A DNA stretch of 52,587 nt from Candidatus Nanoarchaeia archaeon (GTDB taxonomy: Archaea > Nanobdellota > Nanobdellia > Woesearchaeales > DSVV01): positions 1 to 52,587 of the forward strand of contig JBMCCQ010000001.1 of the NCBI GenBank assembly GCA_048618745.1, given 5' to 3'. A program made the position numbers and the translations under genes. Positions 1-52,587 of the stretch are shown here, piece after piece; position 1 is the first letter of the stretch; the number at the start of each line of letters is the position of its first letter. The notes beneath the pieces were generated by a model. The model had not been told where the DNA came from and searched no databases. It saw only the letters and a list, made by a program, of their open reading frames with translations.

Positions 1-63
1 TTACAATATTTATATTTTAGAATATAATGGGGGTATTACTATGGGGAAGAATGATAAAGGCAT

Positions 64-342
64 ATGGTTGCTATACTTAGCTACATCACAATAATCGGGT
101 GGATTATTGCTTTGGTTTTACACCAGGAGAATAAAACATCTCTTGGAAGCTTTCATTTGAGACAGGCATTGCTTCTAATGATTGCGGGATTGGTTTTGAC
201 ATTCATTCCGATTATTGGGTGGCTTCTTAATATTGTTGTGTTTGTTTTCTGGATTATGGGTTTGGTTTATGCAATTCAGAAGCAGGAAAAAGAGGTCCCC
301 CTTATAGGTGGGCTTGCGCAGCAATGGTTTCATATGATTTAA
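64..342 (+). CDS. Small integral membrane protein of unknown function
   Basis: 92-aa ORF with an ATG start. It has two pairs of strongly hydrophobic helices (ILSYITIIGWIIALVL; LLLMIAGLVLTFIPIIGWLLNIVVFVFWIMGLVY). Confidence 0.5.
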   Translation: MVAILSYITIIGWIIALVLHQENKTSLGSFHLRQALLLMIAGLVLTFIPIIGWLLNIVVFVFWIMGLVYAIQKQEKEVPLIGGLAQQWFHMI

Positions 343-381
343 TTCTTTTTTTATTCATATTATACATAAACAATACAAACA

Positions 382-391
382 TTTATAAATA
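382..391 (+). promoter_or_regulatory. TATA-box-like element (TTTATAAATA) upstream of the S13 operon
   Basis: The same TTTATAAATA/TTTATAAAAC motif recurs upstream of other first genes in this window. It lies about 100 nt from the ATG at 492, so the TSS is uncertain. Confidence 0.35.
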
Positions 392-491
392 ACCTCTTTA
401 TCCGATGCATCACTTAAGCCCGAGTTCATTATCGAGCGCTTGTTAGGGTTTGCTAATAATAGCGAATTCTAACAAAATACTTTGCATTAAA

Positions 492-953
492 ATGGCTGAA
501 AAAAATTCAAACTTAAAACACCTTGTAAGGGTTAAAAATACTGATATTGACGGGAACAAACAGGCATATGTGGCTCTCTCAAAGATAAAAGGGGTTGGTT
601 TTATGATGGCCAACGCAGTTTGCCAGAGGGCCGGCGTGGAAAAAACGCAAAAAATAGGGGAAGTTCCTGATGAGCAAGTATCAAAAATTGAAGAAGTCTT
701 TGACAATCCTTCAAAATTCAATATCCCTTCCTGGATGCTAAACAGGAGAAATGATTATGAGGAAGGGGTTGACAAACACCTTTATACCTCAGACTTGGAG
801 TTTACGCATAATAATGAGTTAAGACGTATGCAAAAAACCAAATCTTATAGGGGGCTTCGACTTTCATGGGGGCTTACTGTAAGGGGTCAGAGGACAAAAG
901 CACACTTCAGGAAAGGCACCAAAAAGGGCCTTGGTGTAAAAAGAAAGAAATGA
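492..953 (+). CDS. rps13: 30S ribosomal protein S13 (uS13)
   Basis: The translation MAEKNSNLKHLVRVKNTDIDGNK...KIKGVG...RGQRTKA is typical of uS13. The ATG at 492 is preferred over the TTG at 450 in the ORF track. It heads the conserved S13-S4-S11-RpoD block. Confidence 0.93.
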   Translation: MAEKNSNLKHLVRVKNTDIDGNKQAYVALSKIKGVGFMMANAVCQRAGVEKTQKIGEVPDEQVSKIEEVFDNPSKFNIPSWMLNRRNDYEEGVDKHLYTSDLEFTHNNELRRMQKTKSYRGLRLSWGLTVRGQRTKAHFRKGTKKGLGVKRKK

Positions 954-959
954 TAAAAA

Positions 960-1490
960 ATGGGCGATCCTAAGAGAACCAAGAAAAAGTATGATACTCC
1001 CAGGCAACCTTGGGTTAAGGAAACTATTGATGCAGAGAAGGAATTGGTTAGGGAATACGGGCTGAAAAACAAAAAGGAAATCTGGAAAGTACTATCAAAA
1101 CTAAGAAATCTGAAATCACAAAGCAAGCAATATGGCCATGACGATTCTCCTGAAAATCTTGAAAGACAGGAACTTTTATTGCAGAAATTAAGAAGGATGG
1201 GTCTTCTTAATGAGAATCAGGGCCTTGACGACGTGCTTGGTCTGGATGTTAAAGATCTACTCGAAAGAAGGCTTCAGACATTATTATACAGAAAAAATTT
1301 GGCAAACTCAATGAAACAGGCCAGACAGTTTATTGTCCACAATCATGTGGTTGTAAATGACAGGAAGGTTAGTGTTCCAGGATATATGGTTAAAAAGGAA
1401 GAGGAAGCAACAATTGGCTTTTCAGAAGGCTCTGCTCTTGCAAACCCCGAGCACCCGGAAATATCCGTGCTTAAAACACAAGTAGAATAA
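960..1490 (+). CDS. rps4: 30S ribosomal protein S4 (uS4)
   Basis: N-terminus [18 protein letters not shown] and a C-terminal S4 RNA-binding domain ([17 protein letters not shown]). Conserved operon position. Confidence 0.93.
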
Positions 1491-1492
1491 AA

Positions 1493-1930
1493 ATGGCTGC
1501 AAAAGAAAAAAACGAAAAATCAGAAGAACCTAATAAAAGACAACCACTTCGCTGGGGTGTGGTGCATATATATTCATCTTATAATAATACTATAATTCAT
1601 ATTACTGATGTGACCGGTAGTGAAACCATTGCAAGAGTTTCAGGAGGGATGGTAGTAAAAGCAGACAGGCTTGAATCTTCCCCTACAGCAGCAATGATTG
1701 CAGCAAAACAGGCAGCCGAAACTGCAAAAGAAAAAGGCATCAATGCCCTACAGGTTAAAATCAGGGCCAAAGGCGGCCATAATGGTCCAATGAACCCTGG
1801 ACAGGGTGCGCAGGCTGCAGTTAGGGCGCTCGCAAGAGTAGGGGTTAAAATAGGGTTTATCCAGGATTGTACTCCTGTTCCTCATGATGGATGCAGGAAA
1901 AAAGGCGGTAAGAGAGGCAGGAGAGTATAA
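1493..1930 (+). CDS. rps11: 30S ribosomal protein S11 (uS11)
   Basis: [18 protein letters not shown]...[17 protein letters not shown] is characteristic of uS11. Conserved operon position. Confidence 0.93.
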
Positions 1931-1932
1931 AA

Positions 1933-2712
1933 ATGGAAGTCAGGTCTCTTGAAAAAGGCGATGATTACCTTAAATTCATGCTTGGTGGCTCTACACCAGG
2001 GTATGCAAATACACTTAGAAGGCTTGTTGTTAATAGAGCCCGGACCCTGGCAATTGAGGATGTGGAAATTAAAACAAATAACTCATCTCTCTATGACGAA
2101 GTCTTGGCACACAGATTAGGTTTGTTGCCCTTAAAGACCGACCTTTCCTCTTATAATGAAAAGGATAAATGTAGTTGTAATGGGGCAGGATGCGCTCAGT
2201 GTGAAGTTAAGCTTACGTTAAAGGGTAAGGGGCCTGGGACATTATACGCCTCAGAATTAAAAAGCCAGGATCCAAAAATTGTGCCAGTTTACCCGGAAAC
2301 ACCTATTGTTAAGCTCCAAAAAGAGCAGGAAGTCGAACTTGTTGCAACTGCTGTTGTCGGGAAAGGCAAAGATCATGCTAAATGGGCGCCCGGCCATATG
2401 TGGTTTACCTATAAGCCAAATATAAAAGTTAATCAAAATTCAAAGAAGTTTGATGAGGTTAAAGACAAATACCCTCCCCAGATATTTAAAAATGGCAAAA
2501 TTGACAAAAATCTCATAAACACGCCCGAGCTTGTTGATGCCTGCGAGGGCGTATGCGATGATGTTGTAAAAATTGACTACGACGATACCTCTTTCATATT
2601 TCACCTCGAAAACTGGGGTCAACTTGAAAGCAAAGAGATGGTAAAAGAAGCTATAGAAACATTTAATGAGTTAATAGATGATTTTTCAAAACAACTTAAA
2701 GATTTAAAATAG
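1933..2712 (+). CDS. rpoD: DNA-directed RNA polymerase subunit D (Rpo3)
   Basis: 259 aa following S11 as in archaeal alpha operons. It carries Cys clusters (CSCNGAGCAQC; ACEGVCDD) typical of archaeal subunit D. Confidence 0.88.
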   Translation: MEVRSLEKGDDYLKFMLGGSTPGYANTLRRLVVNRARTLAIEDVEIKTNNSSLYDEVLAHRLGLLPLKTDLSSYNEKDKCSCNGAGCAQCEVKLTLKGKGPGTLYASELKSQDPKIVPVYPETPIVKLQKEQEVELVATAVVGKGKDHAKWAPGHMWFTYKPNIKVNQNSKKFDEVKDKYPPQIFKNGKIDKNLINTPELVDACEGVCDDVVKIDYDDTSFIFHLENWGQLESKEMVKEAIETFNELIDDFSKQLKDLK

Positions 2713-2803
2713 CGCCTTACATTGAATGTAAGGTGTGTTGGCGGCCTGCCCCGCACAAGGGGGTTTAACCCTCTCTACTGGATTGTTGTTACAATCTGTT
2801 TAC

Positions 2804-2887
2804 GCGGGGGTGCCGGAGTGGTCAAACGGGCCAGGTTGAGGGCCTGGTGGCTTAGTGCCTGCGCGAGTTCAAACCTCGTCCCCCGCA
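2804..2887 (+). tRNA. tRNA-Leu (anticodon GAG), type II with long variable arm
   Basis: Manually folded. Acceptor GCGGGGG/CCCCCGC; 3-bp D stem; anticodon stem CCAGG/CCTGG with loop TTGAGGG; variable arm; T arm GCGAG-TTCAAAC-CTCGT; discriminator A. No encoded CCA. Confidence 0.9.
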
Positions 2888-2998
2888 TTATTTAGTGGTG
2901 GGCTTGAGCGTAGCGAACCGCACCTCGGTGTCAACGGACGAAACCGTTGCGCGGAGTCAAACCTCGTCCCCCGCATTATTTGGTGGTGGGCTTGAGCG
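2861..2998 (+). repeat. Tandem direct repeat: the tRNA-Leu 3' half plus a 23-nt trailer, duplicated 88 bp downstream
   Basis: 2861-2910 and 2949-2998 are near-identical, differing by one indel in the T-loop and one substitution in the trailer. The second copy has no matching 5' acceptor strand. Confidence 0.85.
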
Positions 2999-3009
2999 CA
3001 ACTAAAATG

Positions 3010-3017
3010 TATAAAAG
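3010..3017 (+). promoter_or_regulatory. TATA-box-like element (TATAAAAG) about 26 nt upstream of the L18e ATG
   Basis: The spacing to the ATG at 3039 matches the leaderless pattern seen at other first genes in this window. Confidence 0.4.
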
Positions 3018-3038
3018 GGATTGTTTCCCTGCAGAATA

Positions 3039-3392
3039 ATGAGGAAAATGAAAACAAACACAGAACTTAAGAACCTGGTACAGGAACTTAAAAAGCAAGG
3101 AAATCAGGCTAACCTGTGGCGGAGGCTTGCAACCGATCTTGAAAAGCCTACAAGACAGAAAAAGGCAGTTAACCTGAATAAAATTGACTTGCTTAGTAAA
3201 GAGAATGAAACTATTGTAGTTCCTGGAAAAGTGCTCGGCAATGGTAATATTAATCACAAGGTAAATGTTGCTGCTCTTAATTTTTCTGCCCAGGCGGCAT
3301 TGAAAATGAAAGAGGCTAGCTGCAAAACTTATTCAATCTCAGAGCTCCTCAAAAATAATCCTGAGGGTAAAAACGTGAGGATAATAATATGA
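3039..3392 (+). CDS. rpl18e: 50S ribosomal protein L18e (eL18)
   Basis: MRKMKTNTELKNLVQELKKQ...LWRRLA...VPGKVLG is typical of L18e. The ORF-track start at 3021 is a TTG; in-frame ATGs occur at 3039 and 3048 and cannot be discriminated here. Confidence 0.88.
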   Translation: MRKMKTNTELKNLVQELKKQGNQANLWRRLATDLEKPTRQKKAVNLNKIDLLSKENETIVVPGKVLGNGNINHKVNVAALNFSAQAALKMKEASCKTYSISELLKNNPEGKNVRIII

Positions 3393-3805
3393 TAATTAAT
3401 GCAGAAAATAAAATCCTGGGAAGACTTGCTGCCTTTGCAGCAAAACAGGCGCTTTTAGGCGAAACTGTAAAAATTGTTAACTGCGAAAAGGCCGTTATCT
3501 CAGGCAACAAGGCAGATGTATTTGAAAAGTTCAGGGCAAGAAGAAACAGGGGGATCCCTTTAGGCGGACCATATTACAGGAGGTCTCCTGAACAGATTGT
3601 TAAACGATCTGTAAGGGGCATGCTACCTTACAAAAAGGGTAAAGGAAAATCTGCATATAAAAATATTCTTTGTTATAGTGGGGTTCCTGCTGATTTGGCT
3701 AATGAATCCTTTACTGAGATTGAGGGAGCTGATTATTCCAAACTTCAAAAAACCAGGATTACACAAGTAAAGGAAATCTCAAAAGAACTGGGGGCTAAAA
3801 TATGA
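3389..3805 (+). CDS. rpl13: 50S ribosomal protein L13 (uL13)
   Basis: INAENKILGRLAAFAAKQALLGE...VRGMLP is a uL13 signature. A 4-nt overlap couples it to L18e. Confidence 0.92.
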   Translation: MIINAENKILGRLAAFAAKQALLGETVKIVNCEKAVISGNKADVFEKFRARRNRGIPLGGPYYRRSPEQIVKRSVRGMLPYKKGKGKSAYKNILCYSGVPADLANESFTEIEGADYSKLQKTRITQVKEISKELGAKI

Positions 3806-4200
3806 AGGTTGTCCATAGAAGCGGTATCAGGAAAAGGGCAGTGGCCCGTGCCACTGTAAAGGAAGGGAAAGGTATAATTAAAGTAAATAACAGTCTGATA
3901 GATTATGTTTCGCCTGAACTTTCAAAAATGAAGATGCTTGAGCCAATTATTCTTGCAGAAGATATTGCAAAAAAAATTGACATATCTGTTAATGTCAACG
4001 GCGGTGGTTATATGTCACAGGCAGAGGCCGTAAGGTTGGCAATCTCCAGGGCAATTCTTGATTTTACCAATGATAGTAAGTTAAAGGAAACATTTCTGGA
4101 TTACGACAGGCAGCTAATGGTTGCTGATGTCAGGCGTAAAGAAATGTGTAAGCCTAATGATTCAAAGGCAAGAGCCAAGCGCCAAAAATCTTACAGGTGA
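3802..4200 (+). CDS. rps9: 30S ribosomal protein S9 (uS9)
   Basis: GIRKRAVARATVKEGKG...GGGYMSQAEAVRLAISRA...KARAKRQKSYR is a uS9 signature. Confidence 0.93.
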   Translation: MKVVHRSGIRKRAVARATVKEGKGIIKVNNSLIDYVSPELSKMKMLEPIILAEDIAKKIDISVNVNGGGYMSQAEAVRLAISRAILDFTNDSKLKETFLDYDRQLMVADVRRKEMCKPNDSKARAKRQKSYR

Positions 4201-4206
4201 TTAAAA

Positions 4207-4401
4207 GTGATACCGATAAGATGTTATAGTTGTGGGAAACCGGTTGCACACCTATGGGAAAAATATAAGGAAAAAGTGGCCAACAATGAAGATGCAAAAG
4301 AGGCGCTTGATGAGCTTGGTCTTGCCAGGTTTTGTTGCAGGCAGACTTTTTTATCACATGTTGAGTTGGTGGATATTGCCTCAAAGTTCAAAAAGTTTTA
4401 A
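4207..4401 (+). CDS. rpoN: DNA-directed RNA polymerase subunit N (Rpo10)
   Basis: 64 aa. MIPIRCYSCGKPVAHLWEKY...RFCCRQTFLSHV is the zinc-binding RpoN/Rpb10 signature. GTG start. Confidence 0.9.
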   Translation: MIPIRCYSCGKPVAHLWEKYKEKVANNEDAKEALDELGLARFCCRQTFLSHVELVDIASKFKKF

Positions 4402-4868
4402 TTAAACCAGTAGCTTTGTGTGTCAGGAACTCTGTCGTTTCCGTAAAGCACTTCTTCTGGTTTTTCTTTGTATACAACCCACGAGTTATTTTCAGGACCA
4501 AAGTAAGTTTTTTTTATAGTCTTACCAATTTCAAGGCCACATGATAGTCTGTCAGAAAGTTCTGCTGATTTATTCCCCTTTGCTATTAATGATGGGGCCT
4601 CTTGTTTGGTTGCTGTAACCATGCTTATTAGGTCGTTGGATCTTTCTATATCTACTTTCTTCCTGTTTCTTCTCATGAAATCATTCAATTGTCTCTTCAG
4701 ATTATTGTAGCTTGGGTCCATGAATACCAGGACATGTTTAAATGTGTATGAAGCATCCCCAACCACCTGGCTGGGGCTGATAATTGCAAAATAATTGCCC
4801 GGAGACAACTCACGCTGTTTTCCTCTACCACTATTATTCATATAATACATGCTTGGGTACTTCTCCAT
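4398..4868 (-). CDS. Hypothetical protein (orphan, 156 aa)
   Basis: Long ORF with no family recognised. The ATG at 4868 is preceded by AGGTGA at Shine-Dalgarno distance. The GTG at 4877 in the ORF track is part of that SD. Confidence 0.55.
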   Translation of the reverse strand: MEKYPSMYYMNNSGRGKQRELSPGNYFAIISPSQVVGDASYTFKHVLVFMDPSYNNLKRQLNDFMRRNRKKVDIERSNDLISMVTATKQEAPSLIAKGNKSAELSDRLSCGLEIGKTIKKTYFGPENNSWVVYKEKPEEVLYGNDRVPDTQSYWFN

Positions 4869-5059
4869 TTTACTCACCTGATATAACTATCTCTGGGCGA
4901 TGAGTTTTAGTGTGTATATGGTATTTACGCCCAGAGAAAAAGATGCGGGGTGCTTAAAGCACCAGAGCCACCACTACCAAAATTACATGCAGGTTTGCAT
5001 TCATTCTGGCGGCTTTCATATACAACCCATAATGTAAAAACTTATATTTAAATTTTGCT

Positions 5060-5968
5060 TTAAGCAGCATTAAAAAGATACGCGCCCGGACAATTTACCA
5101 CCCTGTAATCCAGGACTTGTAATTTTGGGGGCTTCATTATTTGTAGTGGGTTCCGCAAGTATGCGGTTGTTTTTATTTTATCTACGTGCCTGCTATCAAA
5201 GGCTTTGTTCATAAAATCTTTTTCCGTATTAATCATTATTACAGAAACGGGATTTTTTATAAAGGCATTGGTAAACTTATCATCTTGCATAAGATAATTG
5301 CAAGAGTTATGTAGAATTCTTTCAATATCGTGGTCGTGTGTTACAACAGTAACAGCTGTGTTGTCAATTAAAGATTTGTATAGGGCTGCTGCCGCAAGTT
5401 TCTCGTCACTCATTTTATGTTTGGGGGTCTTTGCAAGCCAGGGTAGTTCCCCCTGCCCGTGATGTTTAATAAGCGAAGAGTCTGTGATATAGTTGGTGAG
5501 TTTTACAAGTTTATTATACTCCTCATCATTTATATGTATTTTACTTCTCTTTACAACTTTTGCGACATTAAAAAAATCAAAACAAATTTTTTCTGCCTCT
5601 TTTCGCCGTGATTTGAGTTCATCAAGCATTTCATAATCATATTTATCATGTAAATGCAGATTTCTCTTATTTAGAAACTTTAATTTGTCCCTTAATAACT
5701 CACAAAACTGTTGATACTCTTTTTCAATAGCCTCAATTGTATATATATTGTCGCTGACCCACCAGTTATACTGGTTTGCGGCAATTTCTGCAAGCATATC
5801 AAGCTTATCCTGGGTAAACTGGTTATAACTGTTAACATTGTACAGGGCATCCCTGAATATATTTGTGCAGGGCATATAAATATTTACGTTATCGCTAAGA
5901 ATCAATTGATTACAGATGCCATCTAATTTGATGTTTTTTGTTGTACATGGTTCTCGGTGTGGTATCAT
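5060..5968 (-). CDS. Hypothetical protein, possible PIN-like nuclease fold with a large helical insertion
   Basis: 302-aa ORF. LILSDNVNIY near the N-terminus and MSDEKLAAAALYKSLIDNTAVTVVTHDHDIERI near the C-terminus resemble PIN acidic motifs. Recognition is weak. Confidence 0.5.
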   Translation of the reverse strand: MIPHREPCTTKNIKLDGICNQLILSDNVNIYMPCTNIFRDALYNVNSYNQFTQDKLDMLAEIAANQYNWWVSDNIYTIEAIEKEYQQFCELLRDKLKFLNKRNLHLHDKYDYEMLDELKSRRKEAEKICFDFFNVAKVVKRSKIHINDEEYNKLVKLTNYITDSSLIKHHGQGELPWLAKTPKHKMSDEKLAAAALYKSLIDNTAVTVVTHDHDIERILHNSCNYLMQDDKFTNAFIKNPVSVIMINTEKDFMNKAFDSRHVDKIKTTAYLRNPLQIMKPPKLQVLDYRVVNCPGAYLFNAA

Positions 5969-5990
5969 CTTGAAGCCTTAGATAAGAAGA

Positions 5991-6264
5991 GAGCGGGAAC
6001 ACCTGTGGATGGGCACAAAAGACCTCCCCGGCTGCCCCGGCCCTTCCTTGGCTTTGCTACCCTGCAAGCGCCAGTTCAGGCAATTAGGGCTGCTCCCGTC
6101 AAGGCCTGACCCGGTTCTTGTCTGACCCGACCCTGCAGGACAAAGCCTCATTGTCCAGGCCGGGACCGGTAGTAGGCCTCAAATGCCTCTCCACAGGCTT
6201 CGGCCCTGCCATAAAGCCCGTTTACAGTAACAAGGGAGGGCTAACCCCCCGGCCTATCCCGCTC
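5991..6264 (-). ncRNA. Signal recognition particle RNA (archaeal 7S/SRP RNA)
   Basis: GC-rich island of about 275 nt in an AT-rich genome. The minus-strand RNA begins GAGCGGGAUAGGCCGGGGGGUUAGCCC...GGGCCGAAGCC, resembling the 5' region of archaeal SRP RNAs as I recall it. It contains a helix-8-like GGUCAGGCC...GACGGGAGCAGCC, and its termini pair (GAGCGGGA/UCCCGCUC). A TATA-like element lies about 27 nt upstream. Confidence 0.85.
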
Positions 6265-6285
6265 GAAGTTTCCAGAAAAGAGTCC

Positions 6286-6296
6286 TTTTTAAATAG
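6286..6296 (-). promoter_or_regulatory. TATA-box-like element for the SRP RNA gene
   Basis: The minus strand reads CTATTTAAAAA, centred about 27 nt upstream of the inferred SRP RNA 5' end. Confidence 0.45.
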
Positions 6297-6347
6297 TTTT
6301 TGGCGCTGAGGCAATAAATATAAGGCAGCTTTTTATCTTTTCATGGT

Positions 6348-7058
6348 ATGAACGTTTTTGAACTTGAATTATACAATGAGAAAATCCTTTTTTCAGTTGA
6401 AGATGAGTATTCATCTAAATGGTTTTATCCGCGCTATAAAAACAATGGTGTACATGAACGAAAAGTTACAGAATTAATTATTGAAAATTGCAAAAGGGCT
6501 AAAAATTTTGTTGATGTTGGAGCGCACATTGGGTTTTTTACATGTGTAGTTGGGAAAATATTCCCCGGTATAAATGTACATAGTTTTGAAATACAAGATA
6601 CTGCTCTTAAGCTACTACAAAAAAATATTGAATTAAACAAACTTAATAATGTGCGTCTGTATAATTGCGGCGTAGCTGATGTGGCCGGTGTTTCTTTTTA
6701 TCAACCAACTAATTTTCCCGACGAGAAATCTGCTTTAACTAATGTTGGCAAAAAAGTGAAAACAATTAAACTGGACAGCCTTGATTTTGTGCCGGATGTA
6801 GTAAAGATTGACGTCGAGGGAACTGAGCTTGATGTGTTGCGAGGAATGAAAAAAATATTGCCAAAAGTTAAGGCAGTCTTTGTTGAGATTCATCCACATT
6901 TATATGAAAAAAATACAATTAAAAAAATTCTTGAATGCCTTAAAGATTTCAGGATCTATGAAATATGCGATCATCGTCGACGTGGCGACCCGGATATAAT
7001 TAAAGTTGAATCAGCTGATTTTCCTTATAACAATATGCTTTATGCCTTCAGGAGATGA
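6348..7058 (+). CDS. FkbM-family SAM-dependent methyltransferase
   Basis: VDVGAHIGFFTCVVG (SAM-binding loop) and VKIDVEGTELDVLRGM are the hallmark FkbM-family motifs. Confidence 0.75.
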   Translation: MNVFELELYNEKILFSVEDEYSSKWFYPRYKNNGVHERKVTELIIENCKRAKNFVDVGAHIGFFTCVVGKIFPGINVHSFEIQDTALKLLQKNIELNKLNNVRLYNCGVADVAGVSFYQPTNFPDEKSALTNVGKKVKTIKLDSLDFVPDVVKIDVEGTELDVLRGMKKILPKVKAVFVEIHPHLYEKNTIKKILECLKDFRIYEICDHRRRGDPDIIKVESADFPYNNMLYAFRR

Positions 7059-7083
7059 AATATATATAATTCCCAAACAAAAA

Positions 7084-7156
7084 AGCACCGGGTGGGACTC
7101 GAACCCACGAATAATCGGTCTGCAGCCGATCGCCTTAGCCGCTTGGCTACCGGTGC
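7084..7156 (-). tRNA. tRNA-Cys (anticodon GCA)
   Basis: Minus strand GCACCGG-TA-GCC-AAGCGGCTAA-GGC-G-ATCGG-CTGCAGA-CCGAT-TATTC-GTGGG-TTCGAGT-CCCAC-CCGGTGC-T. The cloverleaf folds cleanly. Confidence 0.9.
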
Positions 7157-7204
7157 GCGGTTTTTTTAAAGCATTTAGGGATTATTTATAAAACTTTTCA
7201 ATAA

Positions 7205-7216
7205 GTATAAATTATA
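7205..7216 (+). promoter_or_regulatory. TATA-box-like element about 27 nt upstream of the ATG at 7238
   Basis: GTATAAATTATA. A second TTTATAAAA at 7186-7194 could serve the divergent tRNA-Cys. Confidence 0.35.
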
Positions 7217-7237
7217 TCTTTGTTTTCCATAATTAAT

Positions 7238-7588
7238 ATGTTTGAATGCCAACGTTGTGGGTTTTGCTGCCAGCTTGATGTTGTGGTTGATGAGCAGGAT
7301 ATTAAGAGATTAAAGCGTGCAGGTAAAAAGAATTTTACAATAACAAGAGAAGGGAAAAAGTTTCTAAAACATAAGGGGAATTTTTGTATTTTCTTTAAAG
7401 ACGGCCTTTGTTCAGTTTATCCTGTAAGGCCTTCGGTTTGCCAAAGATTTCCCTTTGAGCGGGACGGGACGTTTAGTGAGAAATGCAAGCAAAGAAAAGA
7501 TTTTGGAAGCAGGGTTGAAAGGCGCATGGTAGAATTTTTAATCCGTCATGAGGCCAAAAGAGACGGTAGTTTTAAAAATAATCCTTAA
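7238..7588 (+). CDS. YkgJ-family Cys-cluster protein (CxxCxxCC putative zinc/iron-chelating domain)
   Basis: MFECQRCGFCCQ...C.VY.VRPSVCQRFPF matches the CxxCxxCC (UPF0153) family pattern. The ORF-track start at 7220 is a TTG; the ATG at 7238 is preferred. Confidence 0.7.
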   Translation: MFECQRCGFCCQLDVVVDEQDIKRLKRAGKKNFTITREGKKFLKHKGNFCIFFKDGLCSVYPVRPSVCQRFPFERDGTFSEKCKQRKDFGSRVERRMVEFLIRHEAKRDGSFKNNP

Positions 7589-7600
7589 CCCTCTTTATTT

Positions 7601-8356
7601 ATGGATCAAGGAGGTTTAATAGTGAACGGAAAAGAAGTCAAGTACCTTACAAAAGGGGAAGGTGAGCCTTTAATCTTTTTGCATGGTTATAGTTGTGAAC
7701 CATACTATTATTCTGAGATGCTTGAAAAACTTTCCCAAAAATATAAAGTATATGCCCCAAGGGTTTACGGCCTTGAGCCATTTCTTCGTAACTATTCTCT
7801 TGAAGATTATGTAGAGATAACCAAAGGTTTTATTCAAAAGTTAGGTGAAAGCCACCCCTATATTGTTGGCCATTCCCTTGGAGGGGCTATTGCTATTCGC
7901 TGTTCAGAAGAAATGAGCAATATTAGAGGTATTGTTTGTATAAACAACCTTTACCCAAATAAAAATGGAGTACACAGGTTTCTTGGCTCATACTTTAAAA
8001 TGATTTCCAGGGAGGTAAGTGGAAGATATGTGCCCAAAGAAAAAAAGCATCATGTGAGAAAAAAAGCACTAAGTTATCTACCGCCTTTTCTTTTCAATAA
8101 GTTCAAAGCCCCAGGCCCACTAATCTCTCATTTAAGAGAGTTTGGTAATTTTGATTTTCAGAAGAGAGTAATTGAAATTCCAAGTCTTTTTTTGTTAAGT
8201 GATAAAGATGAATTCTTTGGTATAGATAAATTCTCTTACTTAGAGGATAAATTTGCCAATTATAAATGTGAAGTTGTGAGAAACAGAGGCCATATGTGGC
8301 CTGCCTATGAGCCGGAAGAGATTTCCACCAAAATAATTGAATTTTTCAATAATTAG
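7601..8356 (+). CDS. Alpha/beta-fold hydrolase
   Basis: FLHGYS oxyanion region, GHSLGG nucleophile elbow, and late Asp (SDKDEFF) and His (RGHMWP) residues. Confidence 0.75.
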   Translation: MDQGGLIVNGKEVKYLTKGEGEPLIFLHGYSCEPYYYSEMLEKLSQKYKVYAPRVYGLEPFLRNYSLEDYVEITKGFIQKLGESHPYIVGHSLGGAIAIRCSEEMSNIRGIVCINNLYPNKNGVHRFLGSYFKMISREVSGRYVPKEKKHHVRKKALSYLPPFLFNKFKAPGPLISHLREFGNFDFQKRVIEIPSLFLLSDKDEFFGIDKFSYLEDKFANYKCEVVRNRGHMWPAYEPEEISTKIIEFFNN

Positions 8357-8507
8357 GAAATCATAAACCCTCGCACAAAGAATTAGGCTAAATTAATATC
8401 TTTGCAAATCCACTGTCTCTGTGAAATAGAAATTAAACACGGACCAGGAGACAGCATCACGCAACGGACTTTTAATTCAGCGAGATTTGCCTCCAGTTCC
8501 TAAAACA

Positions 8508-8653
8508 CGGACCAGGAGGGATTCGAACCCCCGATCTACGGCTCACTTCTAAAGCAACGCTTTTGAAGGATTACAAAGCGAAGCTTCAAAATAGAAGGCC
8601 GTCGCATTATTTGCCCCTGGCTTGTATGCCTGCCCAGGCTATGCTACTGGTCC
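8508..8653 (-). tRNA. tRNA-Arg (anticodon UCU) with a 48-nt canonical intron and a probable second insertion in the D-arm
   Basis: Minus strand: acceptor GGACCAG/CTGGTCC; T arm GGGGG-TTCGAAT-CCCTC; anticodon stem ACGGC/GCCGT; loop CTTCTA|intron|A. The intron (8544-8591) pairs TAGAAG with the anticodon region CTTCTA in BHB style. D stem GCAT/ATGC encloses 33 nt instead of about 10. Confidence 0.8.
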
Positions 8654-8753
8654 AACAATAGCCTTTGGGTTAATAACCTTTTTTAAAAGTTTTCGGATAA
8701 ATGCAGTGTTTGCTTTTTGATTTGTTTTTAATTGCTGTATTACAGTACAAAAA

Positions 8754-8764
8754 ATTATAAATAT
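8754..8764 (+). promoter_or_regulatory. TATA-box-like element about 27 nt upstream of the ATG at 8787 (leaderless pattern)
   Basis: ATTATAAATAT centred about 27 nt before the start codon, with no Shine-Dalgarno in between. Confidence 0.4.
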
Positions 8765-8786
8765 TTTTTAATACATAAAAAAAGTA

Positions 8787-9296
8787 ATGAAAATACTTGC
8801 TGCTGTTACAGCAGGCACCGGGGGGACGACTCAGTATTGTATGGCACCTTGTTCTGGACAGAAGTCCGCTAAAATAGCAGAAAAACTAATGGAAAATGTT
8901 GCCAGTGATTATACCAGTGAAGAGCTGTCTAATATAGTTGTTCTCTATGCAGACAACAAAAACAAAGCTTTTAATGCTAACAGGCAGGTTGCAGAAGAAA
9001 TTGCGCATAGTTTGGATGCAAGGCTCAAACGAGACCCTGCTTTATTAACACAGAACGTAGTTGATGAAATTGGGTTCAATAAGGCTCACAGGAATACTAC
9101 CGACCTAGCCGGCTACTTAAACAATATTTTGGCCCAGGATGAACATTATATAATTGTAGCGGGCCCAACTGTTGTAAAAGAGATCAATAACTATTTTCAA
9201 AATAATTTTGGGATGGGTAACGGACATAAGCCGTTATCAGAAGCAGAGGGTGTTCTTTATTCTGTTGAAAAAGGCCTTGTTGATTATCTTCCCTGA
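8787..9296 (+). CDS. Hypothetical protein (169 aa)
   Basis: Clean ORF with an ATG start and a TATA element at leaderless distance. No family recognised. Confidence 0.5.
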   Translation: MKILAAVTAGTGGTTQYCMAPCSGQKSAKIAEKLMENVASDYTSEELSNIVVLYADNKNKAFNANRQVAEEIAHSLDARLKRDPALLTQNVVDEIGFNKAHRNTTDLAGYLNNILAQDEHYIIVAGPTVVKEINNYFQNNFGMGNGHKPLSEAEGVLYSVEKGLVDYLP

Positions 9297-9338
9297 TGTA
9301 ATTTTACCGAGTTCTCTGACACCACGGAAACAAATAGA

Positions 9339-9348
9339 TTTATAAATA
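9339..9348 (+). promoter_or_regulatory. TATA-box-like element (TTTATAAATA), first of two upstream of the L3 operon
   Basis: Identical to the motif at 382-391. Followed by the hairpin TTGGCA-aaagaaa-TGCCAA (9372-9390). Confidence 0.35.
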
Positions 9349-9400
9349 ACATCTTAAACCCGCCGTAAACGTTGGCAAAAGAAATGCCAAATACAAAACA

Positions 9401-9410
9401 TTTATAAAAC
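9401..9410 (+). promoter_or_regulatory. TATA-box-like element (TTTATAAAAC), second of two upstream of the L3 operon
   Basis: Lies 180 nt upstream of the L3 ATG. Two hairpins and a T7 run follow it. Confidence 0.35.
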
Positions 9411-9589
9411 AACCAAGTTTCATTCAAGAAACTGTCAAATGCCGTTTATACGTATAATGTTTGTTTAAACGGTGCGCAAAAACCAAACCAAGCCTGAAAA
9501 AAGCCTTTTTTTCAGTACGAGGTTTAATTATCTCGTTCTCTGAGGAAACAAGGTCTTTTGAAGGTAGTAAAGCTGAATGTTAGGTAAAA

Positions 9590-10558
9590 ATGCCAGATAA
9601 GCATAAACCAAGAGCGGGGTCAATGCAATATTGGCCAAGAAAACGTGCAAGTAGTCCTGTAGCCAGAGTAAGATCATGGGCCTCCGGAAAAAATGCCCAG
9701 TTGTTGGGTTTTGCAGGTTATAAAGTAGGAATGACTCATGTGATTGCTGTAGATAACAGGCCAAAATCATTGACTAAAGGAGAAAAAATTTCAATTCCTG
9801 TCTCAATAATTGAATGCCCTGCCATAAAAATTGCTTCTATAAGAGTATATAAAAACGGTAAAGTGGCCGGGGAGTATTTGGCTAAAAATCTTGACAAAGA
9901 GCTGGCAAGAAAACTCAGCCTTTCAAAAAAAAACGCCAAGGTACTTGATGAGCTAAATCCTGATGATTTTGATGAGTTAAGGGCAAATGTTTACACACAG
10001 CCCAAGAGAACAGGAATTGGCAAAAAAAAACCCGAGTTCTTTGAAATGGCAGTAGGCGGAAGTAAAGAAGACGCTCTAAACTATTTAAAAGAAAACCTTG
10101 GCAAGGAAATTGATGTTGCAGACATCTTTTCCGAGGGGCAGATGGTTGATGTCCACTCTGTTACAAAAGGAAAAGGCTACCAGGGGCCAGTCAAAAGGTT
10201 TGGAATTTCAGTTAAGTCAATAAAATCAGAAAAAATCAAGAGAGCTCCCGGTTCTATTGCAGGTGGATGGAAAGCTCATGGGCATATGATGTACAGGGTT
10301 CCTGATGCAGGACAGACTGGTTTTCATACAAGAACTGAACATAATAAACAGATTTTGTCAATTAATGATAACCCTGAGCTTGTGAATCCGCAGGGCGGGT
10401 TCGTAAGATATGGGTTGGTTAAAAACAAATACCTTCTTGTGAAGGGGTCAGTAGGCGGAGCAAGAAAAAGGCTGGTAAGGTTTTGTATGCCTCTTAGGAA
10501 AAAACCGCAAGGGGCATTTGATATTGTAGAGATATCCACTAAATCAAAACAGGGTTAA
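9590..10558 (+). CDS. rpl3: 50S ribosomal protein L3 (uL3)
   Basis: PRAGSMQYWPRKRA...FAGYKVGMTHV...TKGKGYQGPVKRFG is a uL3 signature. First gene of the S10/spc-type superoperon. Confidence 0.94.
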   Translation: MPDKHKPRAGSMQYWPRKRASSPVARVRSWASGKNAQLLGFAGYKVGMTHVIAVDNRPKSLTKGEKISIPVSIIECPAIKIASIRVYKNGKVAGEYLAKNLDKELARKLSLSKKNAKVLDELNPDDFDELRANVYTQPKRTGIGKKKPEFFEMAVGGSKEDALNYLKENLGKEIDVADIFSEGQMVDVHSVTKGKGYQGPVKRFGISVKSIKSEKIKRAPGSIAGGWKAHGHMMYRVPDAGQTGFHTRTEHNKQILSINDNPELVNPQGGFVRYGLVKNKYLLVKGSVGGARKRLVRFCMPLRKKPQGAFDIVEISTKSKQG

Positions 10559-10562
10559 AAAA

Positions 10563-11378
10563 ATGAAGTTGCCTGTATTAGACACAAAAAATAATGAAGT
10601 GGGAAAAATTGAACTTCCCTCGCAGTTTAACGAGCCTGTAAGAAAGGACCTTATCAAAAAGGCAGTTGAAGCAATCAAAGCAAACTCAAGACAGCCATAT
10701 GGGGCAAATCCGCGAGCGGGTCTTAGGCAGTCTGCAGAGTTGTCCAGGAGAAGGCACACTTACAGAGGCGCTTATGGTCATGGAATCTCTCGTGTTCCAA
10801 GGAAAATATTAAGCAGGCGTGGCCAGCAGATGTACTGGGTAGGTGCCGTCGCACCTGGAACTGTTTCGGGTAGAAGGGCTCACCCTCCAAAATCTGAGAA
10901 AGTATGGTCAAAAAAAATGAATGTTAAAGAAAGAAGAATGGCTATCAGATCAGCTCTCTCTGCAACAGTACTTAAAGAAACAGTAAAAGAGAGAGGGCAC
11001 AGGGTACCTGACAATTATCCCTTTATTGCAGAAAATGGTTTTGAAAATATTGAGAAAACAAAAGAAGTCATAGGCACTCTGAACAAACTTGGGTTTTCAG
11101 ATGAACTAGAAAGAGTAAGCGAAAGAAAAATAAGGGCTGGTAAGGGAAAACTCAGGGGAAGAAAATACAAAAGAAAAGTGGGGCCGTTGTTGGTTGTATC
11201 AGACAAATGCAATCTTCAAAAGGCAGCAAGAAATATTCCTGGTGTAAATGTTGTGCTAGTACACAAGCTTAATGCAAAAGAGCTTGCCCCTAATGCGTCT
11301 CTTGGCAGGTGCTGTATATTCACTCAAAAAGCAGTTGAAAGGCTTGCAAATGAAAATCTTTTTGGTGGTAGCAAATGA
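10563..11378 (+). CDS. rpl4: 50S ribosomal protein L4 (uL4)
   Basis: Operon position, plus RQPYGANPRAG...GHGISRVPR...RAGKGKLRGRKYK, typical of archaeal L4. Confidence 0.92.
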   Translation: MKLPVLDTKNNEVGKIELPSQFNEPVRKDLIKKAVEAIKANSRQPYGANPRAGLRQSAELSRRRHTYRGAYGHGISRVPRKILSRRGQQMYWVGAVAPGTVSGRRAHPPKSEKVWSKKMNVKERRMAIRSALSATVLKETVKERGHRVPDNYPFIAENGFENIEKTKEVIGTLNKLGFSDELERVSERKIRAGKGKLRGRKYKRKVGPLLVVSDKCNLQKAARNIPGVNVVLVHKLNAKELAPNASLGRCCIFTQKAVERLANENLFGGSK

Positions 11379-11629
11379 CTAACGTAATCAAACATCCCCT
11401 TTCAACAGAAAAATCCATTCGTTTAATGGAAGCAGAAAATAAACTTGTATTTGTTGTAAATAGAAAGGCAAGAAAAAGTGAAATCAAAAAGGCGCTGGAG
11501 GAGCTCTATAAAGTGAAGATACAAAATATTAACACCTTAATAACTCCTGGCGGCGAAAAAAGGGCATATGTAAAGTTCGATGAGGAATCTCCTGCAATAG
11601 ACCTTGCAACTAAACTTGGGTTGATGTGA
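11375..11629 (+). CDS. rpl23: 50S ribosomal protein L23 (uL23)
   Basis: 84 aa. IKHPLSTEKSIRLMEAENKLVFVV...KRAYVKF. Conserved position. Confidence 0.92.
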   Translation: MTNVIKHPLSTEKSIRLMEAENKLVFVVNRKARKSEIKKALEELYKVKIQNINTLITPGGEKRAYVKFDEESPAIDLATKLGLM

Positions 11630-11630
11630 T

Positions 11631-12362
11631 ATGGGTAAAAGAATAATATCTCAGAGAAGAGGGAAAGGAACTCCTGCTTACAAATCACCTAGTCATAGGT
11701 ATACGGCAAAACCGAGGCATCCTGTAATGTCTGAAGGTATTTCAGGGAAAGTAATTGATATTGTAAAATGCGTTGCCCACTCAGCCCCTTTAGTGAAAAT
11801 CTACTATGAAAATAAAAAAATTGGTTATAACATTGCGCCTGCCGGTGTAAGAATCGGCGATAGTATAAGCTCTGATAAAAAGACACTTAATAATGGAGAT
11901 ACAGTTGCCCTAAAAGATATTACTGAGGGGACTTTTGTATTCAATATTGAATCACAGCCAGGAGATGGCGGCAAATTTGTAAGAAGTAGCGGTGGTGCTG
12001 CCAAGGTTGTAGGTAGGCAGGGTGACAAGGTAGTTGTTGTAATGCCTTCCAAAAGGCAAAAGACATTTTCGGCTCTCTGCCGTGCTACAATTGGTGTTGT
12101 TGCCGGTTCAGGCAGAAAAGAAAAGCCTTTTGTAAAGGCAGGCAATAAACACTATAAGATGAAGGCCAGGAACAAATTGTGGCCAAGAACTGAAGGAGTA
12201 AGGATGAATGCTGTAGACCACCCTTACGGAAACTCACGCTCAAGCAATAAGGGTCATCCAACAATTGCAAGAAAGCATGCTCCTCCGGGGGCAAAAGTTG
12301 GAAAGATAAGGCCTAGGCGGACCGGTAAGAAAGTCGGTAAAGCCAGTAAAAAAGTAAGGTAA
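11631..12362 (+). CDS. rpl2: 50S ribosomal protein L2 (uL2)
   Basis: GKRIISQRRGKG...GGKFVRSSG...WPRTEGVRMNAVDHPYGN is a uL2 signature. Confidence 0.94.
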   Translation: MGKRIISQRRGKGTPAYKSPSHRYTAKPRHPVMSEGISGKVIDIVKCVAHSAPLVKIYYENKKIGYNIAPAGVRIGDSISSDKKTLNNGDTVALKDITEGTFVFNIESQPGDGGKFVRSSGGAAKVVGRQGDKVVVVMPSKRQKTFSALCRATIGVVAGSGRKEKPFVKAGNKHYKMKARNKLWPRTEGVRMNAVDHPYGNSRSSNKGHPTIARKHAPPGAKVGKIRPRRTGKKVGKASKKVR

Positions 12363-12364
12363 AA

Positions 12365-12748
12365 ATGGCTAAAAAACAATTCACATTTAGAGGAAAAACG
12401 CTTGAAGAGCTTCAGCAAATGTCAACTGAAGAGTTTATGCAATACCTTGATGCAAGGAAAAGAAGAAGCCTGCAAAGGGGTCTAAGAGAAGCTCATAAAA
12501 GGTTTTTCGAAAAATTACAAAAGAAAAATGATAATATCAGGACCCATTGCAGAGACCTGATTATAACCCCAAACATGGTTGGAAAAACCATTCACCTTCA
12601 TAGAGGTAAAGAATTTGAACAAATCAGGATACAACCAGAAATGATTGGTTACTATTTGGGAGAGTTTTCATTCAGCCGTAAAAGAGTGAACCACTCAAAT
12701 CCGGGAGTTGGCGCTACAAGGTCAAGCGCTAACGTGTCTGTGAAATAA
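12365..12748 (+). CDS. rps19: 30S ribosomal protein S19 (uS19)
   Basis: TFRGKTLEELQQMS...HLHRGKEF..IGYYLGEFSFSRKRVNHSNPGVGAT is a uS19 signature. Confidence 0.93.
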   Translation: MAKKQFTFRGKTLEELQQMSTEEFMQYLDARKRRSLQRGLREAHKRFFEKLQKKNDNIRTHCRDLIITPNMVGKTIHLHRGKEFEQIRIQPEMIGYYLGEFSFSRKRVNHSNPGVGATRSSANVSVK

Positions 12749-12756
12749 AGGTAAAA

Positions 12757-13425
12757 ATGGCAGAGCACAAATATTCATTTGAAAAATACAAGCCCGAAAC
12801 GATGGCAAGAGTAGTAGGAAGGTCACTTCCTATCTCTACTAAGCACAGCATAGAAATTTGTAACCATATAAGGGGCAAAAAACTTTCAGTAGTTAAAAGA
12901 TTGTTAAGAGAAGCAATTAATAAGGAAAGACCCATACCGTTTAAAAAATTTAATGATGATGTAGGCCATAAAAAGGGTCCATATTCCTCAGCGAGATATC
13001 CTGTAAAAGCAGCAACCTCAATCCTGAAACTGATTGAATCATGTGAAGCCAATGCCCAAAACAAGGCACTTAATACTGATAATATGGCAGTGATACATAC
13101 TAACGCCCATAAAGGCTCTCAACAGCTTAGGCACGGCCGTCACAGAAGAAGACTTATGAAAAGAACTCATGTGGAAGTTGTGCTTGAGGAATTGTCACAA
13201 AAAGAGCCGAAAAAACCTGCTAAGAAAAAATCAACCGGGCAAAAAGAAACTAAATCAGAAGCTCAGGCAGCAGAAACTACCCAATCTTCAGAAAAAATGG
13301 AAACACCTGAAAGCAGCTCTAAAAAAACCACAAAAAAAGAGCAAGTTTCACAAAAACCGCAAGAAAAGGAAAAAACCTCGAGTAAACAACCGGATACTAA
13401 ACCGGATAATAAGGGTAAAAAATGA
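12757..13425 (+). CDS. rpl22: 50S ribosomal protein L22 (uL22) with a C-terminal Lys/Ser/Thr/Glu-rich tail of about 75 aa
   Basis: The core (aa 1 to about 145: ARVVGRSLPISTKHSIEICNHIRGKKL...) is uL22. The tail (SQKEPKKPAKKKSTGQKETKSE...DNKGKK) is low complexity. Confidence 0.9.
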   Translation: MAEHKYSFEKYKPETMARVVGRSLPISTKHSIEICNHIRGKKLSVVKRLLREAINKERPIPFKKFNDDVGHKKGPYSSARYPVKAATSILKLIESCEANAQNKALNTDNMAVIHTNAHKGSQQLRHGRHRRRLMKRTHVEVVLEELSQKEPKKPAKKKSTGQKETKSEAQAAETTQSSEKMETPESSSKKTTKKEQVSQKPQEKEKTSSKQPDTKPDNKGKK

Positions 13426-14222
13426 TTCACAAAAAAATCATGGGAGAAAAAATCAAGGAATATCAGATTCAGACCTTTGTAAAAGACAGTCTGAAAGGGG
13501 TTGGACTTAGCAGTACCAAGCTTCAGATTACTCCTTTAGGAGAAAAGATTATTGTGAGGGCTTCCAGGCCCGGCCTTGTGGTTGGCAGAAAAGGCCAATC
13601 CATTAAGAAATTAACCAATATGCTGAAGAAAAAATTCGGGCTTGAAAATCCCCAGATTGAAATTGATGAGGTAAAGGATACCAGTCAGGACCCTGCTATC
13701 ATAGCCGAAAGCATTGCAACATATCTGGAAAGGTTTGGCTCTGCAAGATTTAAAAGCATTGGTCATAGATGCCTAGAAGATGCAATGAATGGCGGAGCCT
13801 ATGGTGTAGAAATCCTGATTTCGGGAAAAGTTCCAAGTGCACGCTCAAAAAAATGGAGATTTTATAAAGGCTATCTAAAAAAATGCGGGGAAGTTTCAAT
13901 AAATGGTGTGAAGCGTGCCGATGCCATCGCACACCTGAAAACTGGCTCAATAGGTATTCAGGTAAAAATAATGCCAAGAGACATCCAGCTTCCTGATAAG
14001 GCGGTTGTTTTGGATGAGCCGGTAACAGAAGTCGAAGATGTAACCCCTCAGCAAGAAACCGCTGGCACAGAGGTTCAAAAGGAAAAGGAAGACAAGACTA
14101 AAAAAGCCAAAAAAACGACCAAAAAAAGCACAAAGAAGACCACCAAAAAGACTGCTAAGAAAACCACAAAAAAGACTGCCAAAAAATCAACTAAAAAATC
14201 CACAAAAAGCTCTCAAGAATAA
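13422..14222 (+). CDS. rps3: 30S ribosomal protein S3 (uS3) with a C-terminal KKxTKK repeat tail
   Basis: KH domain (IIVRASRPGLVVGRKGQSIKKL) and the uS3 C-domain. The tail reads KKAKKTTKKSTKKTTKKTAKKTTKKTAKKSTKKSTK. Confidence 0.92.
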   Translation: MIHKKIMGEKIKEYQIQTFVKDSLKGVGLSSTKLQITPLGEKIIVRASRPGLVVGRKGQSIKKLTNMLKKKFGLENPQIEIDEVKDTSQDPAIIAESIATYLERFGSARFKSIGHRCLEDAMNGGAYGVEILISGKVPSARSKKWRFYKGYLKKCGEVSINGVKRADAIAHLKTGSIGIQVKIMPRDIQLPDKAVVLDEPVTEVEDVTPQQETAGTEVQKEKEDKTKKAKKTTKKSTKKTTKKTAKKTTKKTAKKSTKKSTKSSQE

Positions 14223-14224
14223 AA

Positions 14225-14428
14225 ATGAAAATTAAAGAAATAAGAAATTTGTCGGAAAAAGACCTCAACAATAAGCTGAGTGAGCTGGAAGATGAATTGA
14301 TTAAACTAAATGCTCAGGCAGCTACGGGTACACAGATGAAAAGTCCAGGTAAGATAAGACAAATTAAAAAAGTAAGGGCCCGTGTTAAAACGGTGCTCAA
14401 GGAGAGAGGAACTAATAATTATGAGTGA
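14225..14428 (+). CDS. rpl29: 50S ribosomal protein L29 (uL29)
   Basis: 67 aa. MKIKEIRNLSEKDLNNKLSELEDELIKL is a typical uL29 helix. Conserved position. Confidence 0.9.
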   Translation: MKIKEIRNLSEKDLNNKLSELEDELIKLNAQAATGTQMKSPGKIRQIKKVRARVKTVLKERGTNNYE

Positions 14429-14747
14429 AATTTGTAACACATGCGGACTCCCCAAGGAGTTATGCGTTTGTGAGTCGATTGCAAAAGAAGCCCAGAAAAT
14501 AAACATATATAACATCAAAAGAAAATTTGGAAAAACCTACACTGTGATTGACGGGATAAATACAAGGGAGCTTGATGTGAAGGATATCGCAAAAAAGCTC
14601 AAAAACAAGCTTGCATGTGGCGGGACCTGGAAGGAAGGTAAAATCGAATTACAGGGGAACCACAAGCAAAAAGCCCGCGACACCCTTGTTTCCTTCGGGT
14701 TTGCGCCCGAAAGTATTGAAATCAAGGAAGGTTTTCCGAATAAATGA
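14421..14747 (+). CDS. Translation initiation factor aSUI1/aIF1
   Basis: MSEICNTCGLPKELCVCE zinc knuckle plus a SUI1 domain (KRKFGKTYTVIDGI...LKNKLACGGT...IELQGNH). The ATG at 14421 is preferred over the ORF-track start at 14382. Confidence 0.88.
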   Translation: MSEICNTCGLPKELCVCESIAKEAQKINIYNIKRKFGKTYTVIDGINTRELDVKDIAKKLKNKLACGGTWKEGKIELQGNHKQKARDTLVSFGFAPESIEIKEGFPNK

Positions 14748-15001
14748 TAATAAAAGACATCAAAAAAGATGAATTGATTGGGCTTCACATTACTATTGTT
14801 GACGCCACAAACCCGTGCCTCAATGGCATAAATGGCAAGGTGGTTGATGAAACAAAGAACACCTTGGTGGTTGAAAACCACAAAAGAATAACACTACTCA
14901 AAAACCAAATAATCATTGAATGCCCTTATAAGGGAAGGTTGTTGAGAATCGACGGAAAAAAACTTGTGAAAAGACCCGAAGACAGGGTTAAGGAAAGGTG
15001 A
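14744..15001 (+). CDS. rnp1: RNase P protein component 1 (Rpp29/Pop4)
   Basis: 85 aa. ELIGLHITIVDATNPCLNGINGKVVDETKNTLVV is the Rpp29 Sm-like core. It sits in the canonical position between L29/SUI1 and S17. Confidence 0.85.
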   Translation: MIIKDIKKDELIGLHITIVDATNPCLNGINGKVVDETKNTLVVENHKRITLLKNQIIIECPYKGRLLRIDGKKLVKRPEDRVKER

Positions 15002-15345
15002 TCATTTTGGCTGAAAAGGCAAAAAACATTGGAGTAAACGTTAAGGTTCCTGAAGAGCCATGCACAGGGGATAAGAATTGTCCATTTCATGGCCAGAGAA
15101 CAGTACATGGTAAGAGTTTCACTGGTAAAGTAATCAAATCAAAAACCCCTTTATGCGTAACAGTTGAGTGTACTGGGAAAAGGTACATCCCCAAGTTTGA
15201 AAGATATAAAAGGATCAGGACGAGGATAAAGGCTCATAACCCTGAATGTATAGCTGCTCAGGAAGGCGACAGGGTTACAATTATGGAAACCAGAAAAATT
15301 AGTAAGACAAAAAATTTTGTTGTTATAGAAAAACTTGAGGAATAA
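14998..15345 (+). CDS. rps17: 30S ribosomal protein S17 (uS17)
   Basis: CPFHG...FTGKVIKSK...RIKAHNPECI.AQEGDRVTIMETRKISKTKNFVV is a uS17 signature. The GTG start overlaps the rnp1 stop (GGTGA). Confidence 0.9.
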   Translation: MIILAEKAKNIGVNVKVPEEPCTGDKNCPFHGQRTVHGKSFTGKVIKSKTPLCVTVECTGKRYIPKFERYKRIRTRIKAHNPECIAAQEGDRVTIMETRKISKTKNFVVIEKLEE

Positions 15346-15346
15346 A

Positions 15347-15748
15347 ATGAAACCAATCAAATCAAGTGTGACAAGAGCATTGCCGCTGGGAGCATACTTG
15401 GATGTATGTGACAACAGCGGCGCAAAAACCCTCAAAATCACAAACGTAAGAAAGCTTAAGACTGTTAAGGGCAGAAATGCCGCAGCCGGTGTAAGCGACC
15501 TTATAATGGGCAGTGTAGTTAAAGGCAAGCCCGAAATAAGAAAAAAAGTTGTGCTTGCAGTTGTAGTAAGGCAACAAAAGGAATACAGAAGAGCCGACGG
15601 TACAAGAGTAAAATTTGAGGATAATGCGTGTGTTATTGTCAAGGATGAAAAAGGCAATCCGCAGGGAACCATACTTAAAGGAGCTATCCCCAAAGAAGTT
15701 ACAAACAGATGGCCCGGGGTTGCAAAACTTGCAAATATTGTTGTATAA
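15347..15748 (+). CDS. rpl14: 50S ribosomal protein L14 (uL14)
   Basis: LDVCDNSGAKTLKI...FEDNACVIVKDEKGNPQGTILKGAIPKEV is a uL14 signature. The ATG at 15347 immediately follows the S17 stop; the ORF-track start is a TTG at 15335. Confidence 0.93.
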   Translation: MKPIKSSVTRALPLGAYLDVCDNSGAKTLKITNVRKLKTVKGRNAAAGVSDLIMGSVVKGKPEIRKKVVLAVVVRQQKEYRRADGTRVKFEDNACVIVKDEKGNPQGTILKGAIPKEVTNRWPGVAKLANIVV

Positions 15749-15760
15749 AGGGTAATTAAT

Positions 15761-16189
15761 ATGGAATCAGTCTTTTCAAAATCATGGAAAAAATCGGGCA
15801 AAGCAGAGAAACAGCGAAAATATGTGTATAATGCACCCTATCATATAAGAGGTAAGCTGATGCAAAGCCCTCTTTCAAAAGAGCTTCGCAAAAAGTATAA
15901 CAAACGCAGTGTAAGGGTAAAAACAGGTGACAAGGTAAAAATACTTCGTGGCCAGTTTAAGGGTAAAGAAGGCAAAATTGAAAGTGTTGACCTTGGCAAA
16001 TACAGGGTATATGTTGAAAAAATTGAGCTTATAAAAAAGGACGGAACTAAAACACCTTATCCGATTCATCCATCAAATGTAATGTTGACTGATTTGGACC
16101 AGGATGATAAAAAAAGATTCAAAAAATTAACTCAGCAGTCAAAAACTACAAAATCAAAAGAACAGGAAGGCGAGGTAAAAAATGAGTAA
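15761..16189 (+). CDS. rpl24: 50S ribosomal protein L24 (uL24) with a short Lys-rich C-terminal tail
   Basis: KOW motif VKTGDKVKILRGQFKGKEGKIESV. Conserved position. Confidence 0.9.
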   Translation: MESVFSKSWKKSGKAEKQRKYVYNAPYHIRGKLMQSPLSKELRKKYNKRSVRVKTGDKVKILRGQFKGKEGKIESVDLGKYRVYVEKIELIKKDGTKTPYPIHPSNVMLTDLDQDDKKRFKKLTQQSKTTKSKEQEGEVKNE

Positions 16190-16886
16190 AAGCCACCTAA
16201 AAAGAATCAATGTTCCACGTACATGGGACGTAAAAAGAAAAGATAATGTATTTATCACCCGCCCTAAACCTGCAGGTCATAAACTTAAATTTTCACTTCC
16301 GTTGATTGTGGTCTTCAGGGATATGCTTGGGAAAGTAAAAACAACCAAAGAGCTTGAGTTTGTACTTAATAACAAAGAGGTCTACCTTAATGGCAAAAAG
16401 GCTTATTCCCCTAAACAGGCTGTTGGCTTAATGGATGTAATAAGGCTTCCTGAAATTAAGGAGTACTATAGGATTGTTATTAATAATGCCGGTGTGCTTG
16501 GTTACGTCCAGATTGATGAGAAAGAATCCACAAAACTACCAATTTTGTTAAAAAATAAGACTAAGCTAAAATCAGGAAAGATCCAGCTAAATTTTACTAA
16601 TGGGTATTGTATGCTGGTTGATAAAGATAATTACAAGACAGGAGATATGTTGATTTATGATTTCCTGCAGAAAAAAATAATTGATCATATCACCCTCGAG
16701 AAGGGGGCGGCGGTTTATTTTACAAGTGGAAAAAATATCGGCGAAACCGCTACACTTGAAGAGATTAACGATACTTCGCTTATATGCAAAAAAGACGATA
16801 AAACTTTTGAAATCGACAGGAGATCCGCTAAAGACTATCTGTTTTTAATAGGTAAGGAGGCTCCTGCAATCAAATTGGCTGATTAA
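16182..16886 (+). CDS. rps4e: 30S ribosomal protein S4e (eS4)
   Basis: SKSHLKRINVPRTWDVKRKDNVFITRPKPAGHK is a typical eS4 N-terminus. Conserved position. Confidence 0.92.
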   Translation: MSKSHLKRINVPRTWDVKRKDNVFITRPKPAGHKLKFSLPLIVVFRDMLGKVKTTKELEFVLNNKEVYLNGKKAYSPKQAVGLMDVIRLPEIKEYYRIVINNAGVLGYVQIDEKESTKLPILLKNKTKLKSGKIQLNFTNGYCMLVDKDNYKTGDMLIYDFLQKKIIDHITLEKGAAVYFTSGKNIGETATLEEINDTSLICKKDDKTFEIDRRSAKDYLFLIGKEAPAIKLAD

Positions 16887-16887
16887 A

Positions 16888-17400
16888 ATGGGAAACACAA
16901 TGATGGACATAAACATTGAAAAACTGACCCTGAATGTTGGGGCAGGCAAGGATCATGATAAGCTTGAAAAAGGCGTTAAGCTTATTGAATATCTGACCGG
17001 CATAACCCCTGTTAAAACCAAATCTAACAAAAGGATCCCTGGCTGGGGAGTAAGGCCGGGCCTTCCTATAGGATGCAAGGTGACTATCAGGGGCGAAAAG
17101 AAGAAGGAATTAATCAAGAAATTTGTTGAAGCAAAAGATAACTTGCTTAAGCCTAGTCAGTTTGACAATAACGGAAATGTTTCCTTTGGTGTGCATGAGT
17201 ACATTAATATTCCTGGTATAAAATATCATCCGGAAATTGGTATTATGGGCTTCCAGATTGCAATCACTCTTTCAAAACCCGGTAAAAGGGTTGCAAACAG
17301 AAGGCTGGGCAAAAGAAAAGTCCCAATGAGGCAAAGGGTTTCAAGGGAGGAAGCAATAGATTTCATGAAAAAGGAATTTAACGTGGAGCTTGATGAATAA
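16888..17400 (+). CDS. rpl5: 50S ribosomal protein L5 (uL5)
   Basis: KLTLNVGAG...[21 protein letters not shown]...[11 protein letters not shown] is a uL5 signature. Confidence 0.93.
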
Positions 17401-17630
17401 TGACATATAGCGATTATAAAAAGGAATTTAAGGCTTTAAAGGCTAAGCCGCATAAGCTTGGGAAATATAAGAAGCATAATGCTCCTAAGGAGAGAAGAAC
17501 GGGTGTTGCACTAAAACGTTGCAGACGTTGCGGCAGAATAAGAGGGCATATCAACAAATATGGCCTTCATTACTGCAGGCAGTGTTTCAGGGAAATTGCA
17601 ACTAGTCTGGGGTTTAAGAAATATTATTAA
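17400..17630 (+). CDS. rps14: 30S ribosomal protein S14 (uS14, zinc-binding type)
   Basis: CRRCGR...YCRQCFRE is a CxxC...CxxC zinc module. ATGA overlap with L5. At 76 aa it is somewhat longer than I would expect for archaeal uS14. Confidence 0.88.
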
Positions 17631-17641
17631 GGTGTGAAATA

Positions 17642-18034
17642 ATGACAATGAATAATCCACTTGCAGCAGTTTTATCACATATACTTAATTGTGAAAGAGT
17701 CGGTAAGAGCGAAGCAACAGTAAGGCCTGCTTCCAATATGATAAAAGGTGTCCTTGACATCCTCCAGGATGAGCAGATGATAGGGGAGGCCGAACTCATA
17801 GAAGACGGCAGAGGCGACATGTTGAAAGTAAACCTGCTTGGCCATATTAACAAATGTGGGGTAATTACTCCAAGGTTTGCAGTAAGAAAGGACAATTTTG
17901 AAAAATATGAAAAGAAATATCTTCCTTCGAGGGATTTTGGAGTTATCATTGTTCTAACTTCACAGGGCATGATGACACACAGAAAAGCTAAAGAAAAAGG
18001 TATAGGAGGTAGGCTGCTTGCCTATTGTTATTAA
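17642..18034 (+). CDS. rps8: 30S ribosomal protein S8 (uS8)
   Basis: NPLAAVLSHILNCERVGKSEATVRPASN...VLTSQGMMTHRKAKEKGIGGRLLAYCY is a uS8 signature. Confidence 0.93.
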   Translation: MTMNNPLAAVLSHILNCERVGKSEATVRPASNMIKGVLDILQDEQMIGEAELIEDGRGDMLKVNLLGHINKCGVITPRFAVRKDNFEKYEKKYLPSRDFGVIIVLTSQGMMTHRKAKEKGIGGRLLAYCY

Positions 18035-18036
18035 AA

Positions 18037-18585
18037 ATGCTTATCAGCAATTACCGCGAAGAAATGGAAGTGCCGGAAGGCGTAACCGTTGAAAAACAGG
18101 GAAGAGACCTGATTGCAAAGGGGCCTAAAGGAGAAGTAAGAAGACAATTATACTCTCCAAGGGTTGACTTAACGGTGGAAAACAACAAGGTAGTGCTGTC
18201 AACTGCTGCAATGAGAAAGAGAGAAAAAGCAATTATAGGCACATACAGGGCACATGTAAAAAATATGTTAAGGGGAGTAACTGAAGGCCATATATACAAA
18301 TTGAAAATATGTTCAGGGCATTTTCCGGTGAATGTTTCATTTTCAAATAATGTACTGACTGTAAAAAACTTTATAGGGGAAAAGGTTCCAAGGACACTTT
18401 CTGTTAGTTCCGAGGTGTCTGTAAAAGTTGATGGAGATATGATTACTGTAGAATCCCCGAACAAGGAGGCTGCTGGCCAGACTGCAGGGTCAATTGAAAA
18501 ATTAACCAGAAGAGTCAATTTTGATAAAAGAATATTCCAGGACGGCATATATATTATTGAAAAAGACGGCAAACCAATTGAGTGA
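18037..18585 (+). CDS. rpl6: 50S ribosomal protein L6 (uL6)
   Basis: Two-domain uL6 pattern (VPEGVTVEKQGRDLIAKGPKGE...). The ATG at 18037 follows the S8 stop; the ORF-track start at 18025 is a TTG. Confidence 0.92.
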   Translation: MLISNYREEMEVPEGVTVEKQGRDLIAKGPKGEVRRQLYSPRVDLTVENNKVVLSTAAMRKREKAIIGTYRAHVKNMLRGVTEGHIYKLKICSGHFPVNVSFSNNVLTVKNFIGEKVPRTLSVSSEVSVKVDGDMITVESPNKEAAGQTAGSIEKLTRRVNFDKRIFQDGIYIIEKDGKPIE

Positions 18586-18590
18586 TTATA

Positions 18591-19253
18591 ATGGATGAGA
18601 TAAAAAAACTGCTTGAAGCAAGGAAGATTCAAAAGGCCAAAAAGCCTGCGTTTATCAGGCAGGATGCCCATAAAAAACCCAAATTAAAAGAAAACTGGAG
18701 ACGGCCCAAAGGCTCAGACAGTAAAATGAGGCTTTCTAAGAGGGGCTATTCGAAGACTGTCAAAGTGGGTTACAGGTCGCCTGTATTGGTAAGGGGATTG
18801 ACAAGAGAGGGCTTAATGCCTGTAAGGGTTTTCAGAAAAGATGATATCACTTCACTTGACCCGAAAAAAGAATGTCTTATCCTGGCTTCAGGCATAGGTC
18901 TTAAAAAAAAGATTGAAATGCTTGAAACAGCACTTGAAAAGGGCTTTGCCGTTTTAAACTATAAGGACTTAAAACAAGAGCTTGATTCGTTAAAGGAGCA
19001 GGTTGAGAAAAAGAAAAAAGAAAAGCAAAAGGCAGCCGAAGTCAAAAAAGAAAAAGAAAAACAAAAAGAAGAAGAAAGCAGGAAAAAGGAAGAGGAAGAG
19101 AAAAAAGAGAAAGAATCTGAAGAGCAAGCTTCAAAAGAATCAGAAGATGCTCCAAAAGAAGAAAAGTCCCTCGATGAGATAACAGACGAAGAAGAAAAGA
19201 AAAAGCAGGAAGAGAAAAAAGAAAAAGACAAGGTGCTTACAAAAAAATCATAG
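18591..19253 (+). CDS. rpl32e: 50S ribosomal protein L32e (eL32) with a C-terminal Lys/Glu-rich tail of about 95 aa
   Basis: The core KPAFIRQDAHKKPKLKENWRRPKGSDSKMR is eL32. The tail KKKKEKQKAAEVKKEKEKQKEEESRKKEEEEKKEKE... is low complexity. Confidence 0.9.
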   Translation: MDEIKKLLEARKIQKAKKPAFIRQDAHKKPKLKENWRRPKGSDSKMRLSKRGYSKTVKVGYRSPVLVRGLTREGLMPVRVFRKDDITSLDPKKECLILASGIGLKKKIEMLETALEKGFAVLNYKDLKQELDSLKEQVEKKKKEKQKAAEVKKEKEKQKEEESRKKEEEEKKEKESEEQASKESEDAPKEEKSLDEITDEEEKKKQEEKKEKDKVLTKKS

Positions 19254-19262
19254 GTATTGAAA

Positions 19263-19733
19263 ATGAAAGGTCTTAATGTTCAAAAAAGGATTGCATCATC
19301 CATCCTCAAGGGCTCCTCAAAAAGGGTTAAATTCAGCCCTGAGCGCCTTGAAGCAATAAAAGAAGCTATAACTCGTGCAGACATAAAATCACTTATTTCC
19401 GGCGGCTCAATTGCCCTTAATAAAAAGAAAGGGGTTTCAAGGGCCAGAGCTAATATTATTCAAAAGAAAAAAAGCAAAGGCCAAAAAAAAGGTCAGGGTA
19501 GTAGGAAAGGAAAAGCTACAGCGAGACTTCCAAGAAAGGAGACCTGGATGAGTAAAATTAGGACACAAAGAGGCTTTATTAAAGAATTAAAAGACAAGGG
19601 CTTAATTGAGAACAGGACTTACAGGGATTTATACAAAAAATCCAAAGGCGGGTTTTTCAGGAGTAAAAGGCACATAAAGCTTTATCTAAATGAGCATAAA
19701 TTATTTTTGGAAAAAGAAAAGCAGGATAGGTAA
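19263..19733 (+). CDS. rpl19e: 50S ribosomal protein L19e (eL19)
   Basis: MKGLNVQKRIASSILKGSSKRVKF...KGVSRARA is an eL19 signature. The ATG at 19263 is preferred over the TTG at 19257. Confidence 0.92.
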   Translation: MKGLNVQKRIASSILKGSSKRVKFSPERLEAIKEAITRADIKSLISGGSIALNKKKGVSRARANIIQKKKSKGQKKGQGSRKGKATARLPRKETWMSKIRTQRGFIKELKDKGLIENRTYRDLYKKSKGGFFRSKRHIKLYLNEHKLFLEKEKQDR

Positions 19734-19735
19734 AA

Positions 19736-20323
19736 ATGGGCAAAAAATCAACAAGGGCTGTAGGATACAGCAGAAAGAGACAGGGAAAAACAGATTACAA
19801 ATTGAGACTTACTTATCTTAAATCCCAAAAACCCAGGCTGGTAATAAGAATAACCGGAAATTATATTATCGCTCATGTTGTGGAATATAATCCAGACGGC
19901 GATATGACAAAATTAATGATAAATTCCAAAAAGCTGTCAGAATATGGCTGGAAGTATTCGTTTGATAACCTACCTGCCGCATATCTTACAGGTCTTGCAG
20001 CAGCAAAGGAAGCGCAAAGGCAGGGAGTTCATGAAGCAGTAGCTGACTTGGGTATGCAGGCAAAAATTCATGGCAGCCGCCTTTTTGCTGTTATTAAGGG
20101 GGCAATAGATGCGGGGTTAAAGGTGCCGTATAGTGAGAATTGTTTTCCTCCTGATGAAAGAATAAGGGGGGAGCATATTCAAAAGTTTGCCCAGTCAATA
20201 AAAAACGACAACGAAAAATATCAAAAGCAATTTTCATCTTATCTGAAAAACAATCAGGATCCAGAAAAGATACCTGAAATCTTTGATAATATCAAACAAA
20301 AAATAATTGCTGCGGAGAAATAA
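19736..20323 (+). CDS. rpl18: 50S ribosomal protein L18 (uL18)
   Basis: RKRQGKTDYKLRLTYLKSQKPRLVIRITGNYIIAHV is the archaeal uL18/eukaryotic L5 signature. Confidence 0.92.
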   Translation: MGKKSTRAVGYSRKRQGKTDYKLRLTYLKSQKPRLVIRITGNYIIAHVVEYNPDGDMTKLMINSKKLSEYGWKYSFDNLPAAYLTGLAAAKEAQRQGVHEAVADLGMQAKIHGSRLFAVIKGAIDAGLKVPYSENCFPPDERIRGEHIQKFAQSIKNDNEKYQKQFSSYLKNNQDPEKIPEIFDNIKQKIIAAEK

Positions 20324-20324
20324 A

Positions 20325-21227
20325 ATGGCAGAAGAAACGAAAAATGAAATGGCAGAAGCCCTGCCGGAAGAAACTGATCAAAATAGTTCCACGAGTCCTG
20401 AGGAAGCGGTTTCCGACTCTTCAGAAGAGGCTTATGATGAAGAAGAAGCAGTTGTGGAGGAAACTGGAGAAGTAGCTGAAGTTGAGGATGTAGAGGACAA
20501 GACCTCCGCTAAGGCAGGAGGGGTTGATAATCAATGGCATCCCAAGACAGAAACAGGCAGAAAAGTAAAAAATGCAGAGATAACAAGTATTGATGAAATC
20601 CTGGACAAGGGTATCAAAATACTTGAGCCTGAGATAGTTACTGCTCTTCTACCCAACCTTGAAGTTGAGCTTCTTGCAATCGGCCAGTCCAAAGGAAAGT
20701 TTGGCGGGGGTCAAAGGAGAGTATTCCGCCAGACACAGAAAAAGACAAGGGAAGGCAACAAGCCAAAGTTTTCAGCCTTTGCAGTCTGTGGGAATTATGA
20801 TGGTTATGTAGGATATGGTTTTGGTAAAACCAAAGAAACTGTCCCTGCACGTGAAAAAGCATTCAGAAACTGTAAATTAAACGTATTCAGAATAAGAAGA
20901 GGCTGTAGTTCATGGGAATGTACCTGTGGCAACCCGCACACTATCCCTTTCAGAGTTTCAGGCAAATGCGGCTCAGTGGAAGTCACCTTTATTCCTGCCC
21001 CTAAAGGTACTGGCTTATGTGTTGAAAAAGAAACTGCCAAAATACTCAAGCTTGCAGGCATTAAAGATGTGTGGTCTAAAACAAGGGGTAAAACCAACAC
21101 AAAAGTGAACCATATAAAAGCCTGCCTTGAAGCACTAAAAAAATTAACAAGCACAAAAATCAGGGCAAAAGATGCTGAGAACCTCAAAATTTCCGAAGGA
21201 AAGGCAAAAATGCAACTGGAGAATTAA
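20325..21227 (+). CDS. rps5: 30S ribosomal protein S5 (uS5) with an acidic N-terminal extension of about 60-75 aa
   Basis: The core (EVELLAIGQSKGKFGGGQRRVFRQTQKKTREG...VGYGFGK...) is uS5. The N-terminus EETDQNSSTSPEEAVSDSSEEAYDEEEAVVEETGEVAEVEDVED is acidic and low complexity. Confidence 0.9.
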   Translation: MAEETKNEMAEALPEETDQNSSTSPEEAVSDSSEEAYDEEEAVVEETGEVAEVEDVEDKTSAKAGGVDNQWHPKTETGRKVKNAEITSIDEILDKGIKILEPEIVTALLPNLEVELLAIGQSKGKFGGGQRRVFRQTQKKTREGNKPKFSAFAVCGNYDGYVGYGFGKTKETVPAREKAFRNCKLNVFRIRRGCSSWECTCGNPHTIPFRVSGKCGSVEVTFIPAPKGTGLCVEKETAKILKLAGIKDVWSKTRGKTNTKVNHIKACLEALKKLTSTKIRAKDAENLKISEGKAKMQLEN

Positions 21228-21229
21228 AG

Positions 21230-21616
21230 ATGACAGCAAAAAATAATGAAAAAATTGCAATCATACTTATAAGAGGGCTTGTGAAAATCAGGTATGACAT
21301 AAAAGATACTCTTAAAATGCTTGGTCTTCACAGGAAATTTGCATGTACTATAAGACCAAAAACACCTGAATTAATGGGCATGCTCAGAAAAGTAAAGGAT
21401 TATGTGACATGGGGGCCTATTGATGAAGAAACCCACAAGGAGCTTGTTGATAAAAGAGGTCTGAAAAATTCTTCAGGAGAATTAAAAAAGTTTTTCAGGC
21501 TGCATCCCCCTAAAGGCGGGTTTGAAAAAAAGGGGACAAAAAGAAGCTATTCAGAAAAAGGTGCTCTTGGTAACAGGGGTAAAGACATAAATAACCTGAT
21601 TAAAAGGATGATTTAA
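21230..21616 (+). CDS. rpl30: 50S ribosomal protein L30 (uL30)
   Basis: IAIILIRGLVKIRYDIKDTLKMLGLHRKFACTI is a uL30 signature. Conserved position. Confidence 0.9.
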   Translation: MTAKNNEKIAIILIRGLVKIRYDIKDTLKMLGLHRKFACTIRPKTPELMGMLRKVKDYVTWGPIDEETHKELVDKRGLKNSSGELKKFFRLHPPKGGFEKKGTKRSYSEKGALGNRGKDINNLIKRMI

Positions 21617-22081
21617 ATGCTTACAAAAAGGAAGAAAAACACCAGGCAGAGAGGATATACTACCCATGGCTGGGGTAACAGGAAAAAGCACCGGGGTGCA
21701 GGCAACCGTGGCGGAAGAGGTATGGCTGGCACAGGTAAAAGAGGGAAAACAAGAAAACAACAAATTTTGGGTATTAAGAACTATTTTGGAAAACACGGCT
21801 TTAAAACCAAAAGAAGGACCTTTATCACCTCAACAAACATCCAGTATCTTGAAGATAAAGCCCAGTATCTTTTGAATAATAATATGGCAAAAGAAGAAAA
21901 TGGGTTCTTTGTTATAGACCTTGGTGACATAGGTGTTGATAAGCTTCTCTCTAAAGGAGAGCCTAAGCGTAAGTATAAGATTACTTGTTTTACTGCGAGC
22001 AAAGGAGCAGTTGATGCGGTAAAAAAAGCAGGTGGGGAAGTTACATTCAGTAATGTCGAAAGCATGGATGGCAAGGAATAA
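21617..22081 (+). CDS. rpl15: 50S ribosomal protein L15 (uL15)
   Basis: GYTTHGWGNRKKHRGAGNRGGRGMAGTGKRG is the uL15 glycine-rich N-terminus. Confidence 0.92.
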   Translation: MLTKRKKNTRQRGYTTHGWGNRKKHRGAGNRGGRGMAGTGKRGKTRKQQILGIKNYFGKHGFKTKRRTFITSTNIQYLEDKAQYLLNNNMAKEENGFFVIDLGDIGVDKLLSKGEPKRKYKITCFTASKGAVDAVKKAGGEVTFSNVESMDGKE

Positions 22082-22117
22082 AATATAAATATCCCTCGTT
22101 AACTATGTGGAGCAAAA

Positions 22118-23512
22118 ATGTCTTTGTATAAAAAACTAATAATGAATCTTCCGGAGGTATCCGGGCCTACGCAAAAAAAACTTCCTTTTAAAGAGAAGGG
22201 GAAATGGACAGTAATAATGCTTGTTGCATTTTTTGTTCTTGGCCTTGTTCCTCTCTATGGTCTGGGAGAATCATTTTTTAAACAGTTTGAGTCCTTGCAG
22301 ATAATCCTTGCTTCTTCTTTTGGAAGCATTATCTCTTTAGGTATTGGACCTATTGTTACAGGCTCAATTGTTCTGCAGCTTCTTAACGGCTCTGGATTAT
22401 TAAAGTTTGATACCTCAACGCCTGAAGGAAAAAGGGTTTACCAGGGCACACAAAAACTGATGTCACTTTCTTTTGTTATATTTGAGGCTGCAATTTATGT
22501 TTTTATGGGGGGTCTTGCACCTGACCAGGCATTACAGGGCACTTCTGCATATTTTAGTTTTCAATTACTGTTAATAGGACAGCTTATTTTGGGAGGTATT
22601 TTAATTGTTTTTATGGACGAAGTTGTCTCCAAATGGGGCATTGGCTCAGGTATATCTCTTTTTATTGCAGGAGGTGTTTCTAAGGAGATTATTTGGAAAG
22701 CTTTTTCACCTTTAAAAGGAGAAAGCGAATTTACTGTTGGCGCTGTATGGAGGTTCTTTCAGGGAGTGATGGTGTCTGAGCTTGGAATTTCTATGCAGGC
22801 GCTTGCTCTGATTGCATCAACCGGCTTAGTATTCGCAATGGCAGTCTACATGCAGGCAATGAAGGTTGAAATCCCACTCTCATTTGGAAGGGTGAGGGGA
22901 CACGGGATTAGGTGGCCTCTAAATTTCCTCTATACAAGCAACATTCCAGTTATTCTTGTTGCAGCATTATTTGCGAATTTTCAGCTATGGGCACAGCTTA
23001 TGAAAAACAGGGGTATTAACTTTTTAGGCGACCCCCAAAGCAATACAGGTTTTATCTCTTATCTTCAGCCTCCCGGGGGAACTGGCGGTCTTCTTGGAGA
23101 AATGATTAAGCAGGGTGGTCTTGCAATTGATTCTACCTTGTATCTTCAGGCTTTTGTTTATTTAATAGCCATGATTATTGGTTGTGTTATATTTTCATAT
23201 TTTTGGGTGCAGACTGCAGGAATGGATGCCAAATCCCAGGCCAAGAAAATGATGTCTTCAGGCTTGCAAATTCCTGGCTTTAGAAGAGACCAGAGAGTAC
23301 TTGAAAGGCTTCTTGAAAGATACATTGGTCCTTTAACAATAATGGGGGGTATTTCAATAGGAATTCTGGCAGCAGCTGCAGATATCCTTGGCGCACTTTC
23401 AAGGGGAACAGGAATACTTTTGGCAGTGATGATTATCTATAGGTTATATGAAGAAATTGCGCGTGACCATATGATGGATATGCATCCTGCCCTTCGTAAA
23501 TTCATGGAATGA
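22118..23512 (+). CDS. secY: Preprotein translocase subunit SecY
   Basis: 464 aa, multi-pass membrane protein in the canonical position after L15. Motifs GIGPIVTGSIVLQLL and LSFGRVRGHGIRWPLNFLYTSNIPVIL. Confidence 0.93.
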   Translation: MSLYKKLIMNLPEVSGPTQKKLPFKEKGKWTVIMLVAFFVLGLVPLYGLGESFFKQFESLQIILASSFGSIISLGIGPIVTGSIVLQLLNGSGLLKFDTSTPEGKRVYQGTQKLMSLSFVIFEAAIYVFMGGLAPDQALQGTSAYFSFQLLLIGQLILGGILIVFMDEVVSKWGIGSGISLFIAGGVSKEIIWKAFSPLKGESEFTVGAVWRFFQGVMVSELGISMQALALIASTGLVFAMAVYMQAMKVEIPLSFGRVRGHGIRWPLNFLYTSNIPVILVAALFANFQLWAQLMKNRGINFLGDPQSNTGFISYLQPPGGTGGLLGEMIKQGGLAIDSTLYLQAFVYLIAMIIGCVIFSYFWVQTAGMDAKSQAKKMMSSGLQIPGFRRDQRVLERLLERYIGPLTIMGGISIGILAAAADILGALSRGTGILLAVMIIYRLYEEIARDHMMDMHPALRKFME

Positions 23513-23517
23513 TTTAA

Positions 23518-24321
23518 ATGGTATTAAATGCTATACTTGACCCGATTTTTTCTCCACTTCTATATCTTGATCCATTGCTTGCTATTGTAATAATATCTTT
23601 TGTAATTTCTTTAGGGATAACTTTTGCCTACAAAAAGCTAACCAACCAGAGCTTAATGAGGGACTTAAAGTCAGAGATAAAAGAATTTCAAAAGGAAATG
23701 AAAACTTTAAAAGATAAGCCGGACGAAATGATGAAAGTCCAGAAAAAGGCAATGGAGACTAACACCAAGTATATGATGCATTCCCTTAAGCCAACTCTGT
23801 TTACTTTTCTTCCTATAATAATTATCTTCAGCTGGCTTCATGCCCATATGGGATATTTTCCGATTGTTGAGGGTGAGGAGTTCACCTCTACTGTCTTTTT
23901 TGACGAGAATGTTGACGGGAGTATCACAATTAAGCTTCCTAATGGTGTGGAGCTTGTGAAAGGAGACGTTACTGAAGAGATTGCCAATAAAAAGGCCGAG
24001 TGGGTGCTAAAAGCAGACCAAGGAGAGTACAGCCTTAAATATGAATATGAGGGCGAGACCTATGAAAGGGATTTAATTGTAACCTCTACTAAAAGTGACA
24101 GAATGTATGCAAATCCTGAAATAACATCATCAGATTATAATAAACTAAAGGAATCACCTATTGAGTCTCTTCAATTAAGCAACGAAAAAATCAGGCCTCT
24201 TCAGAAAATTCCTCTTGTTGGTTCAATTCCATGGGTAGGGAATTTCGGCTGGCTGGGAACATATATAGTCTTCTCAATAATCTTTAGTATAAGTTTAAGA
24301 AAACTTCTTAAGGTTTATTAG
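23518..24321 (+). CDS. DUF106/EMC3-type membrane insertase (archaeal YidC/Oxa1-like) with an inserted soluble domain of about 125 aa
   Basis: TM1, then a coiled coil (LMRDLKSEIKEFQKEMKTLKDKPDEMMKVQKKAMETNTKYMMHSLKP), then TM. This is the DUF106 pattern usually found near secY in archaea. A beta-rich insertion spans about aa 108-235. Confidence 0.7.
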   Translation: MVLNAILDPIFSPLLYLDPLLAIVIISFVISLGITFAYKKLTNQSLMRDLKSEIKEFQKEMKTLKDKPDEMMKVQKKAMETNTKYMMHSLKPTLFTFLPIIIIFSWLHAHMGYFPIVEGEEFTSTVFFDENVDGSITIKLPNGVELVKGDVTEEIANKKAEWVLKADQGEYSLKYEYEGETYERDLIVTSTKSDRMYANPEITSSDYNKLKESPIESLQLSNEKIRPLQKIPLVGSIPWVGNFGWLGTYIVFSIIFSISLRKLLKVY

Positions 24322-25244
24322 CTGCACAAGAGTCTGAAAAGGCCGGGAGTAAAAAATACTTCTATTATTGCAGCCAATACTATTAAAGCGATTGCTATCA
24401 GTATAAGGTCAGAGCTGTCGTAAATCACATTTGCAAACTTTTTGGTTCCAAAGGTTTTTCTTACAATAGCTACTGAAATTATTGCTCCCGCAAGTCCTGC
24501 AACAAAAAATCCAAGCATTTCAAAAATCCCGTGCGGAAGATACCTCAAAAAATATCCACAGGAAAACACTTTAAAGTATTCTGCGCCTTTTTCAATCCCT
24601 GTAAGGTGAGAGAGGCTTGCGAGATTCGTGCTGATAAAACTTCCGATTGCAGCCCCCAAAACTGAGGCGTTCCATGTTAAAATATAAATTGCACCCAGCC
24701 CGTATATAAGTGAAAACACAATACAAAAGAAAAGAACACTAAGATTGTTTGATAAGATCCCAAGCAGGCTCTGAAGAGAAACAGTTGCCTGCCCGCTAAT
24801 TATGTTCTGGATAACATTGTCCTGTGCTAAAAAAAGTTCATCCCCTATAGCAGTTGGAAGAAACGCCTTAGATAATGAAAACACAATTACCATTCCAATA
24901 AATAGGAATATAAATGTCTCTATGGCTCTGGAATGCTCTTTAAGAAGAATTCTTTCATCATATATACTCTCATCCTTTTTCTCCTCCAGTCTTATTACAT
25001 TGTAAATAAAAGGCATTGCAGCAACTACAGTAAAAAAAACCATTATCATTGATGAGTTTTCCCTATCAACAACAAAGGCAAGCGAAATACCCAATGCGCT
25101 GTAAATCATGCCAATAAAAATTGTAGAGTATGGTCTTTTCTCACTCTTTTTTGCTGAAAACTTTGTGTCAGTATAGATCTTGAGGGCCGCAAGGATAAGT
25201 ATTGCAAGTGCAAAAAGCAAACGGGTAGCTGGCTCTATTGACAT
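24318..25244 (-). CDS. SpoIIM-like (DUF95) integral membrane protein
   Basis: Multi-pass membrane protein with the LPHGIFEMLGFFVAGLAG motif characteristic of the stage II sporulation protein M family. Confidence 0.65.
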   Translation of the reverse strand: MSIEPATRLLFALAILILAALKIYTDTKFSAKKSEKRPYSTIFIGMIYSALGISLAFVVDRENSSMIMVFFTVVAAMPFIYNVIRLEEKKDESIYDERILLKEHSRAIETFIFLFIGMVIVFSLSKAFLPTAIGDELFLAQDNVIQNIISGQATVSLQSLLGILSNNLSVLFFCIVFSLIYGLGAIYILTWNASVLGAAIGSFISTNLASLSHLTGIEKGAEYFKVFSCGYFLRYLPHGIFEMLGFFVAGLAGAIISVAIVRKTFGTKKFANVIYDSSDLILIAIALIVLAAIIEVFFTPGLFRLLCS

Positions 25245-25400
25245 ACATGGATTTTAAAGATATAATTATTTAAATCTTTGCTTTAGCCATCTCCTTTGAA
25301 AACATGAATCTTGTTGTATGTATTTTTTTGGCCTTAAAACAGCGGAGAAGCTCAAAAACTTTATAAATTAATATTTATTCTTGCGGACTAGGTGATAATT

Positions 25401-25808
25401 ATGGATTATGAATCGTTGCTTGACAATGCTTATGAAAAGCTTCCCGAAACCCAGGAAGAAAAAGAGCGCTTTGAGATTCCTAAAGTAAGAGGACATATCC
25501 AGGGGAATAAAACAGTGGTGACTAACTTTCACCAGATTGCCCAGTTCCTTAATAGATCTGTCGATCATTTGCTAAAATACGTTCTCAAAGAGCTTGCAAC
25601 ACCAGGTACAAAGATGAAGAACGGGATTGTTTTTGGGACAAAAATCCCTGCCTCAAGAATTAATGAAAAGATTGAAAAGTATGTTGAGGAATTTGTTTTA
25701 TGCAAAGAATGCAAAAAGCCCGATACAAAGCTTGTTAAAGAAGACAAATACCTCTTTAAAAAATGTATGGCCTGCGGTGCAAGGCACTCGGTTCGTATAC
25801 TTAAATGA
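25401..25808 (+). CDS. Translation initiation factor aIF2 beta subunit
   Basis: MDYESLLDNAYEKLPE...RFEIPKV...C.EC.KPDT...CMACGA is a C4 zinc ribbon. AGGTGA Shine-Dalgarno lies upstream of the ATG at 25401. Confidence 0.88.
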   Translation: MDYESLLDNAYEKLPETQEEKERFEIPKVRGHIQGNKTVVTNFHQIAQFLNRSVDHLLKYVLKELATPGTKMKNGIVFGTKIPASRINEKIEKYVEEFVLCKECKKPDTKLVKEDKYLFKKCMACGARHSVRILK

Positions 25809-26107
25809 TAGTAAAAAAGCATGTTACAGGTGGAAGGCTGATATTGGCTGTTTGTGACAGTTCAGTTGCCGGCAAAAAATATAATGAAGGAGACGCTCAG
25901 TTGGACCTTTCATCTGATTTTTACAATGGTGAAGAAATGCCTCCAGAGGAGGTGACAAGGCTGATGAAAAGCTCATTTATTATTAACCTTGTCGGCGAAA
26001 AATCTTTGCAAACTGCAAAGGAGTTAGTTCATATAAGTAAAAGGTCAGTTATTTTCATTGAAGGCATTCCGCATGCCCAAGTGCTTTTTGTTCCAAAGGA
26101 GGGGTAA
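25805..26107 (+). CDS. DUF424-family protein
   Basis: LILAVCDSSVAGKKYNEGDAQLDLSSDFYNGEE...GIPHAQV matches the DUF424 pattern that frequently follows aIF2-beta in archaea. Confidence 0.65.
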   Translation: MIVKKHVTGGRLILAVCDSSVAGKKYNEGDAQLDLSSDFYNGEEMPPEEVTRLMKSSFIINLVGEKSLQTAKELVHISKRSVIFIEGIPHAQVLFVPKEG

Positions 26108-26109
26108 TT

Positions 26110-26379
26110 ATGTCTGGCTTAAAAATCCGTGTTACAGGTAAGGTGCAGGGTGTGTTCTTCAGGGATTATACAAAAAAAAAGGCTGTTCAACTAGGTATAA
26201 AGGGCACAGTAAAGAATAAGGAGGACGGTTCTGTGGAGATAATTGCTGACGAGAATGAAAATATCCAAAAATTCATTGACTGGTGCTGGGAAGGCTCGCC
26301 TGCTTCAAGGGTAGATAATGTAGAGATAAGTCAGATAGAGTTGCCTGAGAAATTTAACAGTTTTGAGGTTCTTCTTTAG
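26110..26379 (+). CDS. acyP: Acylphosphatase
   Basis: 89 aa. VTGKVQGVFFRDYTKKKAVQLGIKGTVKNKEDGSVEI is the acylphosphatase signature. Confidence 0.88.
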   Translation: MSGLKIRVTGKVQGVFFRDYTKKKAVQLGIKGTVKNKEDGSVEIIADENENIQKFIDWCWEGSPASRVDNVEISQIELPEKFNSFEVLL

Positions 26380-26578
26380 GAGAATCAAGTTCTTCTTCCT
26401 GCGGCGCTTTTTGTTTTCCTTCAATCATGCTTTTTATTTTATGTGCAACTTCATCTACTTTGATAAGCATGCATAAATCACCGAAGTGCTCAAGTGCGCA
26501 CTCTTCGCAATAATAATCACTAGTGCCCTTTATACAATAACCCGCCTCGGCACCACATATAATGCATTTTTTAGACAT
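26354..26578 (-). CDS. Small zinc-ribbon protein with an acidic tail
   Basis: 74 aa with CIICG...YYCEEC (two CxxC pairs). It converges on acyP and overlaps it by 26 nt. Confidence 0.5.
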   Translation of the reverse strand: MSKKCIICGAEAGYCIKGTSDYYCEECALEHFGDLCMLIKVDEVAHKIKSMIEGKQKAPQEEELDSPKEEPQNC

Positions 26579-26641
26579 CTGTAACCACTCTAAAGAGCGC
26601 TTATTTAAATATTTTTTGCAGATTATGCCGTGACTTCCGGA

Positions 26642-27697
26642 TTAAATCATGAATCTTAGAATTGCTCCTATACCGCCCAGCCCATCAAGCTTTTGTCCTG
26701 CTTCATGCTCAGAGCTAATAACATGCACCCTTGCTTTAGTACTGCTGGCAGTTTTCATTAAATTATCAAGCTCAGCATATGAGTCCTGTTGTCTTTTTTT
26801 TTGAATAAGCTCGTCACTAACTAAAAGTTCCTTAATTGCACCCGCATCTGCAGCATTCTTTACTTCTTGGAAGCCATATGCAGCACTGCCTTGGCTTTTT
26901 ATTTCCTTAAATAATTGTTCAACCGCATTGGTTTCGGCAACTATCCTGTCTTCTTTTAAGGCCGAAATCACTTCAGGTCTTTTTAGTAATTCATTAATTC
27001 CGTTTTTTCCTACATTATTGCAGCTTGCAGTTATTATCTTTGATTTTAACTCACTATCTATTTGTTTTAAAAGATACTCCTTCCAGAAGGCCGGACTTCC
27101 AACAACAACTTTGTTTATGTTATGCTTTTTGACATAATCTTCAATATTATTAATTATTTCTTTATAGAAATTACTTTGCACGGATTCCGGGTTGTCCTTT
27201 TTAGCAACATCACCTTTAATCTCGCTTAAAACATCATAGCCATAAGTTTTCATCAAAGCAAAAATTGCGCTCTCCCTGTCAAATACGCACAGCAGAATCC
27301 CTTGTTTTTTTGGTTTTGTGGCCTCTTTGAGTTTTTCCAGCTGGTAATCATACAGTTGCTGTTTTTCAAGTGTAAAATCAACGCCTGCTTCAATGTTAAA
27401 TGTATGGTAACTACCAAGGGGCATGTCTTCTGGCCCCTCTGCAATCTTTCCCGAAACTCTCAGAATATCTGAGTATTTGTGAAATTCAATCTTTTCAACC
27501 GATATTTTGAGTCGTACTTTTTTTTTTACAACTTTGGCATTTCTGGTTTCGCTATCTCCTATCTTAATTTTCCTGAAGGTAGTTCCGCTTAGATAATCCC
27601 CTGCATCAATTATGTGGCTTAAATGCCATAAATCATCATTGTTTTCCACTTGAAGCTTAAAATAACCCTTCTCAAAATCCTTCTTAATAAGTTTCAT
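26642..27697 (-). CDS. pelA: Pelota (aPelota/Dom34) mRNA surveillance factor
   Basis: MKLIKKDFEKGYFKLQVENNDDLWHLSHII at the N-terminus, and an eRF1-like C-terminal domain ending GGIGAILRF. Confidence 0.9.
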   Translation of the reverse strand: MKLIKKDFEKGYFKLQVENNDDLWHLSHIIDAGDYLSGTTFRKIKIGDSETRNAKVVKKKVRLKISVEKIEFHKYSDILRVSGKIAEGPEDMPLGSYHTFNIEAGVDFTLEKQQLYDYQLEKLKEATKPKKQGILLCVFDRESAIFALMKTYGYDVLSEIKGDVAKKDNPESVQSNFYKEIINNIEDYVKKHNINKVVVGSPAFWKEYLLKQIDSELKSKIITASCNNVGKNGINELLKRPEVISALKEDRIVAETNAVEQLFKEIKSQGSAAYGFQEVKNAADAGAIKELLVSDELIQKKRQQDSYAELDNLMKTASSTKARVHVISSEHEAGQKLDGLGGIGAILRFMI

Positions 27698-28027
27698 AAC
27701 CCTCTGTCAATACTTATTATTATTAATACTTTTTGTATCAAATATTGGCTTTTTGGGTGTTTTTCAAAAGTGTATTAAAAATCCTATATAAGCAGGATTG
27801 CCGCGAAATTGTCTTCCAATCCCTGATAAACAATTAATGAGCTTTTGCTTTCCTGGATTCTAAGTAAAATACAGGCTTTCAAATATTTAACAAAGTAAAC
27901 ATCCTCAAGCAGATAATAAAACAGGCAATCAAATTGCAAAAGAGAAAATTCAGGAGTATTTTATTACATTTGAAGATAGGTGAAGGGCAATAACAACCCC
28001 GCCAAATGAACTTATTAGATAAAAAAT

Positions 28028-29362
28028 TTAGTTCATATTTAACTGGGCGTTATTCTTTTTATCCTTCTGGTCTAATTTGAATATCTCAAGTGTCTTTTTG
28101 TTATCCTCACTAATTTTGGAGAGGTCTTGTGCCATAGTTGCAACTCTCTGCATTGCAGCAGTGGTTTCTTCCATTGAAGCAGATACCTCTTCTCCTCCGC
28201 TAGCATTCTCCTGGGCGACAGTGCTTACTTCATTAATTGCTTTATCTACGGTGGATGTTAGGTTTACCTGGTTATTTGTTTTTTCAACTATGCCTTTAAT
28301 CTGATTGTTCATATCATTAATTATTGCAGAAATCCCCTCGAGGGAGACAAGCGCATCATTGATAATAGTTGCGCCTTCATCAACTTCCTTAGTTCCGTTG
28401 TTAATAGAATTTACTGCATTATTTGTTGACCCTTGTATATCTGAGATTAATGCAGATATTTGTTGGGTGGCTTTTTGTGATTCTTCGGCAAGTTTTCTAA
28501 TCTCATCAGCAACTACACTAAAGCCTTTTCCGGCTTCGCCTGCTCTTGCCGCTTCAATTGTCGCGTTTAAGGCCAACAAATTAGTCTGCTCTGATATGTT
28601 ATTAATTACATCAATAATTTTTCCAATCTCTTGTCCTTTTTGTCCAAGCTCCTGAATAACGTTTGATGCCTCTCCTACTGTTGATTTTATTGATTTAATT
28701 TTCTGGTTTGCATCTCCTGCAGCTGTTCTTCCTTTACTTGCATTATTATTGGCGGTTTCAGCAGATTGCGACAAGGAATGGATGTTTTCTGAAACAGTCT
28801 TAATTACTGTGTTTAATTCTTCAATTGATTTGGTGGTTTCTGAAACAAGCTTGCTCTGCTTTTCAGAGCCTTTGGCAATTTGCTGCATAGTAGAAGAAAC
28901 CTGCTGTGCAGAAGAGTTTACTTCCTGGCTGGATGATGATAAATCCTGGGCTGAGCTTGCCAGGTTGGCCACATTTTTTGCCATCTTAACAAGAGCATCA
29001 TTTGTGTTTTTTGTAATATTATTTAGTGCCTGGGCCAACTGACCTATTTCATCGTCAGTTTCAACTTCAACCTTTTGTGTGAGATCCCCATCTGCCAGTT
29101 TGTTTGCGTGCTCAATGCATCTCTTAAGAGGTGTTGTAAGTTTGTGCTGAAAATAATATCCTGCTCCCCCGCCCACTACAAGCGCGAAAAGAATGAAAAT
29201 TCCCTGCGTTCCTAAACTATTTGGGAATAAAAGCCTTCCCACGTAATCTATTGTTACTACAATAATTGCCACAGCCAGAAAACCGGCAATCATTTTTTTC
29301 TCCATACTGCCGTTATGAGTTTTTGGCTTAGTCTCCGCTGGTTGATTTGCCTCTTTTTCCAT
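28028..29362 (-). CDS. Methyl-accepting chemotaxis protein (two-TM hairpin, HAMP, MCP signalling domain; no obvious periplasmic sensor)
   Basis: Two TM helices are separated by only a few residues. HAMP ([34 protein letters not shown]). Highly conserved hairpin tip ([40 protein letters not shown]). Confidence 0.92.
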
Positions 29363-29809
29363 TTTATAACACGGGTTTTTTGAATTTCTCTGTTTTTTAT
29401 GTAATTGTCTGATTTAAATATTTTAGTAATTACTCAACAATAGTCATTTGTCTTTGTACTTGCATTACTTCTTAAATTATATACATACTTTTAATGCAGC
29501 AAATGGTTTTAATTAACAAATACATTTTGGAGATTAATACCTTTAATTGAAATAATTACACTGGGTTTTAATAAAAGGAAAATGGCTTACAAATGATGTT
29601 GCAGATTATTATCCAATAGATAATAAAAGGTTTATTTGCGTATTCGAAAAAAAAAGATAATGATATTTTTTTAAAAGTATAATTCTTTGGGAGCTCTAAT
29701 TGAATAAGTCACAAATCATTAAAAAATAATTTTAAAAACTGAAATTACCAAGAGAAATCTTTATCTGCCAAGGGAGAAACTAAATTCCAGGAATTGCTGA
29801 GCTTTCAGA

Positions 29810-30469
29810 TTAATTTGTTACTGACTTAATAAGCTCTGCAACTTTCTCACCGCCGTGTTCCTCGGGTCTACTCATCTCAACAATTATTCCCTCAGGGTTA
29901 AGTTTTTTTATTGAATTAATATATTCCTTTTTATTAAATCCTGTGTGCTCAGCAATATCCATTTTACTTAATACTATTGCATCTGCATTGTGAAAAATAA
30001 CAGGATATTTTTTTGGTTTGTCATCTCCTTCTGTCGAGGAGCTTACCACAATATTGTATGTTTCCCCGAGTTGGACTCCTGCAGGGCATACCAAATTACC
30101 AACATTTTCAATAAGAACAAATTTTGTTGTCTCAAGGTTCATGTTCAAGAGTGCATCTTTAATCATCTGTGCATTCAGATGACAGCCGCTGTGTGTATTA
30201 ATCTGATGGGTCTGCAGACCAAGTTTTTCAAGTCTTTTTTTATCAACATCTTCTTCCAGATCCCCTTGGATTACTGCCAACTCCGCCGGATTAAAATTTT
30301 TGGCAAGCTTTTCAATAAGAGTGGTTTTCCCTGAGCCGGGGGAACCCATTATGTTTACTGCTATTGCCCCCCTGGCTTTAAGCCATTCTTTGTTTTCCTC
30401 TGCTAATTTATTATTGTCCTGCAACAGGTCTTTATTAATTTCTATTTGATTTTCGCACATAGATCTCAC
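29810..30469 (-). CDS. hypB: Hydrogenase nickel-incorporation GTPase HypB
   Basis: GSPGSGKTT P-loop, NVGNLVCP and LSKMD motifs. The GTG start overlaps the hypA stop (GTGA); an alternative ATG lies at 30460. Confidence 0.88.
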   Translation of the reverse strand: MRSMCENQIEINKDLLQDNNKLAEENKEWLKARGAIAVNIMGSPGSGKTTLIEKLAKNFNPAELAVIQGDLEEDVDKKRLEKLGLQTHQINTHSGCHLNAQMIKDALLNMNLETTKFVLIENVGNLVCPAGVQLGETYNIVVSSSTEGDDKPKKYPVIFHNADAIVLSKMDIAEHTGFNKKEYINSIKKLNPEGIIVEMSRPEEHGGEKVAELIKSVTN

Positions 30470-30816
30470 CGCTTTTCCATTTTTTTAACTAATATCTGGT
30501 CTCCTCCATATGTTTGTGTATTGATTGACTCACACCTTGGGCACAGAAGCTCCCAGTAGCTGTTAATTAAGGTTTCTTCTCCGCAGTCTTTGCATTTTAA
30601 GTTTCCAGGTTTCTCTTTAATTCTTAGCCTGACTTCTATGTCATCAAAAAAACTATCTCTCTCTTTTAGATAATTAAAGTAGAATTTAATCGGCTCCGGA
30701 GCATAAGTTGTAAGCTTACCCACTTCAACAACAGCTATGCATCTTTTAAGGCCATTTTTCTCTATCAACTCCTTTATAATGTTAAAAAGAGATTTAGATA
30801 TTTCCAGTTCATGCAT
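30466..30816 (-). CDS. hypA: Hydrogenase nickel-insertion protein HypA
   Basis: N-terminal MHE nickel site and a CKDCG...CPRC zinc site. 116 aa. Confidence 0.88.
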   Translation of the reverse strand: MHELEISKSLFNIIKELIEKNGLKRCIAVVEVGKLTTYAPEPIKFYFNYLKERDSFFDDIEVRLRIKEKPGNLKCKDCGEETLINSYWELLCPRCESINTQTYGGDQILVKKMEKR

Positions 30817-30855
30817 TAGTTACTACAAGAAAATAAGATTATAAATAATTTTTGT

Positions 30856-31047
30856 TTAGGCATACTTGTCATAGAGGTCCTGTAGTTTTTGTTGGGCTAG
30901 TGAAGGCCCAAGCATTCCTCCCAGGAACTCCTTGCACTGGTCTAAAAACGCTTTTGGATCGCTGTCTGAAAATGAGTCAACTTTGTCAGCGCTAGCAACT
31001 CCCAAGATACCTGAAATAACTGATTTTGCTTCTTCTTTTACTCCCAT
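30856..31047 (-). CDS. Small hypothetical protein between hypF and hypA
   Basis: 63-aa ORF with an ATG start, same orientation and tight spacing within the hyp cluster. No family recognised. Confidence 0.4.
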   Translation of the reverse strand: MGVKEEAKSVISGILGVASADKVDSFSDSDPKAFLDQCKEFLGGMLGPSLAQQKLQDLYDKYA

Positions 31048-31119
31048 TTTTTGTTCCCTTTTTTTTTATTTTTAATATATTAATATAGTTTTGTTTCCTG
31101 AACTATATAAAAATTTTAT

Positions 31120-33312
31120 TCAATACTGATAAGTGTTGTCATTACTTATATTTAAATGTTTGTTTGCTATTATGCATTGCCCCACACATAGTCCCCCGTC
31201 TCCGACAGGGGCTACTTTAGGAAGATAAACTCCCCTGTCAAGCATATACTCTGTTATTATCCTGTTGTATGCTACTCCGCCTGAAAATACAATTGGTAAG
31301 TCTTGTCCCTTTACAATGTTATACAGCCCCTCTGCAAAGTATTTTTGGGCTGTAGCGGCAAGCCTTTGTTTGTTCAGGGAAAGGTTTTCCTTCAGGTATT
31401 CAATAAGGGGTGTGGTCATTAATATTTTTTTTCCTTTTCTTGTTTCAATAACAGGATTTATCTTATAGCTTCTTTCTGAGCTGCTTTCAAGCAGCATTGC
31501 AGGCCTGCCTTCATATGTAGCAATATCGCATATTCCAAGGAGGGATGCTACTGCATCTAAGACCCTGCCTGTGCTGCTGGTTGTAAAAACATTAAATCTT
31601 TGCTTAAGTTGTTTTAGGTAGAGCCTGGCCTCTTTTTCCGGGAATAGGTCGTGTTTTAGTAGTTCTTCTTCACTCATTATTTTGGAAAGTATTGCAAATA
31701 GCATTTTTTTTGGGTATTTTGTTGCCGAGTCTCCGCCTATCATGAATTGTGGTTCAAGGTGGCCGATTCTCTTAAAACAACCCTCATTTACCTTGAAAAC
31801 CTCACCCCCCCATAACGTCCCGTCATCGCCATATCCCATGCCATCGCAGGCTATACCCACATAATCTTTTAGATTGTTTTCTGCCGCGACCCCTGCAATG
31901 TGTGCCTTATGGTGTTGAACTTTTACAAGTTTTGCATTAAGCTCTCTGGAGAGCTCACTTGCAAATTCGTTGGTTTCATAGCCAGGATGCATATCTGTTG
32001 CAATAATTTCGGGATAGATTTGTGTAAGTTGCATAAATTTTTTTACTGTTTCTTTAAGGTAATTCATTGTTTTAAAATTTGAGCAGTCTCCTATGTGCTG
32101 CGATAGATAAACGCGGTTTTTGTCTGCAAGCGCGATTGTATTATTGGTTTCTCCTCCAAGAGCCAGCGTGGGTCTGCATTGTTCTGAAATTTCAATAGGG
32201 GTTGGTACAAATCCGCGCGACCTTCTAAGAAGTAGCGGTTGACCGCGTATAAGCTTTAATACTGAATCATCACATCTGTTAACAATACTTCTTTCGTGTG
32301 TCAGAAAAAATTCTGCAAGATTCTCTTCTTTTGAAATTGGCTCTCCCGGCATGTTCAGGGAAGTAAATACTAACGGCTCATTTAAGTAATCAAACAACAG
32401 ATAATGTAAGCCGGTGTAGGGAAACATTGCTCCTATGCTGTCAAGCTCAGTTACTTCCGTAAGCATATGCTCATTTTTTTTCTTCATAATAACAATAGGG
32501 CTTTTCGGAGATTTCATCTCCTCGATTTCTTCTTTTGTAGGAACAGCATACTTTTTTAGCATATTAAGGTCCTTAAACATAACTGCAAACGGCTTATGGG
32601 GGCGCTTAAGAAGTTTCCTTACTTGCATTACTGCATTTTTTGTGCAATTAGAAACAAGATGCATTCCTCCTATTCCTTTTATTCCAATACACTTGTTTTT
32701 TTTAATTAACTCCGTTGCCTTTTTAATGGCTGCCTCCTCAGAAGTCTCTATGGGGTTTTTTTTATTATCCACAAGCTTTAGATGCGGCCCACAGCGGGGG
32801 CATGCAATTGTTTGGGCATGATATCTTCTATCAGCGGGGTTTGTATATTCCTTACGGCATTCGGGACACATTTGAAAATCTTTCATAGAAGTGGTTTCTC
32901 TGTCATACGGCAGTCTTTGTGTTATGGAATACCTTGGTCCGCAGTCTGTGCATGTTATAAAATAATACCTGTACCGCCTGTTTTTGGGGTTTCTTAGCTC
33001 ATTAAGACAATTGGAGCATACATAAATATCAGGGGGAAGCAATGTCTTTCCTTTGCTCTTACTGCTTTTTTTTATGGTAAATGAAGTATAAGTACCGGGA
33101 GCAATTTTATGAGTTTCTATAGAATGAATTTTTGCTAGAGGGGGCGGAGTTTTTAGTGCTTCAAGTATTGATGATTTCTTGTCAACAATAATTTTGACAC
33201 CATAACCTTCATTTGTGATTTCCCCTTTTAGATCATTTTTTTTAGCTATCCTGTAAATAAAGGGCCGAAAACCCACTCCCTGAACCCTCCCCTTTACAAT
33301 TAGACAATACAT
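31120..33312 (-). CDS. hypF: [NiFe]-hydrogenase maturation carbamoyltransferase HypF
   Basis: N-terminal acylphosphatase domain (VKGRVQGVGFRPF), two zinc-finger CxxC pairs (CSNC...CTDCGPR; CPEC...CPRCGP), and YrdC-like and Kae1-like domains. The ATG at 33312 is preferred over the TTG at 33324. Confidence 0.92.
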   Translation of the reverse strand: MYCLIVKGRVQGVGFRPFIYRIAKKNDLKGEITNEGYGVKIIVDKKSSILEALKTPPPLAKIHSIETHKIAPGTYTSFTIKKSSKSKGKTLLPPDIYVCSNCLNELRNPKNRRYRYYFITCTDCGPRYSITQRLPYDRETTSMKDFQMCPECRKEYTNPADRRYHAQTIACPRCGPHLKLVDNKKNPIETSEEAAIKKATELIKKNKCIGIKGIGGMHLVSNCTKNAVMQVRKLLKRPHKPFAVMFKDLNMLKKYAVPTKEEIEEMKSPKSPIVIMKKKNEHMLTEVTELDSIGAMFPYTGLHYLLFDYLNEPLVFTSLNMPGEPISKEENLAEFFLTHERSIVNRCDDSVLKLIRGQPLLLRRSRGFVPTPIEISEQCRPTLALGGETNNTIALADKNRVYLSQHIGDCSNFKTMNYLKETVKKFMQLTQIYPEIIATDMHPGYETNEFASELSRELNAKLVKVQHHKAHIAGVAAENNLKDYVGIACDGMGYGDDGTLWGGEVFKVNEGCFKRIGHLEPQFMIGGDSATKYPKKMLFAILSKIMSEEELLKHDLFPEKEARLYLKQLKQRFNVFTTSSTGRVLDAVASLLGICDIATYEGRPAMLLESSSERSYKINPVIETRKGKKILMTTPLIEYLKENLSLNKQRLAATAQKYFAEGLYNIVKGQDLPIVFSGGVAYNRIITEYMLDRGVYLPKVAPVGDGGLCVGQCIIANKHLNISNDNTYQY

Positions 33313-33640
33313 TATAATTCCCAAATATTGGTATGTTTAAATTTTTAATTATTTTTGAATATCATATTGATAAGTTAAATAAAATTAATAAGTTGAAACA
33401 TGAAAAAATCTTGCAAAATAAGTTGTGTTCTGTTGTATAACTTCATAAATACAAAAATTTTTAAATCGAAAACTATTAATATAAGTAAAAATCCAGTTTA
33501 TTAAGCGTACTGGAAATCCCGGGAGGAGTAATGGGCTCCGTTGCAGCTCCATTTTTTGATGGAAGCGTGGCTTCACAAAAAAAGAGGTTTCACAAATTAA
33601 TTTGTTAAGGGATTATCTTTAAAAGAGAGGTATAGCAATA

Positions 33641-33994
33641 ATGGCAAAGATAATGACTGTGGAGGATTCAGGTTTAATCCGCTCAATTATAAGAAAAATT
33701 CTTATAAGTGAAGGGCACGAAATTATTGAAGTGTCTTCAGGTAAGGATGCTGTTATCAGATATGAAAAGGAAAAACCTGCTCTAGTGTTTATGGATATAA
33801 ATTTGCCTGATATTTCAGGGCTGGATGCAACTAAAGAGATTATTGATTTTGACCCTTCAGCAAAAGTAGCAATGTGCACAATTGTCGATAAGGATGAATA
33901 TAAACAAAAGGCAAAAGAGATTGGTGCAAAAGCCTATCTGGTAAAACCTTTTAGCAGAAGGGAAATACTTGATGTGCTAAATGATTATTTGTAA
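33641..33994 (+). CDS. CheY-like single-domain response regulator (divergent)
   Basis: REC fold: MTVEDSG (ED instead of DD), FMDINLPDISG (phospho-Asp), AMCT, and LVKPF (Lys). Confidence 0.85.
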   Translation: MAKIMTVEDSGLIRSIIRKILISEGHEIIEVSSGKDAVIRYEKEKPALVFMDINLPDISGLDATKEIIDFDPSAKVAMCTIVDKDEYKQKAKEIGAKAYLVKPFSRREILDVLNDYL

Positions 33995-34014
33995 ATTAAA
34001 AATGAGGTGAAAAA

Positions 34015-34374
34015 ATGAGTGCCACTGTATTAATTGTTGACGATTCCGCCTTTATGAGAAACATGTTGAAAAACATAATTACTCAGGCAGGGGGTACAGT
34101 AGTAGGAGAGGCTGCAGACGGGCAACAGGCAATTGATAAAACTAATGAGTTGTCACCGCAGATAATTTTCCTGGATATAATGATGCCAAATGTTAACGGA
34201 TTGGAAGCTCTTAAGCAAATAAAAAGCCAGCATCCTGATGTGAAAGTTGTAATGTGCACTTCAGCAGGCCAGGAGAAAATTATTGGTGAGGCTGTAGAAG
34301 CAGGGGCTTCAGAATTTGTAAAGAAACCGTTTAAGCCTGACGAAATATCACAGGTAATTTCCAAGCTTTCATAA
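34015..34374 (+). CDS. cheY: Chemotaxis response regulator CheY
   Basis: VLIVDDSAFMRNML...FLDIMMPNVNGLE...VMCTS...KKPF is a canonical CheY. GAGGTGA Shine-Dalgarno upstream. Confidence 0.9.
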   Translation: MSATVLIVDDSAFMRNMLKNIITQAGGTVVGEAADGQQAIDKTNELSPQIIFLDIMMPNVNGLEALKQIKSQHPDVKVVMCTSAGQEKIIGEAVEAGASEFVKKPFKPDEISQVISKLS

Positions 34375-34389
34375 AAGAGGTGAAAAAAT

Positions 34390-34764
34390 ATGACATCAGT
34401 ATTAGTTGTGGACGATTCAATTTTTATTAGGAACATTTTAAAGGATATGCTGGGCAGATTGGGCGTGCAAGAAATTAAGGAAGCCTCCGATGGCCTCGAA
34501 GCTGTGGAAAAAGTCAGGGAAGGTAACTTTGACTTAATTTTTATGGATGTAATGATGCCTAAAATGGATGGGCTACAGGCGATTAAGGAAATAATGGCCA
34601 TTAACCCTGAGCAAAAAATTGTAGTCTGTACATCAGCAGGCCAGGATAAAATTGTAAATGAAGCAGTAGAATCCGGTGCGAAAGAGCTTATCCTCAAGCC
34701 CTTTGATTTGGAAGAGGTAAGAGGCATAGTGGATAAGTATCTAGGGGAAACAAGTGAAGGGTAA
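34390..34764 (+). CDS. cheY: Chemotaxis response regulator CheY (second canonical copy)
   Basis: VLVVDDSIFIRNIL...FMDVMMPKMDGLQ...VVCTS...LKPF. GAGGTGA Shine-Dalgarno upstream. Confidence 0.9.
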   Translation: MTSVLVVDDSIFIRNILKDMLGRLGVQEIKEASDGLEAVEKVREGNFDLIFMDVMMPKMDGLQAIKEIMAINPEQKIVVCTSAGQDKIVNEAVESGAKELILKPFDLEEVRGIVDKYLGETSEG

Positions 34765-34774
34765 GGGTTTTCTC

Positions 34775-35806
34775 ATGAACTCTGTATTTATTGTCGACGG
34801 CTCTGCATTAACCAGAAAAATATTGCGCGAGACAATAGGCCATAGTAAAAAGTTCAAGGTAGGTGGTTATGTTACAGATGCAGATTACGCTCTATTTGAA
34901 ATAAAGAAAAACAATCCTGATCTTATAATACTTGATATTGAAAGAGACAGTGGCAGGGGGCTGAAATTCTTAAAAGATCTTATGGAAGAATTCCCAAAAC
35001 CAGTTCTTGTTATAAGTGATCATACTGATGATGAATCAAAAATGACCTTTGAAGCTCTTGAGGCAGGGGCAATCGATTTTTTATTAAAACCAAAGAATCT
35101 CAATTTGAATGGAAGATTTACGGATTTTAAAGAAGCTCTTGTTTCTAAATTGGAAGTAGCCCTGGAATCCAAACCCAAGGTTATTGAGAATAAAAAAAAA
35201 AAAGTTATTCATAAATTCGGAAAAACAGCAAAACGTGTGGTGGTATTTGGTGCTTCAACCGGCGGACCATCAACTATAAAGAGACTTTTTTCTGAGCTGC
35301 CCGGGGACCTTCCATTCACTATTCTTGTAGTCCAGCATATGCCTTCCGGCTTTACAAGGTCTTTTGCAGAGCACTTGGACAAAATAAGTGATTTTAAGGT
35401 AAAGGAAGCAGAGGTGGGAGAAAAACTAGTGGATAATACCGCCTATATATGCCCTGCAGACTATCACATGTCCATTGAGCTTGATCAAGAAATGGGGCAC
35501 AGCCTTATCCAGCTCACCCTGGGAGAAAGGTTACATGGAGTCAGGCCAAGTCTTGACTATCTAATGAAAAGCGTGGTTCCTGTTTTTGGTGAAAAGGTGG
35601 TCATGGTAGTTCTTACTGGTATGGGTAAAGACGGCCTTGAGGGGGCTAAGCTTGTTAAGGCCCAAAAAGGGAGGGTGCTTGTGGAATCAGAAGATTCATG
35701 CATAATTTATGGAATGCCCAAGGCAATAGTGGATAAAAACCTGGCTGATGCGGTAGTGAGCCTGGATAAACTGCCTGTTTCAATAGTTCAGGAAGTAGAA
35801 AATTAA
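34775..35806 (+). CDS. cheB: Chemotaxis methylesterase/deamidase CheB
   Basis: N-terminal REC domain plus a methylesterase domain with GASTGGP (Ser), VVQHMP (His) and GMGKDG (Asp). The ATG at 34775 is preferred over the GTG at 34754. Confidence 0.92.
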   Translation: MNSVFIVDGSALTRKILRETIGHSKKFKVGGYVTDADYALFEIKKNNPDLIILDIERDSGRGLKFLKDLMEEFPKPVLVISDHTDDESKMTFEALEAGAIDFLLKPKNLNLNGRFTDFKEALVSKLEVALESKPKVIENKKKKVIHKFGKTAKRVVVFGASTGGPSTIKRLFSELPGDLPFTILVVQHMPSGFTRSFAEHLDKISDFKVKEAEVGEKLVDNTAYICPADYHMSIELDQEMGHSLIQLTLGERLHGVRPSLDYLMKSVVPVFGEKVVMVVLTGMGKDGLEGAKLVKAQKGRVLVESEDSCIIYGMPKAIVDKNLADAVVSLDKLPVSIVQEVEN

Positions 35807-35820
35807 TTGAGGGAATCAGT

Positions 35821-36189
35821 ATGGACTTAGAAGAATTCAAAAAACAATTTATAACAGAGGCAAAAGAGAAGCTTTCAGAGGCTGATGAGTGCCTGGATAA
35901 ACTCCAGAAAGGATATGATAACAATACACTGGTTGATTTGAAACGAAGTTTTCATACGCTTAAAGGAAATAGTGCTGCCATGGGGTTTCAAAAATATTTT
36001 GAACTTGCAAAGGCAGGTAATGACCTTGCTCAAAGAGCAATTGATAAAGAAGTAGAACTCGATGGTAATGTGGTTTCATTACTTAAAAAGTGTAAAGAAG
36101 AACTAAATAAAGGGTTGCAATTCATTGAAGAGGGCAATCCTGAAAGCCTTACCGCAGATGATTTAGTTAATAAAATCCAAAATGTTTAA
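35821..36189 (+). CDS. Stand-alone Hpt (histidine phosphotransfer, CheA-P1-like) protein
   Basis: 122 aa with SFHTLKGNSAAMGF, the Hpt phospho-His motif. It lies immediately upstream of cheA, which has its own P1 domain. Confidence 0.8.
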   Translation: MDLEEFKKQFITEAKEKLSEADECLDKLQKGYDNNTLVDLKRSFHTLKGNSAAMGFQKYFELAKAGNDLAQRAIDKEVELDGNVVSLLKKCKEELNKGLQFIEEGNPESLTADDLVNKIQNV

Positions 36190-36200
36190 TAAATGAAAAA

Positions 36201-38198
36201 ATGGGTGACGATCAATATAAAGAACAATTTTTATCTGAAGCCAGAGATTACATTGATTCAATTAATGATGATCTCTTAAATTTTGAAAAAGATCCAAAAA
36301 ATGAAGATGTAATCCATAATCTATTCCGTTCTTTTCATACATTAAAGGGAAATGCTTCTACGATGGGCTACACTAAGTATTCTGAGCTGGCCCATCACCT
36401 TGAGGACCTTCTTGATAAAATAAGAAACAAGCAAATTGAAGTGAATTCTGATATTGTTGATGTACTCTTCAGAGGTGCGGATGCTCTCGAGCAGGGGTTA
36501 CAGGTGATTTCTGACGATGACCCTGATAATGTTGATGATTCCTTAACAGAGGAGATTACAAAACTGCTTCAGAATTCAAAAGGAAAACAACAAGAAGTAC
36601 AGGAAGATGAAGGGCTCTCATTTAGTGACGAGGATAATGAAAAAATAAAGAATGCTAAAGAAAATGGAAAGAAGGTTTTTCGCATAACGCTTGTTTTTGA
36701 TGAAGGCAATGATTTGAAAGGAGTAAAGACTCTTTTGCTACTCAGGGATTTGGGTAATGAGGGAGAAATTCTGAAAACTTCACCTGAAAAAGAAAAAATC
36801 AGCTCTGGACAGTTCAAAACACATGTATATATAATTATAGCCTCAGAGAGTGAAGAGAATATTAAAAAGCTGGCTGAAAATGTAACCAGCGCGGTATCAA
36901 ATGAGGTAACTGAATTAGCTGAGGAAGAACTTAATGGTGGCTCTTTAGAAGGAAAAGAAAAACAACAGGAGCAAAAAGGCACTGCAAAAGATGGTTCAAA
37001 AGAAAGCGATAAGGAAAAAATTGCAAAACAGCAACAGGAAGCGATGACTAAGCAACTGCAGAGTGTAAAAATTGATATTAAAAGTCTGGATAATCTTATG
37101 GATCTGGTCGGTGAGCTCCTTATTAATAAAGTAAGGCTGGAGCAGTACGCTCAGGAATCTAAAGATAAGGAATTTACAACATTGATTGATACATTAACAA
37201 GGCTGACCCTGGATATACAGGATGAAGTAATGAAGCAAAGGATGATTCCTATTGGAAACATATTTAACAGGTTCCCAAGAATGGTTAGGGACTTAGCAAA
37301 AAAGGAAAATAAAAGCATTAACCTTAATATTGAAGGGCAGGATATTGAATTTGACAGGACTGTGCTTGATGAAATTGGTGACCCGCTTGTTCATTTATTG
37401 AGAAATTCTGTGGATCACGGCATTGAAGCTCCCGAAGAAAGGAAAAAGGAAGGAAAGCCTGAAAACGGAACAGTTATGCTTACGGCCAGGAAGGAGAAAA
37501 CAAATGCAATTATTGAAATAACTGATGACGGTAAGGGTATTGATGCACAAAAGGTAAAAGAAAGCTGCATTAAAAAGGGTGTTGTAACTCAGGAAGAAGC
37601 TGATGCAATGGATGAAAAAGAATTGCGAAGGTTAATTTTCAGGCCAGGGGTAAGTACAAGTAAAAAAATTACTGAGGTTTCGGGCCGCGGAGTTGGCATG
37701 GATGTTGTTGAGACTAAAATAAAAAAACTCGGCGGAAATGTTAAACTTGATTCTAAAGAAGGGCAGGGGACAACTATAAAGCTTCAGCTACCTCTTACGC
37801 TTGCAATTGTAAGCTCATTAATTATAAGAGTTGATGATTCAAAGTATGCTTTGCCGCTCTCAACAATTGTAAGGACAGTAAAAATAAAACATAAGGACAT
37901 AAGGACTATAGGGGGTAACGAGGTGTTTCTTTTAATGAACGAAGACATACCTTTGGTCCGGCTTAGAAACCTGTTGCACGGAACCCCTCCAAAAGAGCAG
38001 GAATATTATACAGTAATTGTTGTGGACAAGGACGATAGTAAAATAGGTATTGTAGTTGATTCGATTGATGCACAACAGCAGGTGCTTATTAAAAACCTTG
38101 ACGAGATGGTCAAGGGAATTAAGGGGCTCGGTGGTGCAACCATTTTGGGCGATGGCAGAGTTGCTCTTATACTGGATATAGCCACTTTGTTTGATTAG
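36201..38198 (+). CDS. cheA: Chemotaxis histidine kinase CheA
   Basis: P1 (SFHTLKGNASTMGY), a charged linker, P3, P4 HATPase (HLLRNSVDHGIE; DDGKGID; GRGVGMDVV) and a P5 CheW-like domain. Confidence 0.94.
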   Translation: MGDDQYKEQFLSEARDYIDSINDDLLNFEKDPKNEDVIHNLFRSFHTLKGNASTMGYTKYSELAHHLEDLLDKIRNKQIEVNSDIVDVLFRGADALEQGLQVISDDDPDNVDDSLTEEITKLLQNSKGKQQEVQEDEGLSFSDEDNEKIKNAKENGKKVFRITLVFDEGNDLKGVKTLLLLRDLGNEGEILKTSPEKEKISSGQFKTHVYIIIASESEENIKKLAENVTSAVSNEVTELAEEELNGGSLEGKEKQQEQKGTAKDGSKESDKEKIAKQQQEAMTKQLQSVKIDIKSLDNLMDLVGELLINKVRLEQYAQESKDKEFTTLIDTLTRLTLDIQDEVMKQRMIPIGNIFNRFPRMVRDLAKKENKSINLNIEGQDIEFDRTVLDEIGDPLVHLLRNSVDHGIEAPEERKKEGKPENGTVMLTARKEKTNAIIEITDDGKGIDAQKVKESCIKKGVVTQEEADAMDEKELRRLIFRPGVSTSKKITEVSGRGVGMDVVETKIKKLGGNVKLDSKEGQGTTIKLQLPLTLAIVSSLIIRVDDSKYALPLSTIVRTVKIKHKDIRTIGGNEVFLLMNEDIPLVRLRNLLHGTPPKEQEYYTVIVVDKDDSKIGIVVDSIDAQQQVLIKNLDEMVKGIKGLGGATILGDGRVALILDIATLFD

Positions 38199-38203
38199 GT
38201 GTA

Positions 38204-38854
38204 ATGTTAATGGCAGAGAAAATAAAAAATGAAGGGCTGAGTAACCTTCAAAAGGATGCATTAAAAGAAATAAGCAGTATTACAACAGGCAATGCCACAG
38301 CAGCTTTATCCAAACTTGTTAAAAAAAAAGTTAATATTCAGATTCCAAAAGCTGAGTTTTACGATAAAAATGAGCTATGTGATATTCTCGGGGGGAAGGA
38401 TAATGTAGTTGTCTCTATCTATTGTGGTATAACAGCAGACTTGACTGGCCAGGTTCTATTCTTATTTAAGAGAAAGGATGCTTTGGATTTAGTTAAGATG
38501 CTCACCGGAAAAAAAATGAACACAGAATATTTGGACAGGTATTCTGAATCAGCGTTTGGAGAAATGGCGAATATTTTTACTGGCTCGTATCTTAATGCGC
38601 TCTCAGAGCTTTTTCAGATTACAATACTTCCCGGCATACCTATAGTTGCAACCGACTATGTGGGGCCGATTATTGATTATGTCTGGGGAAGAATTGAAAA
38701 CCCGGAGAAAAAAATGCTTTGTTTTACAACAAAAATATCTCTTGATGACTACAATATAAACGGTGATTTTGTTTTTATGTTTGACGCCCAAAGCTATCAT
38801 AAAGTTTTAAAGAAGCTGGAGAGTGACTATGGTGTTAAAAGCAGAAGAGGCTAA
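38204..38854 (+). CDS. cheC: CheC-family CheY-P phosphatase (first active site degenerate)
   Basis: The second site SAFGEMAN-x22-P is intact. The first site reads DALKEISS-x22-P, with Ser in place of the catalytic Asn. Confidence 0.88.
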   Translation: MLMAEKIKNEGLSNLQKDALKEISSITTGNATAALSKLVKKKVNIQIPKAEFYDKNELCDILGGKDNVVVSIYCGITADLTGQVLFLFKRKDALDLVKMLTGKKMNTEYLDRYSESAFGEMANIFTGSYLNALSELFQITILPGIPIVATDYVGPIIDYVWGRIENPEKKMLCFTTKISLDDYNINGDFVFMFDAQSYHKVLKKLESDYGVKSRRG

Positions 38855-38915
38855 GAATAGAAAATATTATAAATTATTAATTGTGGTAAAATTTTAGCAG
38901 AAACGGAGTGATCTT

Positions 38916-39554
38916 ATGGATAACCAATACGATGTAAAAGACATGGAGCTGGATGCAATCAAAGAAGTTGGAAACATAGGTGCGGGAAATGCTGCCGTTT
39001 CATTATCAAAAATTCTTAATAAAAAAATAGAAATGGATGTTCCTGAAGCCGACTTTATACCTCTTAATAATTTTGCAGAAAAATTCGGGGGCCCTGAAAG
39101 GATAGTTATGAGTATTTATTCTCCAATTGTGGGAGAGCTTACAGGAGAAACACTTTTCATATTTTCAAGGGATTGTGCAATGGGGCTTGTAGACCTAATG
39201 ATGGGCAATGAAATTGGTCATACTAAAATTATGGACGAGCTAAGTGAATCTGCCTTTAAGGAAATGGCAAATATCTTTATTGGCTCCTATTTAAATGCAA
39301 TTTCAGATATGATTAACCTCAAGATTATGCCTGGTGTTCCGGTTGTAGCAACAGATATGGTTCAGGCTATACTTGATTCACTTCTTATGAGAATGGGTGA
39401 ATACGCCGATAAGGTGCTTTGCAACAAGGCGAAAATTTCAATTGAAGGTCATCCAATAAAAGGTGATTTTATTTTCATCTTTGATTTAGAAACAATGAAA
39501 GTATTACTAAATAAGATGCATAACTCCTATAATTCTGAGCTGGACAAGAGTTGA
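38916..39554 (+). CDS. cheC: CheC-family CheY-P phosphatase (both active sites intact)
   Basis: DAIKEVGN-x22-P and SAFKEMAN-x22-P both fit the [DS]-x3-E-x2-N-x22-P consensus. GGAGTGA Shine-Dalgarno upstream. Confidence 0.9.
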   Translation: MDNQYDVKDMELDAIKEVGNIGAGNAAVSLSKILNKKIEMDVPEADFIPLNNFAEKFGGPERIVMSIYSPIVGELTGETLFIFSRDCAMGLVDLMMGNEIGHTKIMDELSESAFKEMANIFIGSYLNAISDMINLKIMPGVPVVATDMVQAILDSLLMRMGEYADKVLCNKAKISIEGHPIKGDFIFIFDLETMKVLLNKMHNSYNSELDKS

Positions 39555-39555
39555 A

Positions 39556-40395
39556 ATGGTAGATGAAATTGTTGTAGGAATGGGAAGGTTATATGTGGTT
39601 AATGAGCCTGTCACACTAACCTGTATTGGGCTTGGCTCCTGTATAGGGCTGATGGTTTATGACAGGCAGAAAGGTATTGCAGGTCTTGCACATATAATGC
39701 TTCCTGACAGCAGCAACGCCAAATTTACGCCAGTGGAGCAAAGCTCTCTGCTTGCTGAAAACGATGATTATTCTCTTAAAACTATTACTAATTCTCTTGA
39801 GAATAAGGGCTATGAGATTAAATACGTTGCAAAAAATGTAGATGATGCTGTCGAAAAATTCAAGGAGATTAATCCTTATTTGTTGCTGCTTGATTTCAAA
39901 TTAGCAGGGGAGGACACCTGTTCATTAGTAAGTGAGTTGTTTAATCTTAACAGCATGGCAAATATTGTTGTCGCAAATACTGATAAAAATTATTCTTATC
40001 TGGATATATTAAGTAACGGGGCAATAGATGTAATTCCAAAACCACTCACAAAAGATAAGCTGGAGCTTACCCTGGATATAGTTACTTCTCTGCGCTACTT
40101 AAGATTCGCCGATGTGGCAATTGAGAAAATGCTTAACAAAATGTACTCTATGGGATGTGAGCACAGAAACTTAAGAGCCAAGGTTGTTGGAGGTGGAAAT
40201 ATGTTCACTCACTCGCAGGTTTCAATGCGTAATATAGGTAAAGAAAATACCGGAAAAGTTCTTGAAAATTTAAAAAACAGAAATATTCCCATTGAGGCAG
40301 AATGCACTGGAGGTAATCTGGGGCGCACAGTGAGGTTCAATACACAAGATTTTACTGCTGTTATTACAAATAAAGAAGGCCGTAAAACGATTTAG
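39556..40395 (+). CDS. cheD: CheD chemoreceptor glutamine deamidase with an internally inserted receiver (REC) domain
   Basis: CheD N-terminal part (TLTCIGLGSCIGLMVYD...GLAHIMLPDS) and C-terminal part (YLRFADVAIEKML...AKVVGGGNMF...IGKENTG...ECTGGNLGRTVRF) are separated by about 115 aa carrying REC motifs (LLAENDD, LLLLDFKL, VVANT, IPKPL). Confidence 0.85.
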   Translation: MVDEIVVGMGRLYVVNEPVTLTCIGLGSCIGLMVYDRQKGIAGLAHIMLPDSSNAKFTPVEQSSLLAENDDYSLKTITNSLENKGYEIKYVAKNVDDAVEKFKEINPYLLLLDFKLAGEDTCSLVSELFNLNSMANIVVANTDKNYSYLDILSNGAIDVIPKPLTKDKLELTLDIVTSLRYLRFADVAIEKMLNKMYSMGCEHRNLRAKVVGGGNMFTHSQVSMRNIGKENTGKVLENLKNRNIPIEAECTGGNLGRTVRFNTQDFTAVITNKEGRKTI

Positions 40396-40398
40396 AAA

Positions 40399-41280
40399 AT
40401 GATGGATAATAATTTTATATCTATAATAAAAGTAGATGACCCAGAAAACTGGCAGTTTTTAAAGGGGCAAATTAAAAAGTATTTGAATTTTGATACACAT
40501 AATTACAGGGACACATTTTTAATGCGCAGGGTTGAATGCAGACTTAGGAAGCTTCAGATAAATTCGTATATGGAATATGCCCGTCTTCTTTCAGCAAGTG
40601 ATGAAGAGAAAAAGCTTCTTGAAAAAGAGTTGACAATCCACGTAACCCGGTTTTTCAGGGATAAAAGCCTTTTTAAGGAATTAATGAACTGGATTTTTCC
40701 ACAATTTATCAAGGAAAAAATGGAGATGAATAATTATAGCATTTCTGTGTGGTCAGCCGGGTGCAGTTCAGGGGAAGAAGCCTATTCAATTGCTATTGTT
40801 TTTAAGGAAGTTCTTGGAGACAATATGAAAAATTTCCTTGTAAAAATCCATGGCACGGACCTTGAGCCAAAAACCATCGAGAGGGCAAAGACCGGAGCAT
40901 ACGAAGAATCCGCATTGATGGAGATGCCAGATGAATTAAAAGAAAAGTATTTCACTTATCATGAAGGTCTTTATTATGTTGTCCCGGAAATAAAGAATAT
41001 GGTCAACTTTGAGGTTGGAGATATTTTAAATCCTTCTGGGGAGATGATATATGATATTATTTTTTGCAGAAACACGGTTATTTATTTTGAGAAAAAAACC
41101 AAACAGGATTTGTATGAAAGCCTTTTTAGCAAACTTAAGAAAGGCGGATTCCTGGTTCTCGGGAAAACAGAATTTCTGGATGGCTCAGCAAAACCAAAGT
41201 TCCAGATGTATAATGCTAATGAAAGAATCTACAGAAAACCATTTAGCGAAACAAGCGCGATGGATTATATCAATGCGTAA
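40399..41280 (+). CDS. cheR: Chemotaxis protein methyltransferase CheR
   Basis: TRFFRD, VWSAGCSSGEEAYSIAI, IFCRNTVIYF and LKKGGFLVLG motifs. Confidence 0.92.
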   Translation: MMDNNFISIIKVDDPENWQFLKGQIKKYLNFDTHNYRDTFLMRRVECRLRKLQINSYMEYARLLSASDEEKKLLEKELTIHVTRFFRDKSLFKELMNWIFPQFIKEKMEMNNYSISVWSAGCSSGEEAYSIAIVFKEVLGDNMKNFLVKIHGTDLEPKTIERAKTGAYEESALMEMPDELKEKYFTYHEGLYYVVPEIKNMVNFEVGDILNPSGEMIYDIIFCRNTVIYFEKKTKQDLYESLFSKLKKGGFLVLGKTEFLDGSAKPKFQMYNANERIYRKPFSETSAMDYINA

Positions 41281-41355
41281 AATATATATATAAGTGTTTC
41301 TAATACAAACATAAAAAAGGGGGAATGACTGTTATTCAGTATTTCTAAGATAAAA

Positions 41356-41970
41356 ATGGCGGAAGAAAAAGATTCACAAAAAAAAGAGGAACAAAAAGAA
41401 TATTCAGAAAGGCAGCTCGTTGTGTTCAACATTGGCCAGGAAGAATTCGGTGTTGATATTAACGAGGTAAACAGTATTATTAAGATGGTTCCGATTACCC
41501 GCATACCAAATGCGCCTGCCTTCGTAGAAGGAGTAATAAACCTGCGGGGCAGAATTATTGTTGTAGTTGACCTTGCCAAGAAACTTGGGTTGCAGGGCAA
41601 GGAGAGAGACAAGGATACAAGGATTATTGTTGTAGAAACCAGTCAGAATATGGTTGGTATGATAGTGGACCATTCAAGAGAGGCAATCAGGGTTTCTGAA
41701 GAGCAAATAGAGCAGGCCCCCGGATTAATTACGCAGAAAATTAACTCAGATTTTTTGGAAGGGGTTGCAATTGTTCCCTCTGGCTCTAAGGAAGAGCAGC
41801 AAAAGAATGAGCAAAACAACAACAGGCTTCTGATACTTCTTGACCTGGCAAAAATCCTTAATGAAGAAGAGATGGATTCTGTACAGAAAACGCAGGAGTC
41901 CGCTGAAAACCAGAAAGGTCACCAGCAGCAAAGCGAAGGGCAGGAGAAGTCGGAAGATGAACAAAACTGA
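41356..41970 (+). CDS. cheW: Chemotaxis coupling protein CheW with a Gln/Glu-rich C-terminal tail
   Basis: QLVVFNIGQEEFGVDINEVNSIIKM..ITRIPNAPAFVEGVINLRGRIIVVVDL is the CheW signature. The tail is about 50 aa of low complexity. Confidence 0.92.
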   Translation: MAEEKDSQKKEEQKEYSERQLVVFNIGQEEFGVDINEVNSIIKMVPITRIPNAPAFVEGVINLRGRIIVVVDLAKKLGLQGKERDKDTRIIVVETSQNMVGMIVDHSREAIRVSEEQIEQAPGLITQKINSDFLEGVAIVPSGSKEEQQKNEQNNNRLLILLDLAKILNEEEMDSVQKTQESAENQKGHQQQSEGQEKSEDEQN

Positions 41971-41979
41971 GGCAGGAAA

Positions 41980-42390
41980 GTGAAAATAAAAAACTGGATG
42001 AATAGAAATATTAAAACCACTTCCAAAGACAGCTTAGTCCTTGATGCTGCAAAGAGCATGAAGCAAAATCTGGTTGCAGATTTGGTAGTGGTTGAAAACG
42101 GGCATCCTATTGGAATTCTTACTGAAAGGGATATTTGTTATAAGGTTGTAGCAATGAACAAAGACCCGCAATCTACTAAAGTGGATGATATTATGACAAA
42201 AACTTTGATTACTGCCCATATTGATGACACAATTTCTGAAGTATCAAGAAGGATGGGTCTTGCAAAGATTAAGCAGATACCAATTATTGATGATAAGAAC
42301 ACTCTTGTCGGGATAATCACTTCCTCTGACCTTGTAAGGGTTGTTTCACATTTCCAGCGGGACCTTGATTCAATGGTTAAGTCCAAATAG
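41980..42390 (+). CDS. CBS-pair domain protein
   Basis: 136 aa with two CBS repeats (ADLVVVENGHPIGILTERDI; IKQIPIIDDKNTLVGIITSSDLV). GTG start 10 nt after the cheW stop. Confidence 0.8.
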   Translation: MKIKNWMNRNIKTTSKDSLVLDAAKSMKQNLVADLVVVENGHPIGILTERDICYKVVAMNKDPQSTKVDDIMTKTLITAHIDDTISEVSRRMGLAKIKQIPIIDDKNTLVGIITSSDLVRVVSHFQRDLDSMVKSK

Positions 42391-42428
42391 TAAAAAAATT
42401 TATATTCTCTCTTGTATTTGTTTATTTT

Positions 42429-43625
42429 ATGGATAGATTTAAAGAGATTATTACTGCTTTTGCAAAACAGTATCTGGGGGGAATAGCAGGAGAAATCCTT
42501 CTTGAGGATTATGCAAAAAAATTTAACATCTCTGACCTTTCAATGCTTACAAAAAAAGAGCAGCAGAAGTTTATAGATGCTTTTTTGTGGGGTGTTTTTC
42601 ACAGGCACCTGCCCCCTGAAAGAATTAATTCATTAAGGCTTCAGCTTAATCTTCATTTTTGTATTGACAATGCAACTGAAGCAATTTCAGGAATGCTTGG
42701 GAAGAAAATTTTACTAAAGCCCCTTGATGTAAAATCTCAAACATTTGACAATTTCGAAAAGATTATCAATAATCTGGGAGAAGGAGTTATTGTTATACCT
42801 GTGAAGCTTTCCGGCTACATCACAGCCACCTTGCTAATCTTCATTTTCAGGGACAGCGCAATAACTTTAGGTAATATCATGCTAAAGTCAATGCTTGGAA
42901 TTGACAAAACTGATGAGTTTCTCGACGAGATGAAACAGTCTGCAATAAAAGAGTTTTTTAACATACTTATTCCTACATTTGCCGACACAATAGCTAATAC
43001 CTTAAAGCAGGAAATTTTTATTGATATGCCTGAAACAGATATTACTGATTCTCAAAAGCAGATTGATACGGCAATGAGCAAAATCTCTTTTTCCGGAGAT
43101 GAAAATTACGGGATAAAAAATATTATTTCTACTCCTCTTGGAATATATATTGATGATAAGCATTATGTTGAAGGCATGGGTTTTCTGTTAATGGAATCAG
43201 CAAGCTCAGTAATATCACAGTCTATTGAAAAAACAGGGATTAAAAAGGATGATACGCTTGAGCAGATGGACTTACAGCAGATTGAGATTCCAAAAGATAC
43301 TAACAGGTACCGGGCCATAACTACATTCCTTAATAACTTTACAAAGGATGATTCCACAAAAATAATAGATAATTTGATGGATGACCTTGGCATAAGCAGC
43401 CTAAACAATGTATCAGTAGGGCTTAGGCGAAAGCTTATCAACAGGCTTTTGGAAGAGCATTTTTCTGGACACTCTCCAAAAGTTTATGAGTTTATACAAA
43501 AGGGGTGCGAAAGGATATTTAATATTGGTACAAAAGCAGCAGAGGATGAGGGGCAGCAAACACAGGAGGACTCTTTGTCTAAAATGCTTAACAAGGTACA
43601 GAATTTAAAAGATGACACTCAGTAA
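42429..43625 (+). CDS. CheC-like domain protein with unknown N- and C-terminal extensions
   Basis: aa 171-201, SAIKEFFN-x22-P, exactly fits the CheC/CheX/FliY consensus. The preceding half aligns with the CheC first repeat but lacks the catalytic residues. About 70 aa N-terminal and 130 aa C-terminal are unassigned. Confidence 0.7.
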   Translation: MDRFKEIITAFAKQYLGGIAGEILLEDYAKKFNISDLSMLTKKEQQKFIDAFLWGVFHRHLPPERINSLRLQLNLHFCIDNATEAISGMLGKKILLKPLDVKSQTFDNFEKIINNLGEGVIVIPVKLSGYITATLLIFIFRDSAITLGNIMLKSMLGIDKTDEFLDEMKQSAIKEFFNILIPTFADTIANTLKQEIFIDMPETDITDSQKQIDTAMSKISFSGDENYGIKNIISTPLGIYIDDKHYVEGMGFLLMESASSVISQSIEKTGIKKDDTLEQMDLQQIEIPKDTNRYRAITTFLNNFTKDDSTKIIDNLMDDLGISSLNNVSVGLRRKLINRLLEEHFSGHSPKVYEFIQKGCERIFNIGTKAAEDEGQQTQEDSLSKMLNKVQNLKDDTQ

Positions 43626-44467
43626 AGGCTTTCCAGATATTCAGATTTATATTTGAAACCTTTTTTCTTTGCAAGTTTTTGAATGCCTCTGTCGAACTTC
43701 GAGCCGTACTGCGCCCCAAGCTTTTTCCTGTACGCTGTATTCATATCAATACCTGCATGAACTGCAGCCTCCCTTAAAACAAGTTTTTTGTGTTCCTTGT
43801 TTATTTTCAGATGCCCCGGGATGTTTAGTGCATAGTCGACAATCTTTTTGTCAAGAAAAGGAAGGAGTATCTTGATTCCAAAATATTCTGCAATTTTATT
43901 ATCCCTGTCAAGGTCTCTTTCCTGAATACCTTCCATCCCTCTTCTACATTCTTCATTAATATCTTCTGCCTGTGCATGCCTTTGGTAGCCTGCAAAAATT
44001 TCTTCAGAGCCAAGACCGGAAAATACCCCTTCCACATTATCTTCAGCTGCTTTTTTCATGGCCAAAAACACAGGAAGTGCAACCCCTACTTTGACTATAT
44101 TAGTGCTGTCAATAATTTTAATTACTTTTTTTAAACATTCTTCCATCTCGTTAATCTCCAGGATGTTCTCCTGCAGTATAAACCCGTATTTTTTTGAAAC
44201 ACTTCTTGAAGAAACCAGGTCCCTGGCAGGGCTTAAACCATCGCCTTTCAGGGCTGCGGTATAACATGAAAATGACTTACTTTTATTTTGTAATGTATAT
44301 GCAATAAAAGTTGAATCCACCCCTCCCGAAAACAATACACCTATTTTTTTCCTGTTAGTTTTATAAAACTCATTTAAGGCTCTTTCCACTGCCTCTGAAA
44401 AAAGGCGCAGGACTTCTTTTGAATGTTCTTCAAGTTCTTTGTTTTCTGAATGTGTCATATTATTCAC
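43619..44467 (-). CDS. Asparagine-synthetase-family PP-loop ATP pyrophosphatase (synthetase domain only, no glutaminase domain)
   Basis: IGVLFSGGVDSTF (SGGxDS PP-loop), GLGSEEIFAGYQRH and LPFLDKKIVDYALNIP are typical of the AsnB C-terminal domain. The ORF start is a GTG at 44467; an alternative ATG lies at 44458. Confidence 0.75.
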   Translation of the reverse strand: MNNMTHSENKELEEHSKEVLRLFSEAVERALNEFYKTNRKKIGVLFSGGVDSTFIAYTLQNKSKSFSCYTAALKGDGLSPARDLVSSRSVSKKYGFILQENILEINEMEECLKKVIKIIDSTNIVKVGVALPVFLAMKKAAEDNVEGVFSGLGSEEIFAGYQRHAQAEDINEECRRGMEGIQERDLDRDNKIAEYFGIKILLPFLDKKIVDYALNIPGHLKINKEHKKLVLREAAVHAGIDMNTAYRKKLGAQYGSKFDRGIQKLAKKKGFKYKSEYLESLY

Positions 44468-45102
44468 TACTCCATTTCGTATATAAAATCAATTGATGAT
44501 TTGTCAATAAATTTGAAAAAGTATTTTCTTATAGTTGTTTTTTCAATGATTTCAATAAACCTTTTCATCCAGACACATGCGGCGAAAGCATGTATCTCTT
44601 CTGTTTCATAATTTTTCAGGTGTATTATTATTTTTGTATCTGAGATATTGACTTTTATATTTCCTGTCTCAAACTGCTTTTTCCACATCTTGTTCGCCTT
44701 CATTGCAACTGTTGCAAACGAGATAAACTTTATCAGGAGGCCGTATAATCCGCTTACCTGGGCTTCTGCAAGCTTTTCAATGATATTTTTTAAATTCTCC
44801 CTTCCATATTCTTTTTCAACAGCCCTTAAAAACCCAACATGGGCTTTGAGCGGATAATAATTCTGCGAGATAAGTGCGCCTTTCAGGATGGAGCTGGCCT
44901 CACTATCTTTGATACAGGAGAGAATCCTTTCATACTCTGTCTCTCCATAATGCTCAATGAATATCTTTTTTTCATTATAAAGCATATTTCCAAGGATGGT
45001 TTTGTTTTGAATATCAGCCATAAATTCAAAATTTATGGCCTGATTTTTAAACTTTTGGCTTTCGAAACAAAAATTATTTATAGCGTCTTTTGGATTAAAC
45101 AT
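44467..45102 (-). CDS. Hypothetical protein, translationally coupled to the AsnB-like gene
   Basis: 211-aa ORF with no family recognised. Its stop overlaps the downstream start. An alternative leaderless start at 45021 (M28) has a TATA-like TTTAAAAAT about 26 nt upstream. Confidence 0.5.
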   Translation of the reverse strand: MFNPKDAINNFCFESQKFKNQAINFEFMADIQNKTILGNMLYNEKKIFIEHYGETEYERILSCIKDSEASSILKGALISQNYYPLKAHVGFLRAVEKEYGRENLKNIIEKLAEAQVSGLYGLLIKFISFATVAMKANKMWKKQFETGNIKVNISDTKIIIHLKNYETEEIHAFAACVWMKRFIEIIEKTTIRKYFFKFIDKSSIDFIYEME

Positions 45103-45103
45103 A

Positions 45104-45367
45104 ATGACAACAATGGAAGAAAAAAAAGCAGGAACTGTGGAAAAATATTTTCGGAACCTTAAAGTTGCAGTTATAAGATTATCGGATGAAATACAACCAG
45201 GAGACTGGCTTCATTTCAGGGGAAAAAGTGATTTTGAGCAAATCCTTGGCTCAATGGAGGTAAACTCAAAGCAGGTGCAGGTAGCAGGTGAAGGAAGTCA
45301 GGTAGGAGTGGTAGTAGATAAACCTTGTTACAAGGGGGACGAGGTTTTCAGGGTGAATGAAGACTAA
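45104..45367 (+). CDS. Small EF-Tu-domain-2-like beta-barrel protein (translation elongation factor-like family)
   Basis: GTVEKYFRNLKVAVIRLSDEIQPGDWLHFRG...DFEQILGSMEVNSKQVQVAGEGSQVGVVVDKPCYKGDEVF matches the widespread 80-90-aa family of this type. A TATA-like ATTATTTATAG lies about 27 nt upstream. Confidence 0.6.
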   Translation: MTTMEEKKAGTVEKYFRNLKVAVIRLSDEIQPGDWLHFRGKSDFEQILGSMEVNSKQVQVAGEGSQVGVVVDKPCYKGDEVFRVNED

Positions 45368-45527
45368 GTGGCAGGGCCCCTCTCAGATGCCAAAATTTAG
45401 AGTTTAGAAGCCTTATACTGAGCAAATTTTATCGAAAGCTATATAAATACCTGTTTCTTTATTAAATGAAGATTATAATGGCTTTGATTAAGTTAAAAAG
45501 CCCAACAAGCTCTTAGTAATCCATAAA

Positions 45528-48071
45528 ATGACAGAAAAAGACTTTGAAGAAGACCAGAACACTCAAAATGCTTCTCAGGAGAAAATGGAAGCTAATAAGG
45601 CTGTAGAAGAAGCTACAATAGCCCCTGAAGCCTTTAGAAAAGTAATAAGGCCTGTTGAAGAGGAGATGAAAAGCTACTACCTGGACTATGCTATGTCTGT
45701 GATTATTGGCAGGGCCTTGCCTGATGTTAGAGACGGCCTCAAGCCTGTGCATCGTCGTATTATTTACTCTATGAACCTGCAGGGGATGCAGCATAATAAG
45801 GCGTATAAAAAATGTGCAAGAATTGTAGGTGATGTGTTAGGTAGGTATCACCCTCATGGTGATTCTTCTGTTTATGATGCTCTTGTAAGAATGGCGCAGA
45901 ACTTTTCTTTAAGATATCCTTTAATTGACGGGCATGGTAACTTCGGAAGTGTTGACGGCGACAGTGCAGCTGCCATGAGATATACTGAAGCACGGATGGC
46001 AAAAATTTCTGAAGAGCTTGTCTCGGACATAGATAAGGAAACAGTTGACTTTATGGACAACTTTGACGGGACGTTACAGGAGCCTACTGTGCTTCCCTCA
46101 AAGCTTCCAACCCTTCTTGTTAATGGGACAAGCGGCATTGCTGTTGGAATGGCAACAAGCATCCCGCCTCATAATATTACAGAAATATGCAAGGCTACAA
46201 TTTCACTTATTGATAATCCTGAGCTTGAAACAAAAGCACTGATGGAAACAGTTAAGGGCCCTGATTTCCCGACAGGGGGTATTATTACCGGTACAAGCGG
46301 AATTCAGAGAGCGTATGCAACAGGCCATGGGAAAGTTCTTGTTAAATCAAAAATTCATGAGGAAACCGTAAGAAACAGGAACTGTTTGATTGTAACCGAG
46401 ATACCCTACATGGTTAATAAGGCCATGCTTGTTGAAGAAATCGCCAATCAGGTAAATAATAAGAATATAATGGGGATTGCGGATATAAGAGATGAATCTG
46501 ACAGGACAGGAATGAGGGTAGTGATTGTCCTGAAACGCGAGGCAAACAAGGATGTTGTTCTCAACCAGCTATACAAATTTACAAGGCTTAAGACAACAAT
46601 TGGGATGAACCTTCTGGCCCTTGTTGATAATGCGCCCAAGGTTATGAACCTAAGGGAAATTATTGGGCATTTTATTTCTCACAGAAGAAGCGTTGTTGTA
46701 AGAAGGACAAAATATGATTTAAGAAAGGCAAGAGAAAAAGAGCATATTCTGCAAGGCCTTGTAATTGCACTTGACTATCTTGATTCAGTAATAAAGCTGA
46801 TAAGAGGCTCAAAGTCTGCTTCAGAAGCTTCACAAGGCCTGATGGAAAATTATGGTCTAAGCGAGCGCCAGGCAAAAGCTATACTTGAAATGAGGCTGCA
46901 AAGACTTACCAATATGGAGCAAAACAAGGTTAGGGATGATTTAAAGGAAACCCAGAAACTGATAGGTGAGCTGGAATCAATACTTGCCTCAAATGAAAAG
47001 ATAAACCAACTCATTAAAGATGAGCTTAATGAAATTATCAATAATTACGGGGATAAGAGAAAAACAGAGATCACTTTTGAAGATGAAGATGATGACATAG
47101 AAATTGAGGACCTAATAGAAAAGGAAGATGTTGTTGTAACGATAAGTCACTCAGGCTATATTAAAAGAACCCCGCTTAAGACTTACAGGGCTCAAAAAAG
47201 AGGGGGAAAGGGTATTATCGGGGCCACTACCTCCAAAGAAAATGATGTAGTAGAGCATCTCTTTATTGCAAACACCCATGATTATATATTGTTTTTTACT
47301 GACGACGGCCAGGTCCATTGGCTTAAAGTATGGAAAATACCTGAATCCGGAAGGTATAGTGCTGGAAAGGCCATTGTTAACCTTCTCCAGCTTTCAAAGG
47401 GAAGAACAATTGCTGCTTTTGTAAAAATAGATAAGTTTGACGAAAAGCAATATCTGTTAATGGCTACAAAAAACGGGCTTGTGAAAAAAACAAGCCTGAA
47501 GGCATATTCCAGGCCAAGGGCAGGCGGAATAAAGGGAATTCTTATTGAGCCAGGGGATGAGCTAATAAATGTCATAAAAACAGACGGCACAAAGCACATA
47601 CTTCTCGCTTCCCGCGACGGGATGGCAGTTAAATTTGATGAAAATAATGTAAGGTCAATGGGAAGGGTTTCAAGAGGTGTTAAGGGTATTAACTTAAGGA
47701 AAGGCGATGAAGTTGTTGGCATGGTAAGCGCTGAAGAAGATAAAACTCTATTAACTATCACGGAAAACGGTTATGGCAAGAGAACAAATATTGATGATTA
47801 CAGGCTGGTTAGCAGGGGAAGTATAGGAGTAAAAAATATTGTATGTTCACAAAGAAACGGCAAAGTTGTAGCAGTAAAATCTGTCTCTCCCGACGATGAA
47901 ATTATGTTTATCTCTTCAAAAGGTATAATGATCAGAACAACTGTTGAAGGGATTTCAGTAATAGGAAGAAACACCCAGGGTATGCGGCTTATGAAATTAG
48001 CTTCTGATGACAATGTTGTTGCAGCCGCAAGAATAGCTTCAAATAATGATACTGAGAAAGAAAATTCATAA
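45528..48071 (+). CDS. gyrA: DNA gyrase subunit A
   Basis: [33 protein letters not shown] and [10 protein letters not shown] (catalytic Tyr), plus C-terminal beta-pinwheel repeats. 847 aa. Confidence 0.95.
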
Positions 48072-48073
48072 AA

Positions 48074-48085
48074 ATATTTATATAT
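48074..48085 (+). promoter_or_regulatory. TATA-box-like element about 27 nt upstream of the ATG at 48107 (leaderless pattern)
   Basis: ATATTTATATAT lies between the gyrA stop and the PfkB start. Confidence 0.4.
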
Positions 48086-48106
48086 GTTTTTTTTAGAAAA
48101 AATAGT

Positions 48107-49033
48107 ATGGGTACTGTTCTTTGTCCGGGTGAGCTTTTGGTTGATTTTGTAAGCGCCGAGAATAAAAAAATATCTGAAGCAGAGTGCTTTTATAAAAAGG
48201 CAGGGGGTGCACCGGCAAATGCTGCAGTTGCAATCCACAGGTTTGGCGCAGATGCCATATTTACTGGCTGCGTGGGTAAAGATTCTTTTGGAAATTTTCT
48301 TATTAATACACTGCAAAAAACAGGTTTAAGCACGGAATACATCAAAAGGAGTAACATTAATACTACGCTTGCTTTTGTCTCAGATGGCTTTGAGTTTATC
48401 AGGGGGGCAGATAAAAAGCTTCAAAAAGATGATATTCCTGATGAGCTTATAAAAAAATCAGTGATTATACATCTTTCAAGCGCCACAGCATTTTTGGGAG
48501 GAGAGCTTGAAAAGACCTATAATTATCTTCTTACCTTTAATGATAAAATAATCAGCTTTGACCCCAATTACAGGCCAGCATTATTTCCTGAAGTCTCTGA
48601 ATTTATTGAAAAATCAAAGGAGTTCATCAGGCATTCACATATAGTTAAAGCAAGTGAAAAGGAGGCAAAACTGATTTCAGGCAAAACTTCTCTTGATGAG
48701 GCAATTAACTATTTACTTGGGCTTGGGGCAGAAAATGTGTTCATAACAAGGGGAGAGAAGGGCACCGTTTATGCAAATAAAAACAGATGTGAAAGAATAC
48801 CTTCAATTAAGGTCGAGTGTGTCGACTCTACAGGCGCGGGTGATGCATTTATTGGCACTCTCCTTGCACAGCTCTCAGACTATACCAGAAAAGAGTTAAA
48901 TTTTGAATTGATAAAAAAGTATGTCTATGTTTCTAATGTTGCTGCTGCGCTTACTGTTACAAAAAAGGGAGCAATTGATGCTATTCCTGATAAACAAACT
49001 ACTCTTAATCACATCTCTCAATTACAACTTTGA
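48107..49033 (+). CDS. PfkB-family carbohydrate kinase (substrate unassigned)
   Basis: An N-terminal GG-containing motif (KKAGGAPANAA) and the C-terminal DSTGAGDAFIG ATP/anion-hole motif. Confidence 0.85.
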   Translation: MGTVLCPGELLVDFVSAENKKISEAECFYKKAGGAPANAAVAIHRFGADAIFTGCVGKDSFGNFLINTLQKTGLSTEYIKRSNINTTLAFVSDGFEFIRGADKKLQKDDIPDELIKKSVIIHLSSATAFLGGELEKTYNYLLTFNDKIISFDPNYRPALFPEVSEFIEKSKEFIRHSHIVKASEKEAKLISGKTSLDEAINYLLGLGAENVFITRGEKGTVYANKNRCERIPSIKVECVDSTGAGDAFIGTLLAQLSDYTRKELNFELIKKYVYVSNVAAALTVTKKGAIDAIPDKQTTLNHISQLQL

Positions 49034-49079
49034 TATAAAAAAAAGTTAATCTTAAATTTTCAGATTGATTTCGCGCATT

Positions 49080-50033
49080 ATGAGTTCGGCTTGCATTTCA
49101 AAGAGAGATTTTCTGAGAGTCCTTGCCTTAGCGCAGCCGGATTTATACGGTGTAGTCAAAAAGATTGCAGATGAAAAGATACGACATGAGTTGCAAAATT
49201 GGAATAATGTTCCATCAATACCCAACGATGTAAAACTGGATGAAATCGTTTCAGACAACTATCATCTCACAGGCGGTTACAACTATAAAGGTCCAAGGCT
49301 TCACTTATTTTTGGATTTTAACATTAACTCCTCTGAGCCTTTCAAAGCCCTTAAGGACGTTGAAACTATTATTTATGAGCCATGCCAGAAAAATAATATC
49401 AAAAAAATTCCCAGAAAATTTGGTAAAATAATTCCGGCTGAGCTTTATTGCGGAATGCAGGCTCTTGAAAAAAGGTGCAGTAAAGAACCTGGTTCTCCTA
49501 TTAAGGATTTTTACAATTACTACACTCAACTAGCCAGGCAATTTAATTCAGATATCTCCTGGCTCCGCAAGGTTTCTGATAAACATAAAAAGTCTTCTCC
49601 TCAAAAAATATCTGAAATGCTTTCAAAATATACTGACAGGAGAGCCATTATCTCTGCAGAAATTGCTAATTACAGAAAACTAACTGCCTATACTCCTGAC
49701 AGGGTGCTTGCAGCCCTGACTTTTGGGTTTAATATAATGGACCCTGTCAATAAGAATATTGTTATATCGGATGACTCGGGGCTAAGACATTACTTTGCTT
49801 TGGTCCATGCAACTGTTTTGCCTCAAGTTATAGCCCGCTATGCATATGAGAATAACGGGAAAAAAAGTTTTTTTGGGAGGAAAAGGAAATTTCTTGAGGA
49901 GGCTAAGAGATATTTAGGAGGTATTCATGCGGGCTCTGAGCTTTTTACAGCAGGGGTATTGTTTGTACCTTCTGAAAAGAAATTTTATACTTACTCCTTA
50001 CCCGCGGATGTTTTGAAATATTTTGGCAAGTAG
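49080..50033 (+). CDS. Hypothetical protein (317 aa)
   Basis: Long clean ORF with no family recognised. The ORF-track start at 49065 is a TTG; the first ATG is at 49080. Confidence 0.5.
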   Translation: MSSACISKRDFLRVLALAQPDLYGVVKKIADEKIRHELQNWNNVPSIPNDVKLDEIVSDNYHLTGGYNYKGPRLHLFLDFNINSSEPFKALKDVETIIYEPCQKNNIKKIPRKFGKIIPAELYCGMQALEKRCSKEPGSPIKDFYNYYTQLARQFNSDISWLRKVSDKHKKSSPQKISEMLSKYTDRRAIISAEIANYRKLTAYTPDRVLAALTFGFNIMDPVNKNIVISDDSGLRHYFALVHATVLPQVIARYAYENNGKKSFFGRKRKFLEEAKRYLGGIHAGSELFTAGVLFVPSEKKFYTYSLPADVLKYFGK

Positions 50034-50073
50034 TTTGTCAAACATGTGTTCTTATTGCAGGGATAATTGGAAA

Positions 50074-50085
50074 ATTATATAAATA
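50074..50085 (+). promoter_or_regulatory. TATA-box-like element about 26 nt upstream of the ATG at 50105 (leaderless pattern)
   Basis: ATTATATAAATA. Confidence 0.4.
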
Positions 50086-50104
50086 ATTCATAGTGCCTAA
50101 TCCT

Positions 50105-51091
50105 ATGTTCGTCCGGGCAAAAAAAGTAAAGGGGCATAAGTATGCCTACCTTGTAAAAAATGAGTGGACTAAAAAGGGTCCAAGGCAGAAAGTCTGCAAA
50201 TATCTTGGAAGGGTAGTTGAGCTATCAAGGAAAAATAAGCTCGAGTTCGAAGAATTCAGCTCAATAGAGCTGTGTGCATATGAGCTAGTAAAAAATATAG
50301 TGGCATTTGAGCTGTTTCTTCATGGATTTGAAAAAAAGAGTAAAAATAAATGGGTGCTTGATGAAATAGAAGTTGACCTTGGAAAAGGAAAAGTGAGAGA
50401 AAATAAAAGGGCAGTTGTTCTCTGCATAAATAATGATTATCTTTGTGATTTCACACTAAAAAGGCTGCTGAATTTCAAAACTTCAAGTGAAAAGGAAGAG
50501 GCCGCCAGAGAGCTTGCAACCGCTTTTATACAGGCAGGAATTCCTGTAAGGGAAGACTTATACATTAATGTATTTGAAAAGAGCTACTCACCCGGGCAGA
50601 CTTACCTGCGAAAACCTCTTCCCAAGCCGAGAATTTTAGTTTCAGGCACACCTGCAACGGGTAAAACTACGCTTTCAAAGGCCTTAGCAGGGGAAATGAA
50701 ACTAAAATTAATAGATGTTAATAATTTGATTTCGCAAGAAAACCTGTCAGAAGGCTACGATGAGCAAAGACAATGCCAGATTATTGATGAGGATAAACTG
50801 GTAAAGGTACTTATTAGTAGAATAAGTGAGGGAGGAGTAATTGACAGCCATATGTCTCATTATGTTCCTCCAAAGTATGCTGATTTTTGCATTATTACCC
50901 ATTGTGACCTGAAAACACTCAAAAAAAGGCTCAAAGAAAGAGGTTACAGCCAGGATAAAGTGGAGGAAAATATGGAAGCAGAAATATTTGACATATGCGG
51001 CCAGGAGGCTTACGAGATGGGCCACAGGATAGTAGAGGTAAATACTGACAAGGAAATTGATATTAAGAAACTATGCAAACAATTGGTATGA
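50105..51091 (+). CDS. Fap7/AK6-type adenylate kinase-like NTPase fused to an unknown N-terminal domain of about 175 aa
   Basis: The C-terminal half (RILVSGTPATGKTTLSKALA...VIDSHMSHY...LKKRLKERGYSQDKVEENMEAEIFDIC) matches archaeal Fap7/AK6. The N-terminal half (FVRAKKVKGHKYAYLVKNEWTKKGPRQKVCKYLGR...) is unassigned. Confidence 0.75.
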   Translation: MFVRAKKVKGHKYAYLVKNEWTKKGPRQKVCKYLGRVVELSRKNKLEFEEFSSIELCAYELVKNIVAFELFLHGFEKKSKNKWVLDEIEVDLGKGKVRENKRAVVLCINNDYLCDFTLKRLLNFKTSSEKEEAARELATAFIQAGIPVREDLYINVFEKSYSPGQTYLRKPLPKPRILVSGTPATGKTTLSKALAGEMKLKLIDVNNLISQENLSEGYDEQRQCQIIDEDKLVKVLISRISEGGVIDSHMSHYVPPKYADFCIITHCDLKTLKKRLKERGYSQDKVEENMEAEIFDICGQEAYEMGHRIVEVNTDKEIDIKKLCKQLV

Positions 51092-51114
51092 GTTCTCACT
51101 TTTCCCAAAACCTT

Positions 51115-51124
51115 TTTATATATA
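51115..51124 (+). promoter_or_regulatory. TATA-box-like element about 26 nt upstream of the ATG at 51145
   Basis: TTTATATATA. It supports 51145 as the true start of the downstream wHTH gene. Confidence 0.4.
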
Positions 51125-51144
51125 TGTTGGCTCGCAATATAATT

Positions 51145-51852
51145 ATGGGGGTTTTAAGCAGGTTTTTTAACAGGGAAAAGCACTTGCATAAAAAAATTGA
51201 TAATTTTGCCCATTCGCTGGTGCGTCATTTCAGGAATTTGAGGGATGATTTTGACCACCAGAAAAAGTGGATGGATTACCTGCATAATTTTTCTTTACGC
51301 CTGCAAAATGACCACCACAACCATCGCTCTGTCACTGAGGCCGAGCTTAATAAGGTTAAGTCATGGATAAATCATCTTCACAGTTATCAGTCAAGGCAGG
51401 AAAATGACATAAAAAACCTGGAAAAAAATATTTCTGAACTGGTTTCAATTGTGGGCAAGGCTTTTGATGATGTGCATGACAGAATGGAAAAAATTGAGAG
51501 TGCTCATAAGCAAAAGGGGGAAGAACTCACACAAAATGTGCAGAAGATGCTTACCGAGCATAAGACTGAACAGCCCAAAGAGGAACCCGTTCAGGAGACA
51601 ACGCCTCAGAAATATACTTTAACCAACCCTGAGAATAAGCTCCTTAACCTGCTTTTAACTGAGCCTGATCCTATTGGCTATACAAAGATTGCAGAAAAAA
51701 CCGGCAACAGCATTAATACAGTGAGGGTGGTTATGAATTCTTTAAAGAAAAAGGATGTTGTTGAAGAAAATATCCTGCCCAGTGGGGAGAAGTTATTTAA
51801 TGCTAAAAACAAAGAAAAGATTAAGAAAATTTACAATGTTAGCCATATCTGA
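51145..51852 (+). CDS. Coiled-coil protein with a C-terminal winged helix-turn-helix domain (putative DNA-binding regulator)
   Basis: The C-terminus LLNLLLTEPDPIGYTKIAEKTGNSINTVRVVMNSLKKKDVVEE is MarR/ArsR-like wHTH. The N-terminal two-thirds is a His/Gln-rich helical region. The start was chosen from TATA spacing; the ORF track starts at 51073. Confidence 0.6.
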   Translation: MGVLSRFFNREKHLHKKIDNFAHSLVRHFRNLRDDFDHQKKWMDYLHNFSLRLQNDHHNHRSVTEAELNKVKSWINHLHSYQSRQENDIKNLEKNISELVSIVGKAFDDVHDRMEKIESAHKQKGEELTQNVQKMLTEHKTEQPKEEPVQETTPQKYTLTNPENKLLNLLLTEPDPIGYTKIAEKTGNSINTVRVVMNSLKKKDVVEENILPSGEKLFNAKNKEKIKKIYNVSHI

Positions 51853-51930
51853 TTGTCGGCATTTTATCTTAATGGCATTATAATGGGTTCTCAGGCCTTC
51901 AGTTGTCCAATTCTTGGATTATCCCTGTGC

Positions 51931-51994
51931 CGCATTATCAACATTTGCAATGTTTGCAATGTTTATAATGCAATGCAGACAATGCATTATAATG
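51931..51994. repeat. Array of about seven tandem 9-10-bp units related to the palindrome CATTATAATG
   Basis: GCATTATCAA CATTTGCAATG TTTGCAATG TTTATAATG CAATG CAGACAATG CATTATAATG. An isolated perfect copy lies at 51876-51885. Confidence 0.8.
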
Positions 51995-52138
51995 GGTTTT
52001 TGGTCAGATATGCCTTTGTTTTGCTCACTTTTGTCTGTTGTCACTGGATTTTTGGGTCTGTTTTATGGGTTGTTTGGGGTGTGTTGCTCTTCTTTTGGGT
52101 ATTATATGCTCTAATATATATCTTTGTTTACATGGGGG

Positions 52139-52198
52139 CATTATAATGCATTATAATGGCCATTACAATGCATTGCAATGCATTATAATGCGCATTGT
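52139..52198. repeat. Array of six tandem 10-bp units of the palindrome CATTATAATG
   Basis: CATTATAATG CATTATAATG gc CATTACAATG CATTGCAATG CATTATAATG cg CATTGTAAAG. The phasing is one helical turn. A further 1.5 units lie at 52358-52375. Confidence 0.85.
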
Positions 52199-52424
52199 AA
52201 AGGGGTACGGGTTAAACTAGTCCTGCATCTTTAGATCATGGGGCTGTATTTAAAAATAAACAGGCAAAAGTGAGTAGTTTATAGGGATGGAGAGAGGATT
52301 TAGGAGGATCTGGGATACAATCTGGTCAAATTATTCTTTTTTCTTACAATTTTATTGCATTATAATGCATTATTCTACCATTTTTTGTCACAAAATCCTC
52401 TTCAACTATCTTCTCACTCATAAA

Positions 52425-52451
52425 ATCATAATTGTCATAATTGTCATAAAT
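52425..52451. repeat. Three tandem 9-bp units TCATAATTG/TCATAATTG/TCATAAATG
   Basis: Direct reading of the sequence. Located in the same non-coding tract as the palindromic arrays. Confidence 0.75.
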
Positions 52452-52587
52452 GGTTATCTTGCAAACTTATTGGAATATTTCCTTGTTAAAAGATAGAGTC
52501 CCATTTTTTCAAAAAAAACCGGGTCTGAGCATATCCTAAGTGAGGTGAGCGTTTTTTTGTCTCAAAAATTCAGACAGTGTTTAGTTA

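Follow-up and report, generated by a model that had tools for sequence, protein, structure and literature searches.

What does a CheY-like receiver domain do when it is lodged inside the chemotaxis enzyme CheD? The question is raised by a cheD gene of a Candidatus Nanoarchaeia archaeon, which lies in a cluster of che genes on the 52,587-nucleotide stretch of DNA analysed here (the window; Table 1). An earlier reading of the letters alone (the sequence-only reading) had described its product as a CheD that is split by a receiver and thereby made directly dependent on phosphorylation.

Table 1. Coordinates in the window of the nested cheD gene, its parts and key residues, and the neighbouring chemotaxis genes.
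Feature	Coordinates	Strand	Details
Chemoreceptor	28028-29362	-	HAMP and MCPsignal; methylation-site motifs that include Gln
Three stand-alone cheY genes	33641-34764	+	33641-33994, 34015-34374 and 34390-34764
cheB	34754-35806	+	Receiver domain and methylesterase
Stand-alone Hpt	35821-36189	+	P1-like; SFHTLKGN motif, as in CheA P1
cheA	36201-38198	+	Hpt-P2-dimerisation-HATPase-CheW domains
Second cheC paralogue	38204-38854	+	216 aa; first phosphatase motif degenerate, second intact
cheC, directly upstream of cheD	38916-39554	+	212 aa; Pfam CheC/CheX; both [DS]x3Ex2N phosphatase motifs intact
cheD with nested receiver-fold insert	39556-40395	+	279 aa and TAG stop
CheD N-terminal segment, aa 1-54	39556-39717	+	Aligned to T. 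maritima CheD 6-54
Catalytic Cys29	39640-39642		In GLGSC
Catalytic His46	39691-39693		In AHIMLPDS
Inserted receiver (REC) fold, aa 63-178	39742-40089	+	Pfam PF00072, AlphaFold2 topology, Foldseek
Receiver key codons	E68 39757-39759; N69 39760-39762; D113 39892-39894; N141 39976-39978; K162-P163 40039-40044	+
CheD C-terminal segment, aa 183-279	40102-40392	+	Starts RFADVAI; Pfam CheD; 2f9z_C residues 61-142
Met216-Phe217	40201-40206		In GGGNMF
cheR and cheW, directly downstream of cheD	40399-41970	+	cheR 40399-41280, cheW 41356-41970

The start of cheD lies 2 nt past the stop codon of the preceding cheC. Profile parsing of the 279-aa product yields the nested pair of matches that the sequence-only reading had expected, both above threshold: Pfam Response_reg (PF00072) at aa 65-171 (E = 3.5e-10; 40.5 bits against a gathering score of 30.2) and Pfam CheD (PF03975) at aa 182-270 (E = 7.5e-25; 87.6 bits against a cut-off of 25). 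The NCBIfam CheD models match at aa 6-54 and again at aa 183-267, the counterparts of residues 6-54 and 61-142 of the Thermotoga maritima CheD chain 2f9z_C; it follows from this split match that about 125 residues stand in for a loop of about 6. Split matching and sequence divergence keep the protein below the NCBIfam equivalog cut-offs (best 133.6 against 251 bits). The AlphaFold2 model (mean pLDDT 94.6; pTM 0.91) contains the full (beta-alpha)5 receiver topology, from beta1 to alpha5, at aa 63-177, and the three-layer CheD fold closes correctly around it. In Foldseek comparisons the model matches CheD 2f9z_C with the whole model spanned (TM(target) 0.93; rmsd 2.4), and the insert matches CheY and other receiver domains (CheY, Spo0F, VicR) at TM 0.80-0.85. 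The insertion site is the loop between the catalytic-His strand and the first helix, a surface loop in canonical CheD. The complete CheY-like receiver fold in a surface loop of this CheD is thereby confirmed as real. The architecture had been read correctly from the letters: the protein begins and ends as CheD, both flanks being matched by the profiles and by 2f9z_C; the roughly 115 residues between them are a REC domain, on which Pfam, AlphaFold2 and Foldseek agree; alignment to T. maritima CheD places the insert at the surface loop; and two intact folds are predicted.

A chimeric assembly or a frame error could in principle have joined cheD to a cheY gene, since the contig is part of a metagenome-assembled genome with cheY genes in the vicinity. 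This explanation is exceedingly improbable: CheD sequence resumes after the insert and closes into the normal CheD fold; the insert has no significant BLASTP similarity to the neighbouring cheY at 34015-34374; and the same in-frame architecture, with the same insertion point, is common to at least 34 distinct proteins in public genome and metagenome collections, among them 17 full-length homologues (32-71% identity) in a set of 5.8 billion proteins and about 19 full-length representatives at 50% clustering of 1.84 billion proteins. A search for other long CheD proteins, proposed with the sequence-only reading, thus met with a whole family. The contigs of 11 nested proteins were read from NCBI, ENA, JGI and Logan records, and one protein, P0002, is found on three separate ENA assemblies. 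The many independent homologues, together with the dissimilarity to the neighbouring cheY, rule out an assembly chimera, which the sequence-only reading had itself named as the finding that would overturn it.

The organism names attached to nested members are Candidatus Nanoarchaeia, Nanobdellota, Nanoarchaeota and Woesearchaeota; every named member is a DPANN archaeon, and the nested CheD is a lineage-specific feature. Its setting is constant: cheC directly precedes the nested cheD, within a che cluster, at all ten homologous loci with identifiable neighbours. Automated annotation labels the nested proteins either "response regulator" or "CheD", a single label by which the nested architecture is missed.

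The CheD part of the protein has the residues expected of the enzyme. Cys29 and His46 align with the corresponding T. maritima CheD motifs and are invariant among the nested homologues (34/34). The third catalytic residue reported for CheD is a Thr; the position taken to align with it is Cys23 here and varies within the nested family (C/S/T/G/A). Met216-Phe217 equals the CheC-binding pair, F217 being invariant and M216 at least 90% conserved among nested homologues; in Bacillus subtilis CheD this Met-Phe pair mediates binding to CheC and to receptors (PMC3513319). Canonical CheD proteins (T. maritima CheD with CheC, PDB 2F9Z; B. subtilis CheD) have the same GLGSC Cys and AH(I/V)MLP His, share the GGxxMF CheC-binding pair and the overall fold (TM 0.93), likewise adjoin cheC in a che cluster, and have a Gln-bearing chemoreceptor available as substrate. 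They are single-domain proteins of about 155-170 aa, however, whereas the nested CheD has its receiver fold of about 125 residues between T. maritima residues 54 and 61. The chemoreceptor on the same contig, with its QE/QQ methylation motifs, is a candidate substrate for deamidation, and to judge from these residues the gene product is a functional-looking CheD, predicted to act as a chemoreceptor glutamine deamidase and as a partner of CheC.

The residues of the receiver pocket present a different picture from that given by the sequence-only reading, which had found every key position occupied. The register was set against the E. coli and T. maritima CheY proteins and agrees with the secondary structure of the AlphaFold2 model; it places the key positions at E68-N69 / D113 / N141 / K162, so that three of the five canonical receiver residues are in register. 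Two of the proposed positions stand: D113, at the end of beta3, aligns with the phospho-acceptor Asp (CheY D57; T. maritima CheY D54), and K162-P163, at the end of beta5, with the Lys (CheY K109) and the Pro that follows it. The other two do not, the equivalents of CheY D13 and T87 both being Asn. The acidic pair that ends beta1 (CheY D12 and D13) had been taken to be the DD of LLAENDD; E68 and N69 are found there instead, and D70-D71 lie two positions along, at CheY F14 and S15 at the start of alpha1. Likewise, the Thr of IVVANT, proposed as the beta4 residue, is one position off: T142 occupies the position of CheY A88, while N141 is at that of T87, where T. maritima CheY has Ser. Since D113 is retained, the protein is not an aspartate-less receiver (ALR) in the strict sense; we term it an atypical receiver in a largely pseudo-receiver family.

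If the receiver is live, Asp113 would be phosphorylated by the P1 domain of CheA or by the stand-alone Hpt, and phosphorylation would switch the CheD deamidase or its binding to CheC or receptors. D113 and K162-P163 in register, E68 at the first acidic position and the above-threshold Pfam match are what such a receiver would have; E68, D70, D113 and N141 are moreover conserved in most of the 14-member clade of the window protein, and the operons of that clade consistently include a free P1-like Hpt that bears the phospho-His motif. A tandem CheD-receiver fusion elsewhere (P0195, 294 aa), whose receiver has all five canonical residues, makes receiver-CheD coupling evolutionarily plausible. Set against these points, besides the two Asn substitutions, is the record of the family, in which the key receiver residues are not conserved among orthologues as a working phospho-acceptor would predict. 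The acceptor Asp is present in 17 of the 34 nested members and lost from as many, Thr or Ser is found in 10, the second acidic position is kept in 8 and the Lys in 3 (31 have lost it); the full five-residue set occurs in none, and PF00072 is still matched by only 19. Such losses are also seen in close relatives whose operons are built identically and include the same free Hpt; the Asp position there is Ser (P0007), Asn (P0006 and P0014) or Glu (P0012). By contrast, acceptor Asp, Thr and Lys are all in register in each of the three separate CheY proteins encoded on this contig; the first (33641-33994) has ED as its acidic pair and the other two have DD. A phosphorylation-gated CheD that modifies receptors in the manner of CheB therefore appears doubtful, as does phosphotransfer to Asp113 itself. 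The corresponding claim of the sequence-only reading, that CheD activity depends directly on phosphorylation, is weakened by the erosion of Asp, Lys and Thr/Ser beside a CheD Cys and His kept in 34/34; by the residue-less member P0132, which keeps the fold; and by the Hpt that accompanies the Asp-less P0007.

In the subclade of the window protein and its nearest relatives, Asp and Lys are both kept in the window protein, P0002 and P0004, and Asp with Arg in P0003 and P0008; since Asp113, Lys162 and Glu68 survive in this subclade, residual phosphorylation may occur there, though not as a conserved function. That it persists in P0001, P0002 and P0004 (with the Arg variants P0003 and P0008) by means of an unusual E-x-D / D / N / K pocket, with CheA P1 or the conserved stand-alone Hpt as donor, is a tentative proposal and, in our estimate, an unlikely one. 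The free Hpt does not follow these residues: a restriction of it to operons whose insert retains both Asp and Lys is ruled out, as it is present throughout the P0001-P0014 clade, including the operons of P0007, with Ser in place of the Asp, and of P0013, which lacks the Lys. That this Hpt, and not a cheY, lies between cheB and cheA had prompted the idea that the insert is the operon's only CheY; the three canonical cheY genes rule that out.

The insert might instead be a passenger, a receiver that landed in a permissive loop and is slowly decaying there without a role of its own. The insert changes at about twice the rate of the CheD core: identity between pairs of members averages 22% over the insert and 42-52% over the CheD segments. 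Its catalytic residues have been lost. In some members the insert is shortened or eroded, as in P0160 (255 aa), P0169 (263 aa) and P0179 (257 aa), the last of which lacks the beta3 region. With Clostridial outgroups only, the nested proteins form one clade; that clade is not recovered (0/200 bootstraps) once the closest canonical-length CheDs are added, in a neighbour-joining (NJ) tree of 145 columns that is too weak to tell one gain with later losses from noise. Canonical-length DPANN CheDs interleave with nested ones in that tree, as repeated loss would have it. Against simple decay, an insert of about 115-125 aa is kept in nearly all 34 members, at divergences down to about 30% identity, and the five genes compared in the clade of the window protein are all exactly 837 nt long. 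Non-synonymous change in the insert is below synonymous change (pN 0.19-0.42 against pS 0.60-0.72), an estimate that is qualitative only (pN < pS) because dS is saturated. An insert-specific motif, G155..D158.I160..P163.T165..K168, is conserved, and the arrangement of the two domains is confidently predicted both for the window protein and for P0132 (pTM 0.90-0.91). P0132 has none of the five receiver residues, yet its AlphaFold2 model (pLDDT 94.8) shows both CheD and a receiver fold (TM about 0.75), with CikA-PsR among the structural matches; receiver-positive members were part of the alignment behind this model, which may exaggerate the retention of the fold. A role-less passenger is accordingly quite improbable. 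The insertion is ancient and in-frame, and the comparison of pN with pS, qualitative with dS saturated, suggests that the fold and length of the insert are under purifying selection and its phospho-acceptor chemistry is not.

The explanation that we consider probable is that the gene product is a functional-looking CheD in which a nested atypical or pseudo-receiver serves as a docking or regulatory module. The loss of most receiver phosphorylation residues across the relatives makes such a module likelier than a phospho-switch, and from the retention of fold and length, but not of phospho-acceptor chemistry, we infer that the conserved job of the insert is phosphorylation-independent. The insert may be a protein-docking or allosteric module, possibly a built-in mimic of CheY. 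Through it CheD, already a binding partner of the CheY-P phosphatase CheC, would gain a further contact with CheC of a CheY-like kind; alternatively, the contact may be with the CheY-binding P2 domain of CheA. The CheY-P/CheC/CheD adaptation loop known from B. subtilis, in which, as outlined in PMC3513319, CheY-P strengthens CheC-CheD binding, would in this way be hard-wired or retuned. Counting on the other side is the Asp with Lys or Arg kept in the window protein and its nearest relatives, where the pocket could still function.

Other systems show parts of this arrangement. CheB (receiver plus methylesterase/deamidase) and CheV (CheW plus receiver) likewise have an adaptation module covalently joined to a CheY-like domain, and the window's own CheB is an in-operon example of a fused receiver. 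The receivers of CheB and CheV keep the full phospho-acceptor residue set. They are terminal and separated by a linker, whereas the receiver of the nested CheD is enclosed by the catalytic domain and, taken over the family, has a degenerate chemistry. P0195 has CheD and receiver on one polypeptide, as the nested proteins do, but its receiver is C-terminal after a linker, with canonical DD / D / T / K, and is not nested and unrelated in position. In pseudo-receivers or ALRs such as RitR, CikA-PsR, KaiA-PsR and FrzS (PMC4395418), the receiver fold is kept and active-site residues are replaced, as in the nested family; the likeness applies to the 17 of 34 nested CheDs that lack the Asp, and the window protein differs in having it. 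Aspartate-less receivers commonly have constitutive or non-phospho regulatory roles (PMC4395418). Literature searches turned up no case of an ALR nested inside CheD and no published description of a CheD with a receiver insertion, in agreement with the suggestion of the sequence-only reading that the wiring is undescribed.

Of the three adaptation systems of chemotaxis, that of CheD and CheC is the least understood. A CheD with a CheY-like fold of its own is a natural experiment on the CheY-P/CheC/CheD loop; the B. subtilis logic of this loop depends on CheY-P altering how strongly CheC binds CheD. Docking of the insert onto CheC or CheA would mean that a three-protein feedback loop had been collapsed into cis. 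An insert that is still phosphorylated would be a new route to kinase control of a receptor-modifying enzyme: were phosphorylation in the subclade true, kinase output would directly gate receptor deamidation or the sequestration of CheD by CheC, and genome-reduced DPANN archaea would have, by domain insertion, a third, CheB-independent, phosphorylation-controlled adaptation enzyme. The family also illustrates cleanly how a receiver can be gained by nested insertion and not by end-to-end fusion, and its pockets grade from near-canonical to fully degenerate, which makes it useful for studying the passage from receiver to pseudo-receiver. DPANN archaea were reported to be without chemotaxis systems in a 2022 survey (PMC9680633); the nested CheD adds detail on their sparsely documented chemotaxis machinery.

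The 279-aa CheD of the window (cheD[REC]) is a CheD family member by profile, catalytic residues, fold and CheC-binding pair, but it departs from canonical CheD, a single domain of roughly 160 aa, in that a receiver is nested within it; profile and fold both identify the insert as a receiver. Pfam finds both domains, CheD (PF03975; aa 182-270, E 7.5e-25) and Response_reg (PF00072; aa 65-171, E 3.5e-10, 40.5 bits, exceeding the gathering score of 30.2); the NCBIfam CheD models match two separate stretches of the protein, which falls below their equivalog cut-offs; and in a phmmer search of PDB sequences, aa 6-54 and 183-267 pair with residues 6-54 and 61-142 of Thermotoga maritima CheD (2f9z_C), and aa 77-170 with T. 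maritima CheY. The split alignment with 2f9z_C indicates that ~125 residues take the place of a canonical CheD loop of ~6 residues, roughly 10 residues past the catalytic His. The AlphaFold2 model built from a 62-sequence alignment (mean pLDDT 94.6, pTM 0.91) gives aa 63-177 a regular beta1-alpha1...beta5-alpha5 topology between the CheD strands and helices, and Foldseek against the PDB matches 2f9z_C over the whole chain (TM(target) 0.93) and the CheY, Spo0F and VicR receivers at TM 0.80-0.85; thus both folds are intact in the model, with the CheD fold closing round the insert, as the sequence-only reading had anticipated.

Other long CheDs, which that reading suggested looking for, were found. 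Among 5.8 billion proteins searched, 17 were full-length homologues (271-285 aa, 32-71% identity, ~100% coverage), all other matches being CheDs of ~160 aa; ~19 further full-length representatives and 3 fragments came from a profile search of a set clustered at 50% identity (1.84 billion representatives). After both searches the nested family comprised 34 distinct full-length members, which were aligned together. Organism names attached to them are Nanobdellota, Nanoarchaeota and Ca. Woesearchaeota, and NCBI annotates the identical protein as "MAG: response regulator [Candidatus Nanoarchaeia archaeon]". For 11 members the contig was read (NCBI, ENA, JGI and Logan records); that of P0124 (2.2 kb) has no identifiable neighbours, and in all ten loci that have them the gene lies directly after cheC in a che cluster. 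A chimeric assembly or frame error joining cheD to a cheY is practically negligible as an explanation, given 34 distinct proteins of this architecture from public collections, the presence of P0002, from the window protein's own subclade, on three separate ENA assemblies, and the lack of significant BLASTP similarity between the insert and one neighbouring CheY (34015-34374). In an NJ tree of the CheD core, the nested proteins fail to group together when the nearest CheDs of canonical length are added (P0138, one of these, is from a "Nanoarchaeota" MAG); one gain with clean losses and weak phylogenetic signal would both fit this result, and the common insertion point and common insert motif favour a single gain. 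cheD[REC] is a conserved, lineage-specific architecture.

The gene order is fixed in the window's 14-member clade: three cheY, cheB, free Hpt, cheA, two cheC, cheD[REC], cheR, cheW, CBS-pair gene and a gene for a ~400-aa protein, followed by (Asn synthase) and gyrA. The window itself, clearly archaeal from its genes for ribosomal proteins S4e and L32e, Sec61-type SecY and aRF1, has a complete chemotaxis set with a chemoreceptor; its MAG carries the label Ca. Nanoarchaeia (DPANN). The SFHTLKGN phospho-His motif of the stand-alone Hpt is identical to that of CheA P1, so that the protein resembles a detached copy of P1; it occurs in 5/5 window-clade operons examined (window, L001, L008-L011) and is missing at L004, L006 and L007, nested-CheD loci that are more distant. 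The 398-aa protein that ends the operon, with 392-401-aa counterparts, likewise without Pfam hits, in the same slot of L001, L009, L010 and L011, matches the CheC phosphatase consensus S-x3-E-x2-N-x22-P perfectly (SAIKEFFN...P, around aa 171-201) and scores below threshold against Pfam CheC (E 0.084, aa 168-196); a third CheC-like protein, of extended form, is one possibility, an adaptor in place of CheF another. Conservation of the CBS-pair protein in window-clade operons points to a metabolite signal (adenosyl ligand) feeding into the che cluster. hypF again adjoins the che operon in L001, L008, L010 and L011, in L001 together with hypA and a CobW-type GTPase, and the transposases of L007 lie between a cheW-cheY pair and cheB.

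Features of the window contig and of related loci, with receiver positions of the insert in CheY register
Feature	Location	Strand	Remarks
Ribosomal genes	9590-22081		
Chemoreceptor	28028-29362	-	HAMP-MCP
Hydrogenase maturation genes	29810-33324	-	adjoin che operon
HypB/CobW-type GTPase	29810-30469	-	within hydrogenase maturation genes
hypF	31120-33324	-	within hydrogenase maturation genes
che region	33641-43625		
Stand-alone cheY genes	33641-33994, 34015-34374, 34390-34764	+	acceptor Asp, Thr, Lys in register
Stand-alone Hpt	35821-36189	+	122 aa; between cheB and cheA
Upstream cheC	38204-38854	+	
cheD-adjacent cheC	38916-39554	+	
cheD[REC]	39556..40395	+	279 aa
Inserted receiver region	39742-40089	+	aa 63-178
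D12 equivalent	E68		
D13 equivalent	N69		
D57 equivalent	D113		
T87 equivalent	N141		
K109 equivalent	K162		followed by P163
CBS-pair protein	41980-42390	+	136 aa; GTG start; between cheW and 398-aa protein
398-aa protein	42429-43625	+	last of operon; no Pfam family above threshold
DNA gyrase A subunit	45528-48071	+	bacterial-type, 847 aa; syntenic in L001, L009-L011
Transposases (DDE_Tnp families, IS66)	L007 3908-5059; L011 231-1601		within or beside che clusters

The CheD core appears to be functional. Neither Cys29 nor His46 varies among the 34 nested members, and the CheC-binding Met-Phe pair is present as M216-F217, its Phe invariant in the family; in Bacillus subtilis CheD this pair mediates CheC and receptor binding, and it is conserved only in CheC-bearing species (PMC3513319). 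Two cheC genes lie upstream of cheD[REC], which starts 2 nt past the stop of the nearer one, and the chemoreceptor carries Gln-containing methylation motifs ([16 protein letters not shown] and TVAQENAS). Judged by sequence, the core is catalytically equipped, and CheC binding is probable. Both [DS]x3Ex2N motifs are intact in the cheD-adjacent CheC; the first active-site motif of the upstream paralogue is degenerate (DALKEISS, Asn to Ser).

The insert had been credited with every key position of a receiver. A register set by MAFFT with E. coli CheY and the window's own CheYs and CheB, and by an alignment with T. maritima CheY, agrees with the secondary structure of the model (beta1 63-67, alpha1 from 71) and retains three of the five canonical positions: E68, D113 and K162 stand, while the D13 and T87 equivalents are both Asn. 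The "DD" read as the acidic pair is D70 and D71, two positions downstream of E68-N69, and the supposed Thr of beta4 is T142, at the A88 position. The insert departs from a receiver in two of five residues, as well as in conservation among orthologues; because it has D113, it does not count as an aspartate-less receiver in the strict sense. The acidic pair of the stand-alone CheYs is ED in the first and DD in the other two.

Across the family the acceptor Asp occurs in 17/34 members (otherwise Ser 7, Glu 6, Asn 2, Ala 1 and one deletion), Thr or Ser at the T87 position in 10, Lys at the K109 position in 3 (Arg in 2 more) and an acidic residue at the second acidic position in 8; none of the 34 has the full set of five. 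PF00072 is still matched by only 19, and mean pairwise identity is 22% in the insert versus 52% and 42% in the CheD segments. P0132, a member with 0/5 receiver residues (L-E / A / G / E), nevertheless gives a model in which CheD and a receiver fold are both present (pLDDT 94.8, pTM 0.90; TM 0.93 to CheD, ~0.75 to Spo0F and CheY), with the caveat that receiver-positive members were part of its alignment. The nested architecture and the degeneracy of its receiver residues are near-certain, and the family shows receiver phospho-chemistry to be dispensable. These counts weaken the proposal of the sequence-only reading that a live, phosphorylated receiver controls CheD deamidation or CheC activation: in the window's subclade D113 does occur together with K/R162 and the E68/D70/N141 pocket is conserved, and the window's clade retains the P1-like Hpt, but N69 and N141 are non-canonical and the close relatives P0006, P0007, P0012 and P0014 have lost the Asp within the same operon, Hpt included, so that such a switch now seems rather unlikely.

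The faster evolution of the insert than of the CheD segments, and the eroded inserts of P0160, P0169 and P0179, would also suit a decaying passenger in a permissive loop, with no role of its own. This is improbable, however, in view of the insert length kept at ~115-125 aa, of pN (0.19-0.42) well below pS (0.60-0.72) in the inserts of five window-clade genes (dS saturated), and of the confident domain interface in the model. Each of those five genes is exactly 837 nt, at amino acid identities down to 51%, and an insert-specific beta5-region motif, G155..D158.I160..P163.T165..K168, recurs throughout the family.

The insert would instead have a conserved role independent of phosphorylation, and we moderately favour a docking or allosteric module acting as a cis-linked CheY mimic. 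This reading is preferred because CheY-P strengthens CheC-CheD binding in B. subtilis, titrating CheD off receptors (PMC3513319); because cheC always directly precedes cheD[REC] in these archaea; and because aspartate-less receivers generally serve constitutive or non-phospho regulatory roles (PMC4395418). CheC, as a CheY-P phosphatase, must bind a CheY surface, and a CheY-like fold within CheD would allow CheC and CheD to make contact at two points; the CheY-binding P2 domain of CheA would be an alternative partner, the choice between the two being speculative.

A published account of a receiver nested in CheD was not found, in keeping with the supposition that this wiring was undescribed: literature searches, general ones included, gave nothing relevant, and CheD goes unmentioned in a 2018 census of archaeal response-regulator architectures. 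A 2022 survey has DPANN without chemotaxis systems (PMC9680633), and expressed CheABCD was reported in 2024 from one Woesearchaeota MAG, its architecture not noted (PMC11606122). The nearest functional analogues of cheD[REC] are CheB (receiver plus receptor methylesterase/deamidase) and CheV (CheW plus receiver), whose receivers are terminal, whereas that of cheD[REC] is nested in the catalytic domain. The receivers of CheB and CheV are canonical in their phospho-acceptor residues. Public data also contain other non-canonical CheD architectures: P0195 (294 aa) is a tandem CheD with a C-terminal, fully canonical receiver (DD / D / T / K), and CheD is doubled in P0142 (344 aa) and P0268 (337 aa). 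The domain architecture of cheD[REC] is real and unusual, and its connection with the CheC/CheD adaptation loop is plausible.

Follow-up and report, generated by a model that had tools for sequence, protein, structure and literature searches.

A helically phased palindrome array beside a coiled-coil wHTH gene: a candidate centromere- or anchoring-type landmark on Nanobdellota chromosomes

In Sulfolobus, segS is a unique repeat located beside the gene of its binding protein; in S. acidocaldarius the nearest origin is 166 kb away (PMC12139799). The locus analyzed here resembles the segS/SegB pair: it is a chromosomal repeat site, apparently unique within the stretches compared, adjoining the gene of its proposed binder, and such a site need not be at an origin. 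The higher-order complexes that SegB forms on DNA were counted as a further likeness. However, segS is a short triple repeat or pseudo-palindrome upstream of segAB, whereas the present array is located 3′ of the gene and contains about 25 half-sites in four clusters; SegB is paired with the ParA-like SegA of the same operon, whereas no ParA-like gene is adjacent here, and the wHTH protein of our locus has no sequence relation to SegB. In ParABS systems, ParB combines an HTH with an N-terminal CTPase domain, whereas Pfam and the AF2 model indicated a coiled coil and a wHTH here; the Walker-type ParA or SegA ATPase gene that adjoins the site in ParABS and SegAB systems is missing within ±6–10 kb in all 24 loci compared.

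Helix-phased 10–12-bp repeats beside the gene of their binder are typical of parC/ParR (R1, pSK41) and tubC/TubR, and the same arrangement was found here in 33 tracts, in 33 of 35 loci. The parC and tubC arrays often form two blocks around a spacer and are coated cooperatively by a small dimeric protein; TubR, like the protein of the window (the whole 52,587-bp stretch of DNA that was analyzed), is of wHTH fold. However, parC/ParR and tubC/TubR belong to plasmids and phages and their centromeres overlap the operon promoter, whereas the present array is chromosomal and 3′ of the gene, and the promoter is free of units. They also have an adjacent ParM or TubZ motor gene, whereas no such gene was found in any of our loci, and the 137-residue coiled coil of the module protein is unlike type II and III centromere binders. 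A DNA-binding domain combined with a long coiled coil is found in RacA of Bacillus subtilis and MatP of E. coli, which bridge or anchor a chromosome region through short palindromes, ram and matS, respectively. The ram and matS sites are scattered across hundreds of kb instead of forming one 0.5-kb tract beside the gene; RacA has an N-terminal MerR-like HTH and MatP is of RHH type, so that domain order and folds are both unlike those of the module protein. Our literature search found no description of this element or of the wHTH family.

The tract is about 0.7 kb in size, gene-free, and located directly behind the coiled-coil wHTH gene (Table 1); in the sister strain it is 771 bp long and lies between the wHTH gene and glmM. 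The tract is free of genes, as the initial annotation had claimed, and contains no conserved ORF. One 97-aa ORF over the core (51853–52146) and one 65-aa ORF called in L002 were treated as spurious, since neither is conserved, even in L003.

Table 1. Coordinates of the array tract and of the flanking genes in the window
Feature	Coordinates	Strand	Description
172-aa domain (X domain) fused to Fap7/AK6-like P-loop kinase	50093..51091	+	Pfam AAA_18
wHTH promoter region	51095..51124	+	CTCACTTTT at 51095–51103, 8 nt, TATA box TTTTTATATATA at ~51112–51124; read from sequence
Coiled-coil wHTH gene, proposed unit reader	51145..51852	+	235 aa; weak Pfam HTH_24 match
Site cluster A	51875..51897	.	One unit G-CATTATAATG-G, 24 nt past the stop codon, then GTTCTCAGGCC
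Site cluster B	51934..51996	.	9-bp half-site repeats, AATGCAATGCAGACAATG, unit 51985–51994; TRF and repeat finder
T-rich spacer (core)	51997..52136	.	Fast-evolving except CTCACTTTT at 52024–52032
Site cluster C, main array	52137..52204	.	Units at 52139, 52149, 52161, 52171, 52181 and 52193 (degenerate)
AAAAGTGAG, inverted copy of core CTCACTTTT	52266..52274	.	Repeat search
Site cluster D, distal pair	52348..52372	.	Degenerate CAATTTTATTG, perfect unit 52358–52367, half unit CATTA

The palindrome CATTNNAATG has 9 matches in the window, compared to 2.2 expected; 8 of them fall in 51876–52367, and the other 52 kb holds only one. Six of the eight tract units are perfect CATTATAATG, which the window contains only at 51876, 51985, 52139, 52149, 52181 and 52358. 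With one mismatch allowed, CATTATAATG gave 15 matches (3.2 ± 1.8 expected), and none of 100 shuffles reached that number. The 12-bp palindrome GCATTNNAATGC was found four times, all inside the tract, with 0.18 expected. These counts confirmed the palindromic tract proposed by the initial annotation, and GCATTATAATGGGTT, which it had described as duplicated, is indeed present at both 51875 and 51984.

TRF identified one 9-bp run at 51944–51970, composed of CAACATTTG, CAATGTTTG and CAATGTTTA, and one 10-bp array at 52138–52191. Two head-to-tail arrays with 10-bp spacing had been described. The right-hand one stands, with steps of 10, 12, 10, 10 and 12 bp (mean 10.8 bp), while the left cluster consists of the 9-bp half-site run and single units. 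The listed unit positions hold except for 52191: the last, degenerate unit, CATTGTAAAG, begins at 52193, which makes a 12-bp step. Within the units, CATT/AATG is invariant, giving AATGCATT across unit junctions, and the central dinucleotide can be AT, GC, AC or GT. The idea that the array might serve as a TBP decoy was abandoned, since the TATA center is GC in 74 of the 202 units and whole lineages use CATTGCAATG only. There is one array locus in the window and usually one in each 12-kb relative locus; uniqueness per genome was judged from the window and from relative loci of 12–20 kb. The palindromes are not the cause of the contig end; the window departs from the sister strains after 52572, about 200 bp past the last unit.

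Comparison with the sister strain, which belongs to the same species, separated the site clusters from the DNA between them. Clusters A, B (63 positions) and D (25 positions) are identical in both strains, and the two differences in cluster C are both in its last, degenerate unit. Altogether, the 179 bp of site clusters differ at 2 positions and the 319 bp of spacers at 17 (Fisher p = 0.025); divergence of the spacers is 6–8%, whereas the clusters are nearly invariant. The core carries 9 substitutions in 140 bp, compared to 0.8% in CDS. By this strain comparison, the units are evidently under purifying selection.

The core varies from 105 to 370 bp in length among the relatives. On the window strand it has more T than A in 22 of 23 loci, whereas G exceeds C in only 5 of 23, the window included; G+T skew was therefore rejected as a conserved feature, T over A alone being conserved. 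Its GC content is 35% (∼38% for the whole window) and reaches 53% in relatives. The clusters themselves can be followed further. In most relatives the tract starts with the cluster A element, CATTATAATG plus one CCTTCTCAGGSC-like sequence; the counterpart of cluster B is one CAATGTTNN run followed by AATGCAATG..AATGCATT; cluster C has 3–8 units with the same 10/12-bp steps; and cluster D is kept, with units located +543 and +553 in L003 and +525 in L010.

Relatives of the wHTH gene were reached through its PfkB neighbor and through homologues. Among the 35 relatives that show both gene and tract, 33 have the same layout, with the array directly 3′ of the wHTH stop codon. Clusters of CATTNNAATG in the gene-free tract behind this stop codon were found in 20 of 21 GTDB genome loci, and also in L002 and L003. 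Other genes can intervene in the neighborhood, and the array still stays beside the wHTH gene. A metagenome scan by DNA pattern alone gave the same picture: of 13 genuine multi-unit arrays, 12 are next to a wHTH gene and the thirteenth is at a contig end. The scan used one 20-bp pattern, and most of its matches were two-unit background, along with one unrelated satellite (L034/L049). In these loci the motif stays the same across tract GC contents of 18–47% and down to protein identities of ∼32%. The size of the non-coding element is 0.2–0.9 kb phylum-wide. Among the 202 units of the 33 tracts, the spacing between neighbors is 10 bp in 71 cases, 12 bp in 27 and 19–22 bp in 22. Distances between AATG copies on one strand show maxima at 10, 22 and 32 bp, corresponding to 10.7 bp per unit; this is one helical turn, so the units within the main array all face one side of the helix.

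The link between protein and array is best seen where the units change. The main-family recognition helix, TGNSINTVRV, and the L157 helix, TGKSINTIRV, are paired with CATTATAATG. The L159 helix (TGKSVSTARV) is paired with mixed CATT/CGTT units, the helices of L151/L152 (TGHSPNTIKV) and L154 (MSPNSVKV) with CGTTATAACG, the L155 helix (LNYGTVKN) with TGTCAT/ATGACA, and the L158 helix (KKSKSVRN) with GGACATGTCC. All variant units are located directly past the stop codon and are 3- to 60-fold enriched compared to the rest of the locus. Because the units change along with the recognition helix at the same position, the adjacent wHTH protein almost certainly reads the array. The neighboring protein had been named earlier as the candidate binder, and both the joint occurrence of gene and array and the co-variation of repeat and helix strongly support that proposal. 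Judged from these genomic patterns, the wHTH protein and the array form a conserved protein/site pair that is linked phylum-wide.

The wHTH family is small and restricted to Nanobdellota/Woesearchaeota; neither the 235-aa nor the 259-aa form of the window protein gave an exact-sequence match. In the AF2 model, residues 3–139 form a single long helix of 137 residues, which is connected to the wHTH (residues 161–230) through a disordered linker (residues 139–160); residues 190–202 form the recognition helix. The sole Pfam match was a weak wHTH of HTH_24/TrmB type, with neither a ParBc nor a ParB domain found; Foldseek returned only generic MarR/ArsR wHTH matches, with TubR at low rank. The half-site centers are 4 or 6 bp apart, a poor fit to the classical rigid MarR-type dimer. 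As modeled, the helix-linker-wHTH architecture is compatible with tethered multivalent binding and bridging.

CTCACTTTT is the second motif of the tract and flanks the main array. At least 12 of 22 relatives have its CTCACTT sequence at the equivalent place in the core. The inverted copy, AAAAGTGAG, forms with its flanking bases a 16-nt inverted repeat with 52024–52039 (94% complementary); at least 11 of 22 relatives keep its position and orientation, and L152, a locus of a distant subfamily, also contains the motif. At the wHTH promoter, the arrangement of this motif followed by the TATA box recurs in L003, L008 and L015, and also in L158 of a distant subfamily. The idea that CTCACTTTT is a promoter element in general was rejected, the remaining window copies being located inside genes or a tRNA-like fragment. 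On the minus strand to the right of the main array (52243–52274), CTCACTTTT is also followed by a TATA-like run, as at the wHTH promoter.

We propose that each wHTH would read one YAATG half-site, with half-sites organized as 10–12-bp palindromes, G-CATTNNAATG-C, and the palindromes arranged in four clusters, A to D, between which lie unconstrained spacers of 70–220 bp. Coiled-coil dimers or higher oligomers would coat the phased array cooperatively, and the bound oligomers would bridge the clusters; some 0.5 kb of DNA would thereby be folded into one large nucleoprotein complex, at a single position on the chromosome that is inherited vertically. The role of this complex would be that of a landmark of centromere or anchoring type, following the logic of segS/SegB, parC/ParR, tubC/TubR and ram/RacA, and would involve neither promoter control nor replication initiation. 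We hold with moderate confidence that the upstream protein has its cognate high-density binding locus in the tract and that the tract acts as such a landmark. The array anatomy, the phylum-wide linkage to the gene, the selection on the units and their co-variation with the recognition helix are observed directly; physical binding, bridging and the cellular role are what we infer here, and a centromere-like landmark is probably the role of the tract. Of the labels offered by the initial annotation, we prefer the partition or centromere-like site.

On a transcriptional reading, the tract could be a super-operator, a datA-like decoy or titration locus that buffers a free wHTH regulator, or an element controlling glmM-glmU-glmS or Fap7 by looping or roadblock, the protein being an ordinary regulator with a regulon. 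The protein does share the wHTH fold and short palindromes with MarR/ArsR repressors, glmM is located downstream of the tract in 16 of 24 loci, and small extra clusters of units are found just upstream of TATA boxes in some relatives, namely L018/L086 (ArsR/S_layer_C gene, with an S-layer domain) and L159 and L022 (the wHTH gene itself). Owing to these promoter-proximal units, the protein may also act as an ordinary transcription factor. However, MarR/ArsR operators overlap the regulated promoter, whereas the main cluster here is past the stop codon. The conserved glmM promoter is 200–600 bp from the units, which in the window and in most relatives are located 3′ of the wHTH gene. The wHTH promoter of the window contains no CATTNNAATG unit, and the gene's own TATA box is free of units in 22 of 24 loci (units are present only in L022; L018 was not readable). 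In three subfamilies (L151–153, L155 and L158) the flanking genes converge and the array is placed between their 3′ ends, leaving no promoter to control. The array also keeps with the wHTH gene even when other genes intervene. Four clusters with about 25 half-sites are far beyond the needs of an operator; the number of sites is one order of magnitude above that of MarR/ArsR operators. MarR dimerizes by a helical interface, whereas the module protein is predicted to do so by a long separate coiled coil. The operator array suggested earlier was accordingly judged unlikely, and transcriptional control as the main role appears rather improbable to us.

Could the tract serve as a second origin of replication, independent of Orc1 and with a dedicated initiator in the adjacent wHTH protein, comparable to Sulfolobus oriC3/WhiP or to plasmid Rep and iterons? 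Initiator genes typically adjoin origins in archaea and plasmids, and like archaeal oriC the tract is long and free of genes, within an otherwise compact genome, and has repeated elements in at least two clusters and one inverted pair, CTCACTTTT/AAAAGTGAG, around the A+T-rich array. In L042, L028 and L159 the module is 0.3–16 kb from ORB-type sequences. However, module-bearing relatives have textbook origins elsewhere, beside orc1-polD; these contain ORB-like TTTCCAGAAGAAAC and G-string boxes, 200–350 bp at 0–16% GC and divergent genes, and neither CATTNNAATG nor CTCACTT motifs were found in them. The tract lacks the oriC features, i.e. the TTCCA..GGAAA-type ORB dyad, the G-string, the A+T-rich unwinding element, orc1/cdc6 and divergent genes. 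In the window, TTTCCAGAAGAAAC matches are at chance level, the single match in the tract being an A-run with three mismatches. The core provides no unwinding element, since its GC content is like that of the genome and it is GC-rich in GC-richer relatives. The genes run co-directionally through the locus or converge on the tract, and no orc1 gene was found within 52 kb upstream or ∼8–8.5 kb downstream. Iteron origins of plasmids carry 17–22-bp direct repeats, one tandem-WH Rep and a plasmid or mobile location, whereas this locus has 10–12-bp palindromes, one wHTH with a coiled coil and chromosomal synteny. The tract is not a canonical origin, and we regard a second, dedicated origin as very unlikely.

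The tract may alternatively encode one or more ncRNAs, the repeats being RNA motifs such as a protein-sponge RNA or hairpins. The minus-strand CTCACTTTT and TATA-like run would suit this reading, and so would the ability of the palindromic array to fold into hairpins, which also explains the miRNA-type noise in the Rfam matches. However, the Rfam 15 search gave only such sub-threshold miRNA-hairpin noise on the array and no family match, no conserved TATA consensus was found beside the arrays of 23 relatives, the spacers between repeats diverge quickly within the species, and the units are perfect DNA palindromes in helical phase that co-vary with a DNA-reading helix. An ncRNA is highly improbable. 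No RNA run was found that covers the window, and metatranscriptome contigs from Saanich Inlet do not extend over the tract of L026. That the tract derives from a mobile element, as remnant or as cargo (MITE, attachment site, or the origin of an integrated plasmid or virus, the last akin to the origin of an integrated or extrachromosomal element raised by the initial annotation), is scarcely credible: the window's assembly does break at a strain-specific junction 200 bp past the tract, but this junction is outside the conserved tract, which is intact in the sister strains, the same housekeeping neighborhood recurs across the phylum, 2.9 million viral contigs contained no relatives, no integrase, Rep or transposase gene is nearby, and relatives have ORB/DUE origins beside orc1 elsewhere. 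MITEs are dispersed in many copies that carry terminal inverted repeats and target duplications; the window has one array locus.

The conserved housekeeping order is Fap7 / wHTH / tract / glmM-glmU-glmS, and the neighbors across the 24 loci are the ABC transporter, the X domain, the Fap7-like AAA_18 kinase, glmM, glmU and glmS. In the fusion gene of the window, Pfam AAA_18 matches residues 181–300 (E = 7.5e-24), and the N-terminal half has no match; most relatives encode the two halves in separate genes that lie side by side. In 20 of the 24 loci of the main family, and likewise in distant subfamilies, the X and Fap7-like genes remain neighbors of the wHTH gene and its array. For the X domain, the N-terminal half, AF2 gave a model with a pLDDT of 96, and structure comparison found no PDB neighbor with E below 0.2. 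Genes of ParA/SegA/MinD-type, actin-like or tubulin-like NTPases are absent within ±6–10 kb in the 24 loci, and the Fap7-like kinase is the only recurrent NTPase neighbor. The X/Fap7-like gene is possibly associated with the wHTH-array module; the linkage of the kinase may also be plain housekeeping synteny. A bolder and distinctly doubtful extension is that the module represents the first DPANN chromosomal centromere or anchoring system, Nanobdellota-wide and vertically inherited, in which the array would be the centromere, the wHTH protein an adaptor that has diversified in specificity together with the array, the persistently linked Fap7-like NTPase with the novel-fold X domain the motor or partner, and the CTCACTTTT copies docking sites for a second protein.

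With at least four co-evolved specificities of helix and target, the family offers a natural experiment in wHTH-DNA recognition, in which three or four helix positions can be set against AATG, AACG and GACA half-sites. The ordinary Orc1/ORB origins located elsewhere in these genomes will aid origin annotation of new complete Nanobdellota genomes. DPANN genomes are tiny and ∼93% coding, and chromosome organization and segregation in them are almost unstudied. The tract and its protein are a candidate landmark or centromere of the chromosome that can be put to the test, in organisms not yet grown alone; if true, the system outlined above would replace the ParA/SegA-type systems of other prokaryotes.

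The window stems from the DPANN group (MAGs of Nanoarchaeota/Nanobdellota, sampled from hypersaline lakes and mats). The tract of palindromic units begins after the stop codon of the 235-residue wHTH gene. This gene has a TATA box of its own, and upstream of it lies the gene for a Fap7-like kinase to which a 172-residue domain of unknown type, the X domain, is fused. In the 52.6-kb window, exact CATTATAATG occurs six times, starting at 51876, 51985, 52139, 52149, 52181 and 52358, and nowhere outside the tract. With one mismatch, it has 15 matches against 3.2 expected, a number reached in no shuffle; CATTNNAATG has nine matches against 2.2 expected, eight of them within 51876–52367, and the extended palindrome GCATTNNAATGC has four against 0.18, all inside the tract. 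The 9-bp run (51944–51970), the 10-bp array (52138–52191) and the duplication of GCATTATAATGGGTT in the tract were recovered by TRF and a repeat finder. The repeats reported in the initial annotation are thus confirmed, far beyond chance, although the correct start of the last degenerate unit is 52193, not 52191. Of the two head-to-tail arrays it described, the right-hand cluster is a true array, with unit steps of 10, 12, 10, 10 and 12 bp, whereas the left cluster is not head-to-tail. The constant letters of the unit are CATT/AATG; the two middle bases vary.

The tract and the wHTH gene form a conserved module. A profile of 29 homologues, searched against the GTDB species representatives, found 21 loci, labelled Woesearchaeota/Nanobdellota, and in 20 of them units are clustered on the 3′ side of the wHTH gene, no more than about 1.2 kb away. 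The exception is L022, in which the wHTH gene alone is inverted, leaving the tract on its 5′ side. A metagenome contig scan with a 20-bp DNA pattern alone returned mostly two-unit background; of its 13 genuine multi-unit loci, 12 carry the wHTH gene beside the array, and the 13th begins at a contig end. Two further hits (L034 and L049) are an unrelated ∼110-bp tandem satellite containing CATTACAATG, outside this family. In L003, a 125-kb contig whose wHTH protein is 68% identical, the equivalent gap has equal parts in equal order. Tract GC ranges from 18 to 47% across relatives while the motif stays constant. Among 202 units from 33 tracts, neighbouring units are 10 bp (71 cases), 12 bp (27) or 19–22 bp (22) apart; distances between half-sites on one strand have maxima at 10, 22 and 32 bp and correspond to 10.7 bp per unit, matching the helical repeat. 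The units are flanked by 5′ G in 143 and by 3′ C in 154 of 202 cases.

Features of the window and of related loci (window positions unless a contig is named)
Feature	Position	Description
X domain	50105–50620	N-terminal half of 332-aa Fap7 fusion; 172 aa, starts MFVRAKKVKGHKYAYLVKNEWTKKGPRQKV; AF2 pLDDT 96
Cluster A	51875–51897	In relatives: directly after stop codon; 1–2 units, then CCTTCTCAGGCC-like element
Cluster B	51934–51996	In relatives: after A; 3–5 half-site repeats of 9 bp, CAATGTTNN; ends in AATGCAATG...AATGCATT
Spacer ('core')	51997–52136	In relatives: after B; T-rich, 105–370 bp, CTCACTTT often inside
Cluster C (main array)	52137–52204	In relatives: after spacer; 3–8 units
AAAAGTGAG		In relatives: after C, inverse orientation
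Cluster D	52348–52372	Distal pair of units, present in some relatives
CTCACTTTT	51095–51103	8 nt 5′ of wHTH TATA box
CTCACTTTT	52024–52032	Spacer
CTCACTTTT	52266–52274	Inverted, just beyond main array
CTCACTTTT	52538–52549	Degenerate copy
glmM promoter AAAATTCATAACTTTTTAATATG	L002 1495–1520; L003 11405–11430; L009 7585–7610	Letter-identical
Origin-like regions	L042 13373–13915; L149 4981–6000	Two Nanobdellota contigs; adjoin orc1/cdc6-polD(DP1)-polD(DP2); ORB-like TTTCCAGAAGAAAC boxes with G-strings; low-GC stretch with tandem repeats; divergent flanking genes

Comparison with a sister strain indicates that the units are under constraint and that the spacers, the 'core' included, are near neutral. 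Clusters A, B and D show no differences, and both differences in cluster C fall within the last, degenerate unit; altogether, the clusters differ at 2 of 179 bp and the spacers at 17 of 319 bp (p = 0.025). Spacers are 3.5–8% different, the CDS 0.8%. The same pattern of conserved clusters and variable spacers is seen in independent contigs from two further samples.

The wHTH family is small: at E ≤ 1e-3, a search of 1.84 billion proteins gave 294 cluster representatives. The AF2 model predicts a single long helix (residues 3–139), a disordered linker and the wHTH domain, with residues 190–202 as recognition helix; Foldseek returned only generic MarR/ArsR domains. Distant subfamilies retain the N-terminal helical domain but have a different recognition helix, and other phased repeats fill the gene-free tract, likewise right after the stop codon. 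Helices TGHSPNTIKV (L151/L152) and MSPNSVKV (L154) go with units CGTTATAACG, LNYGTVKN (L155) with TGTCAT/ATGACA, KKSKSVRN (L158) with GGACATGTCC and TGKSVSTARV (L159) with mixed CATT and CGTT; with TGKSINTIRV (L157), CATTATAATG is retained. In every subfamily, half-site density is 3- to 60-fold higher in the tract than in the remainder of the locus. Because helix and unit change together, the adjacent protein probably binds the array; this co-variation is the strongest argument available short of experiment and, with the gene linkage, strongly favours the binder named in the initial annotation.

Other parts travel with the module. The X-domain and Fap7-like genes stay beside the wHTH gene and array through rearrangements. 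In most relatives, the X domain is encoded by a gene of its own just 5′ of the Fap7-like one; in the lineage of the window, the two are fused. The X domain matched no PDB structure with E below 0.2. This lasting linkage of an NTPase gene and the X domain is intriguing. The locus-specific second motif, CTCACTTTT, at the wHTH promoter and on either side of the main array, recurs in this layout in about half of the relatives, and is retained in the distant L152 tract and L158 promoter.

An operator array had been proposed for the tract. A promoter operator is unlikely: units are absent from wHTH promoters except in L022 and the distant L159, and in L151–L153, L155 and L158 two genes converge, with the array between their 3′ ends; the glmM promoter is 200–600 bp from units. 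A few promoter-proximal clusters suggest that the wHTH protein may also be a gene regulator: an extra three-unit cluster (L018 2898–2958; equivalent L086 5783–5843) lies just 5′ of the TATA box of an ArsR-type HTH/S_layer_C gene, whose paralogues are frequent module neighbours, which hints at a small regulon.

A replication origin was another early suggestion; its canonical features are absent at the tract and present beside orc1 in relatives. Neither ORB-like boxes nor an unwinding element was found in the window tract, orc1 is absent from the 52 kb upstream and the 8.5 kb downstream, and the genes around the tract are either co-directional across it or convergent. In two relatives, orc1/cdc6 and then polD lie on the module-bearing contig, 11 and 15.5 kb from the module. 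Regions upstream of orc1 in relatives contain TTTCCAGAAGAAAC ORB-like boxes with G-strings and 200–350 bp at 0–16% GC, with divergently transcribed flanks; CATTNNAATG and CTCACTT are absent from them. A recent preprint that maps no origins (bioRxiv 10.64898/2026.05.13.725050) reports ORC1/Cdc6 as single-copy in 206 of the 208 complete Nanobdellota genomes. L159 1440–1620, directly 5′ of a wHTH homologue and beside a TBP gene, has ORB-like boxes CCCC..GATTTCCTATGGAAAC and CCCC..GATTTCCTGTGGAAC with units CGTTATAACG and CATTATAATG; the module may be linked to Orc1-binding sites in that lineage.

A mobile element, integrated or extrachromosomal, is contradicted by conserved housekeeping synteny, and no relatives were found on viral contigs. 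L002, a sister-strain MAG contig (wHTH protein 99% identical), has the full 771-bp gap followed by glmM, a glmU-like gene and glmS; the glmM promoter is letter-identical even in relatives whose wHTH proteins are 48–68% identical. The window parts from L002 and from contigs of two other sequencing runs (X2 and X3) exactly after 52572 (...TCTCAAAAATTCA), so its end reflects a strain-specific junction ∼200 bp beyond the last unit, not the palindrome collapse asked about earlier. Past this point, the window (to 52587; L001 7416–7441) reads GACAGTGTTTAGTTA(TAGGTTATAGA), the others TAACTTTTTAATATG, the glmM promoter. L001, an independent Logan contig from the same sample, is identical to the window and extends 11 bp past its end, stopping 26 bp past the junction. 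The sequence past 52572, which has no second copy elsewhere in the window, is an insertion or rearrangement. A 9-bp tandem repeat TCATAATTG (52426–52449) varies in copy number, with one unit fewer in X2 and one more in L002 and X3.

An RNA gene is also unlikely: the tract has no Rfam match, no conserved promoter was found beside the arrays, and spacers evolve fast. Elsewhere, the 430-bp gap at 8357–8786 contains T-arm-like GGGGGTTCGAATCCCTCC at about 8517–8540 (minus strand), where ARAGORN calls no tRNA; a tRNA gene that is split or has an intron may lie there. The idea of TBP decoys falls because the unit centre is AT in 98, GC in 74 and AC/GT in 26 of 202 units, so that TATA is dispensable.

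The nearest working analogies are segS/SegB, parC/ParR, tubC/TubR and ram/RacA, but the locus differs from each. The wHTH protein lacks a ParB domain, and no relation to SegB is detectable in its sequence; the array has no motor gene beside it and follows the wHTH gene on its 3′ side. We therefore infer a site array with a cognate binding protein that belongs to none of these families. Coating and bridging by the wHTH protein is the most likely mechanism: coiled-coil oligomers, their wHTH domains on flexible tethers, would cover the units, which are in phase, and link clusters A to D to one another, building a single large complex at one fixed position in the chromosome.
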